Sequence record: OZ035751.1 | From: Lambdavirus PDP110P1 | Reading direction: 5' to 3' (one strand) | Length of the DNA: 48,490 bases | Part shown: piece by piece, positions 1-48,490 of the stretch | Layout of the letters: each line of letters opens with the position of its first letter | How positions within the stretch are numbered: position 1 is the first letter of the stretch | The notes under the pieces: generated by a model | What the model was told of the DNA's origin: nothing | Database searches by the model: none | The model's input: only the letters and a program-made list of their open reading frames with translations | Made by a program: the position numbers and the translations under genes

Positions 1-29
1 ACTGGACTGTACTGGACGGATGGTGAAAC

Positions 30-515
30 ATGGCTGCACTAAAACCAGAGGTGAAAGCCGCCATTGTTCAAATGCTTGCGTGCTATGACACGCCTTCGCA
101 GGTGGTCGAGGCTGTCCAGAAAGATTTCGGTATCACCATCACCAGGCAGCAGGTTGAAACTCACGACCCGACAAAGGTTAGCGGGAAGACTCTCGCCAAA
201 AAATGGGTCGAACTTTTCAACCTTACCCGCGACCGCTTCCTCAACGAAATCTCCGACATTCCGATCGCCAATAAAGCCTACCGCCTGCGAGTCCTTCAGC
301 GAATGTCTACGACTGCCGAAGGTATGAAAAACCTCGGCATGACAGCTCAGTTACTGGAGCAGGCTGCAAAAGAGGTTGGCGACGCCTACAGCAACAAGCA
401 AAAGGTCGAGCTGACCGGTAAAGACGGCGGCCCACTGAATCAGGTGACGTACACCGCTGAAGACTATGCGAAGGCCCAGCAGAAGCTGGAGGGAAGGTTA
501 GAAGGGCTGGACTGA
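30..515 (+). CDS. terminase small subunit (putative)
   Basis: 161-aa ORF immediately upstream of and abutting the large terminase gene; role inferred from position. Confidence 0.5.
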   Translation: MAALKPEVKAAIVQMLACYDTPSQVVEAVQKDFGITITRQQVETHDPTKVSGKTLAKKWVELFNLTRDRFLNEISDIPIANKAYRLRVLQRMSTTAEGMKNLGMTAQLLEQAAKEVGDAYSNKQKVELTGKDGGPLNQVTYTAEDYAKAQQKLEGRLEGLD

Positions 516-516
516 T

Positions 517-2193
517 ATGAGCGGAATTATCGAATGGGATGACCTATCATTCCCGGAGCGCGTGATCATCCGTTCAAAGTCCACGAAGTCATTCCTGAAC
601 TTCACCCGGATATGGTTCGAGCTGATTCAGGGCGACCGGCTGCTGGTTAACTGGCATCACCGCCTGATGGCTTCGAAAATTGATGATCTGCTTGCCGGGC
701 GTCTTGTCCCGCGAAACCTGATTATCAACATCCCGCCAGGCGGTACAAAAACAGAGTTCTTCTCCATCCACTTCCCGGCGTATGTCAACGCCCTGGTGCA
801 GGAGAAGCGGCTTAAACGCTTTCGCAACCTGAATATCTCTTTTGCTGACACGCTGGTAAAGCGTAACAGCCGGCGCACCCGCGACATCATCGCAAGCCGC
901 GAATATCAGGAGTTCTGGCCCTGCTCGTTTGGTGTCAACCAGGCGGAAGAGTGGGAGATAAAGGACGAGAGAGGGCGCTCTATAGGGCAGACGGTATCGC
1001 GCTCAAGCAACGGGCAGATCACCGGTGGTCGTGGTGGCTACTACGGACCAGAGTTCTCCGGCATGGTGATGCTGGACGACTACAACAAGCCGGTGGACAT
1101 GCTCAGCGAGTCCCGACGCAAAAGCGCGAATACGCTGCTGGTAAACACCATTCGATCACGCCGCGGCGATAAGTCGAAAGAGCACCCGACTCCGTTTGTG
1201 AGCATCCAGCAGCGCCTGCACACCGACGACGCAACGGGCTTCATGCTTGCCGGCGGAATGGGCGTGCCGTTTCACCATGTCGCTATACCGGCCATGATCG
1301 ACGAGAAGTACATCCAGTCGCTCGATGAGCCATGGCGTTCGCTTTGCTGGGAAACGGTAAAAGATACCGATTCTGTGGTCGTTGGTGGCGTTCGCTACTG
1401 GTCCTACTGGCCGCAGATGGAAGACGTTAACGACCTCCTGCAGCTGTGGGAAAAGGACCGCTACACCTTCCTGTCGCAATACCAGCAAAACCCGACGGCG
1501 CTGACTGGCGGGATTATCGACACCAGCTGGTTCAGAACGTACACCACGCTGCCGAAGCTTACGCACCGTGCCGTGTATGTCGATACGAACAGCGGGAAGG
1601 TAGAGGACTGGCTGGATTACACCGTGTTTACGCTGGCTGGCATGGGCGTGGACGGGAATCTGTACATCATCGACGTCGTTCGCGGCCGGTGGGACCCGGA
1701 AGACCTCCTGAAGAAAGCGGAAGAGGTTTGGGAAAAATGGCGCCTGTCTGGCTCCATGCGGGTTATGCCGCTCCGCCACATGGCCATTGAAGAGAAGCAA
1801 GCCGGACAGGGCCTCATCACCACGCTGAAAAAACGTAGTCAGACCCCAGGGCAACTCGCCATCCCGGTGAGGGAAATCCCGCGCGGAACCGGACAGAACA
1901 AGCTCGTTCGCTGCCTTAACGTCATCCCCCAAATCAAAACCGGGAAAGTGTTTGTCCCCGCGACGCACACCGAAGACGGACAGAAGCTTTCCAGCATCTT
2001 CTACGAGGACGGCACGATCGCAGGCTCAACGGAGTGGGTGCTGACGGCGATGACGGAATGCGCTGCTTTCTCCGCTGATGACAGTCACGACAACGACGAC
2101 ATCCTCGATACCTGGATGGACGCAATCGACGACAACCTGATTTCCGGCCCGCAGCCGATGGTTATCGACCCGAATCAACTCAGGAGAATTTAA
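517..2193 (+). CDS. terminase large subunit
   Basis: 558 aa; N-terminal ATPase-like segment (NIPPGGTKTEF), acidic C-terminal nuclease-like region; followed by portal gene. Confidence 0.85.
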   Translation: MSGIIEWDDLSFPERVIIRSKSTKSFLNFTRIWFELIQGDRLLVNWHHRLMASKIDDLLAGRLVPRNLIINIPPGGTKTEFFSIHFPAYVNALVQEKRLKRFRNLNISFADTLVKRNSRRTRDIIASREYQEFWPCSFGVNQAEEWEIKDERGRSIGQTVSRSSNGQITGGRGGYYGPEFSGMVMLDDYNKPVDMLSESRRKSANTLLVNTIRSRRGDKSKEHPTPFVSIQQRLHTDDATGFMLAGGMGVPFHHVAIPAMIDEKYIQSLDEPWRSLCWETVKDTDSVVVGGVRYWSYWPQMEDVNDLLQLWEKDRYTFLSQYQQNPTALTGGIIDTSWFRTYTTLPKLTHRAVYVDTNSGKVEDWLDYTVFTLAGMGVDGNLYIIDVVRGRWDPEDLLKKAEEVWEKWRLSGSMRVMPLRHMAIEEKQAGQGLITTLKKRSQTPGQLAIPVREIPRGTGQNKLVRCLNVIPQIKTGKVFVPATHTEDGQKLSSIFYEDGTIAGSTEWVLTAMTECAAFSADDSHDNDDILDTWMDAIDDNLISGPQPMVIDPNQLRRI

Positions 2194-3714
2194 GTGTGGT
2201 GGTTTAAAAAGAAAGAAGTCGCCGCGCCTGAGCCGGCAAAAGAACCTGAAGCACCGAAGGTCGGGATCAGGCCAGAGGCCGTGGCCGAAGTCCGCGCATT
2301 ACCGAAAAGAGAGTTTCAGCGCTACGAGCCGCCGAAAGGGGTGATCCCCGAGGCTATCAAAAGCGCCATTCTGGCAATGGACTCCACGCCTTACGATGCT
2401 CTCAATGCTGCGTATGGCGGCTACGGCTACGGCGACTTTGATAGCTTCCCCGGATACCCGTATCTGGCCACGCTGGCGCAAAAGCCTGAATATCGCAAGA
2501 TGGTCGGCACCATCGCGGAAGAAATGACCCGCAAATGGATAAAGCTCAAAACTGTCGGCGATGAAGACAAGGCGGATCGGGTAAAACAGCTCGAAGAGGC
2601 CATGAAGCGGTTTAAGGTGCGCGAGCGCTTTAAAGAAGCCGCAGAGCATGACGGCTACTTTGGCGGCGGCCAGATTTACATCGACGTTCGTTCGCCGCGG
2701 GGCATCTCCGCATGGATGGACGACAACGAGCTGCAATCGAAGCTCTTCATGAGCGACAAGAAGATCACGAAAGGCAGCCTGCAGGGGTTCAGGGTCATCG
2801 AGCCTATCTGGACCTATCCGGGAATTTATAACTCCGACAACCCGCTGAGCCCGGATTTCTACAAGCCGACGCAGTGGTTTGTCATGGGACGGACCGTACA
2901 TGCAAGCCGGATGATTGATTTCGTCTCTCGGCAGGTGCCGGATCTGCTGAAAGCATCGTATAACTTCCGCGGCCTGTCTCTCTCGCAGATTGCCGAGCCA
3001 TACGTGAATAACTGGCTTCGCACCCGCGACAGCGTCAGCGACATGATTCACTCCTACTCGATACCGGTTTTCGGTACGGATATGAGCCAGATCCTGACAG
3101 GTGGCGCAGCGGATACGCTGATTGCCCGCCTGCAGGTTATGAATCAGTGTCGTGATAACCGCGGGGCGTTCGCTATCAATAATGATAAGGAAAAGCCGGA
3201 GACCGTGGAGTTCGTCAGCGCCCCTATCGCCGGCCTTGATGCCCTGCAGGCTCAATCTCAGGAGCACATGTCAGCAGTATCGAGCATCCCGCTCGTCAAA
3301 CTACTGGGCATTACTCCAAATGGCCTTAACGCAACGTCTGACGGCGAAATTCGCGTTTTCTACGACTACATTCACGCCCTGCAGCAGTCTGTTTTTAAAG
3401 ACAACCTGAAGCGCGTGATGGACATCATTCAGCTCTCTGAGTTCGGCGACATTGACGATGGCATAACCTTCGACTTTGAGCCGCTGTACGAAATGAGCGC
3501 TAAAGAGCGGGCGGAAATTCGCAAAGTAGACGCTGACACGGACGCTGTCTATGTGGCCGCCAGCGTGCTCTCTGGCAACGAAGTCCGCGAAAAAATCGCC
3601 GGTGACCCGGACTCTCCCTATCACTCTCTGGACCTGAATGATGACCTCGAAATCGAAGACGACTACGACGAAGAGGAAGAAACAGACCCTGACGATAAGG
3701 GCGGTTCATCCTAA
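2194..3714 (+). CDS. portal protein (putative)
   Basis: 506 aa directly after TerL, GTG start, acidic C-terminal tail; size and order typical of portal. Confidence 0.65.
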   Translation: MWWFKKKEVAAPEPAKEPEAPKVGIRPEAVAEVRALPKREFQRYEPPKGVIPEAIKSAILAMDSTPYDALNAAYGGYGYGDFDSFPGYPYLATLAQKPEYRKMVGTIAEEMTRKWIKLKTVGDEDKADRVKQLEEAMKRFKVRERFKEAAEHDGYFGGGQIYIDVRSPRGISAWMDDNELQSKLFMSDKKITKGSLQGFRVIEPIWTYPGIYNSDNPLSPDFYKPTQWFVMGRTVHASRMIDFVSRQVPDLLKASYNFRGLSLSQIAEPYVNNWLRTRDSVSDMIHSYSIPVFGTDMSQILTGGAADTLIARLQVMNQCRDNRGAFAINNDKEKPETVEFVSAPIAGLDALQAQSQEHMSAVSSIPLVKLLGITPNGLNATSDGEIRVFYDYIHALQQSVFKDNLKRVMDIIQLSEFGDIDDGITFDFEPLYEMSAKERAEIRKVDADTDAVYVAASVLSGNEVREKIAGDPDSPYHSLDLNDDLEIEDDYDEEEETDPDDKGGSS

Positions 3715-4465
3715 CGCTGGCGTCGAAGCATGGTACCGCCGACAGCTTGATAAGCAGGTGCAGGAAATGCAGGCATCTGTTGTCTACTGGCTGTCGGCAA
3801 ACTATCGGGCCAGCGGCGCGGCTGTCGCCATGGATGCATCGCCTGCAGTGATGATGCGGAATGCCATGCAGAAACTGGCTAAGCGCTGGACGCGGCGGTT
3901 TGATGACATGGCGCAAAAGCTGGCCGACAGATTCGCTAACGACGCCATGAAAAACGCGGATGCGTCACTGGCCACAGCCTTCAAAGATGCGGGGTTTACT
4001 GTCGAGTTCAAGATGACCTCGCAGATGAATAACGCTCTTCAGGCGACCATCGCCGAGAACGTCGGCCTTATCCGATCCATCCCCGAGAAGTATTTCACCG
4101 AGGTGGAAGGGCTGGTTATGCGGTCGGTAGCGCGTGGGCGCGACCTGTCCTATCTCACCGATGAACTCCAGAAGCGATACGGGATTACCCGGCGCCGTGC
4201 GGCGTTCATTGCCCGAGATCAGAACAACAAGGCCACCTCAGTCGTTCAGTCTGCGCGACAGCAGGCGCTAGGCATTACCCAGGGTATATGGAAGCACTCC
4301 CATGCAGGTAAGAAGCCTCGCCAGTCCCATGTGAAAGCTAATGGCAGGCTTTTCGACCTCTCGGAGGGGATGCTCATTGATGGCGAGCACATCATGCCAG
4401 GCGAATTACCAAATTGTCGTTGCACCTGGGAGGCTGTCATTCCAGGGCTTTCAAAACAGGATTGA
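3638..4465 (+). CDS. head morphogenesis protein (Mu F / SPP1 gp7-like)
   Basis: 275-aa ORF after portal; true start may be the internal ATG near 3764, since the track start overlaps the portal gene by 77 nt. Confidence 0.55.
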   Translation: MMTSKSKTTTTKRKKQTLTIRAVHPNAGVEAWYRRQLDKQVQEMQASVVYWLSANYRASGAAVAMDASPAVMMRNAMQKLAKRWTRRFDDMAQKLADRFANDAMKNADASLATAFKDAGFTVEFKMTSQMNNALQATIAENVGLIRSIPEKYFTEVEGLVMRSVARGRDLSYLTDELQKRYGITRRRAAFIARDQNNKATSVVQSARQQALGITQGIWKHSHAGKKPRQSHVKANGRLFDLSEGMLIDGEHIMPGELPNCRCTWEAVIPGLSKQD

Positions 4466-5635
<1,170 letters not shown>

Positions 5636-5636
5636 C

Positions 5637-6119
5637 ATGGCAGGTTTTCAGACACGAATTAACCAGTATCCGGCCCCCGGCGTCGAAGGGGCCTTTGCTG
5701 GCACCAACCCTCACGCGACCTATCAGGCCGGCGAGGGAGCTCTGGTTGCTGGCGAGGACGGCCTGACTGTCGGCCGCTTCGCCTGGGACGTTGACGGTGT
5801 GGCTTCCAATGCCGGTAGCGGTGTTCCGTCTGGCTTTGTCCATCGTGACGGTCAGGCCTCGATCACCATCTGGCTGGGCCAGGCATCCATGCTTATCCAG
5901 CCCGGACGCGAAATCACCCTGATGGTTGCCGGTGACTTCTGGGCCAAAACGTCAACCGCTGCCACCCGCGGGCAGAAGGTTTTTGCATCCCTGACCACCG
6001 GTGAGGTGCAAGTCGCCGCAGCCGGCGCGACCGTGGCCGGTTTTATCGAGACCGCATTCTATGCCGCAAGCGATTGTGACGCTGGCGAGCTGGTCAAAAT
6101 CAGCACCTGGAGCAAGTAA
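5637..6119 (+). CDS. putative head structural/decoration protein
   Basis: 160-aa Gly/Ala-rich ORF immediately upstream of the major capsid gene. Confidence 0.4.
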
Positions 6120-7156
6120 TGAACGAATTTCAGCGACACTACGCCGCAGCCAGCGGGAAATATGGCATTGTGCTGCCCGGCGCGAAGGACTACCTGAAGC
6201 CGGAGTTTGCGGAGAATTTCGCGCTGGCGATGGATGCCCAGCCGCAAATGGTCACTGCGAATAACGCCGGCATCCCGGCCTACTTCACTAACTACGTCGA
6301 TCCGGAACTTATCCGCGTTCTCGTAACGCCGATGAAGGCCGCAGAGATTATCGGTGAAGTGAAAAAAGGCGACTGGACCACGCTGACCTCGCAGTTCCCG
6401 ATCGTCGAGTCGACTGGTGAAACCAGCGCTTACGGCGACTTCAACAACAACGGCATGACGTCTGCCAACGTCAACTGGGTACCGCGCCAGTCGTTCCATT
6501 ATCAGACTCACACCCGCTGGGGTGAGCGCGAGCTGGACATGTATGGCGCCGGGCGTATCGGCTATGCCGCCGAACTCAACGTGGCCTCTGCGCTTGTGCT
6601 GAACAAGTTCCAGAACAAGTCCTACTTCTACGGCATCGCCGGGCTGGAAAACTACGGTCTGCTCAACGATCCGTCTCTGAGCGCTTCGGTTACTCCGGCG
6701 GCGACTGGTTCCGGCGGTGGCGTTACCTGGGCAACGAAAGACGGGCAGGCTGTATATGACGACATTTCCGGTCGCCTCTATAAGCAGCTGGTATCTCAGA
6801 CCAAAGGCCTCGTAGAGCGTACCGATCGCATGGTGCTCGGCATGTCGCCGGAAATGGAAGTCAACCTGACCAAGACGAACCAGTACAACGTGAACGTCAC
6901 CGATCAGCTGAAGAAAAACTTCCCGAACATGCGTATCGAAACCGCTGTTGAATACAGCACCGCCTCAGGCGAGCTGGTGCAACTGATTGTTGAGCGTCTG
7001 GGTGAGCAGGACACCGCTTACGCAGCATTCACCGAGAAGATGCGCGCGCACGCTGTCGTGGTAGAAGAGTCTTCCTGGCGGCAGAAAAAATCCGGTGGCA
7101 CCTGGGGTGCAATCATTCGTCAACCGCTGGGCATCGCCAGCATGATCGGGGTGTAA
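6119..7156 (+). CDS. major capsid protein (putative)
   Basis: 345 aa; position in head module; ATGA overlap with upstream gene. Confidence 0.6.
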
Positions 7157-7157
7157 C

Positions 7158-7484
7158 ATGGCCGAAACAGTAACTGTAGGATGCAAACTGCCGAACGGCC
7201 TGATCCTGGAGCAGGGCGAGTACAAAGTGGAGCTTAACGGCTCCAACTCCTCTATCGTTGTCGGCGGCTACGGCCTGACCGAAAACGTGGACAAGGAAGC
7301 CTTTGAGGCGTGGCTGGCCGTACATGCTGATCAGCCCTATGTTCGCAAAGAGCTGGTGTTTGCCCAAGCGAAAACCAGCAGCGCCCAGGCGAAAGCGAAT
7401 GAAAACGCTTCGGAGAAAACCGGTCTGGAAGGTCTGGATCAGAACAACCCGGCCCCGGGCGTTGAGAAGGCGGACAAAAAATAA
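7158..7484 (+). CDS. hypothetical head-associated protein
   Basis: 108-aa ORF tightly packed after capsid gene. Confidence 0.4.
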
Positions 7485-7927
7485 TGGCGATCGTTGTCTT
7501 TGATGTTGCCGCATTTCGTGAGCGTTATCCGGAGTTCGATGCCGTAAGTAATACGCTACTTAATGCGTACTTCACGGAGGCAACGATTTATCTGAATAAC
7601 ACGGACAGCAGCCCGGTAAAAGATATCTCTATCCGGGCTCTTTTCCTGAACATGCTGGTTGCGCACATTGCGGCGCTGAATTCAGGCGTAAACGGCGAAA
7701 AGGCTTCTGGTCTGGTTGGCCGTGTGGCAAGCGCATCGGAGGGGTCAGTGTCAGTATCAGCTGACGCAGGGCCCTCAAGCGAAAACTCCTGGTGGTATAA
7801 GCAGACTACTTACGGGTCAGCTTACTGGGAGGCCACAAAGCCTTACAGGACTGGTTTTTATGTCCCGGGCTCATCCCCTTCAATGTACCCGGGCCATTAT
7901 AATCGTCGCTCATTCATCCGGAGGTAG
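7484..7927 (+). CDS. putative head-tail adaptor protein
   Basis: 147-aa ORF, start overlaps upstream stop; role from gene order. Confidence 0.35.
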
Positions 7928-7929
7928 CT

Positions 7930-8493
7930 ATGGATGGAATGTCAGGCGGCGATAAGCTTATGGAGCACCTGCAGTCTATCGCAAAGGGTCTGTCCTCTGG
8001 CGATGATTTGAAGGTGGGTTTCCTTGAGGGGGCTAAGTACCCAGACGGGACGCCGGTAGCACTTGTGGCAGCCACCAACGAATTTGGCGGCACTGTAAAA
8101 ATCCCGGCGCATACCCGGGATTTGAACTTTTACGTTCGCCGTGACGGCGTTTCGCGCTTCGCAAAGCCATCAAAGGCCAATTTCGCGAAGTCAGTAATGA
8201 TACCCGAGCATATCGTTACGATCCCATCCCGGCCGTACTTCAGGAAGACCATTTCTGAACATGGTCCGGAGTGGGGCGGAGAGCTCGGGAAACTCATGAA
8301 GGCAAACGATTTTGACGCCCGCAAAAGCCTGGCGCTGATGGGGGAGCGGATCAAGGGGCAGATTCAGTCGTCAATCATCGCCTTTTCTGAGCCGCCGAAC
8401 GCAAAAAGCACGGTCGACAAAAAAGGGTTTAATGACCCGTTAATAGACTCGGCCCACATGCTGAACTCGGTCGACTACGAGGTGAAAGAGTGA
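7930..8493 (+). CDS. putative head completion/neck protein
   Basis: 187-aa ORF in head-tail joining region. Confidence 0.35.
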   Translation: MDGMSGGDKLMEHLQSIAKGLSSGDDLKVGFLEGAKYPDGTPVALVAATNEFGGTVKIPAHTRDLNFYVRRDGVSRFAKPSKANFAKSVMIPEHIVTIPSRPYFRKTISEHGPEWGGELGKLMKANDFDARKSLALMGERIKGQIQSSIIAFSEPPNAKSTVDKKGFNDPLIDSAHMLNSVDYEVKE

Positions 8494-8858
8494 ATCTTCA
8501 TTCCATAGTGCGAGGCGCCATTAGTGCGGTTAATCCTCGCGTCGAGGCGCAGATTTACCGCTCGATCGGACCAATCAAAAACCCGGATTACTCGACCTCT
8601 CCAGGTTTCGCGCCGCCGGTAACGATGATGGTGCAAAAGCAGGCGCTGAGTCAGGCTGATATCAGGCACATGGATAACATGAACATCCAGGGTGTGCTGG
8701 TCAGTATCTGGACGGATGGCAACTGGTGTGGGATTAACAGGGAGCGGCAGCAGGGCGGCGATAAGTTCGTTATCGGCGATGAAACATGGCTGGTTGTGGA
8801 TGTGCCTGAAATCTGGCCGGACTGGACGAGGGTTATCGCATGTCAACAATTGACGTAG
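8490..8858 (+). CDS. putative neck protein
   Basis: 122-aa ORF, ATGA-type overlap with neighbour. Confidence 0.35.
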   Translation: MNLHSIVRGAISAVNPRVEAQIYRSIGPIKNPDYSTSPGFAPPVTMMVQKQALSQADIRHMDNMNIQGVLVSIWTDGNWCGINRERQQGGDKFVIGDETWLVVDVPEIWPDWTRVIACQQLT

Positions 8859-9391
8859 GCCTGCAGGTCACTGAAAGCGATCTGTTTAAGGCGACTGGCG
8901 ATTTCCTTTCTGTCCTCTTCCCGGATGCAGAGATCACGCAGACTCAGCAAAATCAGACCCCCATGCCGAAAGGCGGTTTCATTACCATGACTCCGCTTTT
9001 TCTGACTGACCTCTCAACCAGTGCTGTCAATTACGAGTATGACGGTGTGAGTGATTACGGGCGGGCAGAACTTCGCCGCGTTGATGAATGGCAATGTCAG
9101 CTCGATTTCTACGGAGATCAGGCACAAAACAATGCCACCATCTTTTCGCGCATCGCCCGCTCCGAATTCGCATGTACCTGGTTCAGGGAAAACGCGAATG
9201 TCCTGGTTCCGATTTATTCCGGCCCCCCGCGGCAAACCTCGATGATCAACGGCGAGAAGCAGTGGGAATCCCGCTGGACGCTTGAATTCCACGCAAACCC
9301 GCTGATTGTCGTCAGCGTTCCTCAGCAGTTTATGACAGGCGCAGATGTGATATCGCAGCCAGTCGACGTGAGATTTCCTCCGGAGAAATAA
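8840..9391 (+). CDS. putative tail completion protein
   Basis: 183-aa ORF preceding the sheath-like gene. Confidence 0.35.
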   Translation: MSTIDVGLQVTESDLFKATGDFLSVLFPDAEITQTQQNQTPMPKGGFITMTPLFLTDLSTSAVNYEYDGVSDYGRAELRRVDEWQCQLDFYGDQAQNNATIFSRIARSEFACTWFRENANVLVPIYSGPPRQTSMINGEKQWESRWTLEFHANPLIVVSVPQQFMTGADVISQPVDVRFPPEK

Positions 9392-9394
9392 TAA

Positions 9395-10876
9395 ATGGCA
9401 ATTTCGCTATCAAAAATCGCCCAGATGCTTCCCGGCGTACTGAAGGCGACAGGGACAGCTATTGATCTCAATGGCCTGTTCCTGACCGACAGCGCATACG
9501 CGCCGGTTGGTGCAGTACCCTCATTTTCCAGTGCGGATGAGGTAAAGGCGTACTTCGGCAGCGCGTCGATTGAGTACACCGCCGCGGTGCTGTATTTCGC
9601 CGCATTCACCGGTAAAACACAGATGCCTGGCAAGCTGTATTTTAGCCGATTCAATACCGCAGCAGTGGCGGCATTCCTTCGTTCCGGATCGCACGCAGCG
9701 ACCACGCTGGCACAGCTCAAGTTGCTTTCTGGTACGTTGACTCTGACAGTTGACGGCACGGAGGAGACTTCTGCGGCTATCAACCTCAGCGGCGCCACCA
9801 GTTTTGATAATGCGGCAGAGCTGATTGAAACCGGCATTGGCTCCTCGGTTGTAGTGACCTGGGATAGCGTGCTGAAGAAATTCATCATCACCTCTGCCAC
9901 CACGGGCGTGGATAGCACCATTACCTTTGCCGATGAAGGTACGCTTGCTACGGGTCTGAAACTGACCGAAGCGACCGGCGCGGTGATCTCTCAGGGTGCG
10001 GCGCCGGCAGTGGTTGACGATATCTTTACTGCCATTCTGGCCAAAGAGCAGGACTGGGTAACATTCTCCACGACGTTCGCTGTCACCAAAGACCAGGCTA
10101 ATGCGTTTGCGCTCTGGACAAACAGCCAGAACCACCGCTTTGCCTATGTCCCATGGGACGCATCAGGAACGGCAATCGTGGCGGGCAGCTCGAATGCACT
10201 GGTGTACGACATCATCAACACCTACGCCTATAACGACACCTGCCCGGTGTATGGTTACCCGAACCACGCAGCAAACGCGATGGGGTTTGTGGCTGCGCTG
10301 AACTTCACGCAGGCCAATGGTCGCTGTTCGCTGAATGGTCGTCAGGTGTCCGGCCTGCTGCCGATGATCAGTAACGATACTGATTACGAGGCGGCTAAGG
10401 CCAACGGCTATAACTTCTACGGCAACTATGCCTCGAATGCGGTCGAAACCAACCAGTGGGCGCCCGGCTCTATTACCGGTGATTACGCTTGGCTTGACGC
10501 CTGGGCGGGTCAGGTATGGGTAAATGCTCAGCTTCAGGCGGCTCTTGTTGCGCTGTTCCAGCAGGCGAGCAATCTGCCCTTCGCAGCAGCCGGGAAAGCT
10601 CGTATTGAGTCGTGCATGAAGCCGACCATTGAGCAATTCAGGGCGTGGGGTGGCATGACGGCAGGAACCGATCTTGACCAGTCGCAGATCGACCAGATTA
10701 ACGCCATCGCTGGTGTCGATGTTACGGATTCGCTTATGGCTGAAGGTTATTACGTCTACATCGGCCCGTTCACCGCGGCAATGCGCGCCGCGCGTACCAA
10801 GCCAACGGTTTACTTCTGGTACACCGACGGCGGGATCATCCAGGGTATCACCGTTAACAGCACGGAGGTGCAGTAA
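9395..10876 (+). CDS. tail sheath protein (putative)
   Basis: 493 aa followed by a 147-aa tube-like gene, chaperone and tape measure: the gene order of a contractile tail. Confidence 0.5.
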   Translation: MAISLSKIAQMLPGVLKATGTAIDLNGLFLTDSAYAPVGAVPSFSSADEVKAYFGSASIEYTAAVLYFAAFTGKTQMPGKLYFSRFNTAAVAAFLRSGSHAATTLAQLKLLSGTLTLTVDGTEETSAAINLSGATSFDNAAELIETGIGSSVVVTWDSVLKKFIITSATTGVDSTITFADEGTLATGLKLTEATGAVISQGAAPAVVDDIFTAILAKEQDWVTFSTTFAVTKDQANAFALWTNSQNHRFAYVPWDASGTAIVAGSSNALVYDIINTYAYNDTCPVYGYPNHAANAMGFVAALNFTQANGRCSLNGRQVSGLLPMISNDTDYEAAKANGYNFYGNYASNAVETNQWAPGSITGDYAWLDAWAGQVWVNAQLQAALVALFQQASNLPFAAAGKARIESCMKPTIEQFRAWGGMTAGTDLDQSQIDQINAIAGVDVTDSLMAEGYYVYIGPFTAAMRAARTKPTVYFWYTDGGIIQGITVNSTEVQ

Positions 10877-11319
10877 TGGCCGGTCAAAATATTACGTCGG
10901 CAGACGCCATCATTGAGCTGGTCATTGCTGAGCTCTACCCATCCGGGTTTAACCTGGAACAGTTCGAAGCGCAAAACATCTTCGAAATGGGTGATACCGA
11001 TATGGCAGAGTACCAGCGTACTGCTGACGGTAAACTGCTGGGTGGTTTTGTTTATGGTGATCTGCCGTGGACTTTCCATCTGGCGGCATCATCCCCGTCG
11101 ATTAAGTACATCGACAACTGGCAAACCACGCAGATGACCACGCGGTCTGTGCTGCGTGTCAATGGGACTGTGATCCTGCCGTCGCTGGGTAAAAAGTACA
11201 TCATGACTAACGGTATCCTGCAGCGCGCACGCCGCATGCCGTCTGCCGGCCGTGTTCTTCAGCCGGTAACTGGACTCATCCAGTGGGAAACTGTCACCCC
11301 GGCAGACTACTCAGCATAA
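10876..11319 (+). CDS. tail tube protein (putative)
   Basis: 147 aa directly after sheath-like gene. Confidence 0.5.
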   Translation: MAGQNITSADAIIELVIAELYPSGFNLEQFEAQNIFEMGDTDMAEYQRTADGKLLGGFVYGDLPWTFHLAASSPSIKYIDNWQTTQMTTRSVLRVNGTVILPSLGKKYIMTNGILQRARRMPSAGRVLQPVTGLIQWETVTPADYSA

Positions 11320-11353
11320 AAAAAATCAGCCCGGCTAAGTCCGGGCTTTTTTA
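11318..11353 (+). terminator. rho-independent terminator
   Basis: hairpin AGCCCGG-CTAAGT-CCGGGCT followed by TTTTTTAT, directly after the tube gene stop. Confidence 0.7.
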
Positions 11354-11501
11354 TACCCGCAATACCCCGCGCTTCACACGCGCACATCACAACACAGAAC
11401 CTTTCAGGATGACCCTTGAGGATACCGGTTTGGCTATCGGTGCCTTTCTGTGGGCCGGATTCCTGTGTGACAAGGTTCATCACTAAAAGGTAATTACCGA
11501 G

Positions 11502-12257
11502 ATGTCTAATATCATCCCCATGAATTACGATGACCGTTCATTTCCTTTTACTGCTGACTGCTGGTTCAATGCCACGGTTGCCGCAAAGCATCACGGCAAG
11601 CTACCAAAGGACTGGCTAAAGACTGAGGCGACAAAAATTTATATCGCCGAATTGGCTGAGGAGCTTGGAATTGCTGGCTCCGGCGTAAAAGAGGATTTTT
11701 CTCCCCTTTTAGTCAGAGTGGAGAAAGGGCGAAACGGCGGGACCTGGCTTCATCCGGAGTTGGCGGTGGAGTTCGCCCGCTGGTTGTCAGTAAAATTCGC
11801 CCGAGCCTGTGACCGACACATTAAAAATCTGCTACTGAGTAAAAACTTCCAGCTCACTGAAGATCAAATTGTCGGCCTGATGGTCTGTCAGCAACCCACC
11901 TCTTGGGAAAAACGATTTAAAGACCCGTTCTACCAGGCGCTGTCGAAAATGTCCGGCCTTCCTTACTTTGGTCATGTCGGTGGTTGCCCGGCGCTGTTCG
12001 GTCAGATCACCGCTCGATGGGTGTACGGTGTCGCACTTCCCGATTATGTCTATCAGGCAGCAAAACAAGCAGCGGGCGACAGCAGAGAGAAGATTCACCA
12101 GCACCTCAAGCCTGATGCGCTGGATAAGGTCGAGCAGCAATTGATCGCCGTTACCAATATCGCGAATTGCAGCATTGACCAGAAGGACTTCGAGGCCCGT
12201 TGCATGGCCGCGTTTCCCGTTAAGGGTCAGATGAAACTGCTGTATGCGGCGGCGTGA
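11502..12257 (+). CDS. KilA-N domain protein (moron)
   Basis: 251 aa; N-terminal KilA-N-like region (…GTWLHPELAVEFARWL…); sits between two terminators inside the tail module. Confidence 0.6.
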   Translation: MSNIIPMNYDDRSFPFTADCWFNATVAAKHHGKLPKDWLKTEATKIYIAELAEELGIAGSGVKEDFSPLLVRVEKGRNGGTWLHPELAVEFARWLSVKFARACDRHIKNLLLSKNFQLTEDQIVGLMVCQQPTSWEKRFKDPFYQALSKMSGLPYFGHVGGCPALFGQITARWVYGVALPDYVYQAAKQAAGDSREKIHQHLKPDALDKVEQQLIAVTNIANCSIDQKDFEARCMAAFPVKGQMKLLYAAA

Positions 12258-12514
12258 CCATGAATAACCGAATCGTTGAGTGTGCCTCCAGAGCGGGGCG
12301 CGACTTCTCAGAGTTCATGACTGGCGAGAAGAACATGATGGAGGCGCTGCGTTCTGCTGAAGAGTTCACCGAGCAGTTACGCATTCACGGCTGCGTTAAT
12401 CACCATTTCGTCAATTTCATGATGATGAAAGCGATCATGAAGGTATTTGACGACTTGCGCCGAGAGGAGTTGCGGGAAGAACGACGACGCAAACGTGAAG
12501 AGAAGAAGAAATGA
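12254..12514 (+). CDS. hypothetical protein with basic/acidic C-terminal tail
   Basis: 86-aa ORF translationally coupled to the KilA-N gene; C-terminus EELREERRRKREEKKK. Confidence 0.45.
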   Translation: MTMNNRIVECASRAGRDFSEFMTGEKNMMEALRSAEEFTEQLRIHGCVNHHFVNFMMMKAIMKVFDDLRREELREERRRKREEKKK

Positions 12515-12537
12515 GCCCACCACGGTGGGCTTTTATC
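12513..12537 (+). terminator. rho-independent terminator
   Basis: GCCCAC-CACG-GTGGGC followed by TTTTAT. Confidence 0.65.
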
Positions 12538-12589
12538 CTCCCCCGCATCCCTGCTAATCTGTCGAAAACAAACCAACGGGGATAGGGAT

Positions 12590-12970
12590 ATGAAAAAGGT
12601 TCTATTGGTTGCAGCAATAGCGGTTGTACTTGCCGGTTGTGCTTCTGGCGGCAATAAGTCGATTGAGCAAGAAACGCAGATTGGCGTTCAGAGTAAAATA
12701 ATCAAAGGAAAGACGACGAAGCAAGAAGTTAAGGCTGCATATGGAGATCCAGCTGGGGTATCAATCTCCAGTGATGGGAAAGAACAGTGGCACTATGTTT
12801 TCACAAACACACAGATCAGCGGGAAAGCATTTATTCCCATCTATGGACTATTTGATAACGGCGCTACTACCAACATGAAGCAGCTTATAATCGTGTTTAA
12901 GGGCGATATTGTAGATAATTACTTATTTAATAATTCAAATACAGAAGTTAAATCAGGCCTCCTAAACTAA
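12590..12970 (+). CDS. outer-membrane lipoprotein, BamE/SmpA-OmlA-like (moron)
   Basis: signal peptide with lipobox LAG-C; core IKGKTTKQEVKAAYGDPAGVSISSDGKEQWHYVF resembles the BamE/OmlA fold motif; visibly AT-rich; own terminator. Confidence 0.6.
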   Translation: MKKVLLVAAIAVVLAGCASGGNKSIEQETQIGVQSKIIKGKTTKQEVKAAYGDPAGVSISSDGKEQWHYVFTNTQISGKAFIPIYGLFDNGATTNMKQLIIVFKGDIVDNYLFNNSNTEVKSGLLN

Positions 12971-12988
12971 CCAACTTCCATGTTATAG

Positions 12989-13014
12989 ACCTCGCTCCGG
13001 CGGGGTTTTTTATT
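12989..13014 (+). terminator. rho-independent terminator
   Basis: CCTCGC-TCCG-GCGGGG followed by TTTTTTAT. Confidence 0.7.
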
Positions 13015-13041
13015 GCCAGATAACTCATTCAGGAAACAAAA

Positions 13042-13518
13042 ATGGCTCGTAAAAGCATCGTATTCACGGTTGAAGCAGATAACCGTGACAAGGGTAAGCA
13101 GTTCAAAATCACCGAAATGCCGGCGAGAAAGGCCGAAGAGTGGGCGATCCGCCTGGCGTGTGCCGTGATTGGCGCCGGCGTTACCGTTCCCGACAATATG
13201 ATGATGGCCATCGGTGCTGCGGTGGCGCCGGCCCCAGCCGAGGATAACGCAGAAGCTCGCGAGCTGTACGAAAGCGTGATGGCCAGCGGTATGGCCGGAC
13301 TCGCTCAGTGGGGTATCACTTCACTGGCTAAAGTTCCGTTCGCACAGTCAAAGCCTCTGCTTGATGAGTTGCTTGGCTGCGTGAAATTCCTCGGCGGTAA
13401 TGGTATCGAAACAGCGCTTGTTGACGAAGGTCAGATCGAAGAAATCAGCACCTGGTCGCGCCTGAAAATCGAAGCCTTCAAACTCCATATCGCTTTTGTA
13501 GCAGCCACCGCAAGTTAG
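13042..13518 (+). CDS. tail assembly chaperone (putative)
   Basis: 158 aa immediately upstream of tape measure gene; RBS AGGAAA; a -1 frame stays open to the tape measure start. Confidence 0.45.
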   Translation: MARKSIVFTVEADNRDKGKQFKITEMPARKAEEWAIRLACAVIGAGVTVPDNMMMAIGAAVAPAPAEDNAEARELYESVMASGMAGLAQWGITSLAKVPFAQSKPLLDELLGCVKFLGGNGIETALVDEGQIEEISTWSRLKIEAFKLHIAFVAATAS

Positions 13519-13716
13519 AAATTCCCCTATCCGTCCCGGAAGATTCAGATCGCGGCTTCATACAGTATGCGAATGTACCGCGCACCATCGCCGCGGTGAT
13601 CTCCGGGAAAATGGCGACACTCCACGAACTGGACACGGTATACAGCGTTCAGGATATGTGGTGGCTGATAGAAATAATGACCGTGGATAACACCAACAGA
13701 GCCATAGCAGCGGAGA

Positions 13717-15681
13717 GTGATCATGGCAGCAACGGTAATTGACGCCCTCCTGGTTACGCTGGGCCTTGATACTTCTCAGTTCCGCAAAGGCCAGCAGGAA
13801 GTCAGTGATGACCTGAAAAAGCAGCGCGAAGATGCCAAAAATACCGCCAAGGAAATGGCGGAGCAGGGCAAGAAAGCCGCTTCGTTCTTCAGCAGCATAA
13901 AGACGGAATTGCTGGCACTAACTGGTGTTACTGTCACTGCCGGCGGCCTGATAAGCTTTGTGAAAAGCACCACTTCCGGCCTGATGGATTTATCGATCCA
14001 GTCGAAAGTGCTGGGGCTGTCAGCCCGTGAGCTTGATGGTTGGTCGAAGTCAGCAGAGGCAGCAGGGAGTTCAGCTGAGAAGATAAGCGCTTCTCTGCAG
14101 GGGTTTCAGGGCGCTATACAGGGCGCGAGGGTCGGCGATTACAGTAGCTCTATTTTTGGTGGTCTGGCGCAATTAAATGCTCTGACGGGCCAGAATTTTG
14201 ACGTGTGGGGACAGGATGCCAGTTCCCTGGCCAAAACATCCCTTGATGCGCTACGGAAAATCAGCGATCCAAACCTTCGCCGGCAGGTCGGGTTAAGTCT
14301 TGGATTTGATGATGCAACCTTGCAGCGTAATCAGGAAGGGAAATTCCTGCCTGACGTTGATCGCCTGACTAAAAGCTCCGGCATTACAGACGCCTCAACC
14401 AAAGGCGCAAAGGAAGTTACAGCTGCATGGGCGGAGCTGGGACAAAATCTTGACACGGTAAAAAACCAGATTTACGTGGGTTTGATACCAACCATTCGCG
14501 ATCTGAATGATTTCCTCATAGAGTGGTCGTCTGGTAACGCAAAATCCTCTTCATTCTTCAAAGAGCTGAAGCGGGACATTAACGACATTACTGGTATTGA
14601 CCTTGGTAGCTGGACGCTATCAGGCGATCTGCGCAACCTCAAAGATAACTTTTCCATGCTCGGAAAAGTGCTCAATCACCTGGGTAACGCTTTAAACGAG
14701 CTCAATAACGGCAACTTCTCCAAGGCTGCCGATGAGTTTAAAAAGGCGTGGTATGGCACTGAAGACGGAAAGCCTACCGGTAATGATGCGCTGCCCGGAG
14801 TGACCAAGGCAGCCGAGCAGGCGCTGAAGAAAAACGGCGGAACACTGGATTTTAAACCTGATCAGGACTCTGCGTATCTAAGCCCGCAGCAGCAGGCAAC
14901 GCAGAAAATGCTGGATGCAGTTAAGTTTCAGCCGCTTCCTGAACAGCGCAGGCAGCAGCAGGATGAGAGAGACTACTGGGAAAGCACCAAAAATCTCCTT
15001 TCAAAAATCGCTGATGCCCTGATCTCTCCAGCTGGCGCGGCAACAATGCAGCCAGATACCTCGGGATACCAGCCAAACGTCCCGCTTAACGCACAGGCTG
15101 CTCGCCTTGGCGCCAAAGGAAGGGCATTTCTTCAGGCTATGGCTGGCGAATTCGGGGCGCTGGAAGGTAAATATGGACTTCCCGCTGGGCTGCTGTCTTC
15201 GGTGGCTGGTACTGAATCGGGTGGCGACCCGTTCGCAGTATCCCCCAAAGGGGCGAAAGGCCCATTCCAGTTTATGGATGGAACTGCCAGAGACTTGGGT
15301 TTGAAGGGGATGGACGTTTATGACCCCCACAAGTCAGCTGATGCCGCTGCAAGATATTTGCGCTATCTGCTGGATGCTACTGGTGGCGATCTGGAAAAAG
15401 CTCTTGCCTCCTATAACTGGGGGCTCGGAAACGTCCAGAAGAAAGGCATGGACAACCTACCGTCGGAAACTCGCAATTACGTCCCTAAAGTCATGGCCGG
15501 AATGCGCCCCGGCGCCGGGATGGCCGTAGACCGAGCGATGCCCGTGCAGTCCGGTGCGACTTATCAGTTTTATGGCACCAAAATCACCACCCAGGCCCAG
15601 AACGTGGAACAGCTTACCAGCGACATCAAAAAGCACGGCGACAACCGTGTCATGCTTTTGGCTGGCTACTCAGGACAATAA
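13717..15681 (+). CDS. tail tape measure protein with C-terminal lytic transglycosylase (SLT) domain
   Basis: 654 aa; coiled-coil-rich N-terminal part; SLT motif …GTESGGDPFAVSPKGAKGPFQFMDGTARDLG…; ATG at 13723 has the better RBS. Confidence 0.7.
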   Translation: MIMAATVIDALLVTLGLDTSQFRKGQQEVSDDLKKQREDAKNTAKEMAEQGKKAASFFSSIKTELLALTGVTVTAGGLISFVKSTTSGLMDLSIQSKVLGLSARELDGWSKSAEAAGSSAEKISASLQGFQGAIQGARVGDYSSSIFGGLAQLNALTGQNFDVWGQDASSLAKTSLDALRKISDPNLRRQVGLSLGFDDATLQRNQEGKFLPDVDRLTKSSGITDASTKGAKEVTAAWAELGQNLDTVKNQIYVGLIPTIRDLNDFLIEWSSGNAKSSSFFKELKRDINDITGIDLGSWTLSGDLRNLKDNFSMLGKVLNHLGNALNELNNGNFSKAADEFKKAWYGTEDGKPTGNDALPGVTKAAEQALKKNGGTLDFKPDQDSAYLSPQQQATQKMLDAVKFQPLPEQRRQQQDERDYWESTKNLLSKIADALISPAGAATMQPDTSGYQPNVPLNAQAARLGAKGRAFLQAMAGEFGALEGKYGLPAGLLSSVAGTESGGDPFAVSPKGAKGPFQFMDGTARDLGLKGMDVYDPHKSADAAARYLRYLLDATGGDLEKALASYNWGLGNVQKKGMDNLPSETRNYVPKVMAGMRPGAGMAVDRAMPVQSGATYQFYGTKITTQAQNVEQLTSDIKKHGDNRVMLLAGYSGQ

Positions 15682-15684
15682 CTC

Positions 15685-16524
15685 ATGTCGTTTTCTCTGA
15701 ATGTCTCGACAGTGCTATCCGCCATTCAGGGAGGAAGCCTGTTATCCGTCCTTAACAGCGCTCTGTCGCCAACTTACCGGATCACCTATAACACCGTTGA
15801 CGAGTCGCTTTTGACGGCTGCAGCCGGGCAGGAGGTTTTCTCTCCTTCCGGATGGGTTAGCGTTGATCGCTACGGTGATGCGGCGGTGACTAAGGGGCCG
15901 GTAGAAAAGGGCCGGTACACGTCCTACAACAAAGTGAAACAGCCGTCTGAACTGAGGATCATTTTTGCCCTTGAGGGGTGGACGGCTTTTTCCGGGTCAC
16001 TGCCTAACCTGACCAATTTCTCTTTGCTGAGCCGTAACAATTTCATTCAGAAACTGGATGAGATGAAAAACACGGCCAGCACCTACAACATCGAGACGCC
16101 GGACACGGTGTATTACAGCTACGATCTGACCCACTTCGATTATTTTGTGGGGTCATATCGCGGGCAGACGTTGTTGATGGCGAACTGCACTTTCGAGGAG
16201 ATCATGGACGGCGGGGAGGTCATGCTTTCAAATGCTGTTATTGAAGGGCCGCCGACCAGCAACGCAAAAACCAACAATGGCGCCGCAGCATCAACGCAGG
16301 TGATCACCGGGGCAACGAAAGAGGTGACATTGAGCGATGTTAAGAATGCCTGGTCAAGTGCAGATACAACCTTATCAGACGCTCTCCAGACGACCGGGGC
16401 GGGGATTGTATCTAACGTTAACTCGGCGGCCGAGTCGGTCTCTAAGGCGTGGGACAGCTCTTCGACTGCAGTTTCTAAGCAGATAAAAAGCACCGTCTCC
16501 GACTTTCTGGAAAAGGTGATGTGA
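15685..16524 (+). CDS. putative tail/baseplate protein
   Basis: 279-aa ORF directly after tape measure. Confidence 0.4.
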   Translation: MSFSLNVSTVLSAIQGGSLLSVLNSALSPTYRITYNTVDESLLTAAAGQEVFSPSGWVSVDRYGDAAVTKGPVEKGRYTSYNKVKQPSELRIIFALEGWTAFSGSLPNLTNFSLLSRNNFIQKLDEMKNTASTYNIETPDTVYYSYDLTHFDYFVGSYRGQTLLMANCTFEEIMDGGEVMLSNAVIEGPPTSNAKTNNGAAASTQVITGATKEVTLSDVKNAWSSADTTLSDALQTTGAGIVSNVNSAAESVSKAWDSSSTAVSKQIKSTVSDFLEKVM

Positions 16525-16525
16525 C

Positions 16526-16831
16526 ATGCAGGAAATTAGCTTATCACCGTCACTATCCCAAAAGGTCTATGTCACGCTTGGCGGCCAGAACTGCGCGATC
16601 AAGTTACATCAGCGTTCAACCGGGTTTTACGCCGATCTGTATGTCGATGACAAGCCGATATTTCAGGGTGTTCTCTGCCTGAACTGCGTTTACCTGGTTC
16701 GGTATAAATATCTGGGGTTCAGTGGCGATCTGGTTTTCGTTGACTCAAAAGGTACAGCTGATCCCTATTACGACGAAATCGGCACCAGATTCAAGCTGTA
16801 TTATGCGACGAGCAGTGAGGTCGGCAGATGA
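16526..16831 (+). CDS. putative baseplate-associated protein
   Basis: 101-aa ORF in baseplate cluster. Confidence 0.35.
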   Translation: MQEISLSPSLSQKVYVTLGGQNCAIKLHQRSTGFYADLYVDDKPIFQGVLCLNCVYLVRYKYLGFSGDLVFVDSKGTADPYYDEIGTRFKLYYATSSEVGR

Positions 16832-17697
16832 GTTACAAGGAGAGAGAGCTTACCGTATCGTTCACGCTGGCTAACGGTACGTTTGACGGCGGAATTGGTA
16901 ATACGCTGACGGTTAAAGGCTTCAAGTGTGAGGCTGCTATATCTGCCTTTGGCGGCGCTACAGGCACAATGATGGAGCTAAGCCTGTGGGGCCTGTCACT
17001 GGAGAACATGGCCAAGCTGACGACCAACGCGCAAAAAATAATCGCCGCCGAGCAAAATGCTATCGTCGTTTATGCTGGCGACACCCGTGTTTTTTCCGGG
17101 TCAATAACATCAGCCAGGATTAACCTGAACCAGATGCCGGATGCGCCGATTGAGATAACCGCGGCGGCCGCCGGCAGGGAGCGCCTGATCCCCTGTGAGC
17201 CCACATCCATTCGCGGCGATGCGGATGTGGCTGATATGATTCGCGCTCTTGCCTTTAAAGTTGGCCTGAAATTCATCAATGTCGACGTCAAAAGCACCGA
17301 GCGCAACCCGGTGTACAAAGGCAATGCGATAAAGCAGATCATTGAAATAGCAGCTGCGCATAAAATAACGGTAAATATTGATTTTGGCACCGTCACTATT
17401 TACACCGGGAAGAAACCCTCTGACTCTGTCGTTCCATATGTTTCTCCATCAACAGGGCTTATTGGGTATCCGATTTTTTATGACATGGGGATTAACTTTC
17501 GCTGCATTTACTCTCCATCTCTGAAACTGAATACCAAAATCATCCTTGAGACTGACCTGCCGCACGCAAGCGGGGAATGGATTATTCAGGCAGGAACCAC
17601 TCATTATCTTTCCTGTAAAGTTCCCGGTGGTCTGTGGGAAACGTTCGTCGTGGCCGCGCCTGGGTATCTTGTAAAAGGTGATGAAAATGCTAACTAA
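16828..17697 (+). CDS. putative baseplate hub protein
   Basis: 289-aa ORF, overlapping starts and stops with neighbours. Confidence 0.4.
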   Translation: MSYKERELTVSFTLANGTFDGGIGNTLTVKGFKCEAAISAFGGATGTMMELSLWGLSLENMAKLTTNAQKIIAAEQNAIVVYAGDTRVFSGSITSARINLNQMPDAPIEITAAAAGRERLIPCEPTSIRGDADVADMIRALAFKVGLKFINVDVKSTERNPVYKGNAIKQIIEIAAAHKITVNIDFGTVTIYTGKKPSDSVVPYVSPSTGLIGYPIFYDMGINFRCIYSPSLKLNTKIILETDLPHASGEWIIQAGTTHYLSCKVPGGLWETFVVAAPGYLVKGDENAN

Positions 17698-18277
17698 CCA
17701 GACCCCTGAGAGCGTGTCATCACAGGGTAACGCCATATTATCGCTGCTACATTCAGCGCTGAAAGGAATGACGTTTGTTGATATTGTTCTGGTTAGGGAG
17801 GTTGAAGGCGATGTGTTGACCGTTCTCCCCCTGGTTAATGATGTAGACGTTTCAGGCCGGGCCATTGCCAATCAGGACGTTTACCAGATCCCATATCTCA
17901 GACTTCAGGCGGGAAACAGCGCGGTAAAAATGGAGCCAAGGCCTGGAGACATTGGTCTGGTTGTTATCTGCGACAAGGACACCACGAACGTTAGGGAAAC
18001 CAGATCAGAGGGGCCCGCACCAACTCAGCGCCGCCACTCGTATTCCGATGCGATGTACATAACCGCAATAGCCAGCATGAATGGGGAACCTACTGAATTT
18101 GCTGAATTTACTGGAAGTGGCATAAATATAAAAAGCCCGGGCGTGGTTAACATCAATGGCTTGAAAGTCCACTCAGATGGCAAACTTGAGCTTGTCGATG
18201 GCTCTATCGTTGATGGGCATGACCATGGCGGGGTAATATCAGGGGGAAGCCGAACCGATCCTCTGGCGCCGGCATAA
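17678..18277 (+). CDS. putative baseplate spike/assembly protein
   Basis: 199-aa ORF in baseplate cluster. Confidence 0.35.
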   Translation: MMKMLTNQTPESVSSQGNAILSLLHSALKGMTFVDIVLVREVEGDVLTVLPLVNDVDVSGRAIANQDVYQIPYLRLQAGNSAVKMEPRPGDIGLVVICDKDTTNVRETRSEGPAPTQRRHSYSDAMYITAIASMNGEPTEFAEFTGSGINIKSPGVVNINGLKVHSDGKLELVDGSIVDGHDHGGVISGGSRTDPLAPA

Positions 18278-18288
18278 AGGGAATAAAA

Positions 18289-18669
18289 ATGTCGCTCTTA
18301 GTCATAGCTGCTCTGCTTGGATTAATTCCTGCCTTTATCGCTCAAAGTAAGGGGAGGTCATTTGGCGCGTGGTGGTTGTATGGATTCCTTCTTTTCATCG
18401 TCGCCATTATTCATGTTCTTTTCGTTACGCCACACAATACAGCAGGCACCGTTGCCAGTGACTCAATCGGCCCCATGCGAGATTGCCCATATTGTGCAGA
18501 GCCAGTGAAGTATCAGGCCTCAAAATGCAAGCATTGTGGTAGTGAGATAGAACCTATACCGATCCCTGAGCCAAAATATAATGGAACTCAGATAGCCTGG
18601 AGCAGAATTGCAATTTTGATTGGAGGGATTGTGTTGCTGGCTATCATTTCAGGCATCATAGGCAAATAA
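18289..18669 (+). CDS. membrane protein with zinc-ribbon (moron)
   Basis: 126 aa; two N-terminal and one C-terminal hydrophobic helices flanking CPYC…CKHC; followed by a strong terminator. Confidence 0.55.
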   Translation: MSLLVIAALLGLIPAFIAQSKGRSFGAWWLYGFLLFIVAIIHVLFVTPHNTAGTVASDSIGPMRDCPYCAEPVKYQASKCKHCGSEIEPIPIPEPKYNGTQIAWSRIAILIGGIVLLAIISGIIGK

Positions 18670-18693
18670 ACCCGCTAAAAACTCAAAAATAAA

Positions 18694-18719
18694 AACCTCG
18701 CTTCGGCGGGGTTTTTTTA
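18694..18719 (+). terminator. rho-independent terminator
   Basis: CCTCGC-TTCG-GCGGGG followed by TTTTTTTAT; near-identical to the terminator at 12989-13014. Confidence 0.7.
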
Positions 18720-18731
18720 TGGGCGAAATCC

Positions 18732-19088
18732 ATGAAAACAATATCTCTCAAACTTGACCCAGATACCTGGGATCTTGTCCTTGATGAGCTGGGTAATATC
18801 GCCACGGTTGAAAACCCCTACGCCTGCGCTCAGGACGTAGCGACGGCATGCCTGGCTATACGCGGCGAGTGCATTTACGAAAAAGACACCGGCGTTAATT
18901 ACAAAGAGCTGCTTAACGTTAAGGCCAGCACTGGCGCCATGGCGGCCGCGCTTCAGGTTGAAGCGTTGCGGATGAGCTATATCGCGCGAGCTGAGCCGAC
19001 GCTGATTAACAACAGCGATACGCGCCGCACTACCGGCGTTATTGCGATCGTGGATACCAACGGCCTGGATTCCAGCGTCACCCTGTGA
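18732..19088 (+). CDS. putative baseplate protein (gp25/W-like position)
   Basis: 118-aa ORF preceding the J-like baseplate gene. Confidence 0.35.
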   Translation: MKTISLKLDPDTWDLVLDELGNIATVENPYACAQDVATACLAIRGECIYEKDTGVNYKELLNVKASTGAMAAALQVEALRMSYIARAEPTLINNSDTRRTTGVIAIVDTNGLDSSVTL

Positions 19089-19095
19089 GGAAAAA

Positions 19096-20328
19096 ATGAC
19101 GACAATCTCTACGGCGGTACCGGCCGTGACCTTTTCCACCACTGGCCTTGATGTTCCGGATGAGGGAGACATTCTTGCCGGGCGTATAGCAGATATTGGT
19201 TCTGCATTCGGGACGGCGATGAGCACGAACCTCAAGACGCCACAGGGGCAACTGGCTGTCACTGATACTGCAATCATCGCAGACAAGAACGATCAGCTTC
19301 TGGCTATCGTCAACAACATGAACCCGGACTTTTCCTCCGGAAGATTTCAGGATGGCATTGGCAGGATTTACTTCCTCGATCGTATTGCTGCTGCGGGTAC
19401 GGTTGTAACGGCCACATGCTCCGGCGTACCGGGAACGGTTATTCCGGCACAGTCCTATGCAACCGACGATAACGGTTATATGTACGTGTCCCTGGCGGCC
19501 GGAACGATTGGCGCAGACGGGACGGTAAAAATTGAGTTCCAGAACCTGACTACCGGTCCGATAGCTTGCCCCATCGGTACGCTGACAAACATCTATGTCG
19601 CGGTAAGTGGCTGGTCGAGTATCACCAACGAGACCGCGGGTGTACCGGGCTCGAATGTTGAAGGGCGATCTGCATTTGAGTATCGCCGTCGCCAGTCAGT
19701 GGCACGTAACGCCTTCAACACGGCGGCGGCTGTGCGGGCTGCTGTCCTGGAAGTCGACGGGGTGCTTGATGTTTATGTGATCGACAACAAAGAGCCGACT
19801 TCCGTCGAAAAAGGTTCCACGAATTACACACTGCTGGCCAGCTCGATTTATATCGGGGTTTATGGCGGGGCAGTAGCTGAGATTGCAGCGGCCATCAATA
19901 AAAAACTCCCCCCGGGCACCGTTATGAACGGTGACACCACCGGGACCGTGCAGGATACCGAAAATTATGACGCCCCTTATCCGGAGTACACCTACAGGTG
20001 GAAAACGCTGGACGCGGTGAGTGTTCATATCAAGGTGGAATATGAGGAAAATGATGGCCTTCCGTCAGATATCAACGCGCAGATCAGAACGGTCGTCCTG
20101 AATGCCTTTACCGGCGCAGATGGAGGTACCCGGGCGCGTGCCGGCGCGCGAATTTATGGCAGCCGCTATATCGGACCCATTCAGGCGCTCGATGCACAGA
20201 ACATGAACGTTCTTTCTGTCCAGATCTCTCTGAACGGAACCACCTGGTCTAGTGCGCTGACTATGGGGATAGATCAGGAACCGACCCTCGATGCGACAAA
20301 CATCATAACGGAGGCGGTAAGTGAATAA
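19096..20328 (+). CDS. baseplate J-like protein (putative)
   Basis: ~410 aa from ATG 19096 (RBS GAGGAA); track ORF starts earlier at 19042; position before tail fibres. Confidence 0.45.
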   Translation: MTTISTAVPAVTFSTTGLDVPDEGDILAGRIADIGSAFGTAMSTNLKTPQGQLAVTDTAIIADKNDQLLAIVNNMNPDFSSGRFQDGIGRIYFLDRIAAAGTVVTATCSGVPGTVIPAQSYATDDNGYMYVSLAAGTIGADGTVKIEFQNLTTGPIACPIGTLTNIYVAVSGWSSITNETAGVPGSNVEGRSAFEYRRRQSVARNAFNTAAAVRAAVLEVDGVLDVYVIDNKEPTSVEKGSTNYTLLASSIYIGVYGGAVAEIAAAINKKLPPGTVMNGDTTGTVQDTENYDAPYPEYTYRWKTLDAVSVHIKVEYEENDGLPSDINAQIRTVVLNAFTGADGGTRARAGARIYGSRYIGPIQALDAQNMNVLSVQISLNGTTWSSALTMGIDQEPTLDATNIITEAVSE

Positions 20329-20908
20329 TGTCGACTGGACGATCTACGCGCAGTACGTGAACTCAACCAGCCTGCGGTCACTGATTGACACCTTTAACGC
20401 TTCTGTAGCGCCAGAGGACTGGATAGACACGTTCTATGACCTCGTATTCAACATCGAGACCTGTGGTGATTACGGGCTGATGTGCTGGGGTAAAATCGTT
20501 GATGTAGAGCGCTTGCTGACTGTGACGCCATCCCAGCAGTTTCTGGGGTTTGGCGAAGCGACCAGTACCCCGGCAGAACTCACCGACCCGCAACCCTTTA
20601 ACCAGGCACCTTTCTATACCGGCGTACAGGACACGAATACTGTTGTCCTGACCAATGAGGCATACCGCAAGCTGATCATGTGCAAAGCGATGGCGAACAT
20701 CAGCGACTGCACTGTACCGGTCATGAACCGCATGCTGATGTACATGTTCGGCACCAGCGGGCGGGCTTACGTGCGTGACGATGGCAACCATGTCATGAGC
20801 TACGTATTCGAATTCCAGCTTTCCGATTCTGAGCTGGCCATAGTGCAAAGCTCCGGCGCGCTTCCTTCCCCTCCCGGGGTAAAAGTTAACATCGTTCAGG
20901 AGGTCTGA
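20321..20908 (+). CDS. putative baseplate/tail-fibre attachment protein
   Basis: 195-aa ORF between J-like gene and first tail fibre. Confidence 0.35.
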   Translation: MNNVDWTIYAQYVNSTSLRSLIDTFNASVAPEDWIDTFYDLVFNIETCGDYGLMCWGKIVDVERLLTVTPSQQFLGFGEATSTPAELTDPQPFNQAPFYTGVQDTNTVVLTNEAYRKLIMCKAMANISDCTVPVMNRMLMYMFGTSGRAYVRDDGNHVMSYVFEFQLSDSELAIVQSSGALPSPPGVKVNIVQEV

Positions 20909-20909
20909 A

Positions 20910-22205
20910 TTGAATAATTCAGCCATACCGTCACGTCTGACGGTTGTCTTTTCTGTGAGCGGCGATAAAAACACGATCCCGGTCAATTCCACCTCTGAAA
21001 CGCTGGCCGACGGCCTGGCGGCTATGGATTCCGGTTTCCCGCCGCTGACCCGTATCGCACTTTCTGCCGGCGGTAAGCCGCCAAAGGGTCAGGACTTTAA
21101 CGGCATTTTTAATGATCTTTACACTCGCCTGCAATGGTCGGATGCCGGGATGGGGTACCCCTTTAACGCAGATTTCAGAACAGCCATTTCAGGCTACCCT
21201 AAAGGTGCGGTGATCCCTTCCAGCGATTACTCGGTGTCGTGGCTCAACACCATTGACTCCAATAACACCGCACCGGAAAAAACCGATGCAACGGCATCTG
21301 GCTGGATGCCTTCATGGGGATGCGGAGCGGCCAGCATTTCAATATCGACGGCTAACGTTAACGCCACCGATCTGCAGGCTGCTAACCCACGGCTAATTCT
21401 CACCGGCGCGCTAACTGGCAACCGGGTCCTTTATCTTCCGCCCTGGGTGAAAGACTGGACCATCGAAAATAACTGCACCGGCAGCGCTTACTACGTTCAG
21501 TTAAGCACCAGGGCAGCGGGCGCAACGGTTGTCAGCAAGCCAGGCACAGTTACTCAAGTCCACTCCGATGGAATCAACGTAACCTCCCTTTCTACGCCTC
21601 ATGGAAACATCGCTTACGCAGTCAACGGGACATATTCGTTCGTCGTGCCTGCAGGGGTGACGCGTATTCGTTACACCGTGACGGGTGCAGGTGGATCGGG
21701 AAGCGGTTGTCAGGCGTCCTCCTCAAGTGAGTCCTATAGCGGTGGCGGGGGCGGGGCTGGAGGCACAGCAATAGGCTGGCTGGATGTTGTTCCGGGAACG
21801 ACCTTGTCAGTTGTTGTGGGCAAAGGCGGTGCAGCGGTTTTAGGTGCCGTATCCGGCAATGACGGTGGTGACTCTTCTTTGGGTGGGATCATCTTCGGTC
21901 GCGGCGGCAAAAAAGCCAACAAGGCCAGCATCGTGAACAGCGCCGGTGGTGATGGTGGTCTTGCATCAGGTGGCGATATCAACATTCAGGGTGGTACCGG
22001 TCAGGACGGCCAGGCAGCGACAAACATGCTTACCGGTTCTGGCGGTGCTTCGTTCTGGGGTGGTGGCGGACGTAGCGGCGCAACCGGCGGTGTGAAAGGG
22101 AAAGCAGCAGGCTCTGGCGGTGGTGGTGCTTACGATATTGATTTCAGCGGAATAGCTTACCCATCCGGCGATGGCGCCGATGGCATTGTGCATATCGAGT
22201 GGTAA
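20910..22205 (+). CDS. tail fibre protein with glycine-rich C-terminal domain
   Basis: 431 aa; TTG start with GGAGG RBS; C-terminal Gly-rich domain paralogous to that of 25986-27017. Confidence 0.55.
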   Translation: MNNSAIPSRLTVVFSVSGDKNTIPVNSTSETLADGLAAMDSGFPPLTRIALSAGGKPPKGQDFNGIFNDLYTRLQWSDAGMGYPFNADFRTAISGYPKGAVIPSSDYSVSWLNTIDSNNTAPEKTDATASGWMPSWGCGAASISISTANVNATDLQAANPRLILTGALTGNRVLYLPPWVKDWTIENNCTGSAYYVQLSTRAAGATVVSKPGTVTQVHSDGINVTSLSTPHGNIAYAVNGTYSFVVPAGVTRIRYTVTGAGGSGSGCQASSSSESYSGGGGGAGGTAIGWLDVVPGTTLSVVVGKGGAAVLGAVSGNDGGDSSLGGIIFGRGGKKANKASIVNSAGGDGGLASGGDINIQGGTGQDGQAATNMLTGSGGASFWGGGGRSGATGGVKGKAAGSGGGGAYDIDFSGIAYPSGDGADGIVHIEW

Positions 22206-22219
22206 TAACAGGAAAAATT

Positions 22220-25030
22220 ATGGCGACTACCGACACACAGCAAACGGCACAGTTCGCGGCAGAGGCTGCTGTTAGTGCCGCAGAGGCGAAGCAGTACTTG
22301 ATCGAGGTCCAGCAGGGCTATCAGGACATAAGCGCCACCACTCAGGAAGCGATTAATGCAGCCACAGCGGCAGAGGCGGCGAAGATCGCCGCAGAAACTG
22401 CTGAGCAAAATTCATCTACTTCGGCCGCAGCCTCATCCGAATCGGCAACGGCAGCCGCAGGTTCAGCAGCACAGGCTGAAGAGTATGCAAATAACGCTTC
22501 TGACTACGCACAGAATAAGTTCACGTTCTATAAGACTGCCAGCGATCCTGATGGCACCATTGCAGGGTTGGCAGCAACTACTGACGGCCAGTCGTTCTGG
22601 GTAGCTCAGGGGCCAGATGCGCTTTCTGCTGCATGGCAGTATCAAAACAATGCTGGCGTGGCCGTATTGCAGGCAAAGCAGCCAGGCACGGCAGCCATAA
22701 CCGGGACAATCCGCGAATTCCCCACGCTGGAGGCGGCACAGGATGATGCCGATGCCGGCAATATTCCTACAGGTTCAACTGCGTATTATCGAAGCGCTGA
22801 CGACGAAACTCTTGCGATTGAGGTTATTAACACTTCAGGAACGCTGCAGCCTACTGGACGAAAAATGCCATCCGCAATGCCAATGGGTTACCAGTCTGCT
22901 ACAGCTGTGAGTAGCGGTGCGGCTAATACCATTGCTATCACTATCCCCGGATTATTAGTGGATGGCAGTTTGATTTATTTCCTGTCTCCTATTTTGAATA
23001 CGGCGGCTGTTAGCGTTACCGTGACAGATGCCAGGGGGAACTCGGTTACTCGGGCAATACAGAAACAAAATAATGCAGCTTTAGTTGGGAATGAGTTGCT
23101 TCTCAATCAGCCCGCACTGATGGAATTCCGCACTGGGACTGCTAACAATTTTGTCCTTGTGGCATCCGGCCCAGTAGCTGCTGAACTTGCGTCAAGAATT
23201 TCCACGCTTGAATTAAATAGCGTAGCGTTATTGTCTGGCGTTGCTAATACTGCGGACGCCTACACCGCGTCAGCGTCAGCGATACCAGGCCTGGTTGCCT
23301 CTGACCGCGTTTTCCTTTTCACTCCGAGTGCGACGAACACGACACGGACGCCGACCTTATCCGTGAATGGCGGCACTGCGCGCCAGATCAAACAGGCGAA
23401 TGGTACCAACGTCGCAGCGGGAGACCTGGTCTCTGGCTACCCTTATTTATTAAAATTCAATTTTGCATCGGCTGACTTTCGTATGCTCACATACCCAGCG
23501 GACCGGACGCGTCTGCTCAGCGGCCAGCAGAAGGCCACCGTAACCAGTGACGCAACAAGCCCGAACGCTATATCTTTAACAATCCCGGGCCTTATCGCGG
23601 ACGGCACACAAATCACATTCGAGCCAGCTGTCACCAATACCGGGGCGGTGACGCTGCTAATCACCAACATGTATGGCGACACCGTGACTCGCACCCTGAT
23701 GAAAGGGGCTAACACTCCTCTCGTCGGTGGTGAACTGAAGTACGCCATGCCGGTTTCTATCATGTTCAGGGGGGCTCCACAGAACAACTTTAAGCTCCTA
23801 TATGCTGGCGACCCTACCACGGATATACAGACCCTATCGAACGACGTTACGACGCTCAAGGGGTCGCTGACAGACCCTTATGCTGCTCTGGCGGATAAAC
23901 TCGTGGGCACCGGGGTATTATCAGACCAGTCACCATTCGGTACTATAACTTGGTCCGCGGGGGTTAAGAGCGTCACTAAGCGGCAGATCATTTGTACGTC
24001 TGTCGGGTCTTCTGTTGGCGTTGGGGCCGGCTCTACTGGCGGTGGTGCGGCAGGTGCCGCTTATGCACCGAACACACTGTTCGTCAACGCCTTGAAGGAA
24101 GAGCTTAAACAGTACGGCGAGTTTGACGTCATCGATGACAACCAGTGCATACCAACTCAGGCGATTCAGCAGTTCGCTGCCCAGCTAGCGAATTCGCCTT
24201 ATTCAACCTCCGACTTTGTTTTGATTGTAGGGGGGATGAATGATGCGCCAGTTGGTAACTTCAACATGGGGCGCACATTCCCCGGTCAACAAACGTCTCT
24301 CGAGTCGCTGGTAGACTTGTGTCTGGCACGAGGAGCGATTCCAATCATTTGCACTACTCCACATCATAATGTGGAAATGTCTCAGACGTACCCCACAATC
24401 CCCGGTGGTAACCCGCTGTTCTGGCCGTTCAGGACATATAATGTCACAAGTACATATGTCTTCGACGCCGTTGCAAATACCATCACGCAGAGTAACTTTG
24501 CTAACCCGAATTATGGCGGCAATATTCTGAAGCCGGGGCATACTCTGCGCGTAGAAAGTGGAGACAATATCGGCAACTATACTATCACGGCCATTTCCTC
24601 TGACCGGAATACCATAACCGTCCAAGAGACAATCCCGGTAAGTGGAAGCTACTCGACAACGGTCAGACACTTTAACCTGCAGTCCATCGCTGAGGATATT
24701 CTTTACCCTGCACCGTCGGTTTCCTTTGTAACAAAAGACTGGTCCGGTAGCGGCGTTAAGGTACAGGGAGATGTGCGGTTCGAAATGGTGAATAATATGC
24801 AAAGGGTCGTCGCACGCAAAAAAGGCGCGTTCCTCGCAGACTGTGAAAAGTCGTTCTTTAAGTATGGTGTAGAGGTTGGTGGTTACTCGTCGGTATATAA
24901 CGTCCCAGCTGGAAACTACAATCACATGAACGATAACGGGTACACAGTAACTTTCGACTACACGCTGAAAGTCGCAGCAAGGAAGATTGCCAATCTCATA
25001 TTCGGAGATAAATATTACTCTGCAGCATAA
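22220..25030 (+). CDS. tail fibre/tailspike with SGNH/GDSL-hydrolase-like domain
   Basis: ~936 aa from ATG 22220; Ala-rich coiled-coil N-terminus typical of fibres; GDSL-like segment (…ICTSVGSSVG…LIVGGMNDA…). Confidence 0.5.
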   Translation: MATTDTQQTAQFAAEAAVSAAEAKQYLIEVQQGYQDISATTQEAINAATAAEAAKIAAETAEQNSSTSAAASSESATAAAGSAAQAEEYANNASDYAQNKFTFYKTASDPDGTIAGLAATTDGQSFWVAQGPDALSAAWQYQNNAGVAVLQAKQPGTAAITGTIREFPTLEAAQDDADAGNIPTGSTAYYRSADDETLAIEVINTSGTLQPTGRKMPSAMPMGYQSATAVSSGAANTIAITIPGLLVDGSLIYFLSPILNTAAVSVTVTDARGNSVTRAIQKQNNAALVGNELLLNQPALMEFRTGTANNFVLVASGPVAAELASRISTLELNSVALLSGVANTADAYTASASAIPGLVASDRVFLFTPSATNTTRTPTLSVNGGTARQIKQANGTNVAAGDLVSGYPYLLKFNFASADFRMLTYPADRTRLLSGQQKATVTSDATSPNAISLTIPGLIADGTQITFEPAVTNTGAVTLLITNMYGDTVTRTLMKGANTPLVGGELKYAMPVSIMFRGAPQNNFKLLYAGDPTTDIQTLSNDVTTLKGSLTDPYAALADKLVGTGVLSDQSPFGTITWSAGVKSVTKRQIICTSVGSSVGVGAGSTGGGAAGAAYAPNTLFVNALKEELKQYGEFDVIDDNQCIPTQAIQQFAAQLANSPYSTSDFVLIVGGMNDAPVGNFNMGRTFPGQQTSLESLVDLCLARGAIPIICTTPHHNVEMSQTYPTIPGGNPLFWPFRTYNVTSTYVFDAVANTITQSNFANPNYGGNILKPGHTLRVESGDNIGNYTITAISSDRNTITVQETIPVSGSYSTTVRHFNLQSIAEDILYPAPSVSFVTKDWSGSGVKVQGDVRFEMVNNMQRVVARKKGAFLADCEKSFFKYGVEVGGYSSVYNVPAGNYNHMNDNGYTVTFDYTLKVAARKIANLIFGDKYYSAA

Positions 25031-25417
25031 GGAATTATCATGGCTTTTAAAATTTCAGCAGTAAAACTGTCCAGATTTATTATCTCGGAGGATTTCTGTG
25101 TGAAAAGGATATCGGTATTGACCTCATTTACTCAGTAGAAAGCGTCAGGCAGGATGATGCAGGTCAAGTTAAAGCCTCAGTATCTGTTCGATATAATGAT
25201 GCGTCCAGAGTTAACGCTGGAGAGTATGCGGTAACTCTGGACACTTCGTCATCAAAACCGTGGACAGAACAGGCTGAGCAGCAACTTATGCAAGCTGAAG
25301 AGTTTGCTGGGGCAGTTGTCCTGTAACCACAAAAAAAACCTACGCAGACTGAACTGGGTTGACTGCCCTCCGATAAAACTACTGTATATAACAACAGTGT
25401 TTATCGGAGGGCAGATC

Positions 25418-25657
25418 ATGCTTCGACAGTCAGACATCGCCGCGGCTTTCCGCGAGTCCATTTTGCGCAGTTCCAAGGGGTTCCAGTACCTCCACACCCG
25501 CGACTTCGTTACCGCGCTTCGCCGGCGTGGCATCCATTTTTCCGAGGTGGAGGCGAACTCCTGGATCGCACGCGAGCAGACGTATTTCGTCGATAAGACG
25601 CCGGACCATAGCGAAAACAGGCTGTGGATGATGGCCAACATGGGGAGGGTGATCTAA
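25418..25657 (+). CDS. hypothetical protein
   Basis: 79 aa from ATG 25418; its RBS GGAGG lies in the 3' arm of a 15-bp perfect hairpin. Confidence 0.4.
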   Translation: MLRQSDIAAAFRESILRSSKGFQYLHTRDFVTALRRRGIHFSEVEANSWIAREQTYFVDKTPDHSENRLWMMANMGRVI

Positions 25658-25974
25658 TGGGATTCCCTTCACCAGCGACGGACTACGTTGAGCAAAGGTT
25701 GTCTGTTAACTCGATCTGCAATGTCGGCCCAAACACGCTAGTTTTCGAGCGATCTGGCGGTTACGTTGTGCTGGATATCTCCCTGAAGCCAAAGCAGGGT
25801 AGTCAGGTTCTTATCCAGCACGGCGGCGGGACGGAGCTTGCCACGCTGAGAGGAAAGTCACTGATTACTGAAGATGGTGAAGCGATCGAGGGCGAAGCCC
25901 TGGACGATGTTACTGTCATCGGCGTCGTGACGTTTACTATCTGCGATGTTCGTTCCGATAATTCTATTATTTAA
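25657..25974 (+). CDS. hypothetical protein
   Basis: 105 aa; RBS GGGGAGGG; TAATG overlap with upstream gene; directly upstream of third tail fibre. Confidence 0.4.
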   Translation: MGFPSPATDYVEQRLSVNSICNVGPNTLVFERSGGYVVLDISLKPKQGSQVLIQHGGGTELATLRGKSLITEDGEAIEGEALDDVTVIGVVTFTICDVRSDNSII

Positions 25975-25985
25975 CTGGGGTATAT

Positions 25986-27017
25986 ATGGCGCTGAAGCTA
26001 TTAGCCAATAATAACGCAAAGAGTGTTCTCGCTGCGGGTATTAGCGCGTCCGCTACCGTTATTACCGTGGGTACTGGAGCTGGGTCTTTATTCCCGTCCC
26101 CTGTATCTGGGCAGAGTTATTTCAAATTAACGATAACCGACGCGGCCACGAAAACAATTTCTGAAATTATGCACGTCACGTCTGTATCCGGTGACGTGAT
26201 GACAGTAATTCGTGGTCAGGAAGGAACTACGGCACGCGTATGGTCAACGAATGACATTGTCGCGAATTTAATGACCGCCGGATCATTGTTGTCGTTCCTG
26301 CAGATCAGCAATAACCTGTCAGAAATTAAAGATGCCGGTGAGGATGCGATAAATGAAGCCCGTTATAACCTCGGAATATCTGATTCCTCTGGTTTTGTCG
26401 GGCGTTCACTTGGCGCTCCAAAAGCTTTCTATGCAAACGGAACCTATACGCGATCTCCTCTGGCCCGTTATGCAAAAGTAACGTTGACCGGTGCCGGTGG
26501 CGGCGGTGGCGGCTGCCAGGCCTCCAACAATACAGAAACCTTCTCCGGTGCTGGCGGCGGCGCGGGCGCGACCATTATCGTATGGGTTGACCTGTCTGCT
26601 GCCAGTTCTTATGCGATTACTGTCGGCAAGGGTGGTAAGGGCGGAGTTGGCGCAGTAAGTGGTGCGGATGGTGGGGCCACCTCGTTTGCCAGCCTGTTCT
26701 CAGCTCCTGGCGGGAAAGGAGGAGTGAAGTCAGGCGTGTCCAATACCGCCGGCGGCGCCGGAGGTACGGCGGCGACCGGAGATATCAGGATCAACGGTGG
26801 TACCGGCTCAGATGGACAGACAGGCTCAAGCCTTCTGACGGGCAACGGCGGGGCGTCGTATTTTGGCGGCGGTGGCCGGGCGGGTTCTCAGGCCGGTATT
26901 GCTGGCGCAGCTCCCGGATCCGGTGGTGGTGGCGCGTATGACCTTGGGTTTACCGGTACGGCATTTACCGGTGGTGATGGTGCTACTGGCATGGCGATCG
27001 TGGAAGAATTCGCGTAA
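25986..27017 (+). CDS. tail fibre protein with glycine-rich C-terminal domain
   Basis: 343 aa; C-terminal ~170 aa paralogous to C-terminus of 20910-22205. Confidence 0.55.
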   Translation: MALKLLANNNAKSVLAAGISASATVITVGTGAGSLFPSPVSGQSYFKLTITDAATKTISEIMHVTSVSGDVMTVIRGQEGTTARVWSTNDIVANLMTAGSLLSFLQISNNLSEIKDAGEDAINEARYNLGISDSSGFVGRSLGAPKAFYANGTYTRSPLARYAKVTLTGAGGGGGGCQASNNTETFSGAGGGAGATIIVWVDLSAASSYAITVGKGGKGGVGAVSGADGGATSFASLFSAPGGKGGVKSGVSNTAGGAGGTAATGDIRINGGTGSDGQTGSSLLTGNGGASYFGGGGRAGSQAGIAGAAPGSGGGGAYDLGFTGTAFTGGDGATGMAIVEEFA

Positions 27018-27159
27018 TGGCTTACACTCCTGCACGACCATCGATGTAATCAGCCCACCACTGCATCATCTACCTGCGCTTATCGAGATACTGAGCATGG
27101 TTGTAAATTCAACTAACCCAGTGCATTGACAAAAAATTAGCGCAAGAAGACAAAAAATC

Positions 27160-27420
27160 ACCTTGCGCTAATGCTCTGTTACAGGTCACTAATACCATCT
27201 AAGTGGTTGATTCATAGTGACTGGATATGTTGTGTTTTGTAGTATTATGCAGTCTATTATTTAGACTAAATCTTTCATAACATATTGATATTTACAGTGT
27301 TTTCTGTTTATTGTTCAGCTTTTTTATACTAAGTTGGCATTATAAAAAAGCATTGCTTATCAATTTGTTGCAACGAACAGGTCACTATCAGTCAAAATAA
27401 AATCATTATTTGATTTCAAT
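27160..27420. other. attP: attP (lambda-type; core 27318-27332)
   Basis: lambda core GCTTTTTTATACTAA with flanking lambda arm sequence (…ACAGGTCACTA…), adjacent to int. Confidence 0.85.
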
Positions 27421-28476
27421 TTTGTCCCACTCCCTGCCTCTGTCATCACGATACTGTGATGCCATGGTGTCCGACTTATGCCCGAGAAGATGTTGAGCAA
27501 ATTTATCGCTTATCTGCTTCTCATAGAGTCTTGCAGACAAACTGCGCAACTCGTGAAAGGTTGGCGGATCCCCTTCGAAGGAGAGACCTGATGCTTTTCG
27601 TGCGCGCATAAAATACCTTGATACTGTGCCGGATGAAAGCGGTTCACGACGAGTAGATGCAATTATGGTTTCTCCGCCAAGAATCTTTTTGCATTTATCA
27701 AGTGTTTCCTTCATTGATATCCCGAGAGCATCAACATGCAATGTTGTTGGGATAGCAATTTTTACGCCTGTTTTGCTTTGCTCGACATAAAGATATCCAT
27801 CTACGATATCAGACCACTTCATTTCGCATAAATCACCAACTCGCTGCCCGGTAACAACAGCCAGTTCCATTGCAAGTCTAAGCCAACATGGTGATGATTC
27901 TGCTGCTTGATAAATTTTCAGGTATTCGTCAGCCGTAAGTCTTGATCTCCTTACCTCTGATTTTGCAGCGCGAGTGGCTGCGACCGGGTTTGTTGTTATA
28001 TGGCCTTCAGCTATAGCCTCTCGGAATGCATCGCTCAGTGTTGATCTGATTAACTTGGCTGATGCCGCCTTGCCCTCGTCTATGTATCCATTGAGCATTG
28101 CCGCAATTTCTTTTGTGGTGATGTCTTCAAGTGGAGCATCAGGCAGACCCCTCCTTATTGCTTTAATTTTGCTCATGTAATTTATGAGTGTCTTCTGCTT
28201 GATTCCTCTGCTGGCCAGGATTTTTTCGTAGCGATCAAGCCATGAATGTAACGTAACGGAATTATCACTGTTGATTCTCGCTGTCAGAGGCTTGTGTTTG
28301 TGTCCTGAAAATAACTCAATGTTGGCCTGTATAGCTTCAGTGATTGCGATTCGCCTGTCTCGGCCTAATCCAAACTCTTTACCCGTCCTTGGGTCCCTGT
28401 AGCAGTAATATCCATTGTTTCTTATATAAAGGTTAGGTGGTAAATCCCGGCGCTCATGACTTCGCCTTCTTCCCAT
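27406..28476 (-). CDS. int: integrase (lambda Int, tyrosine recombinase)
   Basis: 356-aa protein MGRRRSHERRDLPPNLYIRNNGYYCYRDPRTGKEF…, recognised as lambda Int. Confidence 0.95.
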   Translation of the reverse strand: MGRRRSHERRDLPPNLYIRNNGYYCYRDPRTGKEFGLGRDRRIAITEAIQANIELFSGHKHKPLTARINSDNSVTLHSWLDRYEKILASRGIKQKTLINYMSKIKAIRRGLPDAPLEDITTKEIAAMLNGYIDEGKAASAKLIRSTLSDAFREAIAEGHITTNPVAATRAAKSEVRRSRLTADEYLKIYQAAESSPCWLRLAMELAVVTGQRVGDLCEMKWSDIVDGYLYVEQSKTGVKIAIPTTLHVDALGISMKETLDKCKKILGGETIIASTRREPLSSGTVSRYFMRARKASGLSFEGDPPTFHELRSLSARLYEKQISDKFAQHLLGHKSDTMASQYRDDRGREWDKIEIK

Positions 28477-28672
28477 TTCTGATCCTCTTCAAAAGGCTAC
28501 CTGTTACTGGTCGATTTAAGTCAACCTTTACCGCTGATTCGTGGAACAGATACTCTCTTCCATCCTTAACCGGAGGAGGGAATATCCTGCACTCGCGTAC
28601 CCATCGACGAACTGTTTCAAGGCTTCTTGGGCGTCGCTGGCGAGCGTTCCACTCCTGAAGTGTCAAGTACAT
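28454..28672 (-). CDS. xis: excisionase Xis
   Basis: 72 aa MYLTLQEWNARQRRPRSLETVRRWVRECRIFPP…; overlaps int start as in lambda. Confidence 0.9.
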   Translation of the reverse strand: MYLTLQEWNARQRRPRSLETVRRWVRECRIFPPPVKDGREYLFHESAVKVDLNRPVTGSLLKRIRNGKKAKS

Positions 28673-28757
28673 CGCAAAGTCTCCGCAATTACTCGCAAGG
28701 GAACGAGTAGTGGTTGATTTTTCTCCAACAAAAAAGGAGCCGAAGCTCCTTTGATGA

Positions 28758-29381
28758 TTAAAATTCGAATTGTCTCGCCCGAAGGCTTTTCAACATTGGT
28801 CTTGCCCGTTCGAAAACGGCGCTTGTCTGGTCAAGTCGTGTCGCCTCCCTGAGCAGTACATCTCTGTTTTTCGTCACCGCATAGAAGGTTTCAAACGCAA
28901 TGTCATACAGCTTACTCGCGTATGATGAGTTAAGTTCCTTCATTATCGGGTACAGGAGTTTGCAGATGTCCTGTGCATTCTCCATCTGTACCTGCATGTA
29001 GCAGAGGAGGATGATTTCCTCGTCTGTGAATTGCTGCGCTGGTTGCATGCTGCGAAGTTTCTTTTCGCACTCGATGAAGTATCGGCGTATCTGGCGGCCT
29101 TTTTCGTTGCGCTCCACCATAGCCAGTTCTTTGGCTGTATCGAGGGTGAGGTGGTAGTCCTTGCGGTTGTGACCGCCTCTACCAGATGTTTGCTTTCCCA
29201 AATTGGAAAGCAAAATATAGTCTTGATTTTCAATGAATTTGTATTCTGAAATGCGATTTGTAATCCATGCCGCAAACACCTTTTTCACGCCTAAAAAAGC
29301 ATGCAGATCGCGGGCATTGCAGAGTAGGGCTGTTTCGTTGGCGATAGTGCCGTTGAATACGGGGATGAGTTGACTGGTCAT
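28758..29381 (-). CDS. antirepressor-like protein (AntA/ORF6N-type N-terminal domain)
   Basis: 207 aa from ATG 29381 with RBS AAAGGAGG; N-terminal domain resembles the phage antirepressor/Bro-N family. Confidence 0.5.
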   Translation of the reverse strand: MTSQLIPVFNGTIANETALLCNARDLHAFLGVKKVFAAWITNRISEYKFIENQDYILLSNLGKQTSGRGGHNRKDYHLTLDTAKELAMVERNEKGRQIRRYFIECEKKLRSMQPAQQFTDEEIILLCYMQVQMENAQDICKLLYPIMKELNSSYASKLYDIAFETFYAVTKNRDVLLREATRLDQTSAVFERARPMLKSLRARQFEF

Positions 29382-29736
29382 GATGACCTCCTTTGAAGTT
29401 TTAGTTAGCAATCACCAGTTAGTGGCTGGTGATCGGGTGTCAACTAGAGCCTTCAAAGATGCTCCGGGCATATTCCCCTTGCGGGTATTGTATTACGCCT
29501 CTCCACCCGACCTTTGTACGGATGTGACTATGCCAAATTGCAGGCATAAAAAAGCCGCAAAGCTATCGGGTGCGGATGACCGCTTTGAAGTTCTAGTGCG
29601 GTCAGTATGCGATAGCTCTGGCGGATTTGTCAAATCATGTGGTCTTTATCTTGCTGTAAGCCGCGCCATTCGGGATTTTCCCCAAATTTGGGGGAAACTA
29701 TCTGCGAAGTATTCACCTTTGACGGCAAGTTTCAGG

Positions 29737-30021
29737 TTAGCCACGACCTTCCTCCTTTGGCTTGTGAATTTGTATCGTCATGCCGCTTTGAGTGGTGACT
29801 ACAATGACAGAACCAGGCTGAAGGCTGTTAAGATTGAATGCTTCGTAAAACGAATCCAATGCCAGTGCTTTTTTATTCTTTCGGTCCCACCAACGCCATC
29901 CCTTGCTACAGGCTACACTGACAATCCACTGTCCACTCCTGTAAGCCATATAAAACCAGATGAGCAAAACCTGAAGGAAGACTATCCAGTCAATAATCGT
30001 ATATTTCGCGAAGGAGTCCAT
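29737..30021 (-). CDS. small membrane protein
   Basis: 94 aa; N-terminal hydrophobic helix; ATGA overlap with upstream gene. Confidence 0.4.
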   Translation of the reverse strand: MDSFAKYTIIDWIVFLQVLLIWFYMAYRSGQWIVSVACSKGWRWWDRKNKKALALDSFYEAFNLNSLQPGSVIVVTTQSGMTIQIHKPKEEGRG

Positions 30022-30935
30022 TACTTCATCTCCTGCGGCGGTTCCGGTAGCGGCATCCAGTGAGTTGCTTGCTCAATACCATTACCCGGCTTAATCGTTG
30101 CATCTCCGCGCCGAAAGGTGCTTCCGGTATAGCGTGCGGAGCATATTAGCGGTTCAACCAGAGAGCTATCGAAATTCACCGAAATAAGCACGTTCTGGCC
30201 ATTTTCAGGCATTCGATCACTACAGCTTATCCAACTATCCGGAGTTCCCGGAGAGTTGCCATTTACATCGAAGTTTGGCTCTGCGTCCTGAACCAGGAGG
30301 ATGTAACCATTCTTGGCTGTATCAAGTTCTAACGCCTCGGTGACGGTGCCGAAATAGCGATTACCTAAATCAGCATCACAAGTGCTTACATCAATGGAAA
30401 CTTCCATGCCTTCGATTAATTCTGGCAAGTTGTAAGTTTGGCTTACAGGTTGGCTACCCTGAAGCATGGCAGCGTGGCAGGCTTCATCAACCATAGCTTC
30501 TACGTTTTCGAGAAGTACGTAACTGTACTGCTGCCCACTAACCCATTCTTTTCTGCGAGGTAATGCGCGTGGGTCCGCTACAATGGTTCGCAAACGTTCC
30601 AGAACAGCAGGCACTACCGGCTCTACTGCCAACTGACTGGCATATTTGTTAATGGTAACGATAAGCTCTTGCTCGGCCTCATCCAGACAATCACCGATAC
30701 CTCGCCTGTCACCGTCAAAATCATCGAAATCGGCACGAATCCTGGCAACCTCCCGGATTGCGGACAACACTTCACCAGGAATAAGCGGAGAGTTGCCCGA
30801 TAGTGCATTCTGCTCCAGTGATGCCAGTGCAATCCGTGCCAGCTCACGAATCTCACCGCCGTCTATATCGTCAATGTCATCACGGCCAGAAATGTTAGCC
30901 AGCCATTGCAGTCGCTCTTTGGTAATAGTGGTCAT
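30021..30935 (-). CDS. DUF551-domain protein
   Basis: 304 aa; RBS AAGGAG; C-terminal motif …ATHWMPLPEPP resembling DUF551. Confidence 0.5.
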   Translation of the reverse strand: MTTITKERLQWLANISGRDDIDDIDGGEIRELARIALASLEQNALSGNSPLIPGEVLSAIREVARIRADFDDFDGDRRGIGDCLDEAEQELIVTINKYASQLAVEPVVPAVLERLRTIVADPRALPRRKEWVSGQQYSYVLLENVEAMVDEACHAAMLQGSQPVSQTYNLPELIEGMEVSIDVSTCDADLGNRYFGTVTEALELDTAKNGYILLVQDAEPNFDVNGNSPGTPDSWISCSDRMPENGQNVLISVNFDSSLVEPLICSARYTGSTFRRGDATIKPGNGIEQATHWMPLPEPPQEMK

Positions 30936-30945
30936 GTGTTACTCC

Positions 30946-31209
30946 TTAACCAGCTGTGCTTTCAACTGACGAGGGGAACAAAATCTTTTCTTCAAATCCG
31001 GCATTCATATCATGGACAGCAACACACCAATCCATTGACGAACGATTATCAAGAGCCTCCATGATTTCATCCATGCGGCGTAGGTCATACAGGTAAATGT
31101 TTTTATCACCAATGGTGTAAAAACCAATTTTTTTCGGTGACGGGCAGCGATCAATAACGTTCTGTAATTCGCTCAACCATGCCTGTTCCTTTTTTGTCAA
31201 AGTTGCCAT
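30946..31209 (-). CDS. hypothetical protein
   Basis: 87-aa ORF in early-left operon. Confidence 0.45.
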   Translation of the reverse strand: MATLTKKEQAWLSELQNVIDRCPSPKKIGFYTIGDKNIYLYDLRRMDEIMEALDNRSSMDWCVAVHDMNAGFEEKILFPSSVESTAG

Positions 31210-31210
31210 A

Positions 31211-31618
31211 TCACTCTCCTTTGATGCGAATGCCTGCGGCGCGGATTGCAGCGATGACTTCAGAAACTTTGTATGCCATTACCGTTTGGTAATCATCGTG
31301 AAAATCTGTTCGATGAAGCATGCTGCTACGTTCCGGGAGCAGTATTTCCCGCGCTTCCAGTTCTGCAATGCGCTTTTTTGCTGCTTCCAGTTCATCCAGT
31401 AATTCCAGCACGGTAGCCGGATTAGCCTTGGCAACAAAATCCCGGACTGGCTTACAATCAATCTCCGCAATTGGTTGATACAATGTGTAGCCATGCTGTC
31501 TTGTATAACTACCGTGACGAATAACGAAAAAATCACCATTTATTTTTTTAGCCTGCCACTTATCTTCACCGGCTTTCTCTGCCGCTTCACGCAGTGCCTG
31601 ATAGTCAATCTTGCTCAC
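31211..31618 (-). CDS. hypothetical protein
   Basis: 135 aa; GTG start in context AGGAGGCAACCAGTGAG. Confidence 0.45.
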   Translation of the reverse strand: MSKIDYQALREAAEKAGEDKWQAKKINGDFFVIRHGSYTRQHGYTLYQPIAEIDCKPVRDFVAKANPATVLELLDELEAAKKRIAELEAREILLPERSSMLHRTDFHDDYQTVMAYKVSEVIAAIRAAGIRIKGE

Positions 31619-31859
31619 TGGTTGCCTCCTGCTTCTCTGCCTTCAACACCATGCGAGAACCATCATCAAGTTCCCACGCGATCTCACCACCTTCAGCCAT
31701 GACCAGTCGCCACACCAATTGAGCAGCCTCATTGGTAACATCACGACCTGGATCATTGCCAACGCGCATACGTCCACCTTCAACATCGCGCATTTTTGCC
31801 AGCATGATAGTTTTTGATAGCGGTGAAAAACCAAGCTGTAGTCGTGCTGAATTACTCAC
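31605..31859 (-). CDS. hypothetical protein
   Basis: 84 aa from GTG 31859 with the same AGGAGGCAACCAGTGAG start context; track ORF extends further 5'. Confidence 0.4.
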   Translation of the reverse strand: MSNSARLQLGFSPLSKTIMLAKMRDVEGGRMRVGNDPGRDVTNEAAQLVWRLVMAEGGEIAWELDDGSRMVLKAEKQEATSEQD

Positions 31860-32089
31860 TGGTTGCCTCCTTTGCGTAACTGGGCGGCGCTTCTGATCTT
31901 TCCACTCTTGACCCCAGCGAAAGCCTTTAGCCAAAGCTTACGGTTGAGTGGATCATCTGTTGAATACGGATTGTCAGTTACCTCGAGGCCTATTACGGCG
32001 GCGTAGATTCCCTCCTCGTAAGCGTTGTCGACGTCTCTGGCATTACCATCTGCATCAATTCTTCTGGCAGGCTTAATCTGATTGCTCAT
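31856..32089 (-). CDS. hypothetical protein
   Basis: 77-aa ORF, coupled to neighbours. Confidence 0.4.
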   Translation of the reverse strand: MSNQIKPARRIDADGNARDVDNAYEEGIYAAVIGLEVTDNPYSTDDPLNRKLWLKAFAGVKSGKIRSAAQLRKGGNQ

Positions 32090-32526
32090 GCTGCACCTCC
32101 TTCGCGAAGCTGAGTGGCGAATTCATTAAGCTCAGCTAACAATTCATCAGCCCACTGAGCCGCTCTGCTTGCGTAGAGCATCTCCACACCCTGCGCCCGG
32201 ACTTCAGCCAGGAAAGCATCTGTGGCTGGGGTGTCTGATTGCAGAGACTTTGCGCGATAGTCATTCCACCCTCTTGCATACATGGGATTAACTTGCACTC
32301 CATCTTTTACGCAATATGCCTGACCTCCACGGTTGATAACCTTGATTTCGTCCATAGCGCCAGACTTCAGCCCCGCATTCTCCGCCGCCAGCGCCGCGCA
32401 CTTGGCCTCCGCTTCAGCAAATTTACGCACCAGATATTCAGCGTTTGTTTCGTTAACCTTTAAATCACTTGGAATGCATTTACCTTTCAGAAATCCATCC
32501 ATCTCAATTAGTGACATTTGTTTCAT
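32086..32526 (-). CDS. hypothetical protein
   Basis: ~146 aa from ATG 32526 (track ORF from 32544). Confidence 0.4.
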
Positions 32527-32687
32527 TTTTTCCCACTCCGCCACATCGCATTCAGATATTTGTTTTGATTTACTGACGGAAAAGAATTTCTCTTAAGTAA
32601 TTCCTCTCTCGATGGCATTGGCTTTACGCGTTGGCGAATAATCATTTCTGCCGGAAGAATGCCGGGATTGTATGCAAGTCCTCTCAT
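32523..32687 (-). CDS. small hypothetical protein
   Basis: 54-aa ORF with RBS AAGAGGAA; stop overlaps next start; below the track size cutoff. Confidence 0.3.
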
Positions 32688-32703
32688 GGTAAATTCCTCT
32701 TTG

Positions 32704-33018
32704 TTAATTTATTCGTATGCCTGCTCTTTCTTCATCGAGTTTTTTTAGCTTGTATCGCATAGCTCTTACTGAATAAATTGAGCGGCAGGTTGCAATTGCT
32801 ATTTCTTCTGCGGAGAACTTACCGAAAAGTGATACTTCGGCTCTTGTCCAGCGTCTTCCACGAAGTCGGCTAACAATGTCAGCGCCAATCCTTGTTGCTT
32901 TCGCCATAACTGCTTTTTCAGTCCTTTCCAGTTTTTCAGCAATAACTTCAACTGGCATTGTCGCCGATACTTCGCGCAAGAAATCGACTTCCCATTTCTC
33001 CCATGGAGCCTTTTTCAT
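32704..33018 (-). CDS. hypothetical protein
   Basis: 104-aa ORF. Confidence 0.45.
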
Positions 33019-33029
33019 AGGCGATACCG

Positions 33030-33518
33030 TTATTTGATAAGAAGTGAAGGTTTACCAACCTTGAGTTGAGCACCGGGAATATTTATTCCTGCTTTTAGTT
33101 GGTGCTTGATTGCCAACTTGTCGGCTTTAATTGTCGTTTCAAACTCAACGTAATCAGGAGGAAGGGCGCTTGAGTCGATGATTTCTACAGTTTCTGACGG
33201 TTTGCGGATTGTTACCTGGTGAATACCTGCTCTAATCTTTTTCTTGCCAACCATTTCAAGCGATGAGGCTATATATGACATAATGCTATCAATCTTATTT
33301 TGAATTACTGCGGCTCGTTCATTTAGTGACTTTGCCTCTTCCTTGAGGCGTTCAGCATAACCAGATTCATTTTTAATAATGGCAAGAAGTTGCTCTATTT
33401 TATCGGTAAATTCTCCTTCCATGCCTTCTATTGTGTCAGCAATCATCTCTGGCTCTAAATCTGAATCCATCAATTTTGCGTATTCATTGGCAATTTCATA
33501 TAGTTTGCTCACTGGCAA
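33030..33518 (-). CDS. Gp157-like protein (RecT-associated)
   Basis: 162 aa immediately upstream of RecT-like gene, the usual pairing. Confidence 0.45.
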   Translation of the reverse strand: MPVSKLYEIANEYAKLMDSDLEPEMIADTIEGMEGEFTDKIEQLLAIIKNESGYAERLKEEAKSLNERAAVIQNKIDSIMSYIASSLEMVGKKKIRAGIHQVTIRKPSETVEIIDSSALPPDYVEFETTIKADKLAIKHQLKAGINIPGAQLKVGKPSLLIK

Positions 33519-34407
33519 CCTCCAGTTTTGCTTTGCATTCTGCGTAAATGGCTTGTACGTTCTGCTGCAATTTCATTCCAGATGTCAGGCGATATGCTTC
33601 TGCAAAATATCGCTTCAAATCATCCATGTTTTCTGCCTGAGCCATTTCATCACAAAGAAGTTGAGCTTTTTCCATAATTTCCTGCTGGCGTTTCCGTTCA
33701 TCTTCGCGGATATCTTCCTCTGATTTGTGCGGCATAACTGGTTCAGTCCATACACCTTCTTCTTCGTTTAGTACGTGAATAGCACTATCAAGACGTGATG
33801 CCTTAGGCCAATACTTGCTTGCACGCTTTACGACCGTCTTTCGCGCCATCTCATTCCAGTGATTTACCCATGGTCCTTTATCGCTGAATGCCGCCTTGCT
33901 TGTTTTCCTTACAGCCTCAATTTCAGCCAGACTCATCTCTTCCGTTAGATAATCACCTGCTGGCGTCTTAACTGTGCAGTAAACGCCAACGATATCACCA
34001 CGATCACCGAAGGCGTTGTATTTATGGGTTGGTGCTTTATCAAGCCCGTTTGACTCATAGGTATCGTTAGCATGAACAAGTTTTGCCTGACCCCATGAGA
34101 TAACACCAGACTCCATTGCAATATGGAGCAATCCCATATAACTGATATCAAGGCACACCATGCCGTCGCGCGGAACCAGATAAGCCAGTTTGCTAGCCGG
34201 GTTTAAGGTGATGCCGATCGCCGCAACATTGATGATGGCGTTCTGTGCGCTGGTTGGATTTGCCAGTGCTGTTTTAGCCAGGTAATCATTTTTCTGGAAA
34301 TACTGAATTGCAAACTGGCTTTCCTTAGCCCATGTCACCGTCTGTTCAGTCAATGCTCCGCAGAATAACTGCTCTTGCTGTTTAACGAATTCAACGATAT
34401 TGCTCAT
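33496..34407 (-). CDS. recT: RecT-family single-strand annealing recombinase
   Basis: 303 aa; segment GPWVNHWNEMARKTVVKRASKYWP matches the conserved RecT region. Confidence 0.8.
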   Translation of the reverse strand: MSNIVEFVKQQEQLFCGALTEQTVTWAKESQFAIQYFQKNDYLAKTALANPTSAQNAIINVAAIGITLNPASKLAYLVPRDGMVCLDISYMGLLHIAMESGVISWGQAKLVHANDTYESNGLDKAPTHKYNAFGDRGDIVGVYCTVKTPAGDYLTEEMSLAEIEAVRKTSKAAFSDKGPWVNHWNEMARKTVVKRASKYWPKASRLDSAIHVLNEEEGVWTEPVMPHKSEEDIREDERKRQQEIMEKAQLLCDEMAQAENMDDLKRYFAEAYRLTSGMKLQQNVQAIYAECKAKLEVASEQTI

Positions 34408-34715
34408 GCTGCTTCTCCAAAAATGTGTCTGCGTTTGAATATTGCGAAGGCATATTCAGCCTTAACTCTTTTGGTTATTGCATCCCAGAACCATTCAGCG
34501 GCTTTTTCCTGATAGTCACAGTCATCATCTTCCAGCCAGTCGATAGCGTCCTTAGTGTGTTCATCTGGCTTATATGAGCGAAGCATTTCGCTTATTGGGT
34601 CACAACGTTTGCAGAGGCGATCAACTTCACTGTTGATTCGTTCGTAATCTTCATCAGTAAAACTTGCGATGATTTGCGATATTTCACGCTTATCATTCAG
34701 AGTCAGAATCATCAT
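34404..34715 (-). CDS. hypothetical protein (upstream of recT)
   Basis: 103-aa acidic protein, ATGA-coupled to recT. Confidence 0.45.
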   Translation of the reverse strand: MMILTLNDKREISQIIASFTDEDYERINSEVDRLCKRCDPISEMLRSYKPDEHTKDAIDWLEDDDCDYQEKAAEWFWDAITKRVKAEYAFAIFKRRHIFGEAA

Positions 34716-34800
34716 CTTTCTCCTGTTCTTTGTGCTGATTGAGCATTTTGTTCATCTGACGAATGAATTCTTCGTCTGACCAGTTATCTGTAAAACTCAT
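34693..34800 (-). CDS. small hypothetical protein
   Basis: 35-aa ORF, start overlaps upstream stop (CCATGA). Confidence 0.3.
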   Translation of the reverse strand: MSFTDNWSDEEFIRQMNKMLNQHKEQEKDDDSDSE

Positions 34801-34967
34801 GGACGGCCTTGTTGTTTCAAAATATCCCAAAGCTTTTCGAGCAAACTTTTCATTCTTGGTTGTTTAAAGTCTGCTCCGGTTAAAATATTTTTTCGTGAAT
34901 GCTGCACCGATAAAATCGGGTTGAAAGGGCGAACCGATGCCGCCCCTGCAATAGCGAACTGTTGCAT
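34797..34967 (-). CDS. cIII-like small protein (putative)
   Basis: 56 aa; RBS GAAGGAG; N-terminus MQQFAIAG and C-terminal LWDILKQQG resemble lambda CIII. Confidence 0.35.
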   Translation of the reverse strand: MQQFAIAGAASVRPFNPILSVQHSRKNILTGADFKQPRMKSLLEKLWDILKQQGRP

Positions 34968-35030
34968 AGGATGCTCCTTCTGTTTGATTGCATAACGAAA
35001 ACGCCTCGAGTGAAGCGTTATTGGTATGCA

Positions 35031-35057
35031 TATAAAAAAGCCCTCACATTAGAGGGC
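35031..35057 (-). terminator. rho-independent terminator
   Basis: on - strand: GCCCTC-TAATGT-GAGGGC followed by TTTTTTAT. Confidence 0.6.
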
Positions 35058-35193
35058 AAAGAAGATTTCCAATAATCAGAACAAGTCGGCTCCTGTTTAG
35101 TTACGAGCGACATTGCTCCGTGTATTCACTCGTTGGAATGAATACACAGTGCAGTGTTTATTCTGTTGTTTATGCCAAAGATAAAGGCTACCA

Positions 35194-35394
35194 TCAGGCA
35201 GCCTTGTTATTCTGTTTACCAATTTCTCTGGCAATCATTGCCGTCGTTCGTATTGCCCATTTATCGACATATTTCCCATCTTCCATTACAGGAAACATTT
35301 CTTCAGGCTTAACCATGCATTCCGATTGCAGCTTGCATCCATTGCATCGCTTGAATTGTCCACACCATTGATTCTTATCAATAGTCGTAGTCAT
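35194..35394 (-). CDS. ral: Ral-like restriction-alleviation protein (putative)
   Basis: 66 aa, four-Cys motif CGQFKRCNGCK…C; same size and position relative to N as lambda ral. Confidence 0.5.
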   Translation of the reverse strand: MTTTIDKNQWCGQFKRCNGCKLQSECMVKPEEMFPVMEDGKYVDKWAIRTTAMIAREIGKQNNKAA

Positions 35395-35464
35395 ACGGAT
35401 AGTCCTGGTATTGTTCCATCACATCCTGAGGATGCTCTTCGAACTCTTCAAATTCTTCTTCCAT
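35378..35464 (-). CDS. small acidic peptide (putative)
   Basis: 28-aa ORF MEEEFEEFEEHPQDV…, RBS GAGGTG, overlaps the ral-like start. Confidence 0.3.
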   Translation of the reverse strand: MEEEFEEFEEHPQDVMEQYQDYPYDYDY

Positions 35465-35572
35465 ATCTCACCTCAAATAAGTGGTTTGCTGCCTAATTTC
35501 ATTTTCTGGCGACCAACACAAGTCACACCCATTTCACTGCGTGGCTTGCGGTAGTAAATTAGGTTTTTTCAG

Positions 35573-35600
35573 ACAATAAAAAACCCACCGAAGTGGGCTA
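35573..35600 (-). terminator. rho-independent terminator (tL1-like)
   Basis: on - strand: CCCAC-TTCG-GTGGG followed by TTTTTTATT, just after the 114-aa gene stop. Confidence 0.65.
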
Positions 35601-35942
35601 TGACCATTTTTTATTTGGATTTCGTTGGTGAGCGTGATTAACAACTCTGTGCATTACATCCTCATATTTTTCATCTTCAATTTTTTCGACATCGCGAGGA
35701 AATGGTGTTGCTAATGCTTTGTCAACTTTATCCATTGGGTCTTCATTAATCTTATATTCAGGACCGTCATCTATAGCATTAAATCCAGGTGTTACACCGT
35801 TTTTTAATGCATATGCTATCCTCTTTTCCCATCTCGCTATTCTCCTCCTGTCTCGAGATGTAAGACCTCTATCAGATACTTTTCTGTTTTGTCCGCGGTC
35901 AGGATTAACATAAATAGTCTTTTTCACCATAAGCATACTCAA
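35598..35942 (-). CDS. hypothetical protein (first gene after N)
   Basis: 114-aa hydrophilic ORF, ATGA overlap with N. Confidence 0.45.
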   Translation of the reverse strand: MSMLMVKKTIYVNPDRGQNRKVSDRGLTSRDRRRIARWEKRIAYALKNGVTPGFNAIDDGPEYKINEDPMDKVDKALATPFPRDVEKIEDEKYEDVMHRVVNHAHQRNPNKKWS

Positions 35943-36274
35943 TAAGCACCGTACGGTAGTTTACTGTACAATTTTATTTTTTGGACTGCATGTATTTTGT
36001 TTCCTAATGGGTTTGAATCTTTGTAATAAATACTTCTATTTTTTCGAACGACTTCTTCTTTCTTCTTGCAGCAAAGGATTCCTAGTGATGCTGCTTTGTC
36101 TGCTTTGACGCAACCAGAGAGCTTTAGCGCAATTTTTCGCGCCAGTGCTTCATTACTGCGTCGCTCGGCAATAAGTTCTGCTCTGCGAGCTTTGTAGCGG
36201 CTTTTTGCCGTACCTTTGGATTCTTTCCAGACAATGGTTACCATGATGGTCTCCTTTAAGTGGCTTTGGCGCAT
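35939..36274 (-). CDS. N: antitermination protein N
   Basis: 111 aa; N-terminal arginine-rich motif GTAKSRYKARRAELIAERR; first gene of the leftward operon, downstream of a nut-like site. Confidence 0.75.
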   Translation of the reverse strand: MRQSHLKETIMVTIVWKESKGTAKSRYKARRAELIAERRSNEALARKIALKLSGCVKADKAASLGILCCKKKEEVVRKNRSIYYKDSNPLGNKIHAVQKIKLYSKLPYGAY

Positions 36275-36349
36275 GACGCGTCGAGGTGCTTATCTTCTCG
36301 ATCGCTGTCTTGCAGCTGCAATTCGCGCCATCCCCAAAACCACTCAAGT

Positions 36350-36396
36350 TCTGGTCTCAACGGTTAGGTTGAGAGTCCGTCGATGTTAAAGAGCCT
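36350..36396 (-). promoter_or_regulatory. nutL (boxA and boxB)
   Basis: on - strand boxA GGCTCTTTAA, then 11 nt later hairpin TCTCAAC-CTAACC-GTTGAGA. Confidence 0.6.
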
Positions 36397-36435
36397 GCCA
36401 ATCTGTTCCGTTTGGCTTCCAGCGTCCTGCTGATG

Positions 36436-36530
36436 GAAATGATAGTCACATATTGTGATTTAATGGTCAATCACAAAATGTGTAAAATAAAGGTGTGACA
36501 CGTTATGTGTATGATTTTTTTGTGTAAATA
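36436..36530 (-). promoter_or_regulatory. OL/pL region
   Basis: repeated TCACA…TGTGA operator-like inverted repeats and a leftward -35 TTGACC / -10 GACTAT candidate. Confidence 0.5.
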
Positions 36531-36720
36531 GTTTTACCCGCGATGGTTTTGCTTACTTAAGTCGGTGGCAACAGCAGGATGGGTGCTGAAAAGTTCGAAA
36601 AACGAGCGAAGGTGGTGGTGGCGAGATGGCGGGATATGGGAGTTGTATTAAGAATTATAGTAATTTAATCAATAGTTTGGACCGGCGGGCAGGTGCTGTC
36701 CTGATAGTGATCGGCGGACA

Positions 36721-36751
36721 ATAAAAAACCCGGCTCGGTGGCCGGGTTTAT
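36721..36751 (-). terminator. rho-independent terminator ending the cI operon
   Basis: CCCGGC-TCGGTG-GCCGGG hairpin flanked by A-run and T-run, immediately after the 216-aa gene stop. Confidence 0.75.
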
Positions 36752-37402
36752 TTATTGCTTAGGAGCTTGTTGTGATGACGATTGGTTAGTTGGAGCGCTC
36801 GTTAATGGTTGCTGTGTCGGTACCTGTATTATAATTGGAGCCGGGCTGGTTACTGATGGTGACTTGTCATTGCCGGAGATAATCCAACTTGAGGCTAACA
36901 TCACGCCAGACAGAATCACAGTAACTAAAGTCAAGCCAACGGCCATCGCCCACTGAGTCGTTGTAAGTCCCGTTTTCAAACCGCCGATTTCACCTTTAAT
37001 TTCAGCAATACCTCTCTCAATAGAAGAAAATTGCTGAGTATAATAGGTTTTAAAGTCAGCTGATTCGCGACGCATTTCCGCAGCAATAGACTCTACCTCT
37101 GATTTGTTTTGTGAAAGCTTTGCGTCAAGTTCTTCTCTGGACATTCCGCTCACGCTTACCTCCAGGGTATCACTCTTCATCGCTACATCTTCCTTACTTG
37201 GGCGCAAACCCGTTTCGTCCATGGCGTATGAAACTCTATTTGATACCTTAGCATCAATACCAATACTTTGGTACTGAGATGGATCCCCATAAGGAGAAAC
37301 GGTTGTCGCTGCTAGGGTTGCACTAACTATAATACTTGGAAGAACTGATGATGTTGTTCCTGAGGTAGGTTGAACTGAAGAAACTGGCTTCAGTCTTTCC
37401 AT
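36752..37402 (-). CDS. coiled-coil, single-pass membrane protein (third gene of cI-distal cassette)
   Basis: 216 aa; Ser/Thr-rich N-terminus, central charged helical region, hydrophobic helix WAMAVGLTLVTVILSGVMLASSWII, Pro/Gln-rich C-terminal tail; start overlaps upstream stop. Confidence 0.5.
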   Translation of the reverse strand: MERLKPVSSVQPTSGTTSSVLPSIIVSATLAATTVSPYGDPSQYQSIGIDAKVSNRVSYAMDETGLRPSKEDVAMKSDTLEVSVSGMSREELDAKLSQNKSEVESIAAEMRRESADFKTYYTQQFSSIERGIAEIKGEIGGLKTGLTTTQWAMAVGLTLVTVILSGVMLASSWIISGNDKSPSVTSPAPIIIQVPTQQPLTSAPTNQSSSQQAPKQ

Positions 37403-37656
37403 AGCCCATTATCCCTGAGAGCTACCTGTAATGATTTTACTAATGCAACAGCTTGATCCGGGCTCATTGAGACTGACATGTTAGGGGTCAACTCAACTTT
37501 TACTTGGAAGCTATTATTTCCTTGCTCATCAGACTGCATGTGATGCTCAAATTCATGGCGGTAAAAAGTAATGATTGTTTCAGCACGATCAGGCGTAATA
37601 AGAACTGATGTGGCGGTCATGTGCTGAGGTATGATTTTAATAGTGTTATCTGACAT
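37390..37656 (-). CDS. small soluble protein (second gene of cI-distal cassette)
   Basis: 88 aa from ATG 37656 with RBS AAGGAAAC; track ORF extends to 37797 without an RBS. Confidence 0.45.
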   Translation of the reverse strand: MSDNTIKIIPQHMTATSVLITPDRAETIITFYRHEFEHHMQSDEQGNNSFQVKVELTPNMSVSMSPDQAVALVKSLQVALRDNGLWKD

Positions 37657-37848
37657 AAGTATCCTTTTTGTTTCCTTAGTATTTTTTTGCATTGACATCA
37701 GAAATAGCGAATCCACAAGAGTATGAGTAAAGCTAATCAGTTTAGTGATACGGTGACTATTAAAGTGGTAAACCACATCAAAGCTCGCAGAGTGCATACC
37801 AGGCTGTCACACATGACAAAGTAACGAGGATGCCTGATCTCATAGCGC

Positions 37849-38004
37849 TCAAAGAGACATGCCGATAATGGCATTAACCACGCATGACGCCATAAACACG
37901 CCGCCAACGATGAAGCTGGCTTGGTTCTTCCTGGTAGCGCCAAGAGTCAACAGAACCACTGAAAGGGCAAAAAAAGGTATCGCGATTATGCTGAACGTGT
38001 TCAT
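37849..38004 (-). CDS. small two-helix membrane peptide (first gene after cI; putative)
   Basis: 51-aa ORF MNTFSIIAIPFFALSVVLLTLGATRKNQASFIVGGVFMASCVVNAIIGMSL with RBS GAGGT 5 nt upstream; below the track size cutoff. Confidence 0.35.
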   Translation of the reverse strand: MNTFSIIAIPFFALSVVLLTLGATRKNQASFIVGGVFMASCVVNAIIGMSL

Positions 38005-38081
38005 GTTGACCTCAACTTATTTCGATTCTCCATCACCCTTAATCCGCCGCCCCATGTGTTTGTTGTGATTCGTTGCTGGCC

Positions 38082-38726
38082 TTAACCAAACGTCTCTTCA
38101 GGCCACTGGCTGGCGATAACTTTCCCCACAACGGAACAACTCTCATTGCATGGGATCATTGGGTACTGTGGGTTTAGTGGTTGTAAAAACACCTGACCGC
38201 TATCCCTGATCAGTTTCTTGAAGGTAAACTCATCACCCCCAAGTCTGGCTATGCAGAAATCACCTGGCTCAACAGCCTGCTCAGGGTCAACCAGAATTAA
38301 CATCCCGTCAGGAAAACTAGGTTTGGATCCTGTTGGCGCGGTCATGGAATTACCTTCAACCTCAAGCCAGAAAGCTTTTTCGCTGGCTTTTGTGGTCGTT
38401 GGGACCCATGCCTTTGCATCGCTGGCTGTGTAGCTTCCCACCTCCGAAAATGGCCCGGCCTGCACTGAAGAAAATAACGGGTATTCATATTGGCGAAATA
38501 CGGCGTCTGAATCCTCGCCAAACATTATTTTTGCCGGAGATACGCCGAGTGCCGCCCCAAGAACCAGCGCGTCATCCGCGCTAACCTTTCTTGTTCCTAA
38601 CTCGTAGTTCCCCAGGCGTGAAGGCGCAGCCCAGCCGCAAAGCTTGGCCAATTGAGCCTGGCTAAGTCCTTTAGCTTCTCTAAGGGACTTGATCCTTTCC
38701 CCGATAATTTCATGCATCGTTTTCAT
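38082..38726 (-). CDS. cI: CI-type repressor (HTH plus LexA-like S24 peptidase domain)
   Basis: 214 aa; N-terminal HTH (…[24 protein letters not shown]…), C-terminal autocleavage domain; divergent from cro across operators. Confidence 0.85.
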
Positions 38727-38834
38727 CCCTTAAATGTAACACGCAACGTGATTGAACTCTGTACACGAATTGAGGTTGACTGTTAATCACAAATTGTGTG
38801 TAATGGGTGTGTGATTAATGCTAGGGAGACCGCA
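38727..38834. promoter_or_regulatory. OR operators with divergent pR/pRM
   Basis: pR candidate TTGACT-N17-TGTAAT (38776-38804); operator-like repeats AATCACAAATTGTGTGTAAT and GTGTGATTAAT. Confidence 0.6.
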
Positions 38835-39053
38835 ATGAACAAAATTGCCCAGCAGCGAAAAAAAATCGGAGTTTCGCAAGCTGTACTAGCTTCAGCAATT
38901 GGTTGGGGGCAATCCCGCATCGCCAACTATGAGCTGAATATCCGTACTCCTGGCCTTAACGATTGCCGAATGATCGTAGAAGGCCTCAGGAAGTTAGGGT
39001 GCCAATGTTCTTTGGATGATGTTTTCCCTCCATCCAGTAACAAAGCCGCCTAA
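38835..39053 (+). CDS. cro: Cro-like repressor
   Basis: 72 aa from ATG 38835 (RBS GGGAGA); HTH …IGVSQAVLASAIGWGQSRIANYEL…. Confidence 0.7.
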   Translation: MNKIAQQRKKIGVSQAVLASAIGWGQSRIANYELNIRTPGLNDCRMIVEGLRKLGCQCSLDDVFPPSSNKAA

Positions 39054-39060
39054 GCAGTAC

Positions 39061-39101
39061 CCGCTCTTTAACAGTCATGGCCTTTCACCTCTAACCGGGT
39101 G
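39061..39101 (+). promoter_or_regulatory. nutR (boxA and boxB)
   Basis: boxA CGCTCTTTAA, then hairpin TCACC-TCTAACCG-GGTGA; loop shares CTAACC with nutL. Confidence 0.6.
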
Positions 39102-39170
39102 AGCAAACATCAGCGGCAAATCCATTGGGTGTGCCGCTATAACTCAATATCAATATAGGAAAATTAACAA

Positions 39171-39467
39171 ATGGCACAAGCAAGCTACAGCAAGCCAACA
39201 CAGCGAGAAATTGATCGCGCTGAAACTGATTTACTCATCAACCTGTCAACGCTTACCCAGCGCGGTCTGGCAAAGATGATTGGCTGTCATGAATCGAAGA
39301 TAAGCAGAACGGACTGGAGATTTATTGCTTCGGTCTTGTGTGCTTTCGGAATGGCATCAGACATCAGTCCGATTAGCAGGGCTTTTAAGTATGCGCTTGA
39401 TGGACTCACCAATAAAAAACGCCCGGCGGCAACCGAGCGTTCTGAACAAATCCAGATGGAATTCTGA
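39171..39467 (+). CDS. cII: CII transcriptional activator
   Basis: 98 aa; C-terminus …LTNKKRPAATERSEQIQMEF matches lambda CII, N-terminal two-thirds divergent. Confidence 0.8.
   Translation: MAQASYSKPTQREIDRAETDLLINLSTLTQRGLAKMIGCHESKISRTDWRFIASVLCAFGMASDISPISRAFKYALDGLTNKKRPAATERSEQIQMEF
39412..39440 (-). terminator. oop-type terminator antisense to the cII 3' end
   Basis: on - strand a GC-rich hairpin followed by TTTTTTATT, at the position of the lambda oop terminator. Confidence 0.45.
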
Positions 39468-39499
39468 GGTCATTACTGGATCAATCCACAGGAGTCATT

Positions 39500-40399
39500 A
39501 TGACAAATACAGCAAAAATACTCAACTTCTGCAGAGGTAACTTTGCCAAACAGGAGCGTAATGTGGCAGATCTCGATGATGGTTACGCCAGACTATCAAA
39601 TATGCTGCTTGAGGCTTATTCAGGCGCAGATCTGACCAAGCGACAGTTTAAAGTGCTGCTTGCCATTCTGCGTAAAACCTATGGGTGGAATAAACCAATG
39701 GACAGAATCACCGATTCTCAACTTAGCGAGATTACAAAGTTACCCGTCAAACGGTGCAATGAAGCCAAGTTAGAACTCGTCAGAATGAATATTATCAAGC
39801 AGCAATGCGGCATGTTTGGACCAAATAAAAACATCTCAGAATGGTGCATCCCTCAAAACGAGGGAAAATCCCTTAAAACGAGGGATAAAACATCCCTCAA
39901 ATTGGGGGATTGCTATCCCTCAAAACAGGGGGACACAAAAGACACTATTACAAAAGAAAAAAGAAAAGATTATTCGTCAGAGAATTCTGGCAAATCCTCT
40001 GACCAGCCAGAAAACGACCTTTCTGTGGTGAAACCGGATGCTGCAATTCAGAGCGGCAGCAAGTGGGGGACAGCAGAAGACCTGACCGCCGCAGAGTGGA
40101 TGTTTGACATGGTGAAGACTATCGCACCATCAGCCAGAAAACCGAATTTTGCTGGGTGGGCTAACGATATCCGCCTGATGCGTGAACGTGACGGACGTAA
40201 CCACCGCGACATGTGCGTGCTGTTCCGCTGGGCATGCCAGGACAACTTCTGGTCCGGTAACGTGCTTAGCCCGGCCAAACTCCGCGACAAGTGGACCCAA
40301 CTCGAAATCAACCGTAACAAGCAACAGGCTGGCGTGACAGCAGGAAAATCAAAACTCGACCTGACAAACACTGACTGGATTTACGGGGTGGATTTATGA
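39500..40399 (+). CDS. O: replication initiator O
   Basis: 299 aa MTNTAKILNF…, recognised as lambda O; contains the ori iterons. Confidence 0.95.
   Translation: MTNTAKILNFCRGNFAKQERNVADLDDGYARLSNMLLEAYSGADLTKRQFKVLLAILRKTYGWNKPMDRITDSQLSEITKLPVKRCNEAKLELVRMNIIKQQCGMFGPNKNISEWCIPQNEGKSLKTRDKTSLKLGDCYPSKQGDTKDTITKEKRKDYSSENSGKSSDQPENDLSVVKPDAAIQSGSKWGTAEDLTAAEWMFDMVKTIAPSARKPNFAGWANDIRLMRERDGRNHRDMCVLFRWACQDNFWSGNVLSPAKLRDKWTQLEINRNKQQAGVTAGKSKLDLTNTDWIYGVDL
39846..39980 (+). repeat. lambda-type origin: iterons plus AT-rich region
   Basis: four direct repeats of the TCCCTCAAAACGAGGGA type followed by an A/T-rich stretch, inside O. Confidence 0.85.
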
Positions 40400-41097
40400 A
40401 AAACATCGCCGCACAGATGGTTAACTTTGACCGTGAGCAGATGCGCCGGATCGCCAACAACATGCCGGAACAGTACGACGAAAAGCCGCAGGTACAGCAG
40501 GTAGCGCAGATCATCAATGGTGTGTTCAGCCAGTTACTGGCAACTTTCCCGGCGAGCCTGGCTAACCGGGACCAGAACGAACTGAACGAAATCCGCCGCC
40601 AGTGGGTGCTGGCTTTCCGGGAAAACGGGATCACCACAATGGAACAGGTTAACGCAGGAATGCGCGTAGCCCGTCGGCAGAATCGACCATTTCTGCCATC
40701 ACCCGGGCAGTTTGTTGCATGGTGCCGGGAAGAAGCATCCGTTATCGCCGGACTGCCAAACGTCAGCGAGCTGGTTGATATGGTTTACGAGTATTGCCGG
40801 AAGCGAGGCCTGTATCCGGATGCGGAGTCTTATCCGTGGAAATCAAACGCGCACTACTGGCTGGTTACCAACCTGTATCAGAACATGCGGGCCAATGCGC
40901 TTACTGATGCGGAATTACGCCGTAAGGCCGCAGATGAGCTTGTCCATATGACTGCGAGAATTAACCGTGGTGAGGCGATCCCTGAACCAGTAAAACAACT
41001 TCCTGTCATGGGCGGTAGACCTCTAAATCGTGCACAGGCTCTGGCGAAGATCGCAGAAATCAAAGCTAAGTTCGGACTGAAAGGAGCAAGTGTATGA
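40396..41097 (+). CDS. P: replication protein P (helicase loader)
   Basis: 233 aa MKNIAAQMVNFDREQMRRIANNMPEQ…, recognised as lambda P. Confidence 0.95.
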   Translation: MKNIAAQMVNFDREQMRRIANNMPEQYDEKPQVQQVAQIINGVFSQLLATFPASLANRDQNELNEIRRQWVLAFRENGITTMEQVNAGMRVARRQNRPFLPSPGQFVAWCREEASVIAGLPNVSELVDMVYEYCRKRGLYPDAESYPWKSNAHYWLVTNLYQNMRANALTDAELRRKAADELVHMTARINRGEAIPEPVKQLPVMGGRPLNRAQALAKIAEIKAKFGLKGASV

Positions 41098-41384
41098 CGG
41101 GCAAAGAGGCAATTATTCATTACCTGGGGACGCATAATAGCTTCTGTGCGCCGGACGTTGCCGCGCTAACAGGCGCAACAGTAACCAGCATAAATCAGGC
41201 CGCGGCTAAAATGGCACGGGCAGGTCTTCTGGTTATCGAAGGTAAGGTCTGGCGAACGGTGTATTACCGGTTTGCTACCAGGGAAGAACGGGAAGGAAAG
41301 ATGAGCACGAACCTGGTTTTTAAGGAGTGTCGCCAGAGTGCCGCGATGAAACGGGTATTGGCGGTATATGGAGTTAAAAGATGA
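41094..41384 (+). CDS. ren: Ren
   Basis: 96 aa MTGKEAIIHYLGTHNSFCAPDVAALTG…, recognised as lambda Ren. Confidence 0.85.
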   Translation: MTGKEAIIHYLGTHNSFCAPDVAALTGATVTSINQAAAKMARAGLLVIEGKVWRTVYYRFATREEREGKMSTNLVFKECRQSAAMKRVLAVYGVKR

Positions 41385-41457
41385 CCATCTACATTACTGA
41401 GCTAATAACAGGCCTGCTGGTAATCGCAGGCCTTTTTATTTGGGGGAGAGGGAAGTC

Positions 41458-41898
41458 ATGAAAAAACTAACCTTTGAAATTCGATCTCCAGCACATCAGC
41501 AAAACGCTATTCACGCAGTACAGCAAATCCTTCCAGACCCAACCAAACCAATCGTAGTAACCATTCAGGAACGCAACCGCAGCTTAGACCAAAACAGGAA
41601 GCTATGGGCCTGCTTAGGTGACGTCTCTCGTCAGGTTGAATGGCATGGTCGCTGGCTGGATGCAGAAAGCTGGAAGTGTGTGTTTACCGCAGCATTAAAG
41701 CAGCAGGACGTTGTTCCTAACCTTGCCGGGAATGGCTTTGTGGTAATAGGCCAGTCAACCAGCAGGATGCGTGTAGGCGAATTTGCGGAGCTATTAGAGC
41801 TTATACAGGCATTCGGTACAGAGCGTGGCGTTAAGTGGTCAGACGAAGCGAGACTGGCTCTGGAGTGGAAAGCGAGATGGGGAGATCGGGCTGCATGA
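41458..41898 (+). CDS. ninB: NinB
   Basis: 146 aa from MKKLTFEIRSPAHQQNAIHAVQQ…. Confidence 0.85.
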   Translation: MKKLTFEIRSPAHQQNAIHAVQQILPDPTKPIVVTIQERNRSLDQNRKLWACLGDVSRQVEWHGRWLDAESWKCVFTAALKQQDVVPNLAGNGFVVIGQSTSRMRVGEFAELLELIQAFGTERGVKWSDEARLALEWKARWGDRAA

Positions 41899-42422
41899 CT
41901 ATCAAATCAAATACGCCAGCACACGACAAGGACTGCTGGCAAACGCCGCTTTGGCTTTTTGATGCACTGGATATTGAGTTTGGATTCTGGCTGGATTCGG
42001 CAGCGAGCGACAAAAATGCTCTGTGTGCTCACTGGCTAACTGAGGCCGACGACGCGCTCAATTCTGAGTGGGTAAGCCACGGTGCAATCTGGAATAACCC
42101 ACCGTACAGCAATATCAGGCCGTGGGTGGAAAAAGCCGCTGAGCAGTGCATACAACAGCGACAGACGGTAGTTATGCTTGTGCCAGAGGATATGTCAGTC
42201 GGATGGTTCAGCAAGGCTCTGGAGAGTGTCGACGAAGTTCGCATTATCACTGATGGACGGATTAATTTTATCGAACCATCGACAGGGCTGGAGAAGAAGG
42301 GAAACAGCAAAGGCTCCATGCTGCTGATTTGGCGACCGTTCATCAGTCCTCGACGGATGTTTACTACCGTATCCAAAGCGGCATTGATGGCGAACGGGCA
42401 GGGCGTCAGGAGGTACGAATGA
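41895..42422 (+). CDS. phage DNA N6-adenine methyltransferase (Dam-type)
   Basis: 175 aa from ATG 41895; NPPYS motif; ATGA overlap with ninB; sits where lambda carries ninC. Confidence 0.65.
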
Positions 42423-42595
42423 GACGACAGCGACGAAGTATCACCGACATCATCTGCGAAAACTGCAAATACCTTCCAACGAAACGCTCCAGAAATAAAC
42501 GCAAGCCAATCCCAAAAGAATCTGACGTAAAAACCTTCAATTACACGGCTCACCTGTGGGATATCCGGTGGCTAAGACATCGTGCGAGGAAATGA
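42419..42595 (+). CDS. ninE: NinE
   Basis: 58 aa [30 protein letters not shown]…. Confidence 0.7.
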
Positions 42596-42999
42596 CAATG
42601 CTTTTAATTCAACCTGGATTTGGCCTTAGCATCAAAAAAGGGCACATGTTTGGCGAGAAAGAATCTCAACGAAAAATGGTGTCGATACAGTTGCCATTTA
42701 TCAGTATTTATTGGCTAAACAGGGAGGCAACAAATTATTGGTATACATGCGCCAGAGCAGCATTTAACGACCCTGACTGGTTTGTGAAAAACCACCACGC
42801 AGTTCGTCAGGCAAAGAGAAAGGCCAATACGACATACATGAAGGCGTATCGAAAAGCATGGAAAGAACACTGCGATCGATACCAGCAAGATATGGAAAAG
42901 CTTGAATCAGAAAACATGGAATTAAGACGAAAGCTTGGTGAAGCAAAACGAGACATTGATGCTTACAAGCGACTTTTTAATGGTGAAAGCCATGCTTAG
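42556..42999 (+). CDS. hypothetical protein (nin-region insert)
   Basis: 147-aa ORF between ninE and ninF; C-terminal coiled-coil; start uncertain. Confidence 0.4.
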
Positions 43000-43168
43000 T
43001 CCATCCCAATCTCTTCAATACCAGAAAGAAAGCGTCGAGCGGGCTTTAACGTGCGCTAACTGCGGTCAGAAGCTGCATGTGCTGGAAGTTCACGTGTGTG
43101 AGCACTGCTGCGCAGAACTGATGAGCGATCCGAATAGCTCAATGCACGAGGAAGAAGATTATGGCTAA
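42992..43168 (+). CDS. ninF: NinF
   Basis: 58 aa [29 protein letters not shown]…. Confidence 0.75.
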
Positions 43169-43766
43169 ACCAGCGCGAAGGAAATGCAAAATATGCAAGG
43201 AATGGTTTCACCCGGCATTCTCAAATCAGTGGTGGTGCTGCCCGGAACACGGAACTCAGTTAGCACTCAAACTACAAAGTAAACAGCGAAAAAAAGCGGA
43301 AAAAGCAGCAGAGAAGAAACGACGACGAGAGGAGCAGAAACAGAAAGATAAACTTAAGATTCGAAAACTCGCCTTAAAACCCCGCAGTTACTGGATTAAA
43401 CAAGCCCAACAAGCCGTAAACGCCTTCATCAGAGAAAGAGACCGCGACTTACCATGTATCTCGTGCGGAACGCTCACGTCTGCTCAGTGGGATGCCGGGC
43501 ATTACCGGACAACTGCTGCGGCACCTCAACTCCGATTTGATGAACGCAATATTCACAAGCAATGCGTGGTGTGCAACCAGCACAAAAGCGGAAATCTCGT
43601 TCCGTATCGCGTCGAACTGATTAACCGCATCGGGCAGGAAGCAGTAGACGAAATCGAATCAAACCATAGCCGCCATCGCTGGACTGTCGAAGAGTGCAAG
43701 GCGATCAAGGCAGAGTACCAACAGAAACTCAAAGACCTGCGAAATAGCAGAAGTGAGGCCGCATGA
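43161..43766 (+). CDS. ninG: NinG (Rap) recombination endonuclease
   Basis: 201 aa; Cys-rich [18 protein letters not shown]…; lambda nin order. Confidence 0.85.
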
Positions 43767-43969
43767 CGTTCTCAGTAAAAACCATTCCAGACATGCTCGT
43801 TGAAGCATACGGAAACCAGACAGAAGTAGCACGCAGACTGAAATGTAGTCGCTGTACGGTCAGAAAATACGTTGATGATAAAGATGGGAAAATGCACGCC
43901 ATCGTCAACGACGTTCTCATGGTTCATCGCGGATGGAGTGAAAGAGATGCGCTATTACGAAAAAATTGA
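43763..43969 (+). CDS. ninH: NinH
   Basis: 68 aa [32 protein letters not shown]…. Confidence 0.8.
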
Positions 43970-44618
43970 TGGCAGCAAATACCGAAATATTTGGGTAGTT
44001 GGCGATCTGCACGGATGCTACACGAAACTGATGAAAAAACTGGAGACGATAGGATTCGACACCAAAAAAGACCTGCTTATCTCGGTTGGCGATTTGGTTG
44101 ATCGCGGTACAGAGAACGTCGAATGCCTGGAATTAATCACATTCCCCTTTTTCAGAGCTGTACGTGGAAACCATGAGCAAATGATGATTGATGGCTTATC
44201 AGAGCGTGGAAACGTCAATCACTGGCTGTTTAATGGCGGTGGCTGGTTCTTTAATCTCGATTACGACAAAGAAATTCTGGCTAAAGCTCTTGCCCATAAA
44301 GCAGATGAACTTCCGTTAATCATTGAACTGGTGAGTAAAGGTAAAAAATATGTCATCTGCCACGCCGATTATCCTTGTGACGAATACGAATTTGGAAAGC
44401 CAGTTGATTATCAGCAGGTAATCTGGAACCGCGAACGAATCAGCAACTCACAAGACGGGGTCGTGAAAGAAATCAAAGGCGCGGACACGTTCATCTTTGG
44501 TCATACGCCAGCAGTGAAACCACTCAAATTTGCCAACCAGATGTATATCGATACTGGGGCAGTGTTCTGCGGAAATCTCACATTGATTCAGGTACAGGGA
44601 GAAGGCGCATGGGAATAA
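43947..44618 (+). CDS. ninI: Ser/Thr protein phosphatase (NinI)
   Basis: 223 aa from MRYYEKIDG; calcineurin-like motifs GDLHG, GDLVDRG, GNHE. Confidence 0.85.
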
Positions 44619-45127
44619 GAGAATTAAACCTCACCAAAGAGCAGCACGAGTGGCTGAATGGCTGGCTTGAACTGTGGGGGGCATGGGTTTATTCAGGTCG
44701 TCTGGAAAAGCGCATGAGCAGCGTAATAGCTAAGTTCATGGAGAGCGTAGAGCCGGGAAGAGTTATGACAAGGCCAATGTGTAATGATGATGATGGAATG
44801 TTGATTTCTCAGGTCGTCGATTCCGTCATGTACATTGACAAGAAAGCCTTTGGCATCCTCCTCAGCTACTACGCTCATGGTTCATCTAAGCGAGCAATTG
44901 CATCCTACTATCACGCGACTGCAAAGCCACGCAAGATGTGTGGACGTGGTGGCGAGGGATGGAGAAAACCTTCACTGGCAACCTGTAGAAACGAAATTGA
45001 CGACATCCTGAAAGCGTCGTTATTTGTTTTGTACCAACCAATGCAAAATGCTTTCAAAATGCGTAAACGTGTTGAGAAAGTTAAGCATGTTGCTGTTAAA
45101 AGCCTTGACATGCAATTAGCCATTTAG
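44609..45127 (+). CDS. late antiterminator Q-like protein (non-lambda type)
   Basis: 172 aa, unlike lambda Q; sits between ninI and the lysis genes; Cys-rich; a strong promoter lies in its 3' end followed by an early terminator. Confidence 0.5.
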
Positions 45128-45134
45128 CCATAAT
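45105..45134 (+). promoter_or_regulatory. late promoter pR'-like
   Basis: TTGACA-N18-CATAAT overlapping the end of the Q-like gene. Confidence 0.6.
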
Positions 45135-45146
45135 TAGAAGGTAAGC

Positions 45147-45190
45147 TGCCGTTAGTGACTCTTAAGTTGCAACGGTGGCTTTTTTATTTG
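45147..45190 (+). terminator. early late-operon terminator (tR'-like)
   Basis: hairpin GCCGTT…AACGGTGGC followed by TTTTTTATTT about 10-50 nt downstream of the predicted start. Confidence 0.5.
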
Positions 45191-45262
45191 CACAACAGGT
45201 AAGAGCATTGAACCCGCAGACCTGCGGAATTGGTGAAAGGTGCCGCGCAGTTCTCTTATCGT

Positions 45263-45392
45263 TGTGGTGAAGCTCAATGGCGAGCTAGCAGATAGGCGAT
45301 AGTGAAAATACTAGTCATGTAGCTGACCGCCGCGCGTACTGCAATCGGCAGCGCACCGATGGAAGCCGGTTCGATTCCGGCCGCCACAACCC
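45263..45392 (+). other. tRNA-like element (split or degenerate)
   Basis: 5' acceptor TGTGGTG plus D-arm GCTC…GAGC (45263-45286) and T-arm GCCGG-TTCGATT-CCGGC plus 3' acceptor CGCCACA (45365-45388), separated by ~55 nt of non-canonical sequence. Confidence 0.3.
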
Positions 45393-45634
45393 AAACTGAG
45401 CCGTAGCCACTGGCTATCCTGAATTCATCAGTGATAGTTATGCTGCGGCCTTCTACACATGACCTTCGTGAAAGCGGGTAGCAAGATGCTGCGCTAACAA
45501 CCTCATGCCGTTTTGCCCGTGCATATCGGTCACGAACAAATCTGATTACTAAACACAGTAGCCTGGATTTGTTCTATCAGTAATCGACCTTATTCCTAAT
45601 TAAATAGAGCAAATCCCCTTATTGGGGCTAAGAC

Positions 45635-45958
45635 ATGAAGATGCCAGAAAAACATGACCTGTTAGCCGCCATTCTCGCGGCAAAGGAACAAGGCATCGGG
45701 GCAATCCTTGCGTTTGCAATGGCGTACCTTCGCGGCAGATATAATGGCGGTGCGTTTACAAAAACAGTAATCGACGCAACGATGTGCGCCATTATCGCCT
45801 GGTTCATTCGTGACCTTCTCGACTTCGCCGGACTAAGTAGCAATCTCGCTTATATAACGAGCGTGTTCATCGGCTACATCGGTACTGACTCGATTGGTTC
45901 GCTTATCAAACGCTTCGCTGCTAAAAAAGCCGGAATAGAAGATGGTGGAAATCAATAA
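45635..45958 (+). CDS. S: holin S
   Basis: 107 aa [22 protein letters not shown]… with Met1-Lys2-Met3 dual start; recognised as lambda S. Confidence 0.9.
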
Positions 45959-46418
45959 TCAACGTAAGGCGTTCCTCGATATGCTGGCGTGGTCAGAGGG
46001 AACTGATAACGGACGTCAGAAAACCAGAAATCATGGTTATGACGTCATTGTTGGCGGAGAGCTATTCACTGATTACTCCGATCACCCTCGCAAACTTGTC
46101 ACGCTAAACCCCAAACTCAAATCAACAGCCGCCGGACGCTACCAGCTTCTTTCCCGTTGGTGGGATGCATACCGCAAGCAGCTTGGCCTGAAAGACTTCT
46201 CTCCGAAAAGCCAGGACGCAGTGGCACTGCAACAGATTAAAGAGCGTGGCGCTTTACCGATGATTGACCGCGGTGATATTCGTCAGGCAATCGACCGTTG
46301 CAGCAATATCTGGGCTTCACTGCCGGGCGCTGGTTATGGCCAGTTCGAGCATAAGGCTGACAACCTGATTGCAAAATTCAAAGAGGCTGGCGGAACGGTC
46401 AGAGAGATTGAGGTATGA
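45942..46418 (+). CDS. R: endolysin R (lytic transglycosylase)
   Basis: 158 aa [26 protein letters not shown]…; recognised as lambda R. Confidence 0.9.
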
Positions 46419-46882
46419 GCAGAGTAACCGCGATTATCTCAGCTCTGGTTATCTGCATCATCGTTTGCCTGTCATGGGCTGTTAATCATTACCGTGATAA
46501 CGCCATCGCCTACAAAGAGCAGCGCGATAACAAGGCCAGTGAACTGGAGAAGGTGAACGCCACCATTACTGACATGCAGCAGCGCCAGCGTGATGCTGAT
46601 GCACTCGATGCTAAATACACGAAGGAGTTAGCCGATGCAAAAGCTGAAAATGATGCTCTGCAGCGCAAGCTTGATAATGGTGGTCGGGTGCTCGTCAAAG
46701 GCAAGTGTCCAGTGTCAGCCGCAACCCAAACCACCGGCGCCGCCAGCATGGGCGATGATGCCACCGTCGAACTCTCTGCAGTTGCTGGACGAAACGTTCT
46801 TGGTATCCGATCCGGAATCGTCAGCGACCAAACAGCCCTGAGAGCGCTGCAGGAATACATCACCACGCAGTGTTTGAAATAA
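46415..46882 (+). CDS. Rz: spanin inner-membrane subunit Rz
   Basis: 155 aa; N-terminal TM helix then coiled-coil; lambda Rz-like. Confidence 0.85.
46635..46841 (+). CDS. Rz1: spanin outer-membrane lipoprotein Rz1 (embedded in Rz, +1 frame)
   Basis: 68-aa ORF inside Rz; lipobox VVG-C; Pro-rich; RBS GAAGGAG. Confidence 0.7.
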
Positions 46883-46940
46883 GGCATTCATTGAATGCCT
46901 GTGATAATGTTTCCCCATGTACTAATCAAGCGGGAAAAAA

Positions 46941-47180
46941 ATGAATCAGGTCATTCTCATTCTTGAAGGGCAAAAGCCTCAGTCAATCAATGTCGCTGAT
47001 GGTATTAAATCAGTCAGGCATCTTCTTTCTGATGGACGTGAGGTGTGCATAGATATCATGACTGCTATCGTCAGGACTTCACACGGTGGGGAAGAGTCAT
47101 ACCTTGTCGCAACGGATATTGATGATATTTCTCCGCGAGAAATACAGCTCGCGGCGGAGTTATTGTTTCCCCGTACTTAA
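46941..47180 (+). CDS. hypothetical protein
   Basis: 79-aa ORF after the lysis cassette, followed by a weak terminator hairpin. Confidence 0.45.
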   Translation: MNQVILILEGQKPQSINVADGIKSVRHLLSDGREVCIDIMTAIVRTSHGGEESYLVATDIDDISPREIQLAAELLFPRT

Positions 47181-47202
47181 TTTTGACTCTTCGAAGCCAT
47201 CA

Positions 47203-47228
47203 CAAAGGCCACCCACGGGTGGCTTTCC
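47203..47228 (+). terminator. putative terminator hairpin
   Basis: GCCACC-CACG-GGTGGC followed by TTTCC; T-tract is weak. Confidence 0.4.
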
Positions 47229-47852
47229 TATGTTTAGTTCTGCAGACACACCGATCCCCGGAATGGAGGTTCCGTTCACGTGGCAGGCTAGCCTGGAGTT
47301 AAACGCGAAGCTTTACTCTGCGCTGGGGCAGTGCAATCTGGATAAGGCGGGGATTAGAAAGGTAGAGGAAGAACGCCGTAGTACTTTGCAATGATGCTGC
47401 AGATTAGGATGACGATGGCATTAATTGCCGGGGCAAACGGTGCCAATGTATTTAGTACTTCTAACATGTATACCTCCTTGGTTGTGAATGGTTGTCAGCG
47501 CTTCTCTTGTGTAACTTATTCCTCCTGTGGCTGTTCCTACTCGTTTAACATTAAAGGCCTTGAACGGTTATTTTTCGTTCTATACTCGCCACTATTGAGT
47601 GTCCAACGTGTTGGACAAGCCCTTCCTAATAGTGAGTCTTAATAGCTTCTGAGCAGTCTTTGTCTCTTATAAGAGACAAGCACATCCATGCCGGCAGACA
47701 AAGGTAGGTACCGAAAGAGGCGTTCAATAATTTTATAAAGTTCTGCAAATGATGCCTTTTTGTATCATTGACAGAGTTTTATGTGAGTTTACGGGTGCTG
47801 CGGTGTCGAAATTACCGAAATGGCATCAAAGCAACCCAGAGGATTATTCTGT

Positions 47853-48488
47853 ATGGCTGGAAATGACAATCGCAGACCATACCCTCCCGTCAACTTCACT
47901 GGCGAAAACTGGCTGCCTTATACCCGGCTGATCCCTGCTGCCGAAATCGGCGAATGGGTAAATCAGAACATCCTCTCCGAAGATGGCCGAATCCATAACC
48001 CTGACCATGCGCACTTGCTCGATGCTGATGTCGCGTTCATGTGGGCCTCTGGCTCATTCGCCAAAAGCGGCCGCATTGTGCTGGGCCAGTGTGAGCAGGT
48101 AATGATGCGCGCCGGTGGCTGGCAGAAAGCCAGAATGGAGCAGCAGATGCATGAATGGTTCGGACGCATACCGAAGTTCATCATCACCCTGGCTGCTGAC
48201 TACTGCGAGCAATGCAACGATCTGGAGTTCTGCGCACTGGTAGAGCATGAGCTTTACCACATCGCCCAGGCTACCGATGACTATGGCGCGCCGAAATTCA
48301 ACAAAGAGACCGGTATGCCGGTGCTCAAACTTCGCGGCCACGACGTCGAGGAATTCGTCGGAGTTGTCCGGCGTTACGGCGCCAGCAAAGACGTGCAGGA
48401 AATGGTGGATGCGGCGAACAGGCCGGCGGAGGTTGCTCATATCGATGTTGCCAGAGCGTGTGGGACGTGCATGCTGAAACTGGCTTAA
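47853..48488 (+). CDS. HExxH-motif protein (putative metallopeptidase) upstream of the packaging genes
   Basis: ~211 aa from ATG 47853 (RBS GAGGA); motif HELYH; track ORF starts at 47820. Confidence 0.45.
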   Translation: MAGNDNRRPYPPVNFTGENWLPYTRLIPAAEIGEWVNQNILSEDGRIHNPDHAHLLDADVAFMWASGSFAKSGRIVLGQCEQVMMRAGGWQKARMEQQMHEWFGRIPKFIITLAADYCEQCNDLEFCALVEHELYHIAQATDDYGAPKFNKETGMPVLKLRGHDVEEFVGVVRRYGASKDVQEMVDAANRPAEVAHIDVARACGTCMLKLA

Positions 48489-48490
48489 TA

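Follow-up and report, generated by a model that had tools for sequence, protein, structure and literature searches.

What is a gene for a putative DNA-binding protein doing among the tail genes of a temperate phage, and how would it be expressed from there? The question arises in Lambdavirus PDP110P1 (OZ035751.1), of which we analysed the whole stretch of 48,490 nucleotides, referred to here as the window. A KilA-N gene and a small second gene in its tail module had been read in the initial annotation as a moron transcribed from its own promoter. The reading that we prefer, with a probability of roughly 0.6, is that the locus is a horizontally exchanged late-operon cassette of the rha type, which would be transcribed late and gated at the level of translation. 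The locus is made up as follows.

11328..11353, plus strand: intrinsic terminator closing the tail-tube-like gene (stem 11328-11347 and T-run; terminator scan)
11360..11504, plus strand: conserved structured leader RNA (covariance model R1, 132.4 bits, E 1.4e-26; covariation)
11384..12995, no strand: slot that varies relative to sister phages (blastn against ST15-VIM1phi2.1; sister-phage gene content)
11502..12257, plus strand: KilA-N + P63C protein of 251 aa, phrog_1136 (Pfam and phrog profile)
12260..12514, plus strand: 84-aa protein, phrog_875 (ATG start fitting homologues and phrog_875)
12514..12536, plus strand: terminator-like G+C hairpin (12514-12531) and TTTTATCC at the end of the two-gene unit (scan and sequence)

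In this lambdoid temperate phage, the early region of which is ~96.6% lambda-like, the slot has the tail-tube-like gene on one side and the tail-assembly-chaperone gene on the other, and contains the leader, the two genes and a lipoprotein gene (12590-12970) with its terminator. Based on blastn, the window and Klebsiella phage ST15-VIM1phi2.1 are ~96% identical over 408-11384 and 12995-21148, with no match between these blocks. The cargo of the slot in ST15-VIM1phi2.1 and ST899-OXA48phi17.1 is a Rha-family gene (Rha-ORF11CD3 in sister phages, behind a leader of another subtype), and in KP12 it is a KilA-N-P63C gene with a 53%-identical product; the slot is filled in every relative seen, with differing contents. 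Because sister flanks are nearly identical around such different cargo, the cassette is, as far as sequence comparison can tell, exchangeable cargo and not structure. This agrees with the earlier view of an accessory insertion in the tail module, and the conserved structural cargo that had been named as the contrary case is not what the sister phages carry. The cassette also occurs, 92% identical (window 11327-12593), in an unrelated siphovirus between major-tail and tape-measure genes. In ST11-VIM1phi8.1 and SPN3UB, cassettes of this type separate the major-tail gene from the tape-measure gene; in P22 (rha), HK97, mEp235, ST64B and the Stx phages, they follow the lysis genes. KilA-N genes had been thought normally to sit in early regions; for this gene class, a late position is the rule. 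In the sister phage, the Q, lysis, head and tail genes all share one orientation, and the cassette in the window lies in the late operon on the strand of the structural genes, as expected of a rha-type gene.

The N-terminal KilA-N domain recognized in the initial annotation is genuine (Pfam PF04383 on aa 16-110, E 8e-18, 64.7 bits against a cut-off of 23.8) and has the three-dimensional fold of the APSES/KilA-N class. It can reasonably be called a putative DNA binder, and since the domain is real, the regulatory role suggested for the protein is reasonable too. The C-terminal half, formerly left unassigned pending a domain search, turned out in that search to hold a P63C domain (PF10546 on aa 128-205, E 2e-11, 44.6 bits against a cut-off of 26.1). 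The two domains are found together in >1000 clusters, and phrog_1136 spans residues 1-251 of the protein (E 8e-136). Pfam gave only these two domains, with no Phage_pRha and no match to the antirepressor domains P22_AR_N, AntA or ANT/KilA-C; antirepressor-type domains do stand behind the same leader in other phages. A sequence search of the PDB found nothing for the 251-aa protein and, for the small one, calmodulin matches attributable to chance alone, and PADLOC and NCBIfam searches of both were uninformative.

The small downstream ORF is coupled and has the charged tail EELREERRRKREEKKK, as first described, but a length of 84 aa suits it better than 86: a GTG at 12254, the alternative start, shares nucleotides with the TGA stop (12255-12257) of the KilA-N-P63C ORF, and the ATG at 12260 fits homologues and phrog_875 better. 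Its product is a three-helix bundle with a basic C-terminal tail and with conserved residues C8, C45, H48 and H49. The two genes do not form an obligate pair, as no more than 22 of 58 loci have the small gene behind KilA-N-P63C, and one has it behind a KilA-N-ORF11CD3 gene. On its own the pair is ordinary, since members of the KilA-N-P63C family have been annotated before, in HK97 and in hundreds of prophages. The importance of the locus rests on the common leader, its most informative feature, which the initial annotation had overlooked. The leader is the sole R1 match in the window and contains the following elements.

11369..11383, plus strand: hairpin P0 (GCGC-UUCACAC-GCGC), stem 97.5% paired, changes on both sides in three of four pairs
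11374-11379, plus strand: P0 loop UCACAC, pairing with the bulge at 11465-11470; all six kissing pairs covary
11393..11399, plus strand: 5' strand of helix I, CACAGAA, pairing with 11446-11452; 83-88% paired, changes on both sides in four of seven pairs
11400..11404, plus strand: anti-Shine-Dalgarno (anti-SD) CCUUU, pairing with AAAGG at 11486-11490 (MFE fold and pair counts)
11406..11428, plus strand: 5' strands of hairpin A, P1b (11406-11412), P2 (11414-11418), P3a (11419-11422) and P3b (11425-11428)
11432..11444, plus strand: apical hairpin P4 (GGC-UAUCGGU-GCC), the weakest element (MFE fold)
11446..11452, plus strand: 3' strand of helix I, UUCUGUG, then a conserved GG(G) (pairing and covariation counts)
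11455..11484, plus strand: 3' strands of hairpin A, P3b (11455-11458), P3a (11461-11464), P2 (11471-11475) and P1b (11477-11484)
11465-11470, plus strand: 6-nt bulge GUGUGA of hairpin A, kissing partner of the P0 loop
11486..11490, plus strand: Shine-Dalgarno sequence (SD) AAAGG, 11 nt upstream of the AUG and occluded according to the predicted fold

Judged by its pattern of substitutions, the leader is a conserved structured RNA in which the SD is predicted to pair with the anti-SD in a long irregular hairpin. Covariation supports this hairpin, the 7-bp long-range helix and the loop-bulge pairing, three mutually independent sets of long-range pairs. Across a structure-neutral MAFFT alignment of 40 leaders with 54% column identity, 85% of cells pair, compared with 34-48% for slid partners; both sides have changed in 33 of 45 pairs, a number reached in none of 500 shuffles, and cells changed on both sides total 235 against 21-60 in the slid controls. 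Loop and bulge are complementary over a mean of 5.3 nt in cognate and 3.2 nt in non-cognate combinations (0/10000 permutations), and some 16 covarying variants of this contact are seen overall, 14 among the 40 leaders. The helices of hairpin A are 75-92% paired, with changes on both sides in several pairs; P4 is only 53% paired on the MAFFT alignment and is visible by eye in divergent lineages. Covariation between SD and anti-SD is limited because the SD itself is constrained (helices 4 and 5 are 75-80% paired), and anti-SD/SD variants include CCUUG/UGAGG (leader L133) and UCCUC/GAGGA (leader L183). An unseeded leader from Halopseudomonas, with the SD GAGGA and the anti-SD UCCUC, retains all three pairings.

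Folding of single sequences points in the same direction. The minimum free energy of the window leader, -45.3 kcal/mol, corresponds exactly to hairpin A, and forcing helix I gives -38.0; the z-score of the single-sequence fold is a modest -1.74. At least four of the approximately six SD-region columns are paired in the unconstrained MFE structures of 34/40 diverse leaders. Window values and unconstrained MFEs are quoted here, constrained folding on MAFFT columns being unreliable for divergent leaders owing to misalignment. The excess of G-U over A-C combinations favours the plus strand in the close set (41 vs 11); on the divergent alignment G-U is barely more frequent (102 vs 84), so that the strand evidence is not overwhelming. 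The leader thus combines a covariation-backed structure with an SD paired in the conserved fold.

Helix I and the SD/anti-SD base of the hairpin are probably sterically incompatible, by a geometric argument that a compact fold-back holding both would escape. If they are incompatible, the leader would be a device with an ON state (helix I) and an OFF state (SD paired); the alternative to such a switch is one compact clamp that accommodates all helices at once. A local helix II of the putative ON state is 70% paired and, given this weak support, is left unclaimed. Sequestration of the SD by a 5' leader is familiar from RNA thermometers, translational riboswitches, the leader of the MS2 maturation gene and the fold-back of hok mRNA. 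As in these, the ribosome-binding site in the window is paired to an upstream complement, and a competing long-range helix could provide two states. The phage leader differs in being much larger, in its two pseudoknot-type contacts and in its association with one guild of phage genes, and unlike riboswitch-type leaders it shows no block of conserved unpaired bases resembling a ligand pocket.

BLAST against 50,697 phage records located the leader in at least 314, and its sequence has diverged much less than those of the downstream genes. In late operons it stands ahead of KilA-N, Rha, P22_AR_N ("ant"), HNH-AP2 and KilA-N-ORF11CD3 genes, including P22 rha (R1 92 bits, E 5e-19, next to 132 bits for the window), genes of HK97, mEp235 and SPN3UB, and ant of the Stx phages. 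Rfam 15 at the gathering score returned no leader family for the window and 10 loci, and at E values up to 5 over 11250-12650 yielded nothing at the leader beyond chance matches (such as asX2, and Trp_leader at the terminator). Literature searches on P63C/KilA-N, the leader string, RNA motifs and mEp phages found no description of it. The leader is therefore not described in Rfam 15 or in the literature searched. The KilA-N, Rha, P22_AR_N, ORF11CD3, P63C and HNH-AP2 families have long been regarded as a shuffled set of regulators, and the leader ties them into one co-regulated guild; because one leader precedes all of them, it can be argued that the members do equivalent jobs.

In the cassette as we read it, an intrinsic terminator would be followed by the structured leader of ~145 nt, a DNA-binding effector with or without the 84-aa gene, and a second terminator, the effector member at this locus being KilA-N-P63C. 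Having no promoter of its own, the cassette would be reached only by late transcription that runs past the upstream terminator, in the manner of Q-antiterminated transcription in lambdoid phages. The leader would then occlude the ribosome-binding site, making translation of the effector low or conditional. The effector itself would be a sequence-specific DNA binder of the KilA-N/Rha/Ant-N guild, may act as a regulator or antirepressor-like factor, and when over-expressed would likely harm phage growth, as has been reported for P22 and phi80 rha. We infer its function solely from domain content and from the leader and slot common to rha/ant genes.

The closest functional precedent is rha itself. 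Passages of PMC4936722 that summarize the phenotype (Mozola & Friedman 1985; Henthorn & Friedman 1995) describe rha of P22 and phi80 as late-operon genes detrimental to lytic growth without IHF, a genetic phenotype known for these two phages only. Like the window cassette, these are late-operon accessory genes that follow a terminator; the P22 leader has matching P0-loop/bulge (CCGCA/UGCGG) and helix I (CCACCGA/UCGGUGG) sequences, and sister phages of the window hold a Rha gene in the very same slot. In contrast, P22 rha encodes a Phage_pRha domain and lies between lysis and terminase genes, whereas the window effector combines KilA-N with P63C in the tail module. The KilA-N-P63C proteins of HK97, HK022 and the mEp phages are an orthologous family (~51% identity over the full length), with a phrog_875-type small gene downstream and the same leader family upstream (78 bits; KP12/HK97 subtype, kissing UCUCG/CGAGA, helix I CCAAGAGC/GCUCUUGG); unlike that of the window, the gene follows Rz and precedes HNH/terminase genes. 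In Stx phages (933W type, Min27, phi24B), ant/d_ant lies between R and Rz behind a leader that is 93% identical from P0 to the SD (window 11369-11500). Its small, late product resembles the window effector in having an N-terminal domain of DNA-binding type and differs in consisting of P22_AR_N + ORF11CD3. The d_ant passages of PMC4426718 call it a putative antirepressor, propose control by the microRNA-size RNA 24B_1 through a site inside the gene, and make no mention of a leader structure. The leader may affect antirepressor expression in Stx phages; an effect on induction and toxin release would follow from this.

A more ambitious joint reading, which we advance only tentatively, is that the leader is an undescribed, pseudoknotted translational switch dedicated to the KilA-N/Rha/Ant-N/HNH-AP2 guild, that it carries phage-specific addresses and that it is the missing cis-element behind an observation made decades ago, the de-repression of rha and the abortion of phage growth in IHF-deficient hosts. 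Helix I (ON) would compete with the SD/anti-SD pairing (OFF), and the kiss between P0 loop and bulge, together with helix I, would carry the address sequences. Diversification of these addresses would prevent cross-regulation among co-resident prophages by a c4-like logic in cis or trans. The leader offers a concrete and mutable cis-element with which to address the importance of IHF and the way in which rha-type genes are kept harmless in the lytic cycle.

RNA-level control of antirepressor-type genes has known models. The c4 antisense RNA of P1/P7 immI, co-transcribed with icd-ant and pairing through two loops, controls icd-ant, and sar RNA controls ant of P22; in c4, the upstream co-transcribed regulator reaches its target via short exposed sequences that covary between phages, much as in the leader. 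Both systems are mentioned in PMC12197685. The leader might accordingly be a c4-like cis antisense module or a processed small RNA with its 5' domain (P0 loop and 5' strand of helix I) as the specificity regulator, which might even act in trans on leaders of co-resident prophages, so that loop diversity would amount to an immunity-like specificity. Two 5' elements indeed pair antiparallel with two downstream elements of the same transcript upstream of antirepressor-type genes, specificity variants are many, and in 6/6 distinct two-leader phages the copies are never alike in both elements, a number too small for statistics. SPN3UB has a true sar RNA 1.2 kb from its leader. We nevertheless consider this reading doubtful. 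No covariance-model match to C4, c4-a1b1 or sar of Rfam was obtained at the leader (E up to 5 over 11250-12650; gathering score for the window and 10 loci); the covarying contacts end short of the SD, being located 16-40 nt upstream, and the SD is paired by a cis anti-SD instead; and simple compensatory drift accounts for the variants.

In its common definition, a moron is an additional gene that separates two neighbours of related phages and brings a promoter and a terminator of its own. The classical form of this reading would make the pair an independently transcribed module for regulation or host takeover, for example in a lysogen, and much of the anatomy is of the usual moron kind: the unit is inserted between genes adjacent in relatives, as the sister phages show, the neighbouring lipoprotein gene is of a type often expressed from prophages, and flanking terminators are present as had been claimed. 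The upstream one reads as a terminator in both orientations, and a terminator-like hairpin with T-run stands just upstream of 103 of 126 distinct leaders; the scanner listed the downstream hairpin in minus orientation only. The promoter makes the reading unlikely. The proposed TGTGACA-N17-TAATTA (11466-11496) was not recovered, a sigma-70 consensus scan of 10800-13200, the one method applied, having given 0 promoter-like sites. The proposed "-35" coincides with the bulge, whose covariation with the P0 loop is a constraint at the RNA level, and the proposed "-10" is not conserved among homologous leaders and lies between SD and AUG, so that the transcript would lack the SD. Moreover, the conserved element reaches ~140 nt upstream of the AUG, directly after the terminator. 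An independent transcript from this promoter is hence not supported, and visual inspection of the leader for an antisense promoter and for consensus sites of LexA, CRP and IHF gave nothing convincing.

Still less probable is that KilA-N-P63C, with or without the 84-aa protein, serves in anti-phage defence or superinfection exclusion of the BstA kind, expressed from the prophage. BstA, the abortive-infection protein of prophage BTP1, is like the window protein prophage-borne with an N-terminal KilA-N domain (PMC8585504), Rha expression aborts phage growth in IHF mutants according to the Rha passages of PMC4936722, and the lipoprotein next to it in the slot has a weak Cor-like match. However, PADLOC gave no BstA, its sole match being a weak one of 28 residues to the candidate family PDC-S22 (E 4e-6); the C-terminal domain, here P63C, differs, as do genomic position and regulation, and the small partner is optional. 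Expression in the lysogen is doubtful since the cassette stands behind a terminator, with no detectable promoter, in a late operon.

Conservation of the leader could in principle reflect DNA alone, as a recombination linker or protein operator with no RNA structure. Mosaic junctions do fall at or in the leader (homology begins at window position 11369 with Stx phages, 11343 with Salmonella phages and 11327 with ST11-VIM1phi8.1), and it is much more conserved than the downstream genes. Yet neither recombination homology nor duplex operators predict the compensatory changes that keep pairing up to ~90 nt apart in the loop/bulge variants and several helix variants, and G-U exceeds A-C in the close set (41 vs 11), which makes this reading highly improbable; the roles are non-exclusive, and the structured leader may double as a crossover point. 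That the leader instead encodes a small hydrophobic peptide (ORF 11409-11486, MTLEDTGLAIGAFLWAGFLCDKVHH) conserved as protein is barely credible, for although 9/40 leaders have at the corresponding site an ORF that is 24-27 codons long and begins with ATG, every ORF is shorter than 15 codons in 27/40 diverse leaders, the position varies among the others, the Min27 frame stops early, type-2 and KP12-type leaders have no ATG, and substitutions are pairwise-compensatory rather than codon-like.

The structured leader also exposes errors of annotation, as in P22, where the annotated rha start falls inside it.

The KilA-N gene pair of the tail module is part of a cassette in which a terminator, a structured leader RNA of about 145 nt, an effector gene, a small gene and a second terminator follow one another. 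This terminator-leader-effector-terminator anatomy is shown, as is the exchangeability of the cassette, and a DUF3383 sheath-like gene (named from sister-phage annotation) is among its neighbours.

10876-11319: E217-gp32-family tube-like gene
11328-11347: stem of a good intrinsic terminator upstream of the leader, followed by a T-run
11360-11504, + strand: conserved leader
11502-12257, + strand: KilA-N-P63C ORF, 251 aa
12254 (GTG, overlapping the upstream stop TGA 12255-12257) or 12260 (ATG) to 12514, + strand: small ORF
12514-12531: hairpin closing the gene pair, then TTTTATCC; reported by the scanner in the minus orientation only
12590-12970, + strand: lipoprotein gene, 126 aa, lipobox LAGC, with a terminator at 12987-13008
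13042-13518: tail assembly chaperone gene

The initial annotation placed a KilA-N domain in the 251-aa protein, which Pfam confirms (aa 16-110; 64.7 bits, cut-off 23.8), and left the C-terminal half unassigned, where the domain search now gives P63C (aa 128-205; 44.6 bits, cut-off 26.1). The match to phrog_1136 (E 8e-136) spans the whole protein, and the KilA-N-P63C family comprises more than 1000 clusters in Gammaproteobacteria and beyond. The second gene had been described as coupled and encoding 86 aa. The GTG at 12254 does overlap the stop, but ATG 12260, giving 84 aa, is the likelier start because the homologues measure 83-87 aa; the alignment with phrog_875, a PHROG of unknown function, begins at residue 3. 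In the 84-aa protein, C8, C45, H48 and H49 are invariant or nearly so (motifs ECASRAGRDF and GCVNHHF; alignment A8) and, judging from the sequence, could form a metal site; variation is concentrated in the basic C-terminal tail. Genes of this type lie behind KilA-N-P63C in 22 of 58 loci, mainly in close (Klebsiella-type) and HK97-type relatives, and at one locus behind a KilA-N-ORF11CD3 gene, while in most other genera the cassette is one gene plus terminator. The 84-aa gene is optional and no obligate partner of KilA-N-P63C. PADLOC returned no BstA match for either protein, its single match being a weak one of 28 residues to the candidate family PDC-S22, and Pfam found no antirepressor domain in either. 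By itself, the gene pair is one more case of an already known type.

The window is ~96% identical to Klebsiella phage ST15-VIM1phi2.1 over 408-11384 and 12995-21148, with no match between. The latter is a lambdoid phage: it encodes CI/Cro/CII, Q, terminase and integrase and has a nin region along with lysis, head and tail genes. Its slot, like that of ST899-OXA48phi17.1, holds a Rha + ORF11CD3 gene. The sister phages RCIP0114, KpnBHU6 and klb_E have only the flanks in common with the window, and KP12 carries a KilA-N-P63C gene only 53% identical to the window's, followed by an identical small gene. A 92%-identical copy of the window cassette (11327-12593) is present in the unrelated siphovirus ST11-VIM1phi8.1, between the major-tail and tape-measure genes and adjoining Arc/Arc/Bro-N/"repressor" genes. 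Since the slot cargo of sister phages differs and the cassette recurs in an unrelated siphovirus, it is exchangeable cargo rather than conserved structural content, and the accessory insertion first proposed holds. The lipoprotein gene is a third cargo gene of the slot, KP12 and ST899 being without it; its product has a weak BamE-domain match, and its N-terminus weakly matches the Cor superinfection-exclusion PHROG.

KilA-N genes were said to sit normally in early regions. However, the KilA-N-P63C homologues (~50% identity) of HK97, HK022 and mEp phages sit after Rz, and that of SPN3UB is flanked on one side by the major-tail gene and on the other by an immI-like Arc/Arc/Ant block, inside which is a true sar RNA (RF00262, 48 bits). 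In Erwinia and Xenorhabdus loci, the KilA-N-P63C gene is directly 5' of a ~1000-aa ORF that, by size and sequence, looks like a tape-measure gene. A late-region location is normal for this class, and the cassette is accessory, regulatory-looking cargo rather than a misplaced early gene. In two siphoviruses, SPN3UB (L210, 4821-7011) and ST11-VIM1phi8.1 (L003, 6967-9150), the cassette adjoins an immI-like block (Arc-like, Arc-like, Ant/Bro-N, regulator) within the tail module.

The terminators predicted to bracket the pair are present, and a terminator-like hairpin with a T-run is found just 5' of 103 of 126 distinct leaders. The proposed promoter was not recovered: a consensus scan of 10800-13200 gave no sigma-70-like site, and the cassette probably has no promoter of its own. 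Observation in the initial annotation was largely right, and interpretation partly so. Lambdoid phages transcribe their structural genes as a single late operon, with a Q-modified polymerase that resists terminators; the early region of the window is ~96.6% identical to lambda. Because of the terminator in front and the lack of a detectable promoter, the cassette would be transcribed mainly by antiterminated late transcription.

Folded as a single sequence, the window leader (MFE -45.3 kcal/mol, z = -1.74) forms a long irregular hairpin, hairpin A, with the Shine-Dalgarno (SD) sequence AAAGG (11486-11490) base-paired to CCUUU (11400-11404). RNAalifold on 72 leaders gave another, strongly covarying helix, helix I, of CACAGAA (11393-11399) and UUCUGUG (11446-11452). 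Inspection revealed that the loop of an upstream hairpin, P0 (11369-11383), is complementary to a 6-nt bulge, GUGUGA (11465-11470), and this kiss co-changes in ~16 variants, including UCACAC/GUGUGA, UCGCAC/GUGCGA, UCUCAC/GUGAGA, UCCCC/GGGGA, UAGCAC/GUGCUA, CCGAAA/UUUCGG, UUCACA/UGUGAA, ACGCCC/GGGCGU and UUCGCG/CGCGAA. Complementarity averages 5.3 nt for cognate versus 3.2 nt for non-cognate combinations, a level reached by 0 of 10,000 permutations. In the stretch that separates the terminator T-run from P0, directly 5' of the latter, the short motif AUUUCACC or AGUAAACC recurs at many loci (e.g. L008, L067, L131, L158), with no pairing partner identified.

To score covariation over all elements, 40 leaders were aligned with MAFFT in a structure-neutral way (54% column identity), and partners slid by 1-3 columns served as control. 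Standard pairs formed in 85.0% of cells (slid, 34-48%), 235 cells had changed on both sides (slid, 21-60) and the covariation score was 0.353 (slid, at most 0.111); changes on both sides occur in 33 of 45 pairs, a count reached by 0 of 500 shuffles. The P0 stem was 97.5% paired, P1b/P2 92%, helix I 88%, SD/anti-SD 75-80% and P4 only 53%, and all six pairs of the kiss covary. The RNA pairings of the leader are conserved, SD occlusion included. G-U versus A-C cells favour the + strand in close leaders (41 to 11) and only marginally in divergent ones (102 to 84). The window leader also holds an ORF of 25 codons (11409-11486, +) whose product, MTLEDTGLAIGAFLWAGFLCDKVHH, would be hydrophobic; divergent leaders do not keep it. 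As 27 of the 40 leaders lack any ORF of at least 15 codons, a conserved leader peptide is excluded.

With the 182 nt 5' of the ATG as query, the leader is 93% identical from 11369 on to the region 5' of Stx-phage "ant" (between R and Rz) and 87-91% identical to regions 5' of ST64B sb54, a Lederbergvirus "regulator" and POCJ13 Rha. When IMG/VR was scanned with a degenerate pattern, 120 loci emerged; pooled with the earlier ones, they comprise 43 distinct cores. Behind the leaders are at least eight gene architectures: KilA-N alone or with P63C or ORF11CD3, Rha, Rha + ORF11CD3, P22_AR_N + ORF11CD3, HNH_3 + AP2, and HNH. A protein-guided search that took a single genome for each species brought up divergent leaders immediately 5' of KilA-N-P63C in Erwinia, Pantoea, Cedecea, Photorhabdus, Xenorhabdus, Providencia, Proteus, Morganella and Gilliamella. 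R1, the covariance model built for the leader, scores 132 bits (E 1e-26) at 11360-11504, its only match in the window, and also matches leaders outside its seed alignment, namely P22 rha (92 bits), HK97 (78 bits), SPN3UB (65 bits) and Halopseudomonas (57 bits). The Halopseudomonas leader retains the kiss (UGCCC/GGGCA), helix I (CCACGGAG/CUCUGUGG) and an SD, GAGGA, that pairs with UCCUC. No Rfam 15 family matches the leader and a literature search found no paper describing it; this shared pseudoknotted leader is apparently undescribed. Common to model and medically relevant phages, it gives the locus its main interest over the gene pair alone.

In P22, rha (orf201) is annotated as starting at 1576 of its locus, a position inside the leader (L212, NC_002371, 1500-1650). 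R1 places the SD/AUG at 1645 (ATGAAT...), giving a ~179-aa protein like other leader-linked Rha, and by this model the annotated start is probably wrong. Nine loci from six distinct phages (L007, L010, L016, L034, L041, L047, L087, L108 and L157) have two leaders, whose copies always differ in the P0-loop/bulge, helix I or both; these differences agree with a specificity role, in a sample too small for statistics.

The leader may restrict or condition translation of the effector. The anti-SD follows the 5' strand of helix I immediately, without a linker, and the partner strand lies in the apical loop of hairpin A, a geometry by which helix I should exclude the SD/anti-SD base of the hairpin and P1b. 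We infer two states, ON with helix I and OFF with the SD paired, and helix I could form first in the course of transcription. A clamp on the SD, in which all helices coexist in a folded-back two-arm architecture, is a tenable alternative; when helix I is forced on the window leader, the best nested fold is less stable than hairpin A by 7.3 kcal/mol. Autoregulation by the effector is unlikely because the effectors are diverse. A host factor or folding kinetics is more plausible as trigger, and candidates would be temperature, a pathway linked to IHF, and RNase III with the long hairpin as its substrate. In P22 and phi80, according to PMC4936722, which cites Mozola & Friedman 1985 for this together with Henthorn & Friedman 1995, Rha is an IHF-regulated late-operon gene that harms lytic growth in IHF mutants. 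This phenotype is the sole functional evidence for any member of the group.

By appearance, the window (1-48490) is a complete mosaic lambdoid genome. Over the structural module (408-21148) it shares ~96% identity with Klebsiella prophage-type phages that have a sheath/tube tail; coliphage lambda, from int to the nin/Q side, is matched at ~96.6% identity in parts of 27055-46662 (about one third of the query), and 'Wanchaivirus PDP110P2' is 99% identical over about half of 25000-48490. Within the lambda-like early/integration region, 29423-29512 (-) matches the Rfam family sRNA-Xcc1 (RF02221; 65.4 bits, gathering score 53, E 1e-9). At one genome end of ST15-VIM1phi2.1 (L128, 836-2323), a retron-type reverse transcriptase gene adjoins a UmuD-like gene, and window 25400-25973 shares part of this end at 84% identity.

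What the first reader, a model, noticed from the sequence alone, without database searches (positions are those of the whole stretch)
12590..13014. BamE/OmlA-like outer-membrane lipoprotein moron between tail tube and chaperone
The gene encodes a signal peptide with a lipobox (LAG-C) and a domain whose motif (G-K-T…QV…YG-P…G…W-YVF) matches the BamE/SmpA-OmlA fold. It is visibly AT-rich and has its own terminator. Phage-encoded outer-membrane lipoproteins such as Cor, Llp and Bor act in receptor blocking or host fitness, so a BamE-like moron could modulate outer-membrane assembly or exclude superinfecting phages.
Basis: partly seen in the sequence, partly recalled or inferred. Interest (0 to 1): 0.55.

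Follow-up and report, generated by a model that had tools for sequence, protein, structure and literature searches.

The report
Mobile phage gene for BamE-like lipoprotein
A small, self-contained extra gene ("moron") in the tail region of a temperate phage encodes a predicted outer-membrane lipoprotein with the fold of the bacterial protein BamE; the gene is real and mobile, it is not a true BamE, and what it does is untested.

The parts
10876..11319 (+). Tail tube-like gene; left border of the accessory-gene gap
   Evidence: Pfam E217_Gp32 E 1e-15, phrog_1964 E 3.5e-58; it follows the DUF3383 sheath gene 9395-10876
11502..12257 (+). Accessory gene 1 in the gap: KilA-N + P63C protein (antirepressor-like)
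   Evidence: Pfam KilA-N E 8e-18, P63C E 2e-11. Present in KP12 and AMR2684; replaced by a Rha-type gene in RCIP0114
12254..12514 (+). Accessory gene 2: 86-aa phrog_875 protein, function unknown
   Evidence: phrog_875 E 7.7e-51
12514..12535 (+). Hairpin (12514-12531) plus TTTT of the phrog_875 gene's terminator; left junction of the cassette
   Evidence: Inverted repeat AGCCCACCACGGTGGGCT. In the empty sites (AMR2684, KP12) this hairpin is followed directly by TTTTTTATTGCCAGAT
12532..13005 (+). The 474-bp moron cassette (junctions ambiguous by up to 4 nt because TTTT follows both hairpins)
   Evidence: Alignment of filled and empty sites; GC 0.429
12552..12560 (+). Extended -10-like promoter element TGCTAATCT (candidate, not proven)
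   Evidence: TAnnnT at this register in 100 of 108 unique leaders, and with the TG extension in 84 of 108. The standard -35/-10 scan found nothing
12578..12592 (+). Conserved ribosome-binding leader GGGGATAGGGAT plus ATG
   Evidence: Unique in the window; the same 15-mer precedes 36 cargo families elsewhere
12590..12970 (+). Lipoprotein gene, 126 aa (stop codon included)
   Evidence: phrog_3135 E 3e-28; dN/dS 0.05-0.10
12590..12640 (+). Signal peptide (residues 1-16) and lipid-attachment Cys17 (12638-12640), lipobox LAG|C, +2 Ala
   Evidence: Read from the sequence; Pfam LPAM_1 19.7 bits vs cut-off 20; Cys17 invariant in 92 of 92 relatives
12692..12925 (+). BamE/BLIP-type domain (residues ~35-112): two helices, then a beta-sheet
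12824..12856 (+). Family-specific 11-residue insertion K79-D89 (KAFIPIYGLFD) in a beta-hairpin loop; absent from BamE
   Evidence: Gap in hhalign; P83 conserved in >=90% of 92 relatives; modelled with lower confidence
12987..13011 (+). Intrinsic terminator: the hairpin belongs to the cassette, the T-run to the recipient phage
   Evidence: junction alignment
13042..13518 (+). Tail assembly chaperone; right border of the gap
   Evidence: phrog_1932 E 3.8e-48
13717..15681 (+). Tape measure protein with a C-terminal SLT lytic transglycosylase domain (context)
   Evidence: phrog_2013 E 1e-218, Pfam SLT E 1e-21

Best explanation
SHOWN. A 474-bp horizontally mobile moron cassette (12532-13005) is inserted between the hairpin and the T-run of the preceding gene's terminator, in the tail tube-to-chaperone gap of a temperate myovirus. 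The cassette carries a promoter-like TGnTAnnnT element, a standard ribosome-binding leader, one ORF and its own terminator hairpin. The ORF encodes a protein with a typical lipoprotein signal peptide. Its mature part is a divergent BamE/BLIP-type domain with a family-specific conserved loop (FIPxYGLF) and a C-terminal extension. It is not an orthologue of the BAM subunit BamE. INFERRED. (1) The protein is lipidated at Cys17 and sorted by Lol to the inner leaflet of the outer membrane, because +2 is Ala. (2) It is made in the lysogen. The basis is the cassette's own promoter-like element between two terminators, plus relatives that sit as the last gene behind cI-like and Arc/Mnt-like repressor genes with no terminator in between. 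(3) It works as a periplasmic binding module that protects the lysogen at the envelope. The most likely form is superinfection exclusion, by blocking an outer-membrane or periplasmic step of adsorption or DNA delivery of incoming phages. Step 3 rests only on fold type and gene position. I put it at roughly 0.35 on its own.
For: Cassette and mobility. E. coli AMR2684 and Klebsiella phage KP12 carry the same tail module without the gene. The empty site reads hairpin|TTTTTTATTGCC and the filled site reads hairpin-TTTT...cassette...hairpin|TTTTTTATTGCC. The same gene at 98% protein and ~99% coding-DNA identity lies directly upstream of the tape measure gene in unrelated siphovirus prophages (RAH1, E. 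coli 53). GC stays at 0.38-0.41 in every host phage, against 0.54 for the flanking genes.
Lysogenic expression (context). Among 81 related loci, 43 lie in the siphovirus slot between major tail/DUF6246 and tape measure, 2 match the window, and 20 lie immediately downstream of an HTH+S24 cI-like repressor. In PhiR26_1 the order is cro<-|cI->lipoprotein->terminator, with no terminator between cI and the gene. In a Serratia prophage the order is Arc-like RHH->lipoprotein->terminator, divergent from an antirepressor operon.
Promoter-like leader. TAnnnT occurs at a fixed register in 100 of 108 unique leaders, and with the TG extension in 84 of 108.
Precedent. The HK97 gp15 moron, between chaperone and tape measure, is a superinfection exclusion protein (PMC3594210; locus checked). 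T4 Imm and HK97 gp15 are reported or proposed to target the tape measure protein (bioRxiv 10.64898/2026.03.06.709160).
Against: There are no expression, localisation or phenotype data, and I found no paper on this family. The window's own promoter element is weak: -10 TAATCT is 3 of 6, the -35 is degraded at the junction, and the standard scan found none. There is no PADLOC match. The family is not phage-specific. Moraxella carries a member inside the atp operon, and Neisseria perflava has a stand-alone chromosomal copy. That fits a general envelope function at least as well as phage exclusion. The gene is not next to a receptor-binding protein gene, unlike cor and llp (that adjacency is from my own knowledge of those systems). 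Position in a moron hot-spot may reflect tolerance for insertions rather than function.
Confidence: 0.5

Rival explanations
1. BamE mimic. The lipoprotein docks on the host BAM complex in place of, or beside, BamE. That would change outer-membrane protein assembly, for example lowering the display of porin or TonB-dependent phage receptors, or altering RcsF signalling.
Against: The NCBIfam BamE equivalog scores 16.4 bits against a cut-off of 93. hhalign places a 6-residue gap opposite BamE's N-terminal extension (R29-Q34), a region reported to contact the BamA barrel and tune BamA-BamD (bioRxiv 10.1101/2024.10.31.621230). BamE positions M64, D66, F68, F74 and R78, all mutation-sensitive, are G, S, D, H and T here. 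The best-conserved feature outside the shared BamE-type core is an inserted loop that BamE lacks. Other BamE-fold proteins such as OsmE, BLIP and BtiO are not known as BAM subunits (my own knowledge).
Confidence: 0.12
2. Periplasmic inhibitor or immunity protein. Like BLIP or the T6SS immunity protein BtiO, the domain binds and neutralises an incoming periplasm-acting enzyme. Candidates are a T6SS or bacteriocin effector, or the muralytic domain at a superinfecting phage's tail tip. The last case would be a special form of exclusion.
Against: No toxin or effector gene is adjacent in any of the contexts surveyed. The similarities are at fold level only. The NCBIfam hit is not significant.
Confidence: 0.15
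3. Host-fitness (lysogenic conversion) lipoprotein, similar in spirit to OsmE or lambda Bor. It would improve envelope robustness, stress tolerance or serum resistance of the lysogen and have no role against phages.
Against: The function of OsmE itself is unknown, so the analogy predicts little. Sitting behind prophage repressor genes and in the HK97 gp15 slot fits exclusion and fitness genes equally (lambda rexAB versus bor/lom).
Confidence: 0.2
4. Late lytic-cycle function. The gene is read mainly with the tail operon. It would act at lysis or afterwards, for example masking receptors on debris so that progeny are not wasted (as T5 Llp does), or acting as a spanin-like lysis factor.
For: It lies on the same strand inside the late tail operon. 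The window's own promoter element is weak.
Against: A terminator hairpin with TTTT sits immediately upstream (12514-12535). The phage has its own holin, endolysin and Rz spanin cassette at 45635-46882. At 126 aa with a folded domain it is unlike o-spanins. Relatives sit behind repressor genes.
Confidence: 0.08

Closest known systems
E. coli BamE (SmpA/OmlA; BAM complex subunit; PDB 8adg_E, 5d0q_E)
   Different: It fails the BamE equivalog model. The N-terminal extension is shorter and unrelated. There is an 11-residue conserved insertion (KAFIPIYGLFD) and a C-terminal extension. Several mutation-sensitive surface positions are replaced. It is encoded on a mobile phage cassette and is additional to the host's own bamE.
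OsmE and other BamE-domain / BLIP-like proteins (BLIP, BLP, Bacteroides BtiO, DUF4309 YjgB)
   Different: No significant sequence match for the window protein itself. The partners and roles of those proteins (beta-lactamase, T6SS effector) have no counterpart in the gene's neighbourhood.
HK97 gp15 moron (superinfection exclusion; PMC3594210)
   Same: Same architecture: an AT-rich single gene with its own terminator. The genomic slot is the same for the siphovirus copies of this cassette (between tail chaperone and tape measure) and analogous in the window.
   Different: gp15 is a 62-aa inner-membrane protein, not a lipoprotein. There is no sequence or fold similarity, and the leader differs.
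Phage outer-membrane lipoproteins Cor (phi80/N15/T1), Llp (T5), Bor (lambda)
   Same: All are small phage-encoded lipoproteins made for the benefit of the phage or lysogen. Cor and Llp block the receptor FhuA, and Bor gives serum resistance (my own knowledge; the Bor reference is listed in PMC3594210).
lambda rexAB / P22 sieA-immI: accessory genes placed behind or beside prophage repressor genes
   Same: 20 of 81 related loci place a family member directly downstream of cI, in lambda's rex position. Serratia and Tatumella prophages place it beside an Arc/antirepressor (immI-like) set.
   Different: No homology. In the window itself the gene is in the tail module, not behind the repressor gene (38082-38726).

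Membership tests
BamE-type domain (Pfam PF04355, BLIP-like fold) | Single sequence scores above Pfam's gathering threshold | tested here: not met
   21.3 bits, E 2.3e-4, against a cut-off of 23.2
BamE-type domain (Pfam PF04355, BLIP-like fold) | Family-level homology (relatives and profile-profile comparison) | tested here: met
   75 of 92 relatives hit PF04355 at E<=0.01, best 1.8e-9. hhalign of the family against E. coli BamE: 89.9%, E 1.7e-6, 92 columns. The top 10, and 17 of the 19 PDB sequence hits, are BamE, though each at E ~0.1
BamE-type domain (Pfam PF04355, BLIP-like fold) | Two helices packed on a three-stranded antiparallel sheet, superposable on solved BamE | tested here: met
BamE orthologue (subunit of the BAM complex) | Passes the curated equivalog model for BamE | tested here: not met
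   NCBIfam NF008585 16.4 bits against a cut-off of 93. None of the 92 relatives reached it at E<=1e-3 among the listed families
BamE orthologue (subunit of the BAM complex) | N-terminal extension between the lipid Cys and the folded domain (E. coli residues ~21-38, ...RPDINQGNYL...) | tested here: not met
   hhalign places a 6-residue gap opposite R29-Q34 of BamE. The linker here is C17-ASGGNKSIEQETQIGVQ. The role of this region is described in bioRxiv 10.1101/2024.10.31.621230
BamE orthologue (subunit of the BAM complex) | Conservation of positions whose substitution gives vancomycin sensitivity (Knowles 2011 list as tabulated in PMC10135246) | tested here: inconclusive
   Core positions are kept (I46, V55, W73, Y75, V76, L91, L93, F95). 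M64, D66, F68, F74, R78 and Q88 are replaced. Which of these contact BamD or BamA was not checked here
BamE orthologue (subunit of the BAM complex) | Physical association with BamA/BamD | not testable with these tools
Bacterial lipoprotein (Lgt/LspA/Lnt pathway) | Signal peptide ending in a lipobox [LVI][ASTVI][GAS]C | tested here: met
   MKK-VLLVAAIAVV-LAG-C17. Pfam LPAM_1 19.7 bits against cut-off 20. Cys invariant in 92 of 92 relatives
Bacterial lipoprotein (Lgt/LspA/Lnt pathway) | No Asp at +2, so Lol-dependent transfer to the outer membrane (E. coli rule) | tested here: met
   +2 is Ala18. The sorting rule itself is established knowledge, not tested here
Bacterial lipoprotein (Lgt/LspA/Lnt pathway) | Actual lipidation and cleavage | not testable with these tools
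   Needs globomycin sensitivity or palmitate labelling
Moron (definition as given in PMC3594210, its ref. 14) | Extra DNA absent from otherwise collinear relatives | tested here: met
   Empty site in the AMR2684 prophage and in KP12; filled site in the window
Moron (definition as given in PMC3594210, its ref. 14) | Base composition differs from the surrounding genes | tested here: met
   GC 0.404 against 0.536+-0.030, z -4.4
Moron (definition as given in PMC3594210, its ref. 14) | Own terminator | tested here: met
   Hairpin 12987-13008 overlapping a T-run 13006-13011. The same hairpin travels with the gene in other phages
Moron (definition as given in PMC3594210, its ref. 14) | Own promoter | tested here: inconclusive
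   No match in the standard -35/-10 scan. A TGnTAnnnT element at a fixed register is conserved in 84 of 108 unique leaders. The window copy TGCTAATCT is a weak version
Moron (definition as given in PMC3594210, its ref. 14) | Expression from the repressed prophage | not testable with these tools
   Only contextual support: relatives lie behind cI-like and Arc-like repressor genes without an intervening terminator
Cor / Llp receptor-blocking lipoproteins | Homology of the mature protein | tested here: not met
Cor / Llp receptor-blocking lipoproteins | Blocks adsorption to a defined outer-membrane receptor | not testable with these tools
   Needs adsorption and plating assays

The most novel reading that the evidence does not exclude
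The lipoprotein is a phage-made BamE look-alike that docks on the host BAM machine, using its conserved FIPxYGLF loop as a new contact. It would re-tune outer-membrane protein assembly in the lysogen, changing which receptors are displayed and so excluding many phages, colicins or contact-dependent toxins at once. That would be the first viral factor known to target BAM from the periplasmic side.
Probability: 0.1. Interest if true: 0.8.

Novelty: new member of a known kind. Interest (0 to 1): 0.4.

Why it matters
Temperate phages of Klebsiella, E. coli and their relatives shape how clinical strains respond to other phages, including therapeutic ones. This cassette and close variants occur on hundreds of enterobacterial contigs and move between phages with different tail types. 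If it blocks superinfection or alters the outer membrane, it is a common and so far untested source of phage resistance or envelope change. It is also a clean test case: natural phage pairs with and without the 474-bp cassette already exist. [quoted passage not shown] That name overstates what is known and could mislead counts of BAM genes.

Tried and rejected
1. RNA switch in the leader. An upstream C-rich stretch can pair with the GGGAT ribosome-binding site. Single-sequence folds are no better than shuffles (z -0.9 to +1.4), and the alignment shows 4 pairs with no compensatory change. Rejected.

2. Rfam scan of 12200-13200: nothing near any gathering score.

3. PADLOC defence models: no hit for the lipoprotein.

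4. o-spanin: rejected. The phage has holin, endolysin and an Rz-like spanin at 45635-46882, and this protein is a folded 110-residue domain.

5. Cor homology: signal peptide only.

6. PDB sequence search with the shallow 10-sequence profile found no BamE at all. The deeper 92-sequence profile ranked BamE first, but only at E ~0.08. Sequence alone is therefore borderline, and the case rests on hhalign plus fold.

7. Standard sigma-70 scan: no promoter in 10800-13800.

8. Literature: searches for BamE with prophage, moron, phage or superinfection exclusion gave only incidental mentions. A search for the paper behind phage PhiR26_1 found unrelated Pseudomonas work.

9. Tools that failed. The search for related loci with the 92-sequence alignment found no conserved stretch, so I used the 10-sequence alignment instead. 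The afdb50 fold library was not available.

10. The genome-contig scan gave only 3 loci, too few to measure the chromosomal versus prophage share of the family.

Full report
**What the window is.** The 48.5-kb window reads as a complete temperate myovirus genome.
- Terminase at 517-2193.
- DUF3383 sheath at 9395-10876, tube-like gene at 10876-11319, tail chaperone at 13042-13518.
- Tape measure protein with an SLT domain at 13717-15681.
- Tail fibres, then an integrase at 27406-28476 (-).
- cI-like repressor at 38082-38726 (-), and an O-like replication gene.
- Holin, endolysin and Rz at 45635-46882.

The region around the finding is 100% identical to a prophage of E. coli 20KM2222. It is about 95% identical, in parts, to Klebsiella phages KP12 and RCIP0114.

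**Check of the observation.**
- ORF 12590-12970 (+) gives a 126-aa protein starting MKKVLLVAAIAVVLAG|C17ASGG.
- Gene GC is 0.404 and GC3 0.394, against 0.536+-0.030 and 0.613+-0.064 for the other 28 structural-arm genes.
- It is the only stretch with GC <=0.42 (381-bp windows) in the first ~24.7 kb.
- A 9-pair hairpin at 12987-13008 runs into a T-run at 13006-13011.
- The gene is under purifying selection: dN/dS is 0.046 against a Serratia prophage copy and 0.10 against copies at 91% identity.

**Is it BamE-like?**
- Sequence alone is borderline. PF04355 gives E 2.3e-4 at 21.3 bits, under the 23.2-bit cut-off. A shallow profile found no BamE in the PDB.
- An exhaustive profile search found a large family of lipoproteins, mostly 125-135 aa: 1,893 representative clusters at E<=1e-3 and 510 at E<=1e-10.
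- Of 92 aligned members, 75 hit PF04355, best E 1.8e-9.
- The family profile aligns to E. coli BamE at 89.9% probability, E 1.7e-6, 92 columns, 24% identity.
- An AlphaFold2 model built on the 92-sequence alignment has mean pLDDT 85.4, with two helices followed by a sheet.
- The earlier 10-sequence model gave BamE chains as the seven best Foldseek hits.

The fold assignment is therefore supported.

**Is it a BamE?** No.
- The curated BamE equivalog model gives 16.4 bits against a cut-off of 93.
- hhalign leaves a 6-residue gap opposite R29-Q34 of BamE. That is part of the N-terminal extension reported to contact the BamA barrel and tune BamA-BamD.
- The alignment also shows 11 inserted residues, K79-D89 (KAFIPIYGLFD), that BamE lacks.
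- That loop holds P83, the only residue conserved in >=90% of the family that lies in a segment with no BamE counterpart.
- A review tabulates BamE substitutions that cause vancomycin sensitivity (PMC10135246). The buried positions are kept here. M64, D66, F68, F74, R78 and Q88 are G, S, D, H, T and M.
[quoted passage not shown] That is a domain-level label.

**The cassette.**
- An E. coli prophage (AMR2684) and phage KP12 have the same tail module with the KilA-N and phrog_875 genes but no lipoprotein gene.
- Aligning filled and empty sites shows the insertion point exactly. In the empty site the phrog_875 terminator hairpin (GCCCGCCACGGTGGGC in AMR2684) is followed by TTTTTTATTGCCAGAT.
- In the window the hairpin (12514-12531) is followed by TTTT, then the cassette, then the cassette's own hairpin, and then the original TTTTTTATTGCCAGAT.
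- The cassette is 474 bp (12532-13005), with up to 4 nt of junction ambiguity.
- The same gene at 98% protein and ~99% coding-DNA identity sits immediately upstream of the tape measure gene in unrelated siphovirus prophages (RAH1; E. coli 53). There the shared sequence ends at the same TTTTTTATTGCC.
- The gene keeps GC 0.38-0.41 in every phage examined.

**Where relatives sit.** I surveyed 81 related loci from viral contigs, annotated phages and genomes.

| Context | Loci |
|---|---|
| Siphovirus tail module, between major tail/DUF6246 and the tape measure gene | 43 |
| Same arrangement as the window | 2 |
| Immediately downstream of an HTH+S24 cI-like repressor | 20 |
| Unresolved | 16 |

- In phage PhiR26_1 the order is cro<-|cI->lipoprotein->terminator, with no terminator between cI and the gene. 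Salmonella phage S107 is similar.
- In Serratia and Tatumella prophages the pre-tape-measure slot holds a P22 immI-like set. An Arc-like RHH gene is followed after 63 bp by the lipoprotein gene and then a terminator. This unit is divergent from a small gene plus a P22_AR_N antirepressor.
- The siphovirus slot is the one occupied by the founding moron, HK97 gene 15, a superinfection exclusion gene (PMC3594210; locus checked).
- These positions are where prophages keep genes expressed in the lysogen. That is the basis, and the only basis, for inferring lysogenic expression and an exclusion-type role.

**The leader.**
- The 15 nt around the start codon, GGGGATAGGGAT(A/G)TG, are unique in the window. 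They recur in front of other genes.
- In the loci fetched by homology, plus 120 stretches fetched by this motif alone, the motif precedes 156 complete ORFs falling into 36 unrelated families. Of these families, 27 begin with a signal peptide or lipobox.
- Across 108 distinct leaders, a TAnnnT hexamer starts 23-26 nt upstream of the GGGG in 100. With a TG two bases before it (TGnTAnnnT, the extended -10 form) it occurs in 84. The sequence on either side varies.
- The window copy is TGCTAATCT (12552-12560). It is a weak version, and the -35-like TTGTCG seen in sister leaders is lost at the left junction.
- In the motif-only set, 84 of 89 resolvable occurrences lie within 4 kb upstream of a >=600-aa ORF on the same strand, at a median of 50 nt. 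A hairpin plus T-run follows 73 of 120.
- The same lipoprotein (98% identical) is found behind two different leader variants, so leader and cargo recombine at the ribosome-binding site.
- I read this as a standard expression leader for interchangeable, mostly envelope-targeted, accessory genes. It supports calling the cassette an autonomous unit, but no transcript has been shown.
- An RNA structure in the leader is not supported.

**Not only in phages.** Moraxella species carry a 130-aa member (37-38% identical) inside the ATP synthase operon, between atpG and atpD. Neisseria perflava has a stand-alone chromosomal copy. This weakens any purely phage-directed reading and keeps a general envelope role in play.

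**Most likely mechanism.**
- Shown: a mobile promoter-like/RBS/ORF/terminator cassette encoding a protein with a lipoprotein signal peptide and a divergent BamE-type domain.
- Inferred: lipidation and Lol sorting to the outer membrane (+2 Ala); synthesis in the lysogen; action as a periplasmic binding module that protects the lysogen, most probably by excluding superinfecting phages.
- I rate the descriptive part as near certain and the exclusion mechanism at about one in three.
- Rivals: a fitness factor of the OsmE/Bor type (0.2), an inhibitor or immunity protein of the BLIP/BtiO type (0.15), a BAM-binding BamE mimic (0.12) and a late lytic function (0.08).

**Novelty.** Phage morons encoding outer-membrane lipoproteins are a known kind (Bor, Cor, Llp). 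The fold is known, and databases already label the gene. I found no functional study of this family. I class it as a new member of a known kind, of moderate interest. Natural plus/minus phage pairs make it readily testable.

Noticed in passing
window 12552-12592; also L034-L056 near 6474 and 6867, and L104-L223: A conserved leader (TGnTAnnnT, about 25 nt of variable sequence, then GGGGATAGGGAT-ATG) precedes 36 unrelated cargo ORF families in enterobacterial prophage contigs. 27 of them begin with a signal peptide or lipobox. The leader lies nearly always just upstream of the tape measure gene and sometimes occurs in tandem. It looks like a standard expression leader for swappable envelope-targeted morons.
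   Followed up: partly
L097 7001-7393, L098, L099, L102, L103 (Moraxella spp.): A 130-aa member of the same lipoprotein family is inserted inside the F1Fo ATP synthase operon, between atpG (gamma) and atpD (beta), in several Moraxella genomes and metagenome contigs.
   Followed up: no
window 11502-12514: The tube-to-chaperone gap is a variable accessory slot. The window has KilA-N/P63C + phrog_875 + lipoprotein. KP12 and AMR2684 have the first two only. RCIP0114 has a single 185-aa gene; the sister phage ST899-OXA48phi17.1 is annotated with a Rha family regulator at that position. A siphovirus (L083) has KilA-N + phrog_875 followed by a 47%-identical lipoprotein.
   Followed up: partly
L094 6370-8420; L093 8430-10230: Serratia and Tatumella siphovirus prophages carry a P22 immI-like set (Arc-like RHH, small divergent gene, P22_AR_N or Bro-N antirepressor) between the DUF6246 gene and the tape measure gene. 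The lipoprotein gene lies directly behind the RHH gene in Serratia.
   Followed up: partly
window 36752-37797 (-): Two low-GC genes (135 aa and 216 aa; the latter is phrog_5820, unknown function) lie directly downstream of the cI-like repressor gene (38082-38726) on the same strand. That is the 'rex' position, so they are candidate lysogen-expressed accessory or defence genes. No significant Pfam or PADLOC match.
   Followed up: partly
NZ_CP141750.1 (47,948 bp) and NZ_CP141749.1, E. coli 2023CK-01482: The same assembly holds this phage region both in the chromosome and as a separate 47.9-kb record at 99.8% identity. This suggests an excised circular copy, or a phage that persists extrachromosomally.
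   Followed up: no
window 13717-15681: The tape measure protein is short (654 aa) and ends in an SLT lytic transglycosylase domain at residues 482-579. In KP12 the equivalent gene is annotated in two pieces.
   Followed up: no
L050 6420-6815 and relatives (cluster c13): In many siphovirus loci a 131-137-aa protein with a signal peptide directly follows the lipoprotein gene. It has the same leader and no Pfam match, so it is another uncharacterised envelope moron.
   Followed up: no

Follow-up and report, generated by a model that had tools for sequence, protein, structure and literature searches.

Gene content of the tail region and its two accessory slots

The window analyzed here is the whole stretch of 48,490 nucleotides of sequence record OZ035751.1 (Lambdavirus PDP110P1). 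It has the appearance of a complete temperate Klebsiella myovirus, with a tail region 96% identical to that of the Klebsiella phages ST15-VIM1phi2.1 and RCIP0114. Its tail genes include a sheath gene, a gene taken for the tail tube by its position, genes for a chaperone-like protein and for a tape-measure-like protein that has an SLT domain, and a set of baseplate genes. The early region, of lambdoid type, encodes an integrase, a CI-like repressor, NinG, a Q-like antiterminator, a holin and an endolysin. Accessory genes occupy two places between the tail genes. Slot 1 spans the interval from the tube gene to the chaperone-like gene and holds, in this order, a KilA-N/P63C gene, an 86-aa ORF with a hairpin of its own, and a lipoprotein gene. 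Slot 2 lies between a spike-like and a gpW-like gene, and its sole gene encodes a zinc-ribbon protein. The lipoprotein and zinc-ribbon genes are low in GC, 0.40–0.47 vs 0.52–0.58 in the flanking DNA. The features of the two slots are as follows.

10876..11319, + strand: positional tail tube gene, following the sheath gene (9395-10876); PHROG match only to "virion structural protein" (phrog_1964); left backbone flank of slot 1
11328..11355, + strand: tail-tube terminator AGCCCGG-CTAAGT-CCGGGCT, then T6AT; left border of slot 1
11502..12514, + strand: older slot-1 cargo, a KilA-N/P63C antirepressor-like gene (11502-12257) and an 86-aa ORF (12254-12514)
12514..12536, + strand: resident-type hairpin of slot 1, GCCCAC-CACG-GTGGGC (12515-12530), T4, AT; with the lipoprotein unit nested on its 3' side
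12578..13017, + strand: transferred unit of 440 nt, 98.9% identical in phage RAH1 (Shine-Dalgarno site, lipoprotein gene, hairpin, T6, ATTGCC)
12590..12970, + strand: lipoprotein gene, 126 aa, lipobox LAGC, GC 0.40–0.44; weak BamE-like match; phrog_3135, function unknown
12990..13013, + strand: terminator copy 1, CCTCGC-TCCG-GCGGGG, T6, AT; closes the lipoprotein unit in slot 1
13042..13518, + strand: tail assembly chaperone-like gene (phrog_1932); right backbone flank of slot 1
17678..18277, + strand: baseplate spike-like (gpV-like) gene, assigned from weak Pfam matches below cut-off and its baseplate neighbourhood; left flank of slot 2
18289..18669, + strand: zinc-ribbon protein gene, 126 aa, hydrophobic stretches at both ends; starts 12 nt past the spike stop codon
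18696..18720, + strand: terminator copy 2, CCTCGC-TTCG-GCGGGG, T7, AT; resident right border of slot 2
18732..19088, + strand: gpW / sheath-initiator-like gene; right backbone flank of slot 2

Sequence and fold of the two hairpins

The original prediction had reported two near-identical terminators, one after each accessory gene. Both are present, within 1–2 nt of where it had placed them. The difference of one loop base that it described (TCCG vs TTCG) holds as well, and a further difference of one T in the run has to be added. In copy 1, stem arms at 12990-12995 and 13000-13005 enclose the loop at 12996-12999 and are followed by T6 (13006-13011) and AT; in copy 2, arms at 18696-18701 and 18706-18711 enclose the loop at 18702-18705 and are followed by T7 (18712-18718) and AT. 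Copy 1 lies 19 nt from the stop codon of its gene and copy 2 lies 26 nt from its own, 11 nt before the gpW-like start codon. When the window was searched for the pattern with up to two mismatches, these were the sole sites, and none appeared in 100 shuffles. Random shuffles are, however, the wrong null for such a pair; the proper one is the phage terminator pool, in which the allele is very common. An alignment of the flanks, which had been suggested as a way to find shared boundary sequences, gave none around the two copies beyond the repeat of ~28 nt (shared element 24–28 nt).

Both hairpins have a 6-bp stem with five G-C pairs and one U·G pair, a 4-nt loop of the UNCG type, and a run of six or seven T's. 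RNA folding of the hairpin with its U-tract gave -14.8 kcal/mol (z -2.6) for copy 1 and -17.3 kcal/mol (z -4.1) for copy 2. We aligned 21 variants from equivalent positions, pooling two hairpin families; in this pooled alignment 97.6% of the cells were paired, two-sided changes occurred in five of the six pairs, and none of 500 shuffles scored as high. The covariation supports selection for the stem. Thus a GC-rich stem-loop, an adjoining T tract, a position 3' of a gene and compensatory stem changes, the marks of an intrinsic terminator, were found for both copies. A terminator scan reported copy 1 and missed copy 2, probably because an A5/U5 extension of the stem consumes the T-run of the latter; the miss would then be an artefact of the scan rule. 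No Rfam family matched either hairpin when the whole window was searched at the gathering threshold.

Copy 2 is a fixture of slot 2

Relatives of slot 2 were collected through the gpW-like protein, the hairpin not being a selection criterion, and the 80 viral contigs gave 79 usable loci. The slot ranged from 454 to 5,279 nt with 39 content types, and none of the 79 loci was empty. Whatever the cargo, exactly one hairpin of the copy-2 family was present in 78 of the 79 loci. It stood directly before the gpW-like gene in 60/79, as CCTCGC-TYCG-GCGGGG-T7-ATGGGCGAAATCC, and before an extra ORF of 288 nt in 18/79. Identity between relatives breaks 0–3 nt 5' of the hairpin, and at least 12 unrelated 5' flanks adjoin it. 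Three loci have the doubly compensated allele CCCAGC-TTCG-GCTGGG. Since the hairpin occurs regardless of cargo, copy 2 belongs to the slot and did not arrive with the zinc-ribbon gene; being resident, it is uninformative on the origin of that gene. Between the spike stop codon and the zinc-ribbon gene of the window, neither a terminator nor a promoter-like site was found. The product of this gene, which the original prediction took for a membrane protein, has hydrophobic stretches at both ends of its translated sequence.

In the 79 relatives (L126-L205), the first slot-2 gene starts on or next to the spike stop codon and usually overlaps it (e.g., ..GTGATGA..); the corresponding stretch of the window is 18277-18300. 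The small proteins encoded by these first genes are of many unrelated kinds and have a signal peptide, a lipobox or transmembrane segments. They are candidates for superinfection exclusion, and their genes appear to be translationally coupled to the late operon. In ST15-VIM1phi2.1 (L001, 7866-8320) the slot measures 454 nt and has an annotated ORF of only 114 nt, although both the hairpin and the 3' part of the zinc-ribbon gene are intact; this gene may be disrupted or mis-annotated in that record.

Copy 1 belongs to a lipoprotein unit within slot 1

Slot 1 was sampled through the chaperone-like protein in 80 fetched viral contigs, again with no use of the hairpin as a criterion, and 84 loci were counted. 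The slot was empty (61 nt) in 8 of these, the tube terminator AGCCCGG-CTAAGY-CCGGGCT being directly followed by TTTTTTATTGCCAGAT. Where the slot is filled, TTTTTTAT comes after the tube terminator and precedes the cargo. Nearly every filled slot closes with GCCCAC-NNNN-GTGGGC, or in a few cases with a close variant of it, and TTTTTTATTGCCAGAT comes next; this arrangement was seen with at least six different cargo flanks and with 14 content types. The pair formed by the KilA-N/P63C gene and the 86-aa ORF also occurs in KP12 and other relatives. The lipoprotein unit with its CCTCGC hairpin, by comparison, was found in only two of the 84 loci, the window and contig L275 (the same contig as L136).

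Window positions 12578-13017 are 98.9% identical in the Klebsiella siphovirus vB_Kpn_RAH1, where the segment lies directly 5' of the tape-measure gene. The 5' end of the match is 12 nt ahead of the lipoprotein start codon, a distance with room only for a Shine-Dalgarno site, and its 3' end is the ATTGCC just past the T-run. Judged by this match, copy 1 demonstrably travelled with its lipoprotein gene between unrelated phages. In L275, the other carrier of the unit, slot 2 has the compensatory allele CCCAGC/GCTGGG. Since L275 lacks the copy-2 allele, and given the histories of the two slots, the near-identical pairing is peculiar to the window and is the product of two separate histories. The view that the hairpins close accessory-gene units at variable slots is upheld by these data, including the movement of copy 1 with its gene. 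The common donor of the original prediction is not supported, and neither is a joint acquisition, in view of the residence of copy 2 in 78 of 79 relatives and of the slot-2 allele of L275.

Searches of PADLOC and NCBIfam with four slot-1 and slot-2 proteins gave no meaningful matches, and the Pfam BamE and zinc-ribbon matches of the accessory proteins were below or near the cut-offs. A leader of ~150 nt precedes the KilA or Rha antirepressor-like genes (window 11348-11501; L001-L004, about 1850-2000). It has a small GC hairpin followed by a CTTTCAG-like motif, in a layout that is alike in unrelated cargo versions, and may be a regulatory leader or operator region. A second pair of look-alike terminators is present in the window, GCCCAC-CACG-GTGGGC at 12515-12530 (+) and GCCCAC-TTCG-GTGGGT at 35599-35582 (-), with the T-rich tails TTTTAT and TTTTTATTG, respectively. 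Recurring hairpin alleles thus appear to be normal in this phage.

The same hairpin precedes siphovirus tape-measure genes

We examined 80 enterobacterial siphovirus loci (L408-L487) at the tape-measure gene, sampled without the hairpin as a selection criterion. In all 80, a hairpin, T6 and ATTGCCYGGAGAAA lie immediately 5' of the start codon (the hairpin about 45 nt before it). Approximately 68 of the 80 hairpins have the exact CCTCGC/GCGGGG stem, and the rest are structure-preserving variants (GCGAGG, CCCCGC, CCCCGG/CCGGGG). The island of ~38 nt formed by hairpin, T-run and linker has a pairwise identity of 0.85–0.86, compared with 0.67 over the initial 120 nt of the tape-measure coding sequence and 0.32 in the unrelated DNA just 5' of the island. 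The 5' flank of the lipoprotein unit was found upstream of the hairpin in 7/80 loci. Among the matches listed for the exact hairpin, the lipoprotein family occurs in 15 nucleotide contexts and the zinc-ribbon family in 6, nearly all of them just 5' of enterobacterial siphovirus tape-measure genes; homologues of the zinc-ribbon gene precede tape-measure genes with the same hairpin in 5 other contexts.

The hairpin allele is common in phages and bacteria

The exact 22-mer of the hairpin was present in at least 120 viral contigs. The matches listed comprise 127 instances, which fall into 73 upstream clusters, 48 downstream clusters and 82 combinations of the two. Among these matches, 10 of 71 representative upstream ORFs were Q antiterminators lying 84–139 nt upstream, so that the hairpin takes the tR' position, and the other upstream ORFs belonged to many accessory families. 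In an annotated phage collection, 1,113 records matched a 31-nt query made of copy 1 (hairpin and ATTGCC). Two of the matching annotations are explicit. ES18 (AY736146) labels the identical 22-mer "terminator, putative", between gp20 ("possible moron") and the tape-measure gene, and HK633 labels a 93% copy "rho-independent terminator", after cor and before stf; both labels rest on sequence alone. The hairpin is therefore an already known and annotated kind of terminator, and its setting is usual for morons and late operons.

The hairpin is not confined to phages. In E. coli, the two genomes inspected have the exact 22-mer at the end of the rpmB-rpmG operon (in the rpmG-mutM intergenic region). 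A 33-nt query found a match over at least 80% of its length in every one of the 5,426 complete E. coli genomes, the median number of similar places per genome being five. In a species-level genome collection, the matches listed for the exact 22-mer include Xanthomonas, Pseudomonas, Acinetobacter, Vibrio, Flavobacteria, Bacteroides, Clostridia and Saccharibacteria, among others. The 22-mer thus arises or persists in wholly unrelated settings, and therefore identity alone is no evidence of a common source. The near identity of copies 1 and 2 is, as far as these sequences tell, a reflection of how common the allele is, not of a common donor. A database search, suggested as a way to see whether the terminators travel with diverse cargo, gave at least 73 upstream contexts and also generic positions (rpmG, tR', distant phyla). 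A ubiquitous generic terminator, which the original prediction had named as the outcome that would speak against it, is largely what E. coli rpmG, the tR' position after Q and the distant bacteria present. More generally, identical short terminators in one phage genome are no proof of shared ancestry or co-acquisition, since the allele seen here recurs in hundreds of contexts that have nothing to do with one another, among them a ribosomal-protein operon of the host.

Probable explanation: two ordinary terminators with separate histories

The window also has the following features, which bear on Q-dependent transcription.

44609-45127, + strand: Q-like antiterminator gene
45105-45134, + strand: promoter-like site TTGACA-18-CATAAT, near-consensus
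45143-45185, + strand: tR'-like hairpin with U6, directly after the promoter-like site

We consider it likely that the two hairpins are ordinary Rho-independent terminators of a common allele, which end accessory blocks within a Q-dependent late tail operon and have separate histories. Copy 2 stays at the spike/gpW-like slot while the cargo upstream of it is replaced, and copy 1 entered with the 440-nt gene-plus-terminator unit of the lipoprotein from a siphovirus chaperone/tape-measure slot. In a lysogen, the hairpins would halt transcripts that begin in or upstream of the accessory genes ahead of the tail genes. During lytic growth, Q-modified polymerase coming from the late promoter would pass through the terminators of the tail operon; the Q-like gene, the promoter-like site and the tR'-like hairpin would provide the means of this read-through. 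Termination by the hairpins and expression of the accessory genes in lysogens are likewise predicted from sequence features. The island counts against this explanation, as hairpin and linker have an identity of 0.85 vs 0.67 in the adjoining tape-measure coding sequence, which terminator function does not obviously require.

A scan for consensus sigma-70 sites before 12590 and 18289 found no promoter-like site; such a scan may miss weak or embedded promoters. Because of this result and the 12-nt 5' leads, a self-contained moron with its own promoter, as in the textbook case, is putative here. It may be as fitting to regard the lipoprotein and zinc-ribbon genes as passengers of the late operon as to call them classical morons. 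A by-product of the analysis is a map of two hypervariable accessory slots (tube/chaperone and spike/gpW-like) in a widespread group of Klebsiella prophages. Both have sharp borders and dozens of alternative cargos, many of them secreted, lipoprotein or membrane proteins, and are reasonable places to seek superinfection-exclusion or defence genes.

Comparison with known systems

As quoted in PMC3594210, the definition of a moron (Juhala et al. 2000) is extra DNA, between genes that adjoin each other in related phages, that differs in composition and has its own terminator and its own promoter, through which it can be expressed from a repressed prophage; the same source gives HK97 gene 15, between the tail assembly chaperone and tape-measure genes, as the first moron described. 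Extra DNA between adjacent genes was found at slot 1, with 8 of 84 loci empty and the lipoprotein unit in 2 of 84, and also at slot 2, where 0 of 79 loci were empty but 39 contents occurred. Both accessory genes differ in base composition and both are followed by a terminator, the one in slot 2 belonging to the slot and not to the gene. HK97 gene 15 and ES18 gp20 resemble the accessory genes of the window in being low-GC genes between tail genes with a Rho-independent terminator before the next gene. In ES18 the identical 22-mer is followed by ATTGCCCGGAGAAA before the tape-measure gene, and in HK97 gene 15 occupies the same chaperone/tape-measure slot, where T8ATGGGTGAAAATATG resembles the tail of copy 2. 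The HK97 stem, however, is ACCCGC/GCGGGT. Unlike HK97 and ES18, the phage of the window is a myovirus, its slots are tube/chaperone and spike/gpW-like, and no separate promoter was detected by the scan.

The lambdoid tR' terminator offers a second likeness, in that the exact hairpin lies 84–139 nt after a Q gene in 10 of 71 contexts among the matches listed, and a Q-like gene with a promoter-like site and a tR'-like hairpin is found in the window too. The tR'-like hairpin of the window differs in sequence, and read-through of the two tail-operon copies is a prediction. At the E. coli rpmBG terminator, the exact CCTCGCTCCGGCGGGGTTTTTT stands 24 nt after the rpmG stop codon; in contrast to the window, that operon is a core chromosomal one without mobile cargo, and the downstream tail is GTTATCTGC.

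PeSLs of T4-like phages are short conserved intergenic motifs with a terminator stem-loop, in which G-T pairs may occur, ahead of a Shine-Dalgarno site and a start codon (PMC2839356; PMC4122927). They flank variable accessory genes, and modular shuffling through them has been proposed or shown (Arbiol et al. 2010, PMC2839356; Comeau et al. 2014, PMC4122927). PeSLs contain a strong sigma-70 early promoter, occur in virulent phages, and have been shown to form mini-circles (PMC2839356; PMC4122927). Like PeSLs, the hairpins of the window recur at borders where accessory genes have been inserted, deleted or replaced. They differ in that no promoter-like hexamers lie at or next to them, with only 11–30 nt from the T-run to the next start codon, and in that the host phages are temperate here and virulent there.

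Alternative explanations

The conservation of the ~38-nt island invites the reading that it is more than a terminator. Its hairpin, T-run and ATTGCCYGGAGAAA or ATGGG would double as a portable patch of homology, within which phage recombinases cross over and so swap accessory units between the tail operons of unrelated phages. This reading is compatible with two ordinary terminators and adds a mechanism to them; we regard it as possible, though rather unlikely. In its favour, the island is far more conserved (0.85–0.86) than the tape-measure start (0.67) or the upstream sequence (0.32), and identity breaks 0–3 nt before the hairpin against at least 12 types of slot-2 flank and at least 73 upstream clusters. 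Identity in L003 and L004 also breaks just past T7ATGGG, the RAH1 homology ends within TTTTTTATTGCC, a 12-mer also present in the empty slot 1, and in 16 of the 48 independent downstream clusters among the matches listed the T-run leads into ATTGCC. The loop allele was the same for instances sharing cargo in 52–64% and for those sharing backbone in 51–63%, over a baseline of 35%; since the enrichment is similar for both, the test does not discriminate. Yet this is also what one would expect from purifying selection on the terminator and ribosome-binding site, acting along with selection against disruptive junctions. Identity needs no exchange, as the exact 22-mer arises in distant bacteria and in a core operon of the host as well, and a T-rich stretch behind the hairpin is common to terminators in general, including the annotated ones of ES18. 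The crossovers themselves are putative, read from sequence patterns. In its widest form, the island of hairpin, T-run and Shine-Dalgarno site would be a cassette border shared by enterobacterial temperate phages, a promoter-less counterpart of PeSLs at which short-homology recombination moves accessory genes between siphovirus and myovirus tail operons; this we think unlikely. The genes so moved may act in superinfection exclusion. A preferred crossover site, if real, would be a concrete mechanism for the movement of genes between unrelated tail operons.

The tight conservation of the spacing from hairpin through GGAG-linker to start codon before tape-measure genes, the Shine-Dalgarno site of the next gene within 11–30 nt of the hairpin, and an island conserved beyond the apparent need of termination could also mean that the hairpins are not primarily terminators, and serve as 3' mRNA stabilisers, processing sites or translational regulators of the next gene. 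We judge this very unlikely, as the layout is that of a canonical terminator (GC stem, tetraloop, U6–7), the same sequence ends the rpmBG operon and stands at the expected tR' position after Q genes, the Shine-Dalgarno sites of the window lie outside the hairpins, and no Rfam family was matched. Least probable, and in our estimate extremely so, is that both accessory units came from one source element or event, each with the terminator of that source. The two copies do differ by a single loop base, and the lipoprotein (15 contexts) and zinc-ribbon (6 contexts) families do recur before siphovirus tape-measure genes with the same hairpin. Against this, 78 of 79 relatives have the slot-2 hairpin, across 39 cargo contents, the lipoprotein unit is found in just 2 of 84 loci with a different slot-2 allele in its other carrier, the copies have no common flanking sequence, and the lipoprotein and zinc-ribbon genes occur together in no fetched locus.

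Known mobile repeats were considered as well. An integron attC site is an imperfect palindrome of ~57–141 nt that is recombined by a nearby integron integrase at attI. The element shared by the two copies has 24–28 nt, the sole integrase of the window (27406-28476) is of the prophage type and lies ~9 kb or more from the slots, and there is no attI-like array. An integron, REP or MITE-like element was therefore rejected, on size and on the lack of an associated recombinase.

Additional features of the window

The gap between the Q-like gene and the holin gene is non-coding over ~500 nt (45128-45634) and contains the promoter-like site, followed by the tR'-like hairpin. It also holds a tRNA-T-arm-like sequence, GGTTCGATTCCGG, at about 45358-45372; ARAGORN found no tRNA in this gap. 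The one Rfam match of the window is sRNA-Xcc1 (RF02221) at 29423-29512 (-), which is full length, with 65.4 bits against a gathering threshold of 53 and E = 1e-9. The match sits in the early-left region, near the integrase end.

What the first reader, a model, noticed from the sequence alone, without database searches (positions are those of the whole stretch)
13425..13738. Open -1 frame linking the tail chaperone to the tape measure start
The chaperone ORF stops at 13518, but the -1 frame is open from 13425 to about 13738, an extension of ~100 codons, as expected for the conserved chaperone frameshift product (lambda G/GT-like). I could not find a canonical X-XXY-YYZ slippery heptamer in the overlap, so if a frameshift occurs its site is unusual.
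Basis: partly seen in the sequence, partly recalled or inferred. Interest (0 to 1): 0.35.

Follow-up and report, generated by a model that had tools for sequence, protein, structure and literature searches.

The report
Unannotated tail-chaperone frameshift, minimal slip site
This prophage makes a longer version of its tail assembly chaperone by a programmed -1 ribosomal frameshift, as most tailed phages do, but here the slip site has shrunk from the usual seven-base motif to four bases (T TTT at 13494-13497) and no database record annotates it.

Summary
The chaperone ORF is 13042-13518. The -1 frame is open from 13425 to 13739, with its stop at 13740-13742, 20 nt inside the tape measure gene (ATG 13723).

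- The -1 frame is coding: dN/dS is 0.08-0.15 against relatives, and it matches phrog_3976 (E 1e-26).
- Purifying selection extends into 13521-13595, where the -1 frame has no ATG, GTG or TTG. An independent start therefore cannot explain it.
- About 27 lineages were compared. In each, the chaperone and the -1 peptide meet at one invariant Phe codon (F152, 13495-13497).
- Most relatives carry a canonical heptamer at that position, either U_UUU_UUN or G_GGU_UUU. P2 E/E' uses U_UUU_UUG.
- The window's Klebsiella/E. coli clade keeps only C_GCU_UUU_GUA. This is the tetramer U_UUU, the only Z_ZZN motif in phase within the overlap.
- The codon before Phe ends in T in 22 of 22 lineages.
- The -1 peptide is homologous to BcepB1A gp15', the annotated E' frameshift C-terminus (hhalign 98.8%).
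- No stimulatory RNA structure was found.

The predicted products are G (158 aa) and GT (233 aa). This is an ordinary but unannotated member of a known mechanism, with a degenerate slip site.

The parts
13042..13518 (+). Tail assembly chaperone ORF ('G'; 158 aa, 16.9 kDa), the zero-frame product
   Evidence: ORF. Matches phrog_1932 'tail assembly chaperone' at E 3.8e-48. Pfam Phage_TAC_15 matches only at E 0.08, below threshold. The AlphaFold model (pLDDT 73.5) matches myovirus tail assembly chaperones in BFVD at E about 1e-6. The gene lies between the tube and tape measure genes.
13494..13497 (+). Proposed -1 shift site T_TTT (U_UUU) in the context ATC GCT TTT GTA. tRNA-Phe reading UUU at 13495-13497 re-pairs with UUU at 13494-13496.
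   Evidence: It is the only Z_ZZN tetramer in phase in the overlap, and there is no heptamer. It is homologous to the U_UUU_UUN or G_GGU_UUU sites of about 22 other lineages. GCT TT[TC] is kept in all 84 close loci. The base before TTY is T in 22 of 22 lineages, against a background third-position T of 6-39%.
13483..13515 (+). Interval to which the shift is confined by comparison with relatives
   Evidence: In relative L081 (93% identical chaperone) the -1 frame opens only 4 codons before the T run. The zero-frame stop lies 7 codons after it. In Pandoraea, Neisseria and L095 the -1 frame opens exactly at the T run.
13425..13742 (+). Open -1 frame (105 codons plus the TGA stop)
   Evidence: There is no ATG, GTG or TTG in this frame before 13596.
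13497..13742 (+). 'T' part: 81 codons read in the -1 frame after the shift, plus the stop. The predicted GT fusion joins 13042-13497 to 13497-13739 (233 aa, 25.3 kDa).
   Evidence: Matches phrog_3976 at E 1.2e-26. dN/dS is 0.08-0.15 over 13521-13716 and 0.04-0.34 over the start-less stretch 13521-13595. hhalign against BcepB1A gp15' gives 98.8% probability, E 1e-16, aligned from residue 1. Products computed.
13723..15681 (+). Tape measure protein with a C-terminal SLT lytic transglycosylase domain. Its start overlaps the end of the -1 frame by 20 nt.
   Evidence: Pfam SLT at E 1.1e-21 (residues 480-577), phrog_2013 and phrog_2276. RefSeq starts the CDS at this ATG.
10876..11319 (+). Tail tube gene (E217 gp32-like), upstream partner in the usual tube - chaperone - tape measure order
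   Evidence: Pfam E217_Gp32 at E 1e-15. The sheath gene (DUF3383 / E217_gp31_N) lies just upstream at 9395-10876.

Best explanation
The region encodes the two-product tail assembly chaperone of an E217/BcepB1A-type myovirus prophage.

Most ribosomes translate 13042-13518 and release the 158-aa chaperone. A minority slip back one base at GCU UUU (13492-13497), where tRNA-Phe moves from UUU at 13495-13497 to UUU at 13494-13496. They then read UGU AGC AGC ... in the -1 frame up to TGA at 13740-13742. This gives a 233-aa fusion: chaperone residues 1-152 plus an 81-aa 'T' domain.

By analogy with lambda G/GT and P2 E/E+E', the shared N-terminal part would coat the tape measure protein. The rare T domain would recruit the tube protein, so the frameshift rate would set the ratio of the two products.

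What is shown here:
- the -1 frame is coding;
- it has no start of its own;
- the junction with the chaperone frame is at the T run;
- the site is conserved.

What is inferred:
- the slip is ribosomal;
- tRNA-Phe is the tRNA that slips (A-site re-pairing, as on Z_ZZN tetramers in E. coli);
- the efficiency is low;
- the roles of the two products in assembly.
For: 1.

2. The -1 frame codes for protein. It matches phrog_3976 at E 1.2e-26. Differences from relatives fall mainly on third codon positions, with dN/dS 0.08-0.15 over 13521-13716.

3. It has no independent start. No ATG, GTG or TTG occurs in the -1 frame from 13425 to 13595, yet that stretch has dN/dS 0.04-0.34. Acetobacter phage phiAO1 has no start codon anywhere in its -1 frame. 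In several other lineages the first start lies well inside the conserved part. Of 153 cluster representatives that match the T part, nearly all are ORF calls of 38-98 aa with ragged N-termini.

4. The junction is pinned. The -1 peptides of 24 lineages align from the residue after the conserved Phe, for example FCSSHRKLEI, FFYSRRRLDL and FFAGRQRIEV. In three lineages the -1 frame opens exactly at the T run. In a 93%-identical relative it opens 4 codons before it.

5. The site is conserved at the nucleotide level.
- F152 is invariant in the protein alignment.
- The preceding codon is GCT, TCT, GAT, GGT or AGT. The amino acid varies but the third base is T in 22 of 22 lineages. This includes a 69% GC phage in which only 6% of third positions are T.
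- Relatives carry U_UUU_UUU/G/C/A or G_GGU_UUU at this position. P2 E/E' has GGT TTT TTG, with the zero-frame stop 8 codons after the first TTT.

6. In the window, T_TTT is the only in-phase Z_ZZN motif in the overlap. In E. coli, U_UUC and U_UUU rank second and third among shift-prone tetramers, and IS elements use them (PMC4066793). Z_ZZN is the minimal -1 site (PMC5009743). The enterobacterial clades carry exactly U_UUU or U_UUC.

7. There is homology to an annotated case. BcepB1A gp15 E and gp15' E' are annotated 'pre-tape measure frameshift protein'. The T part matches gp15' at hhalign 98.8%, E 1e-16.

8. The gene order is sheath - tube - chaperone - tape measure.
Against: - There is no canonical heptamer. 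The P-site codon GCU cannot re-pair with CGC.
- In E. coli reporter assays, tetramers without a stimulator were barely above background (0.147% against 0.112%). They reached 0.26-5.6% only with a pseudoknot (PMC4066793).
- I found no stimulator. The 107 nt downstream fold no better than shuffled sequence (z -0.19). The consensus fold of 7 relatives has no covarying pair. I saw no Shine-Dalgarno-like sequence upstream when reading.
- The efficiency could therefore be very low, or a stimulator remains unrecognised.
- There is no direct protein evidence.
- No database protein among the relatives reached covers both halves (best query coverage 67%).
- The chaperone part is only weakly similar to BcepB1A gp15 (hhalign 17.5%, E 0.0014) and falls below the Pfam TAC threshold.
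Confidence: 0.83

Rival explanations
1. The -1 frame holds a separate small gene, translated from its own start (GTG 13596 or ATG 13611), as RefSeq annotates it (43 aa, 13611-13742). No frameshift takes place.
For: PGAP calls WP_167877071.1 at 13611-13742. Many databases hold short stand-alone ORF calls for this region. The most conserved block, ATLHELDTVYSVQDMWWLIEI, lies downstream of 13611.
Against: The 25 codons upstream of the first possible start (13521-13595) are under purifying selection in the -1 frame. They align across distant lineages right back to the T run. Start positions differ among relatives and are absent altogether in phiAO1. Called ORF lengths range over 38-98 aa. The nucleotide-level conservation of NNT TTY would have no explanation.
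Confidence: 0.05
2. The fusion arises from transcriptional slippage. RNA polymerase adds one extra U in the T run, and ribosomes then read the edited mRNA normally.
For: Relatives carry T runs of 5-7 at the site. Runs of seven U or A are known to cause indels in mRNA (PMC4066793; PMC5009743). An inserted U would give the same fusion protein.
Against: The window has only four T, and sister enterobacterial clades have TCT TTC or GCT TTC, a run of three. Several lineages have G_GGU_UUU with four or five T. By established knowledge these runs are too short for polymerase slippage. What is conserved is a phase-specific tRNA re-pairing pattern (U_UUY after a codon ending in T), not run length.
Confidence: 0.04
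3. In this enterobacterial clade the canonical site has decayed. The shift either happens by a different mechanism or at a different position within 13483-13515, or it depends on a stimulator that is not an ordinary hairpin. Candidates are the invariant GCCACCGC element at 13504-13511 or the conserved nascent peptide KLHxxF.
For: Tetramers alone are barely shifty in E. coli. No downstream structure was found. GCCACCGC, 7 nt after the tetramer, is identical in enterobacterial lineages whose chaperones are only 54-63% identical. L148, H149 and F152 are invariant in the chaperone alignment.
Against: GCCACCGC lies in the dual-coding overlap, where both frames constrain it, so its conservation needs no further reason. 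The LHxxF motif is part of a predicted C-terminal helix and may be structural. No other slippery pattern exists in the confined interval. The required GT level may simply be very low.
Confidence: 0.08

Closest known systems
Burkholderia phage BcepB1A gp15 (E) / gp15' (E'), annotated 'pre-tape measure frameshift protein' and its alternative C-terminus
   Same: Both have the tail module order sheath - tube - chaperone - tape measure. The T part is homologous from the first residue after the shift (hhalign 98.8%, E 1e-16). The shift site is at the same place, after a Phe codon.
   Different: BcepB1A has the canonical AGT TTT TTC (U_UUU_UUC), while the window has only U_UUU. The chaperone parts are barely alignable (hhalign 17.5%). 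BcepB1A's zero-frame tail after the site is 37 codons long, against 7 here.
Phage P2 gpE / gpE+E' (-1 frameshift at T_TTT_TTG)
   Same: Both are myovirus tail chaperone pairs located between the tube and tape measure genes. In P2 the -1 shift occurs at GGT TTT TTG and the zero-frame stop follows 8 codons after the first TTT. Relatives of the window carry the identical heptamer at the homologous site (Neisseria, H. pametensis, L086). The end of the extension overlaps the tape measure start in both.
   Different: There is no detectable sequence homology. hhalign of the T-part family against P2 E' gives 0.8% probability, and no Pfam GpE family is hit. P2 E is 91 aa and E+E' 142 aa, against 158 and 233 aa here. 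The window lacks the heptamer.
Phage lambda gpG / gpGT (-1 frameshift at G_GGA_AAG, G:GT about 30:1)
   Same: The logic is the same: two products share an N-terminus, the longer is made by a low-level -1 shift near the end of the first ORF, and the pair lies just upstream of the tape measure gene (PMC5009743).
   Different: Lambda is a siphovirus, uses a canonical heptamer decoded by tRNA-Gly and tRNA-Lys, and shows no sequence similarity that I tested. The functional roles are transferred here by analogy only.
Z_ZZN tetramer -1 frameshift sites of IS1/IS3-family transposases (A_AAG, U_UUU, U_UUC)
   Same: Both are minimal sites where only the A-site tRNA can re-pair. U_UUY is among the three most shift-prone tetramers in E. 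coli and is used in nature (PMC4066793).
   Different: IS elements pair the tetramer with a downstream hairpin or pseudoknot, or with an upstream Shine-Dalgarno-like sequence. No such stimulator was found here.

Membership tests
Conserved tail assembly chaperone frameshift of dsDNA tailed phages (lambda G/GT type; Xu, Hendrix and Duda 2004) | Two overlapping ORFs lie immediately upstream of the tape measure gene and downstream of the major tail/tube gene | tested here: met
   Tube 10876-11319, chaperone 13042-13518, -1 ORF to 13742, tape measure from 13723. Three accessory ORFs sit between tube and chaperone in this phage only. In relatives the two genes are 10 nt apart.
Conserved tail assembly chaperone frameshift of dsDNA tailed phages (lambda G/GT type; Xu, Hendrix and Duda 2004) | The second ORF is in the -1 frame, overlaps the end of the first, and has no translation start of its own | tested here: met
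   The -1 frame is open over 13425-13739. No ATG, GTG or TTG occurs before 13596, yet that stretch is under purifying selection.
Conserved tail assembly chaperone frameshift of dsDNA tailed phages (lambda G/GT type; Xu, Hendrix and Duda 2004) | A canonical slippery heptamer X_XXY_YYZ lies in phase within the overlap | tested here: not met
   The window has none. Only the tetramer U_UUU is present, at 13494-13497. Most homologous loci do have a heptamer at that position. The canonical heptamer is not strictly required for this family.
Conserved tail assembly chaperone frameshift of dsDNA tailed phages (lambda G/GT type; Xu, Hendrix and Duda 2004) | Both ORFs, their frame relation and the shift site are conserved among divergent relatives | tested here: met
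   About 27 lineages from Enterobacterales, Burkholderia, Pseudomonas, Aeromonas, Acinetobacter, Neisseria, Helicobacter, Acetobacter and Vibrio were compared.
Conserved tail assembly chaperone frameshift of dsDNA tailed phages (lambda G/GT type; Xu, Hendrix and Duda 2004) | Two proteins are made in a fixed ratio, both are needed for tail assembly, and neither is in the virion | not testable with these tools
   This needs proteomics and genetics.
BcepB1A gp15/gp15' family (phrog_1932 chaperone plus phrog_3976 T part) | Sequence homology of both parts | tested here: met
   phrog_1932 at E 3.8e-48 and phrog_3976 at E 1.2e-26. The T part matches gp15' at hhalign 98.8%. The chaperone part matches gp15 only weakly (E 0.0014).
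P2 GpE / GpE+E' protein family (Pfam Phage_E / Phage_P2_GpE) | Sequence match to the family | tested here: not met
   No Pfam hit for either part. hhalign of the T-part family against P2 E' gives 0.8% probability. The region works like P2 E/E' but is not a sequence member.
Programmed transcriptional slippage | A long homopolymer run (typically 7 or more A or T) at the junction | tested here: not met
   The run is T4 in the window and T3 in sister clades.

The most novel reading that the evidence does not exclude
In the enterobacterial branch of this phage family the ancestral heptamer has been reduced to a bare U_UUY tetramer with no recognisable RNA stimulator, yet the T domain stays under strong purifying selection. 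Either tail assembly tolerates a GT:G ratio far below lambda's roughly 1:30, or an unrecognised stimulator raises the shift rate at a tetramer. Candidates are the invariant GCCACCGC seven bases downstream and the conserved nascent KLHxxF peptide.
Probability: 0.25. Interest if true: 0.45.

Novelty: new member of a known kind. Interest (0 to 1): 0.3.

Why it matters
The main value is for annotation. In this widespread Klebsiella/E. coli prophage group, and in most of its relatives (Acinetobacter Obolenskvirus, Aeromonas, Pseudomonas and Burkholderia phages), the T part is either missing or called as a ragged 'hypothetical protein'. Once it is even named 'transglycosylase'. The 233-aa fusion is recorded nowhere that I searched. 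Fixing the junction at 13497 gives a correct gene model.

There is also a smaller mechanistic point. One homologous site varies across the family from U_UUU_UUU to a bare U_UUU or U_UUC. That is a natural series for asking how little slipperiness a chaperone frameshift needs in E. coli-like hosts.

Tried and rejected
- **Downstream stimulatory RNA.** The fold of 13494-13600 is no better than shuffled sequence (z -0.19). RNAalifold on 7 enterobacterial relatives gave 9 pairs with no covariation. Rejected for lack of evidence.
- **Upstream Shine-Dalgarno-like stimulator.** None seen in 13465-13493 when reading.
- **Other slip sites.** The AAAA run at 13465-13468 is in the wrong phase for a -1 shift (AAA_A). 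It also lies outside the interval allowed by relatives.
- **+1 frame.** It is closed by stops in the window and not conserved in relatives.
- **Homology of the T part to P2 E'.** Not supported.
- **Pfam.** Nothing above threshold for either part.
- **PDB by sequence and by fold.** No meaningful match for the chaperone. Only BFVD predicted structures of myovirus chaperones match.
- **Naturally fused or annotated fusion proteins.** A search with the 233-aa product found none among close relatives. A library-wide search with the T part found one in-frame fusion at the T run (P0145) and one fused through an internal deletion (P0079). These are single metagenomic contigs, so I cannot tell real variants from assembly errors.
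- **The IMG/VR scan** returned almost only near-identical copies. Distant relatives came from the genome scan, protein look-ups and tblastn against phage records.
Full report
**What is in the sequence**

The ORF at 13042-13518 encodes a 158-aa protein. The frame one base behind it has a TGA at 13422-13424. It then stays open for 105 codons (13425-13739) and ends at TGA 13740-13742. The zero frame and the +1 frame both carry several stops between 13518 and 13742. The next gene starts at ATG 13723, with GGAG seven bases upstream, so the -1 frame ends 20 nt inside it. The 'about 100 codons' refers to the whole open stretch: 74 codons lie past the chaperone stop and 81 past the shift site proposed below.

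**Context**

The window is a Klebsiella/E. coli prophage. It is 100% identical over this region to E. coli 20KM2222 and about 97% identical to Klebsiella phage RCIP0114 and others. The tail module is of the Pseudomonas E217 / Burkholderia BcepB1A type:
- sheath with DUF3383/E217_gp31_N (9395-10876);
- tube, E217_Gp32 (10876-11319);
- the 158-aa protein, phrog_1932 'tail assembly chaperone' at E 3.8e-48;
- a 652-aa tape measure protein with a C-terminal SLT domain;
- a Dit-like protein and a gp41-like hub.

An AlphaFold model of the 158-aa protein (pLDDT 73.5) matches predicted structures of myovirus tail assembly chaperones (BFVD, E about 1e-6, TM 0.56-0.64). It matches nothing in the PDB. None of the records inspected for this phage group (RCIP0114, E. 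coli 20KM2222) annotates a frameshift. RefSeq calls a 43-aa ORF at 13611-13742.

**The -1 frame is coding**

Translated, it matches phrog_3976 (E 1.2e-26) and the C-terminal part of the 177-aa profile phrog_4774. I collected homologous loci from genomes, metagenomes and phage records. Over 13521-13716, the part that overlaps neither neighbouring gene, differences from relatives fall mainly on third codon positions of the -1 frame. One example is 15, 14 and 33 differences at codon positions 1, 2 and 3 against a relative whose chaperone is 63% identical. dN/dS is 0.08-0.15.

**It is not an independent gene**

In the window the -1 frame has no ATG, GTG or TTG between 13425 and 13595. Yet the 25 codons at 13521-13595 are themselves under purifying selection (dN/dS 0.04-0.34), and they align across distant lineages. 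The first possible start differs from lineage to lineage, and Acetobacter phage phiAO1 has none at all. A search of 1.84 billion representative proteins with the T part found 153 matches. Nearly all are ORF calls of 38-98 aa with ragged N-termini. That is what gene callers produce from a coding region with no real start.

**Where the frames join**

The chaperone alignment has an invariant Phe (F152, codon 13495-13497) at the end of a conserved LHxxF motif. In 24 lineages the -1 peptide aligns without gaps from that residue onward:
- window: FCSSHRKLEI
- Pandoraea: FFYSRRRLDL
- a Rhizobiales genome: FFAGRQRIEV
- Neisseria: FFATRQWPDL

In Pandoraea, Neisseria and one metagenomic contig the -1 frame opens exactly at this codon. 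In a relative with a 93% identical chaperone it opens four codons before it. The zero-frame stop follows seven codons later. Together these confine the shift to 13483-13515.

**The site**

At this position relatives carry one of two canonical heptamers.

| Heptamer | Lineages |
|---|---|
| U_UUU_UUU/G/C/A | Pandoraea, Neisseria, H. pametensis, BcepB1A, Pantoea PA-1, Pseudomonas Amjad and Orisa, phiAO1, Acinetobacter WCHABP12, Edwardsiella Edno5, Vibrio IKEMa6-1 |
| G_GGU_UUU | Aeromonas phages, B. thailandensis phiE131, two uncultured lineages |

P2 E/E', the textbook myovirus case, has GGT TTT TTG, with its zero-frame stop eight codons after the first TTT.

The enterobacterial clades differ:
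- the window has ATC GCT TTT GTA;
- sister clades have TCT TTC TTG or GCT TTC TTG;
- one has GAT TTT TCC.

What never changes is U_UUY. The codon before Phe is GCT, TCT, GAT, GGT or AGT, so the amino acid varies, but its third base is T in 22 of 22 lineages. Third-position T in those genes runs at 6-39%. The product of these frequencies is 10^-16. Shared ancestry makes that an overstatement, but the repeated amino-acid changes show the T was retained independently.

Among 84 close copies of this prophage every one keeps GCT TT[TC]. The following codon varies (GTA, GTT, ATA, TTA), and the -1 frame is intact in all of them. In the window, T_TTT at 13494-13497 is the only Z_ZZN tetramer in phase in the overlap, and the whole ORF contains no heptamer.

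**Mechanism**

The pattern fits -1 ribosomal frameshifting in which tRNA-Phe re-pairs from UUY to the overlapping UUU. The tetramer Z_ZZN is described as the minimal -1 site (PMC5009743). In E. coli the tetramer hierarchy is A_AAG >> U_UUC > U_UUU > others, and IS elements use U_UUY (PMC4066793). The enterobacterial clades carry exactly these two tetramers.

The predicted products are G (158 aa, 16.9 kDa) and GT (152 + 81 = 233 aa, 25.3 kDa). Their roles are inferred from lambda G/GT (PMC5009743), not shown here. In lambda, G and the G part of GT coat the tape measure, and the T part recruits the tube protein.

**The open point**

In the E. coli reporter study, tetramers without a stimulator were barely above background. 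They reached 0.26-5.6% only with a pseudoknot. I found no stimulator:
- the 107 nt after the site fold no better than shuffled sequence (z -0.19);
- a consensus fold over seven enterobacterial relatives shows no covariation;
- synonymous sites downstream are not unusually conserved (pS 0.4-0.7).

The octamer GCCACCGC, seven bases after the tetramer, is invariant in enterobacterial lineages. It lies in the dual-coding overlap, which is enough to explain its conservation. So either the shift rate is very low or something remains unrecognised. That is the only unusual aspect of the finding.

**Rivals**

- Independent initiation is contradicted by the points above.
- Transcriptional slippage would give the same protein, but runs of three or four T are too short. 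What is conserved is phase and tRNA re-pairing, not run length.
- A different site within 13483-13515 is unlikely, because no other slippery pattern exists there.

**Relation to known systems**

Burkholderia phage BcepB1A annotates gp15 'E' and gp15' 'E'' as the pre-tape measure frameshift pair. The window's T part is homologous to gp15' from its first residue (hhalign 98.8%, E 1e-16). The chaperone parts are only weakly similar.

There is no detectable sequence relation to P2 E' (0.8%) or to any Pfam family. The region therefore works like P2 E/E+E' and lambda G/GT and belongs to the BcepB1A gp15/gp15' family, but it is not a sequence member of the P2 GpE family.

No database protein among the close relatives covers both halves. 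One metagenomic contig encodes an in-frame fusion whose junction is the T run, GAA TTT TTA (P0145). This fits the junction proposed here, but as a single contig it may be an assembly artefact.

**Verdict**

This is an ordinary, unannotated instance of the conserved tail chaperone frameshift. Its slip site has been reduced from a heptamer to the tetramer U_UUU. It is useful for annotation and, mechanistically, a minor curiosity.

Noticed in passing
window 11320-13041: Three accessory ORFs sit between the tube and chaperone genes: a KilA-N/P63C protein (11502-12257), an 86-aa ORF (12254-12514) and a lipoprotein with a weak BamE/Cor-like match (12590-12970). Terminator-like hairpins bracket them at 11328-11347 and 12987-13008. 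In relatives the tube and chaperone genes are 10 nt apart, or the gap holds different cargo: pRha plus ORF11CD3 in L089, and a 558-nt ORF in RCIP0114. This looks like a moron insertion hotspot.
   Followed up: partly
window 13611-13742: RefSeq annotates a 43-aa hypothetical protein here (WP_167877071.1). The nr database names a 71-aa version 'transglycosylase' (P0001). Both are fragments of the -1 frame T part, and the name appears borrowed from the neighbouring gene.
   Followed up: yes
L111 191-751 (Logan SRR10342245): A 186-aa ORF (P0145) is an in-frame fusion of a distant chaperone and T domain, with the junction at the T run GAA TTT TTA. It may be a real always-fused variant or a two-base assembly error in a T7 run. 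P0079 (L112) is fused through an internal deletion instead.
   Followed up: partly
window 13723-15681: The tape measure protein carries a C-terminal SLT lytic transglycosylase domain (residues 480-577). Relatives swap it for a lysozyme-type (Phage_lysozyme2, L093) or a glucosaminidase-type domain (phiE131 annotation).
   Followed up: no
whole window; E. coli NZ_CP141750.1: One E. coli strain (2023CK-01482) has this phage both in its chromosome and as a separate 47,948-bp record deposited with the assembly. That suggests an excised or circular copy was present in the sequenced culture.
   Followed up: no
window 12980-13017: The 38 bases around the terminator hairpin just upstream of the chaperone gene are 100% identical in otherwise unrelated places: three E. 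coli chromosomes and Klebsiella phage vB_Kpn_RAH1.
   Followed up: no
L108, L099, L105, L098 (Acinetobacter WCHABP12, Aeromonas 4_D05 and vB_AsaM-56, Pantoea PA-1): These curated or RefSeq phage records annotate the chaperone and a separate downstream 'hypothetical protein' (once 'putative tail-fiber/lysozyme protein'). All of them have a canonical heptamer at the homologous site and lack a joined CDS. The missing frameshift annotation is therefore family-wide.
   Followed up: partly

Follow-up and report, generated by a model that had tools for sequence, protein, structure and literature searches.

To our knowledge, very few protein families exclude phages at the step of DNA entry across the inner membrane, namely T4 Imm, HK97 gp15 and P22 SieA, and their mechanisms are largely unknown. 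Among the genes that tail operons carry as morons there are also determinants of virulence or fitness, lambda lom being an example. HK97 gp15 and P22 SieA are both small inner-membrane proteins whose genes lie beside genes for the entry apparatus, and both proteins block DNA entry (PMC3594210, PMC10883804). P22 SieA has three predicted transmembrane (TM) helices, is located in the inner membrane and blocks the injection of DNA (PMC10883804).

The gene that we compare with these systems is encoded by Lambdavirus PDP110P1 (OZ035751.1), and the window, i.e., the whole stretch of DNA that was analysed, is 48,490 nucleotides long. PDP110P1 is a complete temperate Klebsiella myophage with a lambdoid layout, and it has genes for an integrase, a CI repressor and a Q-type antiterminator (44609..45127, + strand; Pfam Phage_antitermQ, 1.1e-25). 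The gene of interest occupies 18289..18669 on the + strand, begins with an ATG and, from the list of open reading frames and the sequence, encodes a 126-aa predicted membrane protein. On its left is a backbone gene for a gpV-like baseplate spike (17678..18277, + strand), which is recognized by weak Pfam matches to the N-domain and the Apex motif and has the same position as Edno5 gp27, annotated as 'baseplate spike'. On its right is a backbone gene for a sheath initiator or gp25-like baseplate wedge (18732..19088, + strand; PHROG 120, 4e-29), and Pfam Sheath_initiator is found in homologs of this protein; a Baseplate_J gene comes next. The 11-nt spacer between the spike stop codon and the gene (18278..18288, + strand) contains an AAGGG Shine-Dalgarno-like motif 6 nt 5' of the ATG, and the same 11-nt junction is present in KP12 and in the P0013-type loci.

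The region between the two baseplate genes differs considerably among relatives. In Edwardsiella phage Edno5, the spike gene (gp27) and the wedge gene (gp28) overlap by 4 nt and there is nothing between them. RCIP0114, a viable isolated phage that has a near-identical tail module and lacks the gene, has a 262-aa secreted protein in the slot instead. The KpnBHU6 slot encodes a secreted protein, Arc and two antirepressors, that of ST899-OXA48phi17.1 has Arc/Ant cargo, and a Raoultella slot contains genes for a lipoprotein and a SocA_Panacea antitoxin together with a neighboring 135-aa gene. Some near-identical Klebsiella and Raoultella modules have the moron gene plus extra cargo; the most common Klebsiella layout is spike, moron gene, arc (on the minus strand), ant and, further on, the gp25-like gene. 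When the gp25-like protein was compared with species-representative genomes, a single locus (L026) was found, and it has another cargo variant. In these comparisons the DNA stops being homologous precisely at the stop codon of the spike gene on one side, and at the terminator or the gp25 start on the other.

Judged by these patterns, 18289-18669 is truly a moron in the Hendrix/Juhala sense, inserted at a hotspot of recombination that lies between the spike and sheath initiator genes. Three of the features expected of a moron are seen in the sequence: insertion between adjacent genes, a downstream terminator (which, as described below, is shared by the slot) and a deviating base composition, with 45.7% GC and 44.1% GC3 as opposed to 48-55% GC and 51-68% GC3 in the seven flanking tail genes. 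The comparison with the KP12 allele gives a dN/dS of about 0.05, with dS saturated, and the flanks of the two are about 96% identical; by this measure, the moron gene is under strong purifying selection.

One might expect a gene in this position to encode a component of the virion, the baseplate or its assembly, because it sits in the baseplate cluster, is co-oriented with the cluster and is apparently translationally close to the spike gene. This is very improbable, however. Edno5 and phages whose baseplate genes are near-identical do without the gene, and a protein with three hydrophobic helices cannot be a soluble baseplate subunit. Furthermore, homologs are located beside CI and at several positions in siphovirus tails. 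The dispensability of the gene in relatives effectively refutes a virion role, so that a structural function was rejected and the moron protein would be considered to lie outside the virion. The initial annotation had proposed an insertion between baseplate genes with no plausible structural role, and both proposals are borne out.

The right edge of the cargo slot is formed by an intrinsic terminator predicted from its fold (A5-CCTCGC-TTCG-GCGGGG-T7; 18691..18718, + strand), which ends 13 nt 5' of the gp25-like start codon. The stem CCTCGC/GCGGGG and its TTCG loop occupy 18696-18711 and the T7 tract 18712-18718, with A5 ahead of the stem. The centroid energy is -14.8 kcal/mol (z = -2.9), and one of 200 shuffled sequences folds as well. 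The element is missing from the output of a consensus terminator scanner, probably because extension of the stem by A5:T5 pairing consumes the T-run; the symmetry of the A-tract and T-tract suggests that termination may be bidirectional. RCIP0114, KpnBHU6 and locus L027, all of which have other cargo, have an identical terminator where the slot ends on the right, the shared stretch being the same 26 nt ahead of the gp25-like gene. It is absent in KP12 and ST899-OXA48phi17.1. By this distribution, the terminator belongs to the slot and is not private to the moron gene. Therefore, the strong terminator that had been described behind the gene stands as a structure, but it is not part of the gene's own equipment.

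The 11-nt spacer is too short for an intergenic promoter. A candidate weak internal promoter, TTGATG-18-TAATAT (an 8/12 match), is located at 18210..18239 (+ strand), within the 3'-terminal part of the spike gene. Locus L027 has TTGATG-18-TAGAAT (9/12) at the corresponding place, although this conservation is uninformative because the site overlaps the conserved coding sequence of the spike apex. Since the promoter-like site is only an 8/12 match inside the spike gene, expression in the lysogen is no more than a presumption, and the gene may be active mainly late. In the family as a whole, a sigma-70 match of 9/12 or better is seen at seven of 12 loci, with the -10 element ending 16-50 nt before the ATG, where the background expectation calculated from the same loci is about 0.011 per locus, and in eight of 10 loci a GC hairpin and a T-run follow shortly 3' of the gene. 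As PDP110P1 is temperate and Q-antiterminated, the terminator at 18691-18718 could confine transcription in the prophage state while late transcription would read through it.

These observations bear on the possibility that the protein is a late lytic accessory, with no part in lysogenic conversion and made only when the tail genes are transcribed, that would stop progeny or sibling phages from injecting into the producing cell or would tune the envelope or the timing of lysis. The location of the gene fits such a role: it is on the late strand, only 11 nt separate it from the spike gene and there is no good promoter in between, which is also true of all the P0013-type loci, and its homologs are co-oriented with the late genes in every tail-module context. 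We nevertheless consider this role unlikely, because most family members have their own promoter-like site, two of them are beside CI in the immunity region, and relatives such as RCIP0114 are viable without the gene. PDP110P1 also has a complete lysis cassette elsewhere, at 45.6-46.9 kb, consisting of a holin (45635-45958; Pfam Phage_holin_3_1), a putative endolysin (45942-46418; by eye only), Rz (46415-46882; Pfam Phage_lysis) and a putative embedded Rz1 lipoprotein open reading frame (46635-46841; by eye only). A role in lysis itself was rejected because of this cassette, and among Pfam families there is no holin match for the moron protein.

The predicted protein has a simple architecture. 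Kyte-Doolittle windows above 1.6 identify residues 1-45 and 103-126 as hydrophobic, and an AlphaFold2 model made from a 39-sequence alignment (mean pLDDT 84) has helices at residues 2-20, 25-45 and 104-125 and a two-knuckle beta ribbon at residues 63-86. Thus, the original description of a 126-aa protein with two N-terminal and one C-terminal hydrophobic helices is confirmed. The order of the parts is a tight TM hairpin (2-45), a linker, a Cys4 ribbon (63-86), a conserved juxtamembrane motif (NGTQIAWSR) and TM3 (104-125). The ribbon contains CPYC at 66-69 and CKHC at 80-83, and the four cysteines are invariant across 41 homologs. Pfam Zn_ribbon_3 (PF13248) scores 25.3 bits on the moron protein, slightly below the 27-bit cut-off, and is matched by 41 of 41 family members at E up to 1, the best E-value being 2.4e-10. 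Together with the modelled beta ribbon, the invariant cysteines uphold the CPYC...CKHC motif noted at the outset, and the Cys4 segment is a predicted zinc ribbon. A zinc ribbon combined with a TM helix is a common design of bacterial membrane proteins. The Zn_ribbon_3, UPF0547 and DZR groups have the same CPxC...CxxC two-knuckle ribbon, and residues 1-34 of NCBIfam TcaA align weakly; however, these are generic structural motifs that have no assigned function.

Ten residues in the N-terminal half (G11, A18, K21, G22, R23, W28, W29, Y31, G32 and H42) and eight in the ribbon part (C66, P67, C69, A70, E71, A77, C80 and C83) are invariant. If near-invariant residues are included, 14 positions are conserved in the hairpin, among them K21-G22-R23, W28-W29 and H42. 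The family is recognized by an invariant hairpin followed by CPxCAE...CKHC in a protein of 90-180 aa. Clustering at 50% identity places the TM hairpin module by itself in 1,715 clusters, where it is fused to many unrelated partners, and because it is generic across so many unrelated proteins, the hairpin carries no phage-specific information.

The orientation of the protein in the membrane is more difficult to explain. The hairpin loop is biased toward positive charge (K/R) in 41 of 41 members, and by the positive-inside rule this bias argues for an N-out protein with a periplasmic zinc ribbon. However, homolog P0184 consists of the hairpin, the ribbon, a polybasic stretch, TM3, a Pro-rich linker and then TonB_C, an order that argues for an N-in protein with a cytoplasmic ribbon. 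Two other proteins in which the hairpin is fused to further domains display the same disagreement: P0153 has a cytoplasmic coiled coil followed by hairpins, which implies N-in and a cytoplasmic ribbon, and P0128 has a lipoprotein signal, a periplasmic domain and then the hairpin, which implies N-out. Hence the zinc ribbon may face either side of the membrane, and the cytoplasmic placement that had been assumed is no more than one of two candidates.

Searches against described families gave little. HK97 gp15 has no BLASTP alignment with the moron protein at E up to 100, and for P22 SieA the best BLASTP hit has E = 3.7 over 6 residues, so that no homology was detected. Imm_superinfect (PF14373) is absent from the 10 Pfam families listed for the moron protein at E up to 1, and it is also absent from the 25 families, of 107, that are matched by most of the 41 members. 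PADLOC-DB v2 contains nothing significant, only LmuB at chance level (E = 0.071); the NCBIfam matches are weak zinc-ribbon ones (the TcaA N-terminus and Rad18) far below the cut-offs; a profile search of PDB sequences found only the zinc ribbons of ribosomal protein L32 (E about 0.05). A fold search of viral predicted structures found only unannotated 'zinc-ribbon containing' proteins of metagenomic phages, and full-text literature searches found no paper and no experimental record on the family. As far as these searches reach, no characterized family matches the moron protein, and none of the curated families covers its conserved N-terminal hairpin.

The family itself is large. There are 498 homologous proteins from Enterobacterales and Pseudomonas phages, with more distant homologs in Microcystis phages, and the moron protein matches PHROG 8436 ('unknown function') at 8e-40 over profile positions 1-109 of 110, so that its family had already been grouped among phage proteins. 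Thirteen genomic contexts of close family members were sampled; each of them is a phage or a prophage, and no location in a chromosomal core is among them. In a DNA-level search, the E. coli homolog, annotated 'zinc ribbon domain-containing protein', is present in 11 of 5,426 complete genomes. From these contexts, the family is portable prophage cargo.

Eight types of slot contain family members, and seven of them adjoin tape-measure, tail-tip or baseplate genes. For example, a Salmonella phage (FSL SP-016), an Enterobacter prophage and about nine Pseudomonas phages have the gene between TAC and TMP, precisely where HK97 has its gp15 exclusion moron. Other homologs are between TMP and gpM (E. 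coli), gpL and gpK (Edwardsiella), gpK and gpI (Atlantibacter, Hafnia and Xenorhabdus) and TMP and the DNA-circulation protein (a Mu-like Yersinia prophage). In the eighth type, found in Serratia and Rahnella, the homologs are directly downstream of, and co-oriented with, a CI-type (HTH + S24) repressor; these two are the closest homologs outside Klebsiella that have the same three-helix architecture.

The likeness to the two known exclusion proteins is one of design and position. Like gp15, the moron protein is a small protein of the inner-membrane type, and most members of its family are encoded in a putative promoter-gene-terminator cassette, typically inside a tail operon. However, gp15, a YebO-like protein, has 62 aa, a single TM helix, a coiled-coil tail and no zinc ribbon, and the activity of the moron family is only predicted. 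The P22 sieA gene is in the late region after the ejection-protein genes and beside mnt-arc-ant, in the order gene 16, sieA, mnt, arc, ant, gene 9, which is paralleled by the sieA-immI-like spike, moron, arc and ant order of Klebsiella. SieA differs in being without the Cys4 motif, and sieA is on the strand opposite to the late genes with its own mapped promoter; P22 is also a podovirus whereas PDP110P1 is a myovirus.

From this anatomy and context, we infer that the moron protein may well be an inner-membrane block to phage genome entry that is expressed in the lysogen; this reading has the best support of those considered, although we hold it with some reserve. In the inner membrane the protein would protect the lysogen, and a cell that is already infected, from incoming phages, presumably by interfering with the DNA-entry channel built by tape-measure, spike or ejection proteins, in a manner like that of the unrelated HK97 gp15 and P22 SieA. 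The targets of gp15 and SieA were traced through escape mutants, and the tape measure of PDP110P1 is encoded at 13717-15681. Expression from the prophage, location in the inner membrane, the exclusion activity and its target are all presumed here, and the genomic position provides circumstantial support for an exclusion role. The genomic positions of the family fit well with the first suggestion for this gene, and that suggestion, superinfection exclusion or abortive infection, is plausible.

The second half of that suggestion would make the protein a toxic membrane effector, in which the ribbon senses an infection cue and the hairpin oligomerizes, depolarizes the membrane and kills the lysogen before the phage replicates, like the lambda RexB effector. 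The Serratia and Rahnella homologs do hold the rexAB position 3' of the repressor, the hairpin is conserved far beyond the needs of a simple anchor, and in family loci the gene forms a cassette by itself, flanked by a promoter-like site and a terminator. The SocA_Panacea antitoxin gene and the 135-aa gene in the same slot, possibly a toxin-antitoxin pair, also point in this direction. However, rexAB is a two-gene sensor-channel pair in the immunity region, whereas the family has a single small gene without similarity to RexA or RexB and the PDP110P1 copy is in the tail module. At the sampled loci the gene has no constant companion that might serve as a partner or sensor, there is no significant PADLOC match, and many proteins for which a toxin function is improbable have the hairpin as well. 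As seven of the eight slot types are by entry-apparatus genes, a block to entry fits better than suicide after entry, and we would give abortive infection only a small chance.

A function that has nothing to do with phages should also be considered, i.e., a lysogenic-conversion factor that acts on host envelope physiology, stress tolerance, metal handling or virulence. Such factors are among the morons of tail operons (PMC3594210), and the hairpin is widespread in non-phage proteins with diverse partners. PDP110P1 itself has other envelope-directed cargo, a BamE-like lipoprotein at 12590-12967. This explanation is doubtful, however, since all of the sampled contexts are phage or prophage, and the hosts (Klebsiella, Edwardsiella, Xenorhabdus, Pseudomonas and, distantly, those of the Microcystis phages) have very different lifestyles, which argues for a phage-centered function.

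If the entry-block reading is extended to the whole family, the PDP110P1 protein would possibly, but rather less probably, be the founding example of a widespread family of single-gene, moron-borne inner-membrane zinc-ribbon proteins. These would block genome entry or abort infection for tailed phages of Enterobacterales and Pseudomonas, whether the tail is contractile or not, by acting on a conserved host inner-membrane step rather than on one phage's tape measure, and the KGRS/WW hairpin of 45 residues would serve as a transferable membrane module in more than 1,700 protein clusters.

The family is compact and easily recognized, and it recurs beside CI repressors and, in tails of widely differing types, beside tape-measure, spike and tail-tip genes. 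The slot between the spike and wedge genes is a clean natural hotspot for cargo (Arc/Ant, the Panacea antitoxin gene, lipoproteins and the moron gene) and can be mined for accessory functions. If the moron protein is an exclusion protein, it would fill a gap in the catalogues of defence systems, which now miss the family, and it would have a bearing on the treatment of Klebsiella with phages, since clinical clones commonly carry these prophages. A further gain would then be a new and widely distributed tool to dissect the passage of tape-measure or spike proteins through the inner membrane.

The ATG-started ORF at 18289-18669 (+ strand) begins 11 nt past the upstream stop codon, has an AAGGG Shine-Dalgarno-like motif ahead of its start and encodes a 126-aa protein of the order MSLLVIAALLGLIPAFIAQSKGRSFGAWWLYGFLLFIVAIIHVLFV - linker - CPYCAEPVKYQASKCKHC - linker - WSRIAILIGGIVLLAIISGIIGK. 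Residues 1-45 and 103-126 lie in hydropathy windows above 1.6, and an AlphaFold2 model from a 39-sequence alignment (mean pLDDT 84) has helices at residues 2-20 and 25-45 with a turn of four residues between them, disorder over residues 46-60, a two-knuckle beta ribbon (63-86) and a last helix (104-125). Pfam Zn_ribbon_3 scores 25.3 bits, slightly below its 27-bit threshold, and UPF0547, DZR and DZR_2 match weakly. The ORF, the hydropathy and the model agree with the initial annotation, which had described two N-terminal and one C-terminal hydrophobic helices and a zinc ribbon.

The gene belongs to a temperate phage that the window covers in full; its layout is lambdoid and its tail contractile. 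The phage encodes a lambda-type integrase (27409-28476, - strand), a CI-type repressor with HTH and S24 domains (38085-38726, - strand) and a Q antiterminator (44609-45124, + strand). The lysis region has a holin (45635-45955) and an Rz (46415-46879), both recognized by Pfam, an endolysin-like ORF without a Pfam match (45942-46415) and a putative embedded Rz1 lipoprotein ORF. A 222-aa PhageMetallopep protein with an HExxH motif (4.4e-44) is encoded at the extreme end of the window (47820-48488, + strand) and the terminase genes at its start, which suggests that the phage genome in the window is complete or circularly permuted.

The tail genes run from a DUF3383 sheath-like protein through the tape measure protein (TMP), a Dit-like protein, a Pam3-gp18-like plug and an E217-gp41-like hub to a gpV-like spike (17678-18277), which is the left neighbor of the zinc-ribbon gene. 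On its right is a sheath initiator or gp25-like gene (18732-19088; PHROG 120, 4e-29), followed by Baseplate_J, DUF2612 and fibre genes, so that the gene does lie between baseplate genes, as was first proposed. In one fibre-like protein of 943 aa (22199-25030, + strand), residues 603-731 match a GDSL/SGNH esterase domain weakly, under the cut-off, and may act as a deacetylase of capsule or LPS; Gly_rich_2 domain proteins are encoded on either side of this gene (20910-22205 and 25986-27017).

Comparison with related phages, which the initial annotation had named as the check for an insertion, gives a clear picture. Megablast of the window against phage genomes matched six Klebsiella phages. ST15-VIM1phi2.1 alone is collinear from end to end, and the match to the others is interrupted near window position ~18693 or ~18728. 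On the left side homology ends at the spike stop codon; past the slot, it resumes at the terminator in RCIP0114 and KpnBHU6 and at the gp25-like start codon in KP12 and ST899-OXA48phi17.1. The contents of the slot are diverse. In RCIP0114 it encodes one protein of 262 aa, which has a signal peptide; in KpnBHU6 it encodes a secreted protein of 118 aa, an Arc repressor, a Bro-N/P22_AR_C antirepressor and another protein of 250 aa; and in ST899-OXA48phi17.1 it spans ~3.6 kb that includes Arc and Ant. In a Raoultella sp. BIGb0138 prophage (L026 4981-6917), this hotspot is filled by genes for a lipoprotein of 217 aa, a SocA_Panacea antitoxin-domain protein (6.9e-28) and a 135-aa partner that belongs to no family, and the cargo is likely of a toxin-antitoxin or defence kind. 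In KP12, and in P0013 as the commonest allele (98 index blocks), the zinc-ribbon gene is followed by arc on the minus strand, ant and other genes. In the more distant Edwardsiella phage Edno5 the slot is empty, and spike gp27 and wedge gp28 overlap.

The composition of the gene also sets it apart, at 45.7% GC and 44% GC3 versus 48-55% and 51-68% in seven neighboring tail genes. Between the window and KP12 alleles dS is saturated, dN is 0.19 and omega is ~0.05, whereas the flanks are ~96% identical, which suggests a coding sequence that is old, under selection and mobile through recombination. Together, the junctions, slot contents, composition and selection make it well supported that the gene is an insertion, and its insertion, terminator and composition are those of a moron. 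A structural role in the virion, for which the initial annotation had seen no plausible case, is ruled out as extremely improbable, because the same slot in relatives holds other cargo or none.

Other genes in the tail operon may have a similar history. A KilA-N and P63C antirepressor-like protein (11502-12257, + strand), encoded between the tail tube and chaperone region, looks like another moron; in the relatives an Arc/Ant module occupies the spike/wedge slot instead. A 126-aa lipoprotein with the lipobox LAGC (12590-12970, + strand; BamE/SmpA-like domain, E = 2.3e-4, slightly below the cut-off) has the tail tube region on one side and the putative chaperone and TMP genes on the other. In Pseudomonas phage PP9W2, a gene for a BamE-like lipoprotein (L008 3521-3937) comes directly before the zinc-ribbon membrane gene, in the slot between the tail assembly chaperone (TAC) and TMP genes. 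The lipoprotein gene in the window could be another moron directed at the envelope, with a possible functional link to the zinc-ribbon gene.

The terminator that had been noted after the gene (18691-18718) is evident from its folding. Its stem-loop, CCTCGC-TTCG-GCGGGG with A5 upstream and T7 downstream, lies 26 nt beyond the stop codon and has a centroid energy of -14.8 kcal/mol, a stability reached by only 1 of 200 shuffles. It was absent from the output of a consensus terminator scan, apparently because an A5:T5 stem extension consumes the T-run; the symmetric A-tract and T-tract suggest bidirectional termination. The terminator is the right slot edge common to at least three different cargos. 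As the phage has a Q antiterminator, the terminator would probably shield the downstream baseplate genes from transcription in the prophage state and be read through late in infection.

With regard to its promoter, the window copy is unusual within its family. Its sole candidate, TTGATG-18-TAATAT (8/12), lies inside the spike gene (18210-18239); the counterpart in L027, another sampled locus, scores 9/12, and this conservation is uninformative because the DNA encodes the conserved spike apex. In the family, 7 of 12 loci have a sigma-70 match of at least 9/12 with the -10 ending 16-50 nt ahead of the start codon, versus 0.011 expected per locus from the same-strand background of these loci (binomial P ~2e-11, inflated by intergenic AT-richness and by some loci sharing one slot type). 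A GC hairpin and T-run follow the stop codon in 8 of 10 family loci, and the gene in P0013-type loci is served by a terminator of its own, which the convergent arc gene also uses. We consider it unlikely that the function of the window gene is purely late and confined to the lytic cycle.

Among 5.8 billion proteins searched there are 498 homologs of 88-215 aa (E <=1e-3), and all those bearing a source name are from Enterobacterales. Tblastn adds a single Salmonella phage and about nine Pseudomonas phages that carry copies, and Microcystis phages with more distant ones. Conservation is concentrated in a core made up of the hairpin (G11, I13, P14, A15, I17, A18, K21, G22, R23, S24, F25, W28, W29, Y31, G32, F36, A39 and H42 invariant or nearly so) and the ribbon (likewise C66, P67, C69, A70, E71, A77, C80, K81, H82, C83 and G84). 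The C-terminus is variable and of four types: a third transmembrane helix (TM3) after a DGT(K/Q)IxW(K/R)R motif in Klebsiella, Serratia, Rahnella and Pantoea, a short acidic tail, a ~90-aa helical domain ending LPxxLRxEF, or extra zinc ribbons. PHROG 8436, annotated 'unknown function', matches the window protein (8e-40). NCBIfam, PADLOC and PDB gave no family match, the BFVD fold matches all lack annotation, and every test for homology-based membership in known exclusion or defence families was negative.

The 45-residue hairpin (18289-18435) is a portable module. Searched alone against 1.84 billion representatives, it turned up in 1,715 clusters, defined at 50% identity, with varied fusion partners. 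Its consensus, IPAxIAxxKGRSFxxWWxYG...H, is in no Pfam family. The hairpin-bearing proteins P0123-P0255 are 55-749 aa, with the hairpin N- or C-terminal and sometimes duplicated; partners include HTH_3, TonB_C, TPR/DUF6273 and lipoprotein domains.

The side of the membrane that the ribbon faces is more difficult to assign. In each of the 41 aligned members the hairpin loop, four to six residues long, contains 2-3 Lys/Arg and the often acidic N-terminal tail contains none; the positive-inside rule would then put the loop in the cytoplasm and the ribbon in the periplasm. Similarly, hairpin protein P0128 has a lipoprotein signal and a periplasmic domain ahead of the hairpin, implying N-out. However, P0184 has the same hairpin-ribbon-TM3 order, with RARERDRKHK ahead of TM3, and then a Pro-rich linker and TonB_C; this domain is periplasmic in TonB, which places the ribbon in the cytoplasm. 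P0153, which lacks a signal peptide and has a coiled coil of 200 aa ahead of two hairpins, implies N-in, and Cys4 ribbons generally require a reducing compartment. On balance we lean toward the cytoplasmic ribbon of the initial annotation, although the loop charges and P0128 oppose it.

All of the sampled contexts are prophage or phage, and there are eight kinds of slot: spike/wedge in Klebsiella myophages; TAC/TMP in Salmonella FSL SP-016 and Enterobacter; TAC/TMP with a BamE-like lipoprotein ahead in Pseudomonas PP9W2, D14C and others; TMP/gpM in E. coli; gpL/gpK in Edwardsiella; gpK/gpI in Atlantibacter, Hafnia and Xenorhabdus; TMP/DNA-circulation protein, in a Mu-like tail, in Yersinia; and the position directly after the CI repressor gene, in the same orientation, in Serratia and Rahnella. 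The last are the closest non-Klebsiella homologs of the three-helix architecture. The E. coli prophage locus (L014 5721-7106) is a multi-gene moron cluster, with three small genes (74, 85 and 75 aa) without Pfam matches beside the homolog.

Two known systems resemble this arrangement. HK97 gp15 is a small, prophage-expressed inner-membrane protein that stops genome entry of HK97 and HK75, dependent on the phage tail region (PMC3594210), and P22 SieA stops DNA injection, with escape mutations in ejection proteins (PMC10883804). The HK97 gp15 moron lies between TAC and TMP, the exact slot of some zinc-ribbon homologs, and P22 sieA lies between ejection gene 16 and mnt-arc-ant, the same order as the common Klebsiella spike, zinc-ribbon gene, arc, ant. 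However, neither is related in sequence to the window protein, and the link is one of analogy, not homology; the literature searched held no experimental work on the zinc-ribbon family. By this analogy the gene would work like a moron-encoded exclusion gene, and the best single hypothesis, held tentatively, is that its product would protect the lysogen by a block at the inner membrane. The bias to slots beside TMP, tail-tip and spike genes and the CI-adjacent copies favor such a block. A RexB-like abortive-infection effector that damages the membrane seems improbable, and a factor that converts host physiology is equally doubtful. The most obvious candidate target or partner of an entry-blocking membrane protein is the TMP (13717-15681, + strand), whose C-terminal part contains an SLT lytic transglycosylase domain (residues 482-579, 1.1e-21).

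In conclusion, moron-encoded exclusion is already well known as a class of phenomenon. The context evidence is unusually coherent and makes the gene an easily testable candidate; by analogy, this widespread family of distinctive architecture would occupy the ecological niche of gp15 and SieA.

Follow-up and report, generated by a model that had tools for sequence, protein, structure and literature searches.

Homologous TNF-like/glycine-rich tips on two different putative tail fibres of Lambdavirus PDP110P1

Lambdavirus PDP110P1 (sequence record OZ035751.1; the whole 48,490-nucleotide stretch analysed is called the window below) encodes two putative tail fibres, A and B, which end in homologous TNF-like/glycine-rich (TG) domains. 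By sequence, fold, position and pattern of variability, both C-termini are tips of the PF21722/Pam3 gp24 type. We consider it likely that the two fibres carry independently acquired receptor-binding tips of different specificity on either side of an esterase spike. The genes are assigned to virion fibres by homology; for the 343-aa fibre B we infer this role.

Layout of the host-recognition locus

The window corresponds, in phage form, to a prophage of E. coli 20KM2222 (100% identity) that is integrated at att-lambda on the ybhB/bioA side. Judged from its genes, PDP110P1 is a temperate, contractile-tailed phage, the tail type being deduced from the homology of its DUF3383 protein to the E217 sheath (E 1.6e-22). 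Its DUF2612 (Phage_Wedge1) protein is homologous to baseplate wedge/triplex proteins of solved baseplates (7kh1, 8env, 9b45). The host-recognition genes are arranged in the order baseplate J, wedge (DUF2612), fibre A, SGNH esterase spike, 79-aa protein, UmuD'-like 105-aa protein and fibre B, followed by attP. The features used here are as follows.

20910-22205, + strand: fibre A, 431 aa, TTG start, directly 3' of the genes for baseplate J and the wedge protein (DUF2612/Phage_Wedge1)
21612-22202, + strand: TG domain A, aa 235-431 of fibre A, predicted TNF-like beta-sandwich with glycine-rich loops
22199-25030, + strand: SGNH/GDSL esterase tail-spike-like gene, between fibre A and fibre B
25363-25414, + strand: regulatory region, a 15-bp perfect inverted repeat flanking a LexA/SOS box, with a mosaic module boundary at 25372
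25380-25398, + strand: LexA/SOS box TACTGTATATAACAACAG(T), of the form TACTGT-N8-ACAG, upstream of the 79-aa gene
25418-25657, + strand: 79-aa protein, phrog_3893, always upstream of the UmuD'-like gene
25657-25974, + strand: 105-aa UmuD'/HumD-like protein (S24-like), phrog_3469, E 1.5e-46
25986-27017, + strand: fibre B, 343 aa, the final gene ahead of attP
26424-27014, + strand: TG domain B, aa 147-343 of fibre B
27318-27332, + strand: attP core GCTTTTTTATACTAA, the same as that of phage lambda; prophage junction beside ybhB/bioA, closing the late/fibre region
27406-28476, - strand: lambda-like int gene, beyond attP

Fibre A matches phrog_12796 (tail fibre) with an E value of 9e-177, and its matches to tail-fibre PHROGs span the whole length. 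Its start codon agrees with the RefSeq annotation of the identical prophage, in which fibre A is named 'hypothetical' and fibre B is shortened to 272 aa. The AF2 model of fibre A (mean pLDDT 91) has a baseplate-proximal scaffold, globular/beta, from aa 1 to ~230, and then the C-terminal TG tip. Directly 3' of the wedge gene, fibre A thus takes the place that gp24 has in Pam3, where its docking partner is the peripheral wedge protein gp23 (PMC9942802).

Fibre B is built of an anchor (aa ~7-108), a short helical neck and the C-terminal TG tip. The anchor is homologous to the virion-bound N-terminus of the Ralstonia phage GP4 tail fibre, and the N-terminus is also 57% identical over 101 aa to the N-terminus of the esterase spike of other prophages.

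The esterase spike ORF between the two fibres opens at GTG 22199, and annotated relatives use ATG 22220. Its Pfam match to Lipase_GDSL_2 (E 1e-5) is under the cut-off; tail-fibre PHROGs were also matched at the N-terminus, and the assignment draws on the RefSeq names of relatives as well. A sequence search for a relative of solved structure found none. SGNH spikes are known from prophages of the group to which PDP110P1 belongs (PMC12115436).

Identity of the two C-terminal domains

BLASTP with compositional adjustment aligned fibre A aa 235-430 with fibre B aa 147-340 at 100 identical residues of 196 (51%), with 2 gaps and an E value of 4e-19. The two C-terminal domains had a Smith-Waterman score of 535, and 500 shuffled sequences made up of the same residues gave 116 +/- 12 (z = 34). 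The N-terminal parts scored 33 versus 33 +/- 5 for their shuffles and are unrelated. The sequence-only reading had described homologous C-terminal domains on differing N-terminal parts, and in this it was right; its figure of ~170 aa for the shared block was too short, the homologous region being ~197 aa (nt 21612-22202 and 26424-27014).

Both regions contain 29% glycine, and the BLAST low-complexity filter removes nearly all matches, as would be expected if they were two low-complexity tails that resemble each other merely in composition. The probability of that explanation is negligible. The E value was obtained after compositional adjustment and the z score against shuffles of equal composition, of the 59 glycines that each copy has, 48 stand opposite a glycine of the other, and the columns without glycine in either domain are still 40% identical (52/129). 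The same confident fold was obtained from both domains. The pairwise protein alignment thus shows conservation by position and not by composition alone.

The two C-termini score 52.0 and 52.5 bits against Pfam PF21722 (Gly_rich_2; cut-off 24.3 bits), covering 223 and 218 of the 226 model positions, and both match several tail-fibre PHROGs. Their predicted fold is a TNF-like beta-sandwich with extended pairs of glycine-rich strands, with which Foldseek concurs. A profile of TG homologues matched Pam3 gp24 across the whole domain, the final strand included (E 5e-8). With either fibre as a single query, phmmer did not recover Pam3 from the PDB sequences, and it took profile and fold searches to do so. 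A Pfam scan at E <= 0.01 gave no match to PF12810 (ALK/LTK glycine-rich domain), and a full-text literature search found nothing for PF21722/Gly_rich_2 or 8JOV. When each TG domain was searched by tblastn against the phage collection, only the near-identical phage was recovered, because the low-complexity filter masks the domain.

In both fibres the TG domain runs to the stop codon, and this C-terminal position is the rule in the family. Searched with a profile of the two window copies, 1.84 billion proteins yielded 4,358 representative clusters (E <= 0.001); the module is C-terminal in almost every one of the best 150 representatives, and the carriers are 220-1,400 aa long. Column entropies calculated from 144 non-redundant TG domains showed near-invariant glycine columns separated by highly variable segments. 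The window copies differ preferentially at the variable columns: mean entropy is 1.60 bits where they agree and 2.49 bits where they do not (p 1e-8). Relatives are already named 'glycine-rich domain-containing protein' in RefSeq; the kind of module is known, and the finding does not point to a new mechanism.

Pam3 gp24 (PDB 7YPX, 7YFW) consists of an alpha-helical anchor, a TNF-like domain and a glycine-rich domain, in that order, and has been likened to S16 gp38 and ALK (PMC9608196). The window TG domains are only 23-27% identical to it and are borne on N-terminal anchors unlike its own, a ~230-aa globular/beta scaffold in fibre A and a GP4-like anchor in fibre B. Pam3 has a single fibre type, whereas the window has two different TG fibres and an esterase spike. 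Pam3 gp24 also requires a downstream chaperone, gp25, whereas no gp25/Tfa-like gene was recognised beside the window fibres: searches of their neighbours in Pfam, PHROGs and NCBIfam gave no tail-fibre-assembly (Tfa-like) family. This absence does not exclude membership of PF21722, because the chaperone is a trait of Pam3 and not of the Pfam family.

The Salmonella phage S16 adhesin gp38 (PDB 6F45), a polyglycine-II sandwich, has been grouped with Pam3 gp24, and this group combines a conserved glycine stem with variable distal loops in a receptor-binding tip (PMC9608196, PMC13243192). The tail tip of mycobacteriophage Bxb1, with gp33 ('tail wing brush') and gp29 (PDB 9D93), is also among the closest known systems, but this siphophage infects an actinobacterium and its carrier proteins differ from the window fibres. 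For the extracellular ligand-binding TNF-like plus glycine-rich (TG/GRD) domain of ALK/LTK (PDB 7LIR, 7NX3, 7LS0) only a sub-part aligns, at 20-23% identity; these animal receptor tyrosine kinases are structural relatives of the window TG domains and do not belong to the same family.

Origin of the two copies and exchange of tips

Among the homologues that we fetched, scaffold A bore a TG tip in 72 cases and another tip in 39, scaffold B bore a TG tip in 40 and lacked it in 55, and 95 TG domains stood on other scaffolds, P2-like fibres included. The alternative tips are alike for both scaffolds, namely collar (PF07484) and gp53-like (PF21882). The layout of the window recurs exactly in a Klebsiella prophage (L009), where fibre A ends in a collar tip and fibre B in a gp53-like one, and another prophage (L010) has a different baseplate, no fibre A and a collar tip on fibre B. 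The tips are thus exchanged as modules between scaffolds.

The genome itself is visibly a mosaic. Klebsiella phage ST899-OXA48phi17.1, in which fibre A is present and the fibre B cassette is not, matches positions 18728-22297 at 95.9% identity. From 22778 to 27600 the match is to Wanchaivirus PDP110P2, at 99.7%; the baseplate of PDP110P2 is of a different, Mu-like kind, and a 299-aa TG fibre of its own is encoded there. A search of the literature mentioning Wanchaivirus found no fibre biology for the genus. The esterase gene is chimeric, its 5' part being like ST899-OXA48phi17.1 and the part from 22778 like PDP110P2, with the joint in a segment that is conserved among many spikes. Because this joint lies inside the esterase gene, the two TG genes came with different parental segments. 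Two TG tips in one genome are one outcome of combinatorial tip swapping, and the same outcome recurs in PDP110P2.

In-frame nucleotide identity between TG domains A and B is 54% and falls to 29% at third codon positions, which is saturated. Of the 100 identical residues 32 use the same codon in both copies, and the longest exact run in common is 15 nt, pairing non-homologous positions out of register. RecA- or Red-type recombination needs far more identity than this. The earlier suggestion that the two copies could act as recombination substrates which excise or exchange what lies between them thus finds no support in the sequences of the copies themselves.

Nor do the variants among relatives support it. 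In Klebsiella phage RCIP0114 fibre B is precisely missing, the stretch corresponding to 25960-27001 of the window being swapped for 168 nt. In phage Chronis the fibre B tip is replaced between 26334 and 26973, and the conserved scaffold serves as one flank of this exchange, the final ~45 nt together with the sequence beyond them as the other. Several genomes switch at 25372. The joints seen in relatives (22298-22778, 25372, 25960/27001 and 26334/26973) are outside the TG domains or at their flanks. None runs TG-to-TG, no TG-to-TG deletion variant or chimera was found among the relatives, and 112 homologues on scaffolds A and B gave 0 flags for hybrid TG domains. By the positions of the joints, the substrates of exchange are the conserved flanks, at or outside the TG edges, and not the TG domains themselves.

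A segmental duplication, whose direct repeats would delete or exchange the esterase, 79-aa and UmuD'-like genes, is very improbable on these data. The TG domains do face the same way at a distance of about 4.8 kb, their protein sequences are homologous, and fibre tips are clearly exchanged in this phage group. The 54% in-frame and 29% third-position identity, the low share of common codons and the out-of-register 15-nt run all speak against it, as do joints that never connect one TG domain with the other and the lack, among the 112 homologues, of any A-scaffold protein with a B-like TG segment or the reverse. Further, TG domain B is closer to TG domains elsewhere than to TG domain A: it is 55-67% identical to TG domains on other scaffolds, and TG domain A, at 51%, ranks 25th. 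Outside its own orthologues TG domain A has nothing above ~53-55%, save a same-scaffold homologue (P0198) at 73%. We therefore read the two copies as old, independently acquired homologues and not as a recent duplication within the genome.

An invertible segment, a shufflon and a diversity-generating retroelement were considered and rejected. Such systems depend on almost identical DNA repeats, either inverted crossover sites or TR/VR pairs of ~90% identity, with an invertase or reverse transcriptase close by; no such repeats are present, and the two copies have the same orientation, are 54% identical and share no exact run beyond 15 nt. The RefSeq annotation of the identical prophage holds no invertase or reverse transcriptase.

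The fibre B cassette and the predicted role of the tips

The gp24-gp25 complex paper assigns receptor recognition to the TNF-like/glycine-rich domains of Pam3. The fibre TFP_Y of Klebsiella phage SCNJ1-Y was reported in 2025 to be Pam3-like, to recognise LPS and to trigger DNA ejection, and the host-adaptation (host-range) mutations of this phage to fall in the glycine-rich domain (PMC12671077). A receptor assignment for the window fibres on the model of SCNJ1-Y would be an extrapolation by analogy. Of the two functions that the sequence-only reading had offered for the shared module, a receptor-binding domain is the best reading, given the Pam3 gp24 homology and the SCNJ1-Y mutations (PMC12671077).

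The other function was that of an intramolecular chaperone. A module of this kind, or one that helps trimerisation, would be lost by cleavage once the fibre has folded; in its favour, C-terminal chaperone domains are common on fibres and spikes and no separate chaperone gene was recognised here. We regard it as scarcely credible. The Pfam scan of either fibre gave no match to Peptidase_S74 (PF13884) at the C-terminus, and no other chaperone domain was found. The terminal strand of the TG domain is an integral strand of the fold and matches the C-terminal end of the Pam3 fibre structure. The alignment with the Pam3 chains 7ypx and 7yfw is full-length and takes in this strand, receptor recognition is assigned to these very domains, and Pam3 relies on a separate chaperone, gp25.

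As receptor-binding tips, the two domains most likely bind different receptors or receptor variants, because the copies differ mainly at the hypervariable positions of the family; it is this sequence divergence that suggests different specificities. The models used here are of monomers, and the trimeric state and the docking on the virion are predicted from homology.

Fibre B does not lie directly in the baseplate block. It follows an SOS-box promoter region and the UmuD'-like gene, which speaks against its being a virion fibre. The LexA box is a single match in the window (0.04 expected), is kept in seven loci at the same distance from the start codon and has a -35-like element alongside. Scanned for consensus promoters and terminators, the stretch 24800-27500 yielded no more than shuffled sequence does, and the scan did not pick up the LexA-box region. 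The UmuD'-like protein scores 48 bits against NCBIfam HumD, below the cut-off of 120, and its RefSeq relatives are named S24/S26 family peptidase; by comparison with UmuD, it appears to be without the catalytic serine. The 3' arm of the inverted repeat holds the Shine-Dalgarno sequence of the 79-aa gene. A hairpin around the LexA box that sequesters this ribosome-binding site was not established: the consensus fold showed compensatory changes in 4 of 25 pairs, many broken pairs and an unfavourable covariation term.

As fibre B begins 12 nt past the UmuD'-like stop codon, it may be co-transcribed from an SOS-regulated promoter. It could accordingly be suspected that fibre B is not a virion fibre at all, being either a moron-like accessory gene under LexA control together with the 79-aa and UmuD'-like genes, for example one expressed during SOS induction of the lysogen, or an orphan fibre for which this type of baseplate has no docking site. 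The LexA box and -35-like element conserved upstream of the 79-aa gene in seven loci, the 12-nt spacing, the place of fibre B as final gene ahead of attP, its clean absence from RCIP0114 and a cassette that starts at 22778 and came from a phage whose baseplate differs all point in this direction. We nevertheless hold such a role to be unlikely, for the N-terminus is homologous to that of the virion-bound GP4 fibre and to that of the esterase spike (57% over 101 aa), and in relatives the same scaffold bears the classical fibre tips collar and gp53-like. Scaffold B also co-occurs with the J/wedge1/fibre A type of baseplate in an independent Klebsiella prophage, which argues that fibre B would be functional with the baseplate of the window. 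Homology thus favours incorporation of fibre B into virions. Since it is precisely absent from RCIP0114, it is dispensable, and it might not be structural in the mosaic of PDP110P1.

A more speculative possibility, which we think quite improbable, concerns the conserved three-gene unit of 79-aa, UmuD'/HumD-like and fibre B genes: either the fibre or its assembly would be under host SOS control, or the first two proteins would be co-opted as assembly or attachment factors of fibre B. If this were true, the co-opted proteins would stand in for the missing Tfa-type chaperone, and fibre B would move as a self-contained cassette between unrelated baseplates. The inverted repeat at the LexA box could sequester the ribosome-binding site of the first gene.

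Under the reading that we prefer, two receptor-binding tips on virion fibres, fibre A and fibre B would attach to the virion by unrelated N-terminal anchoring scaffolds. The TG module would fold as a TNF-like beta-sandwich from which paired glycine-rich strands project to form a lattice, and in solved examples, including cyanophage Pam3 gp24, it is the distal receptor-binding tip. The glycine lattice would serve as a conserved stem, and the short loops between the glycine strands as the variable contact surface. Each scaffold would take its tip from a common pool (TG, collar, gp53-like) through recombination in the conserved flanks, and PDP110P1 would simply happen to have TG on both. Two fibre specificities and the esterase spike would then make up a three-component host-recognition set. 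Phages with several receptor-binding proteins that combine an esterase spike and a fibre include G7C (gp63.1/gp66) and CBA120 (TSP1-4), and the set in the window resembles that of G7C.

For annotation, both genes can now be labelled as tail fibres with a TNF-like/glycine-rich receptor-binding tip of the Pam3 gp24 type. The locus is a clean case of combinatorial tip exchange, with two unrelated scaffolds, one layout, three types of tip and joints that can be mapped. Such a map of tip exchange is useful for host-range prediction and for fibre engineering in temperate phages of E. coli and Klebsiella.

A possible SOS-regulated segment upstream of fibre B

A 79-aa gene (phrog_3893) and a UmuD'-like gene always lie as a pair immediately 5' of fibre B (the 343-aa tail fibre) where that fibre is present; the Klebsiella phage RCIP0114 retains the pair and has no fibre B. 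The segment contains the following features:

25380-25397, LexA/SOS box TACTGTATATAACAACAG, perfect match, within 25363-25414
25657-25974, UmuD'/HumD-like protein, 105 aa (phrog_3469)

The N-terminus of the 105-aa protein corresponds to the start of the UmuD cleavage product, and GGYV stands at the site of the catalytic GDSM of E. coli UmuD. No umuC-like gene was found in the vicinity of 25657-25974. The LexA box, which occurs only once in the whole window, sits in the loop of a 15-bp perfect inverted repeat whose 3' arm includes the 79-aa gene's Shine-Dalgarno sequence. The position of the box is kept in seven related loci, with a -35-like TTGACT/TTGATC located 5' of it. Taken together, the conserved box, the -35-like element and the repeat with its Shine-Dalgarno sequence suggest that the 79-aa and UmuD'-like genes, and possibly fibre B, form an SOS-regulated unit.

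The esterase spike gene and its 3' flank

22199-25030, esterase spike gene, intact ORF, 943 aa

This spike gene is chimeric and matches the Klebsiella phage ST899-OXA48phi17.1 until 22297 and Wanchaivirus PDP110P2 (99.7%) starting at 22778. The joint falls within a segment of about 55 aa (aa ~172-227) that matches many PHROG families. RefSeq lists the copy in the identical prophage as a partial pseudogene, whereas the ORF in the window is intact. On the 3' side of the gene, 25040-25327 contains a small reading frame divided over two frames (MAFKISAVKLSRFIISEDF... and then ...CEKDIGIDLIYSVESVRQDDAGQVKA...AGAVVL-stop), possibly a frameshifted small gene, inside a block 99.7% identical to PDP110P2.

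TG tips and the fibre B anchor in other phages

Besides fibre B, PDP110P2 encodes a 299-aa fibre (L003 4529-5428) with an alpha-helical N-terminus and a TG domain (the TNF-like, glycine-rich tip), closely alike to Pam3 gp24, and its gene sits 3' of Mu-like baseplate genes. Two TG fibres per genome thus recur on a different backbone. A few large proteins, such as P0344 (1078 aa) and P0423 (2243 aa), depart from the usual single C-terminal tip, each having two or three non-C-terminal TG stretches (for example aa 468-656 and 449-662).

Fibre B's N-terminal anchor domain (25986-26310) is a homologue of the GP4 podophage fibre (PDB 8JOV). For fibre B (25986-27017 in the window), RefSeq starts the copy in E. 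coli 20KM2222 (L001 9200-10018, 272 aa) at Met72, which truncates into this conserved domain; the 343-aa form is found in other genomes and in 797 cluster members. Prophages of the E. coli 98193 type and phage Chronis have the same anchor as the N-terminus of their esterase spike, at 57% identity across 101 aa, with copies at:

L007 4162-4464, anchor on esterase spike
L008 4162-4464, anchor on esterase spike

Judged from these homologies, one anchor type bears different putative receptor-binding proteins across at least three types of baseplate.
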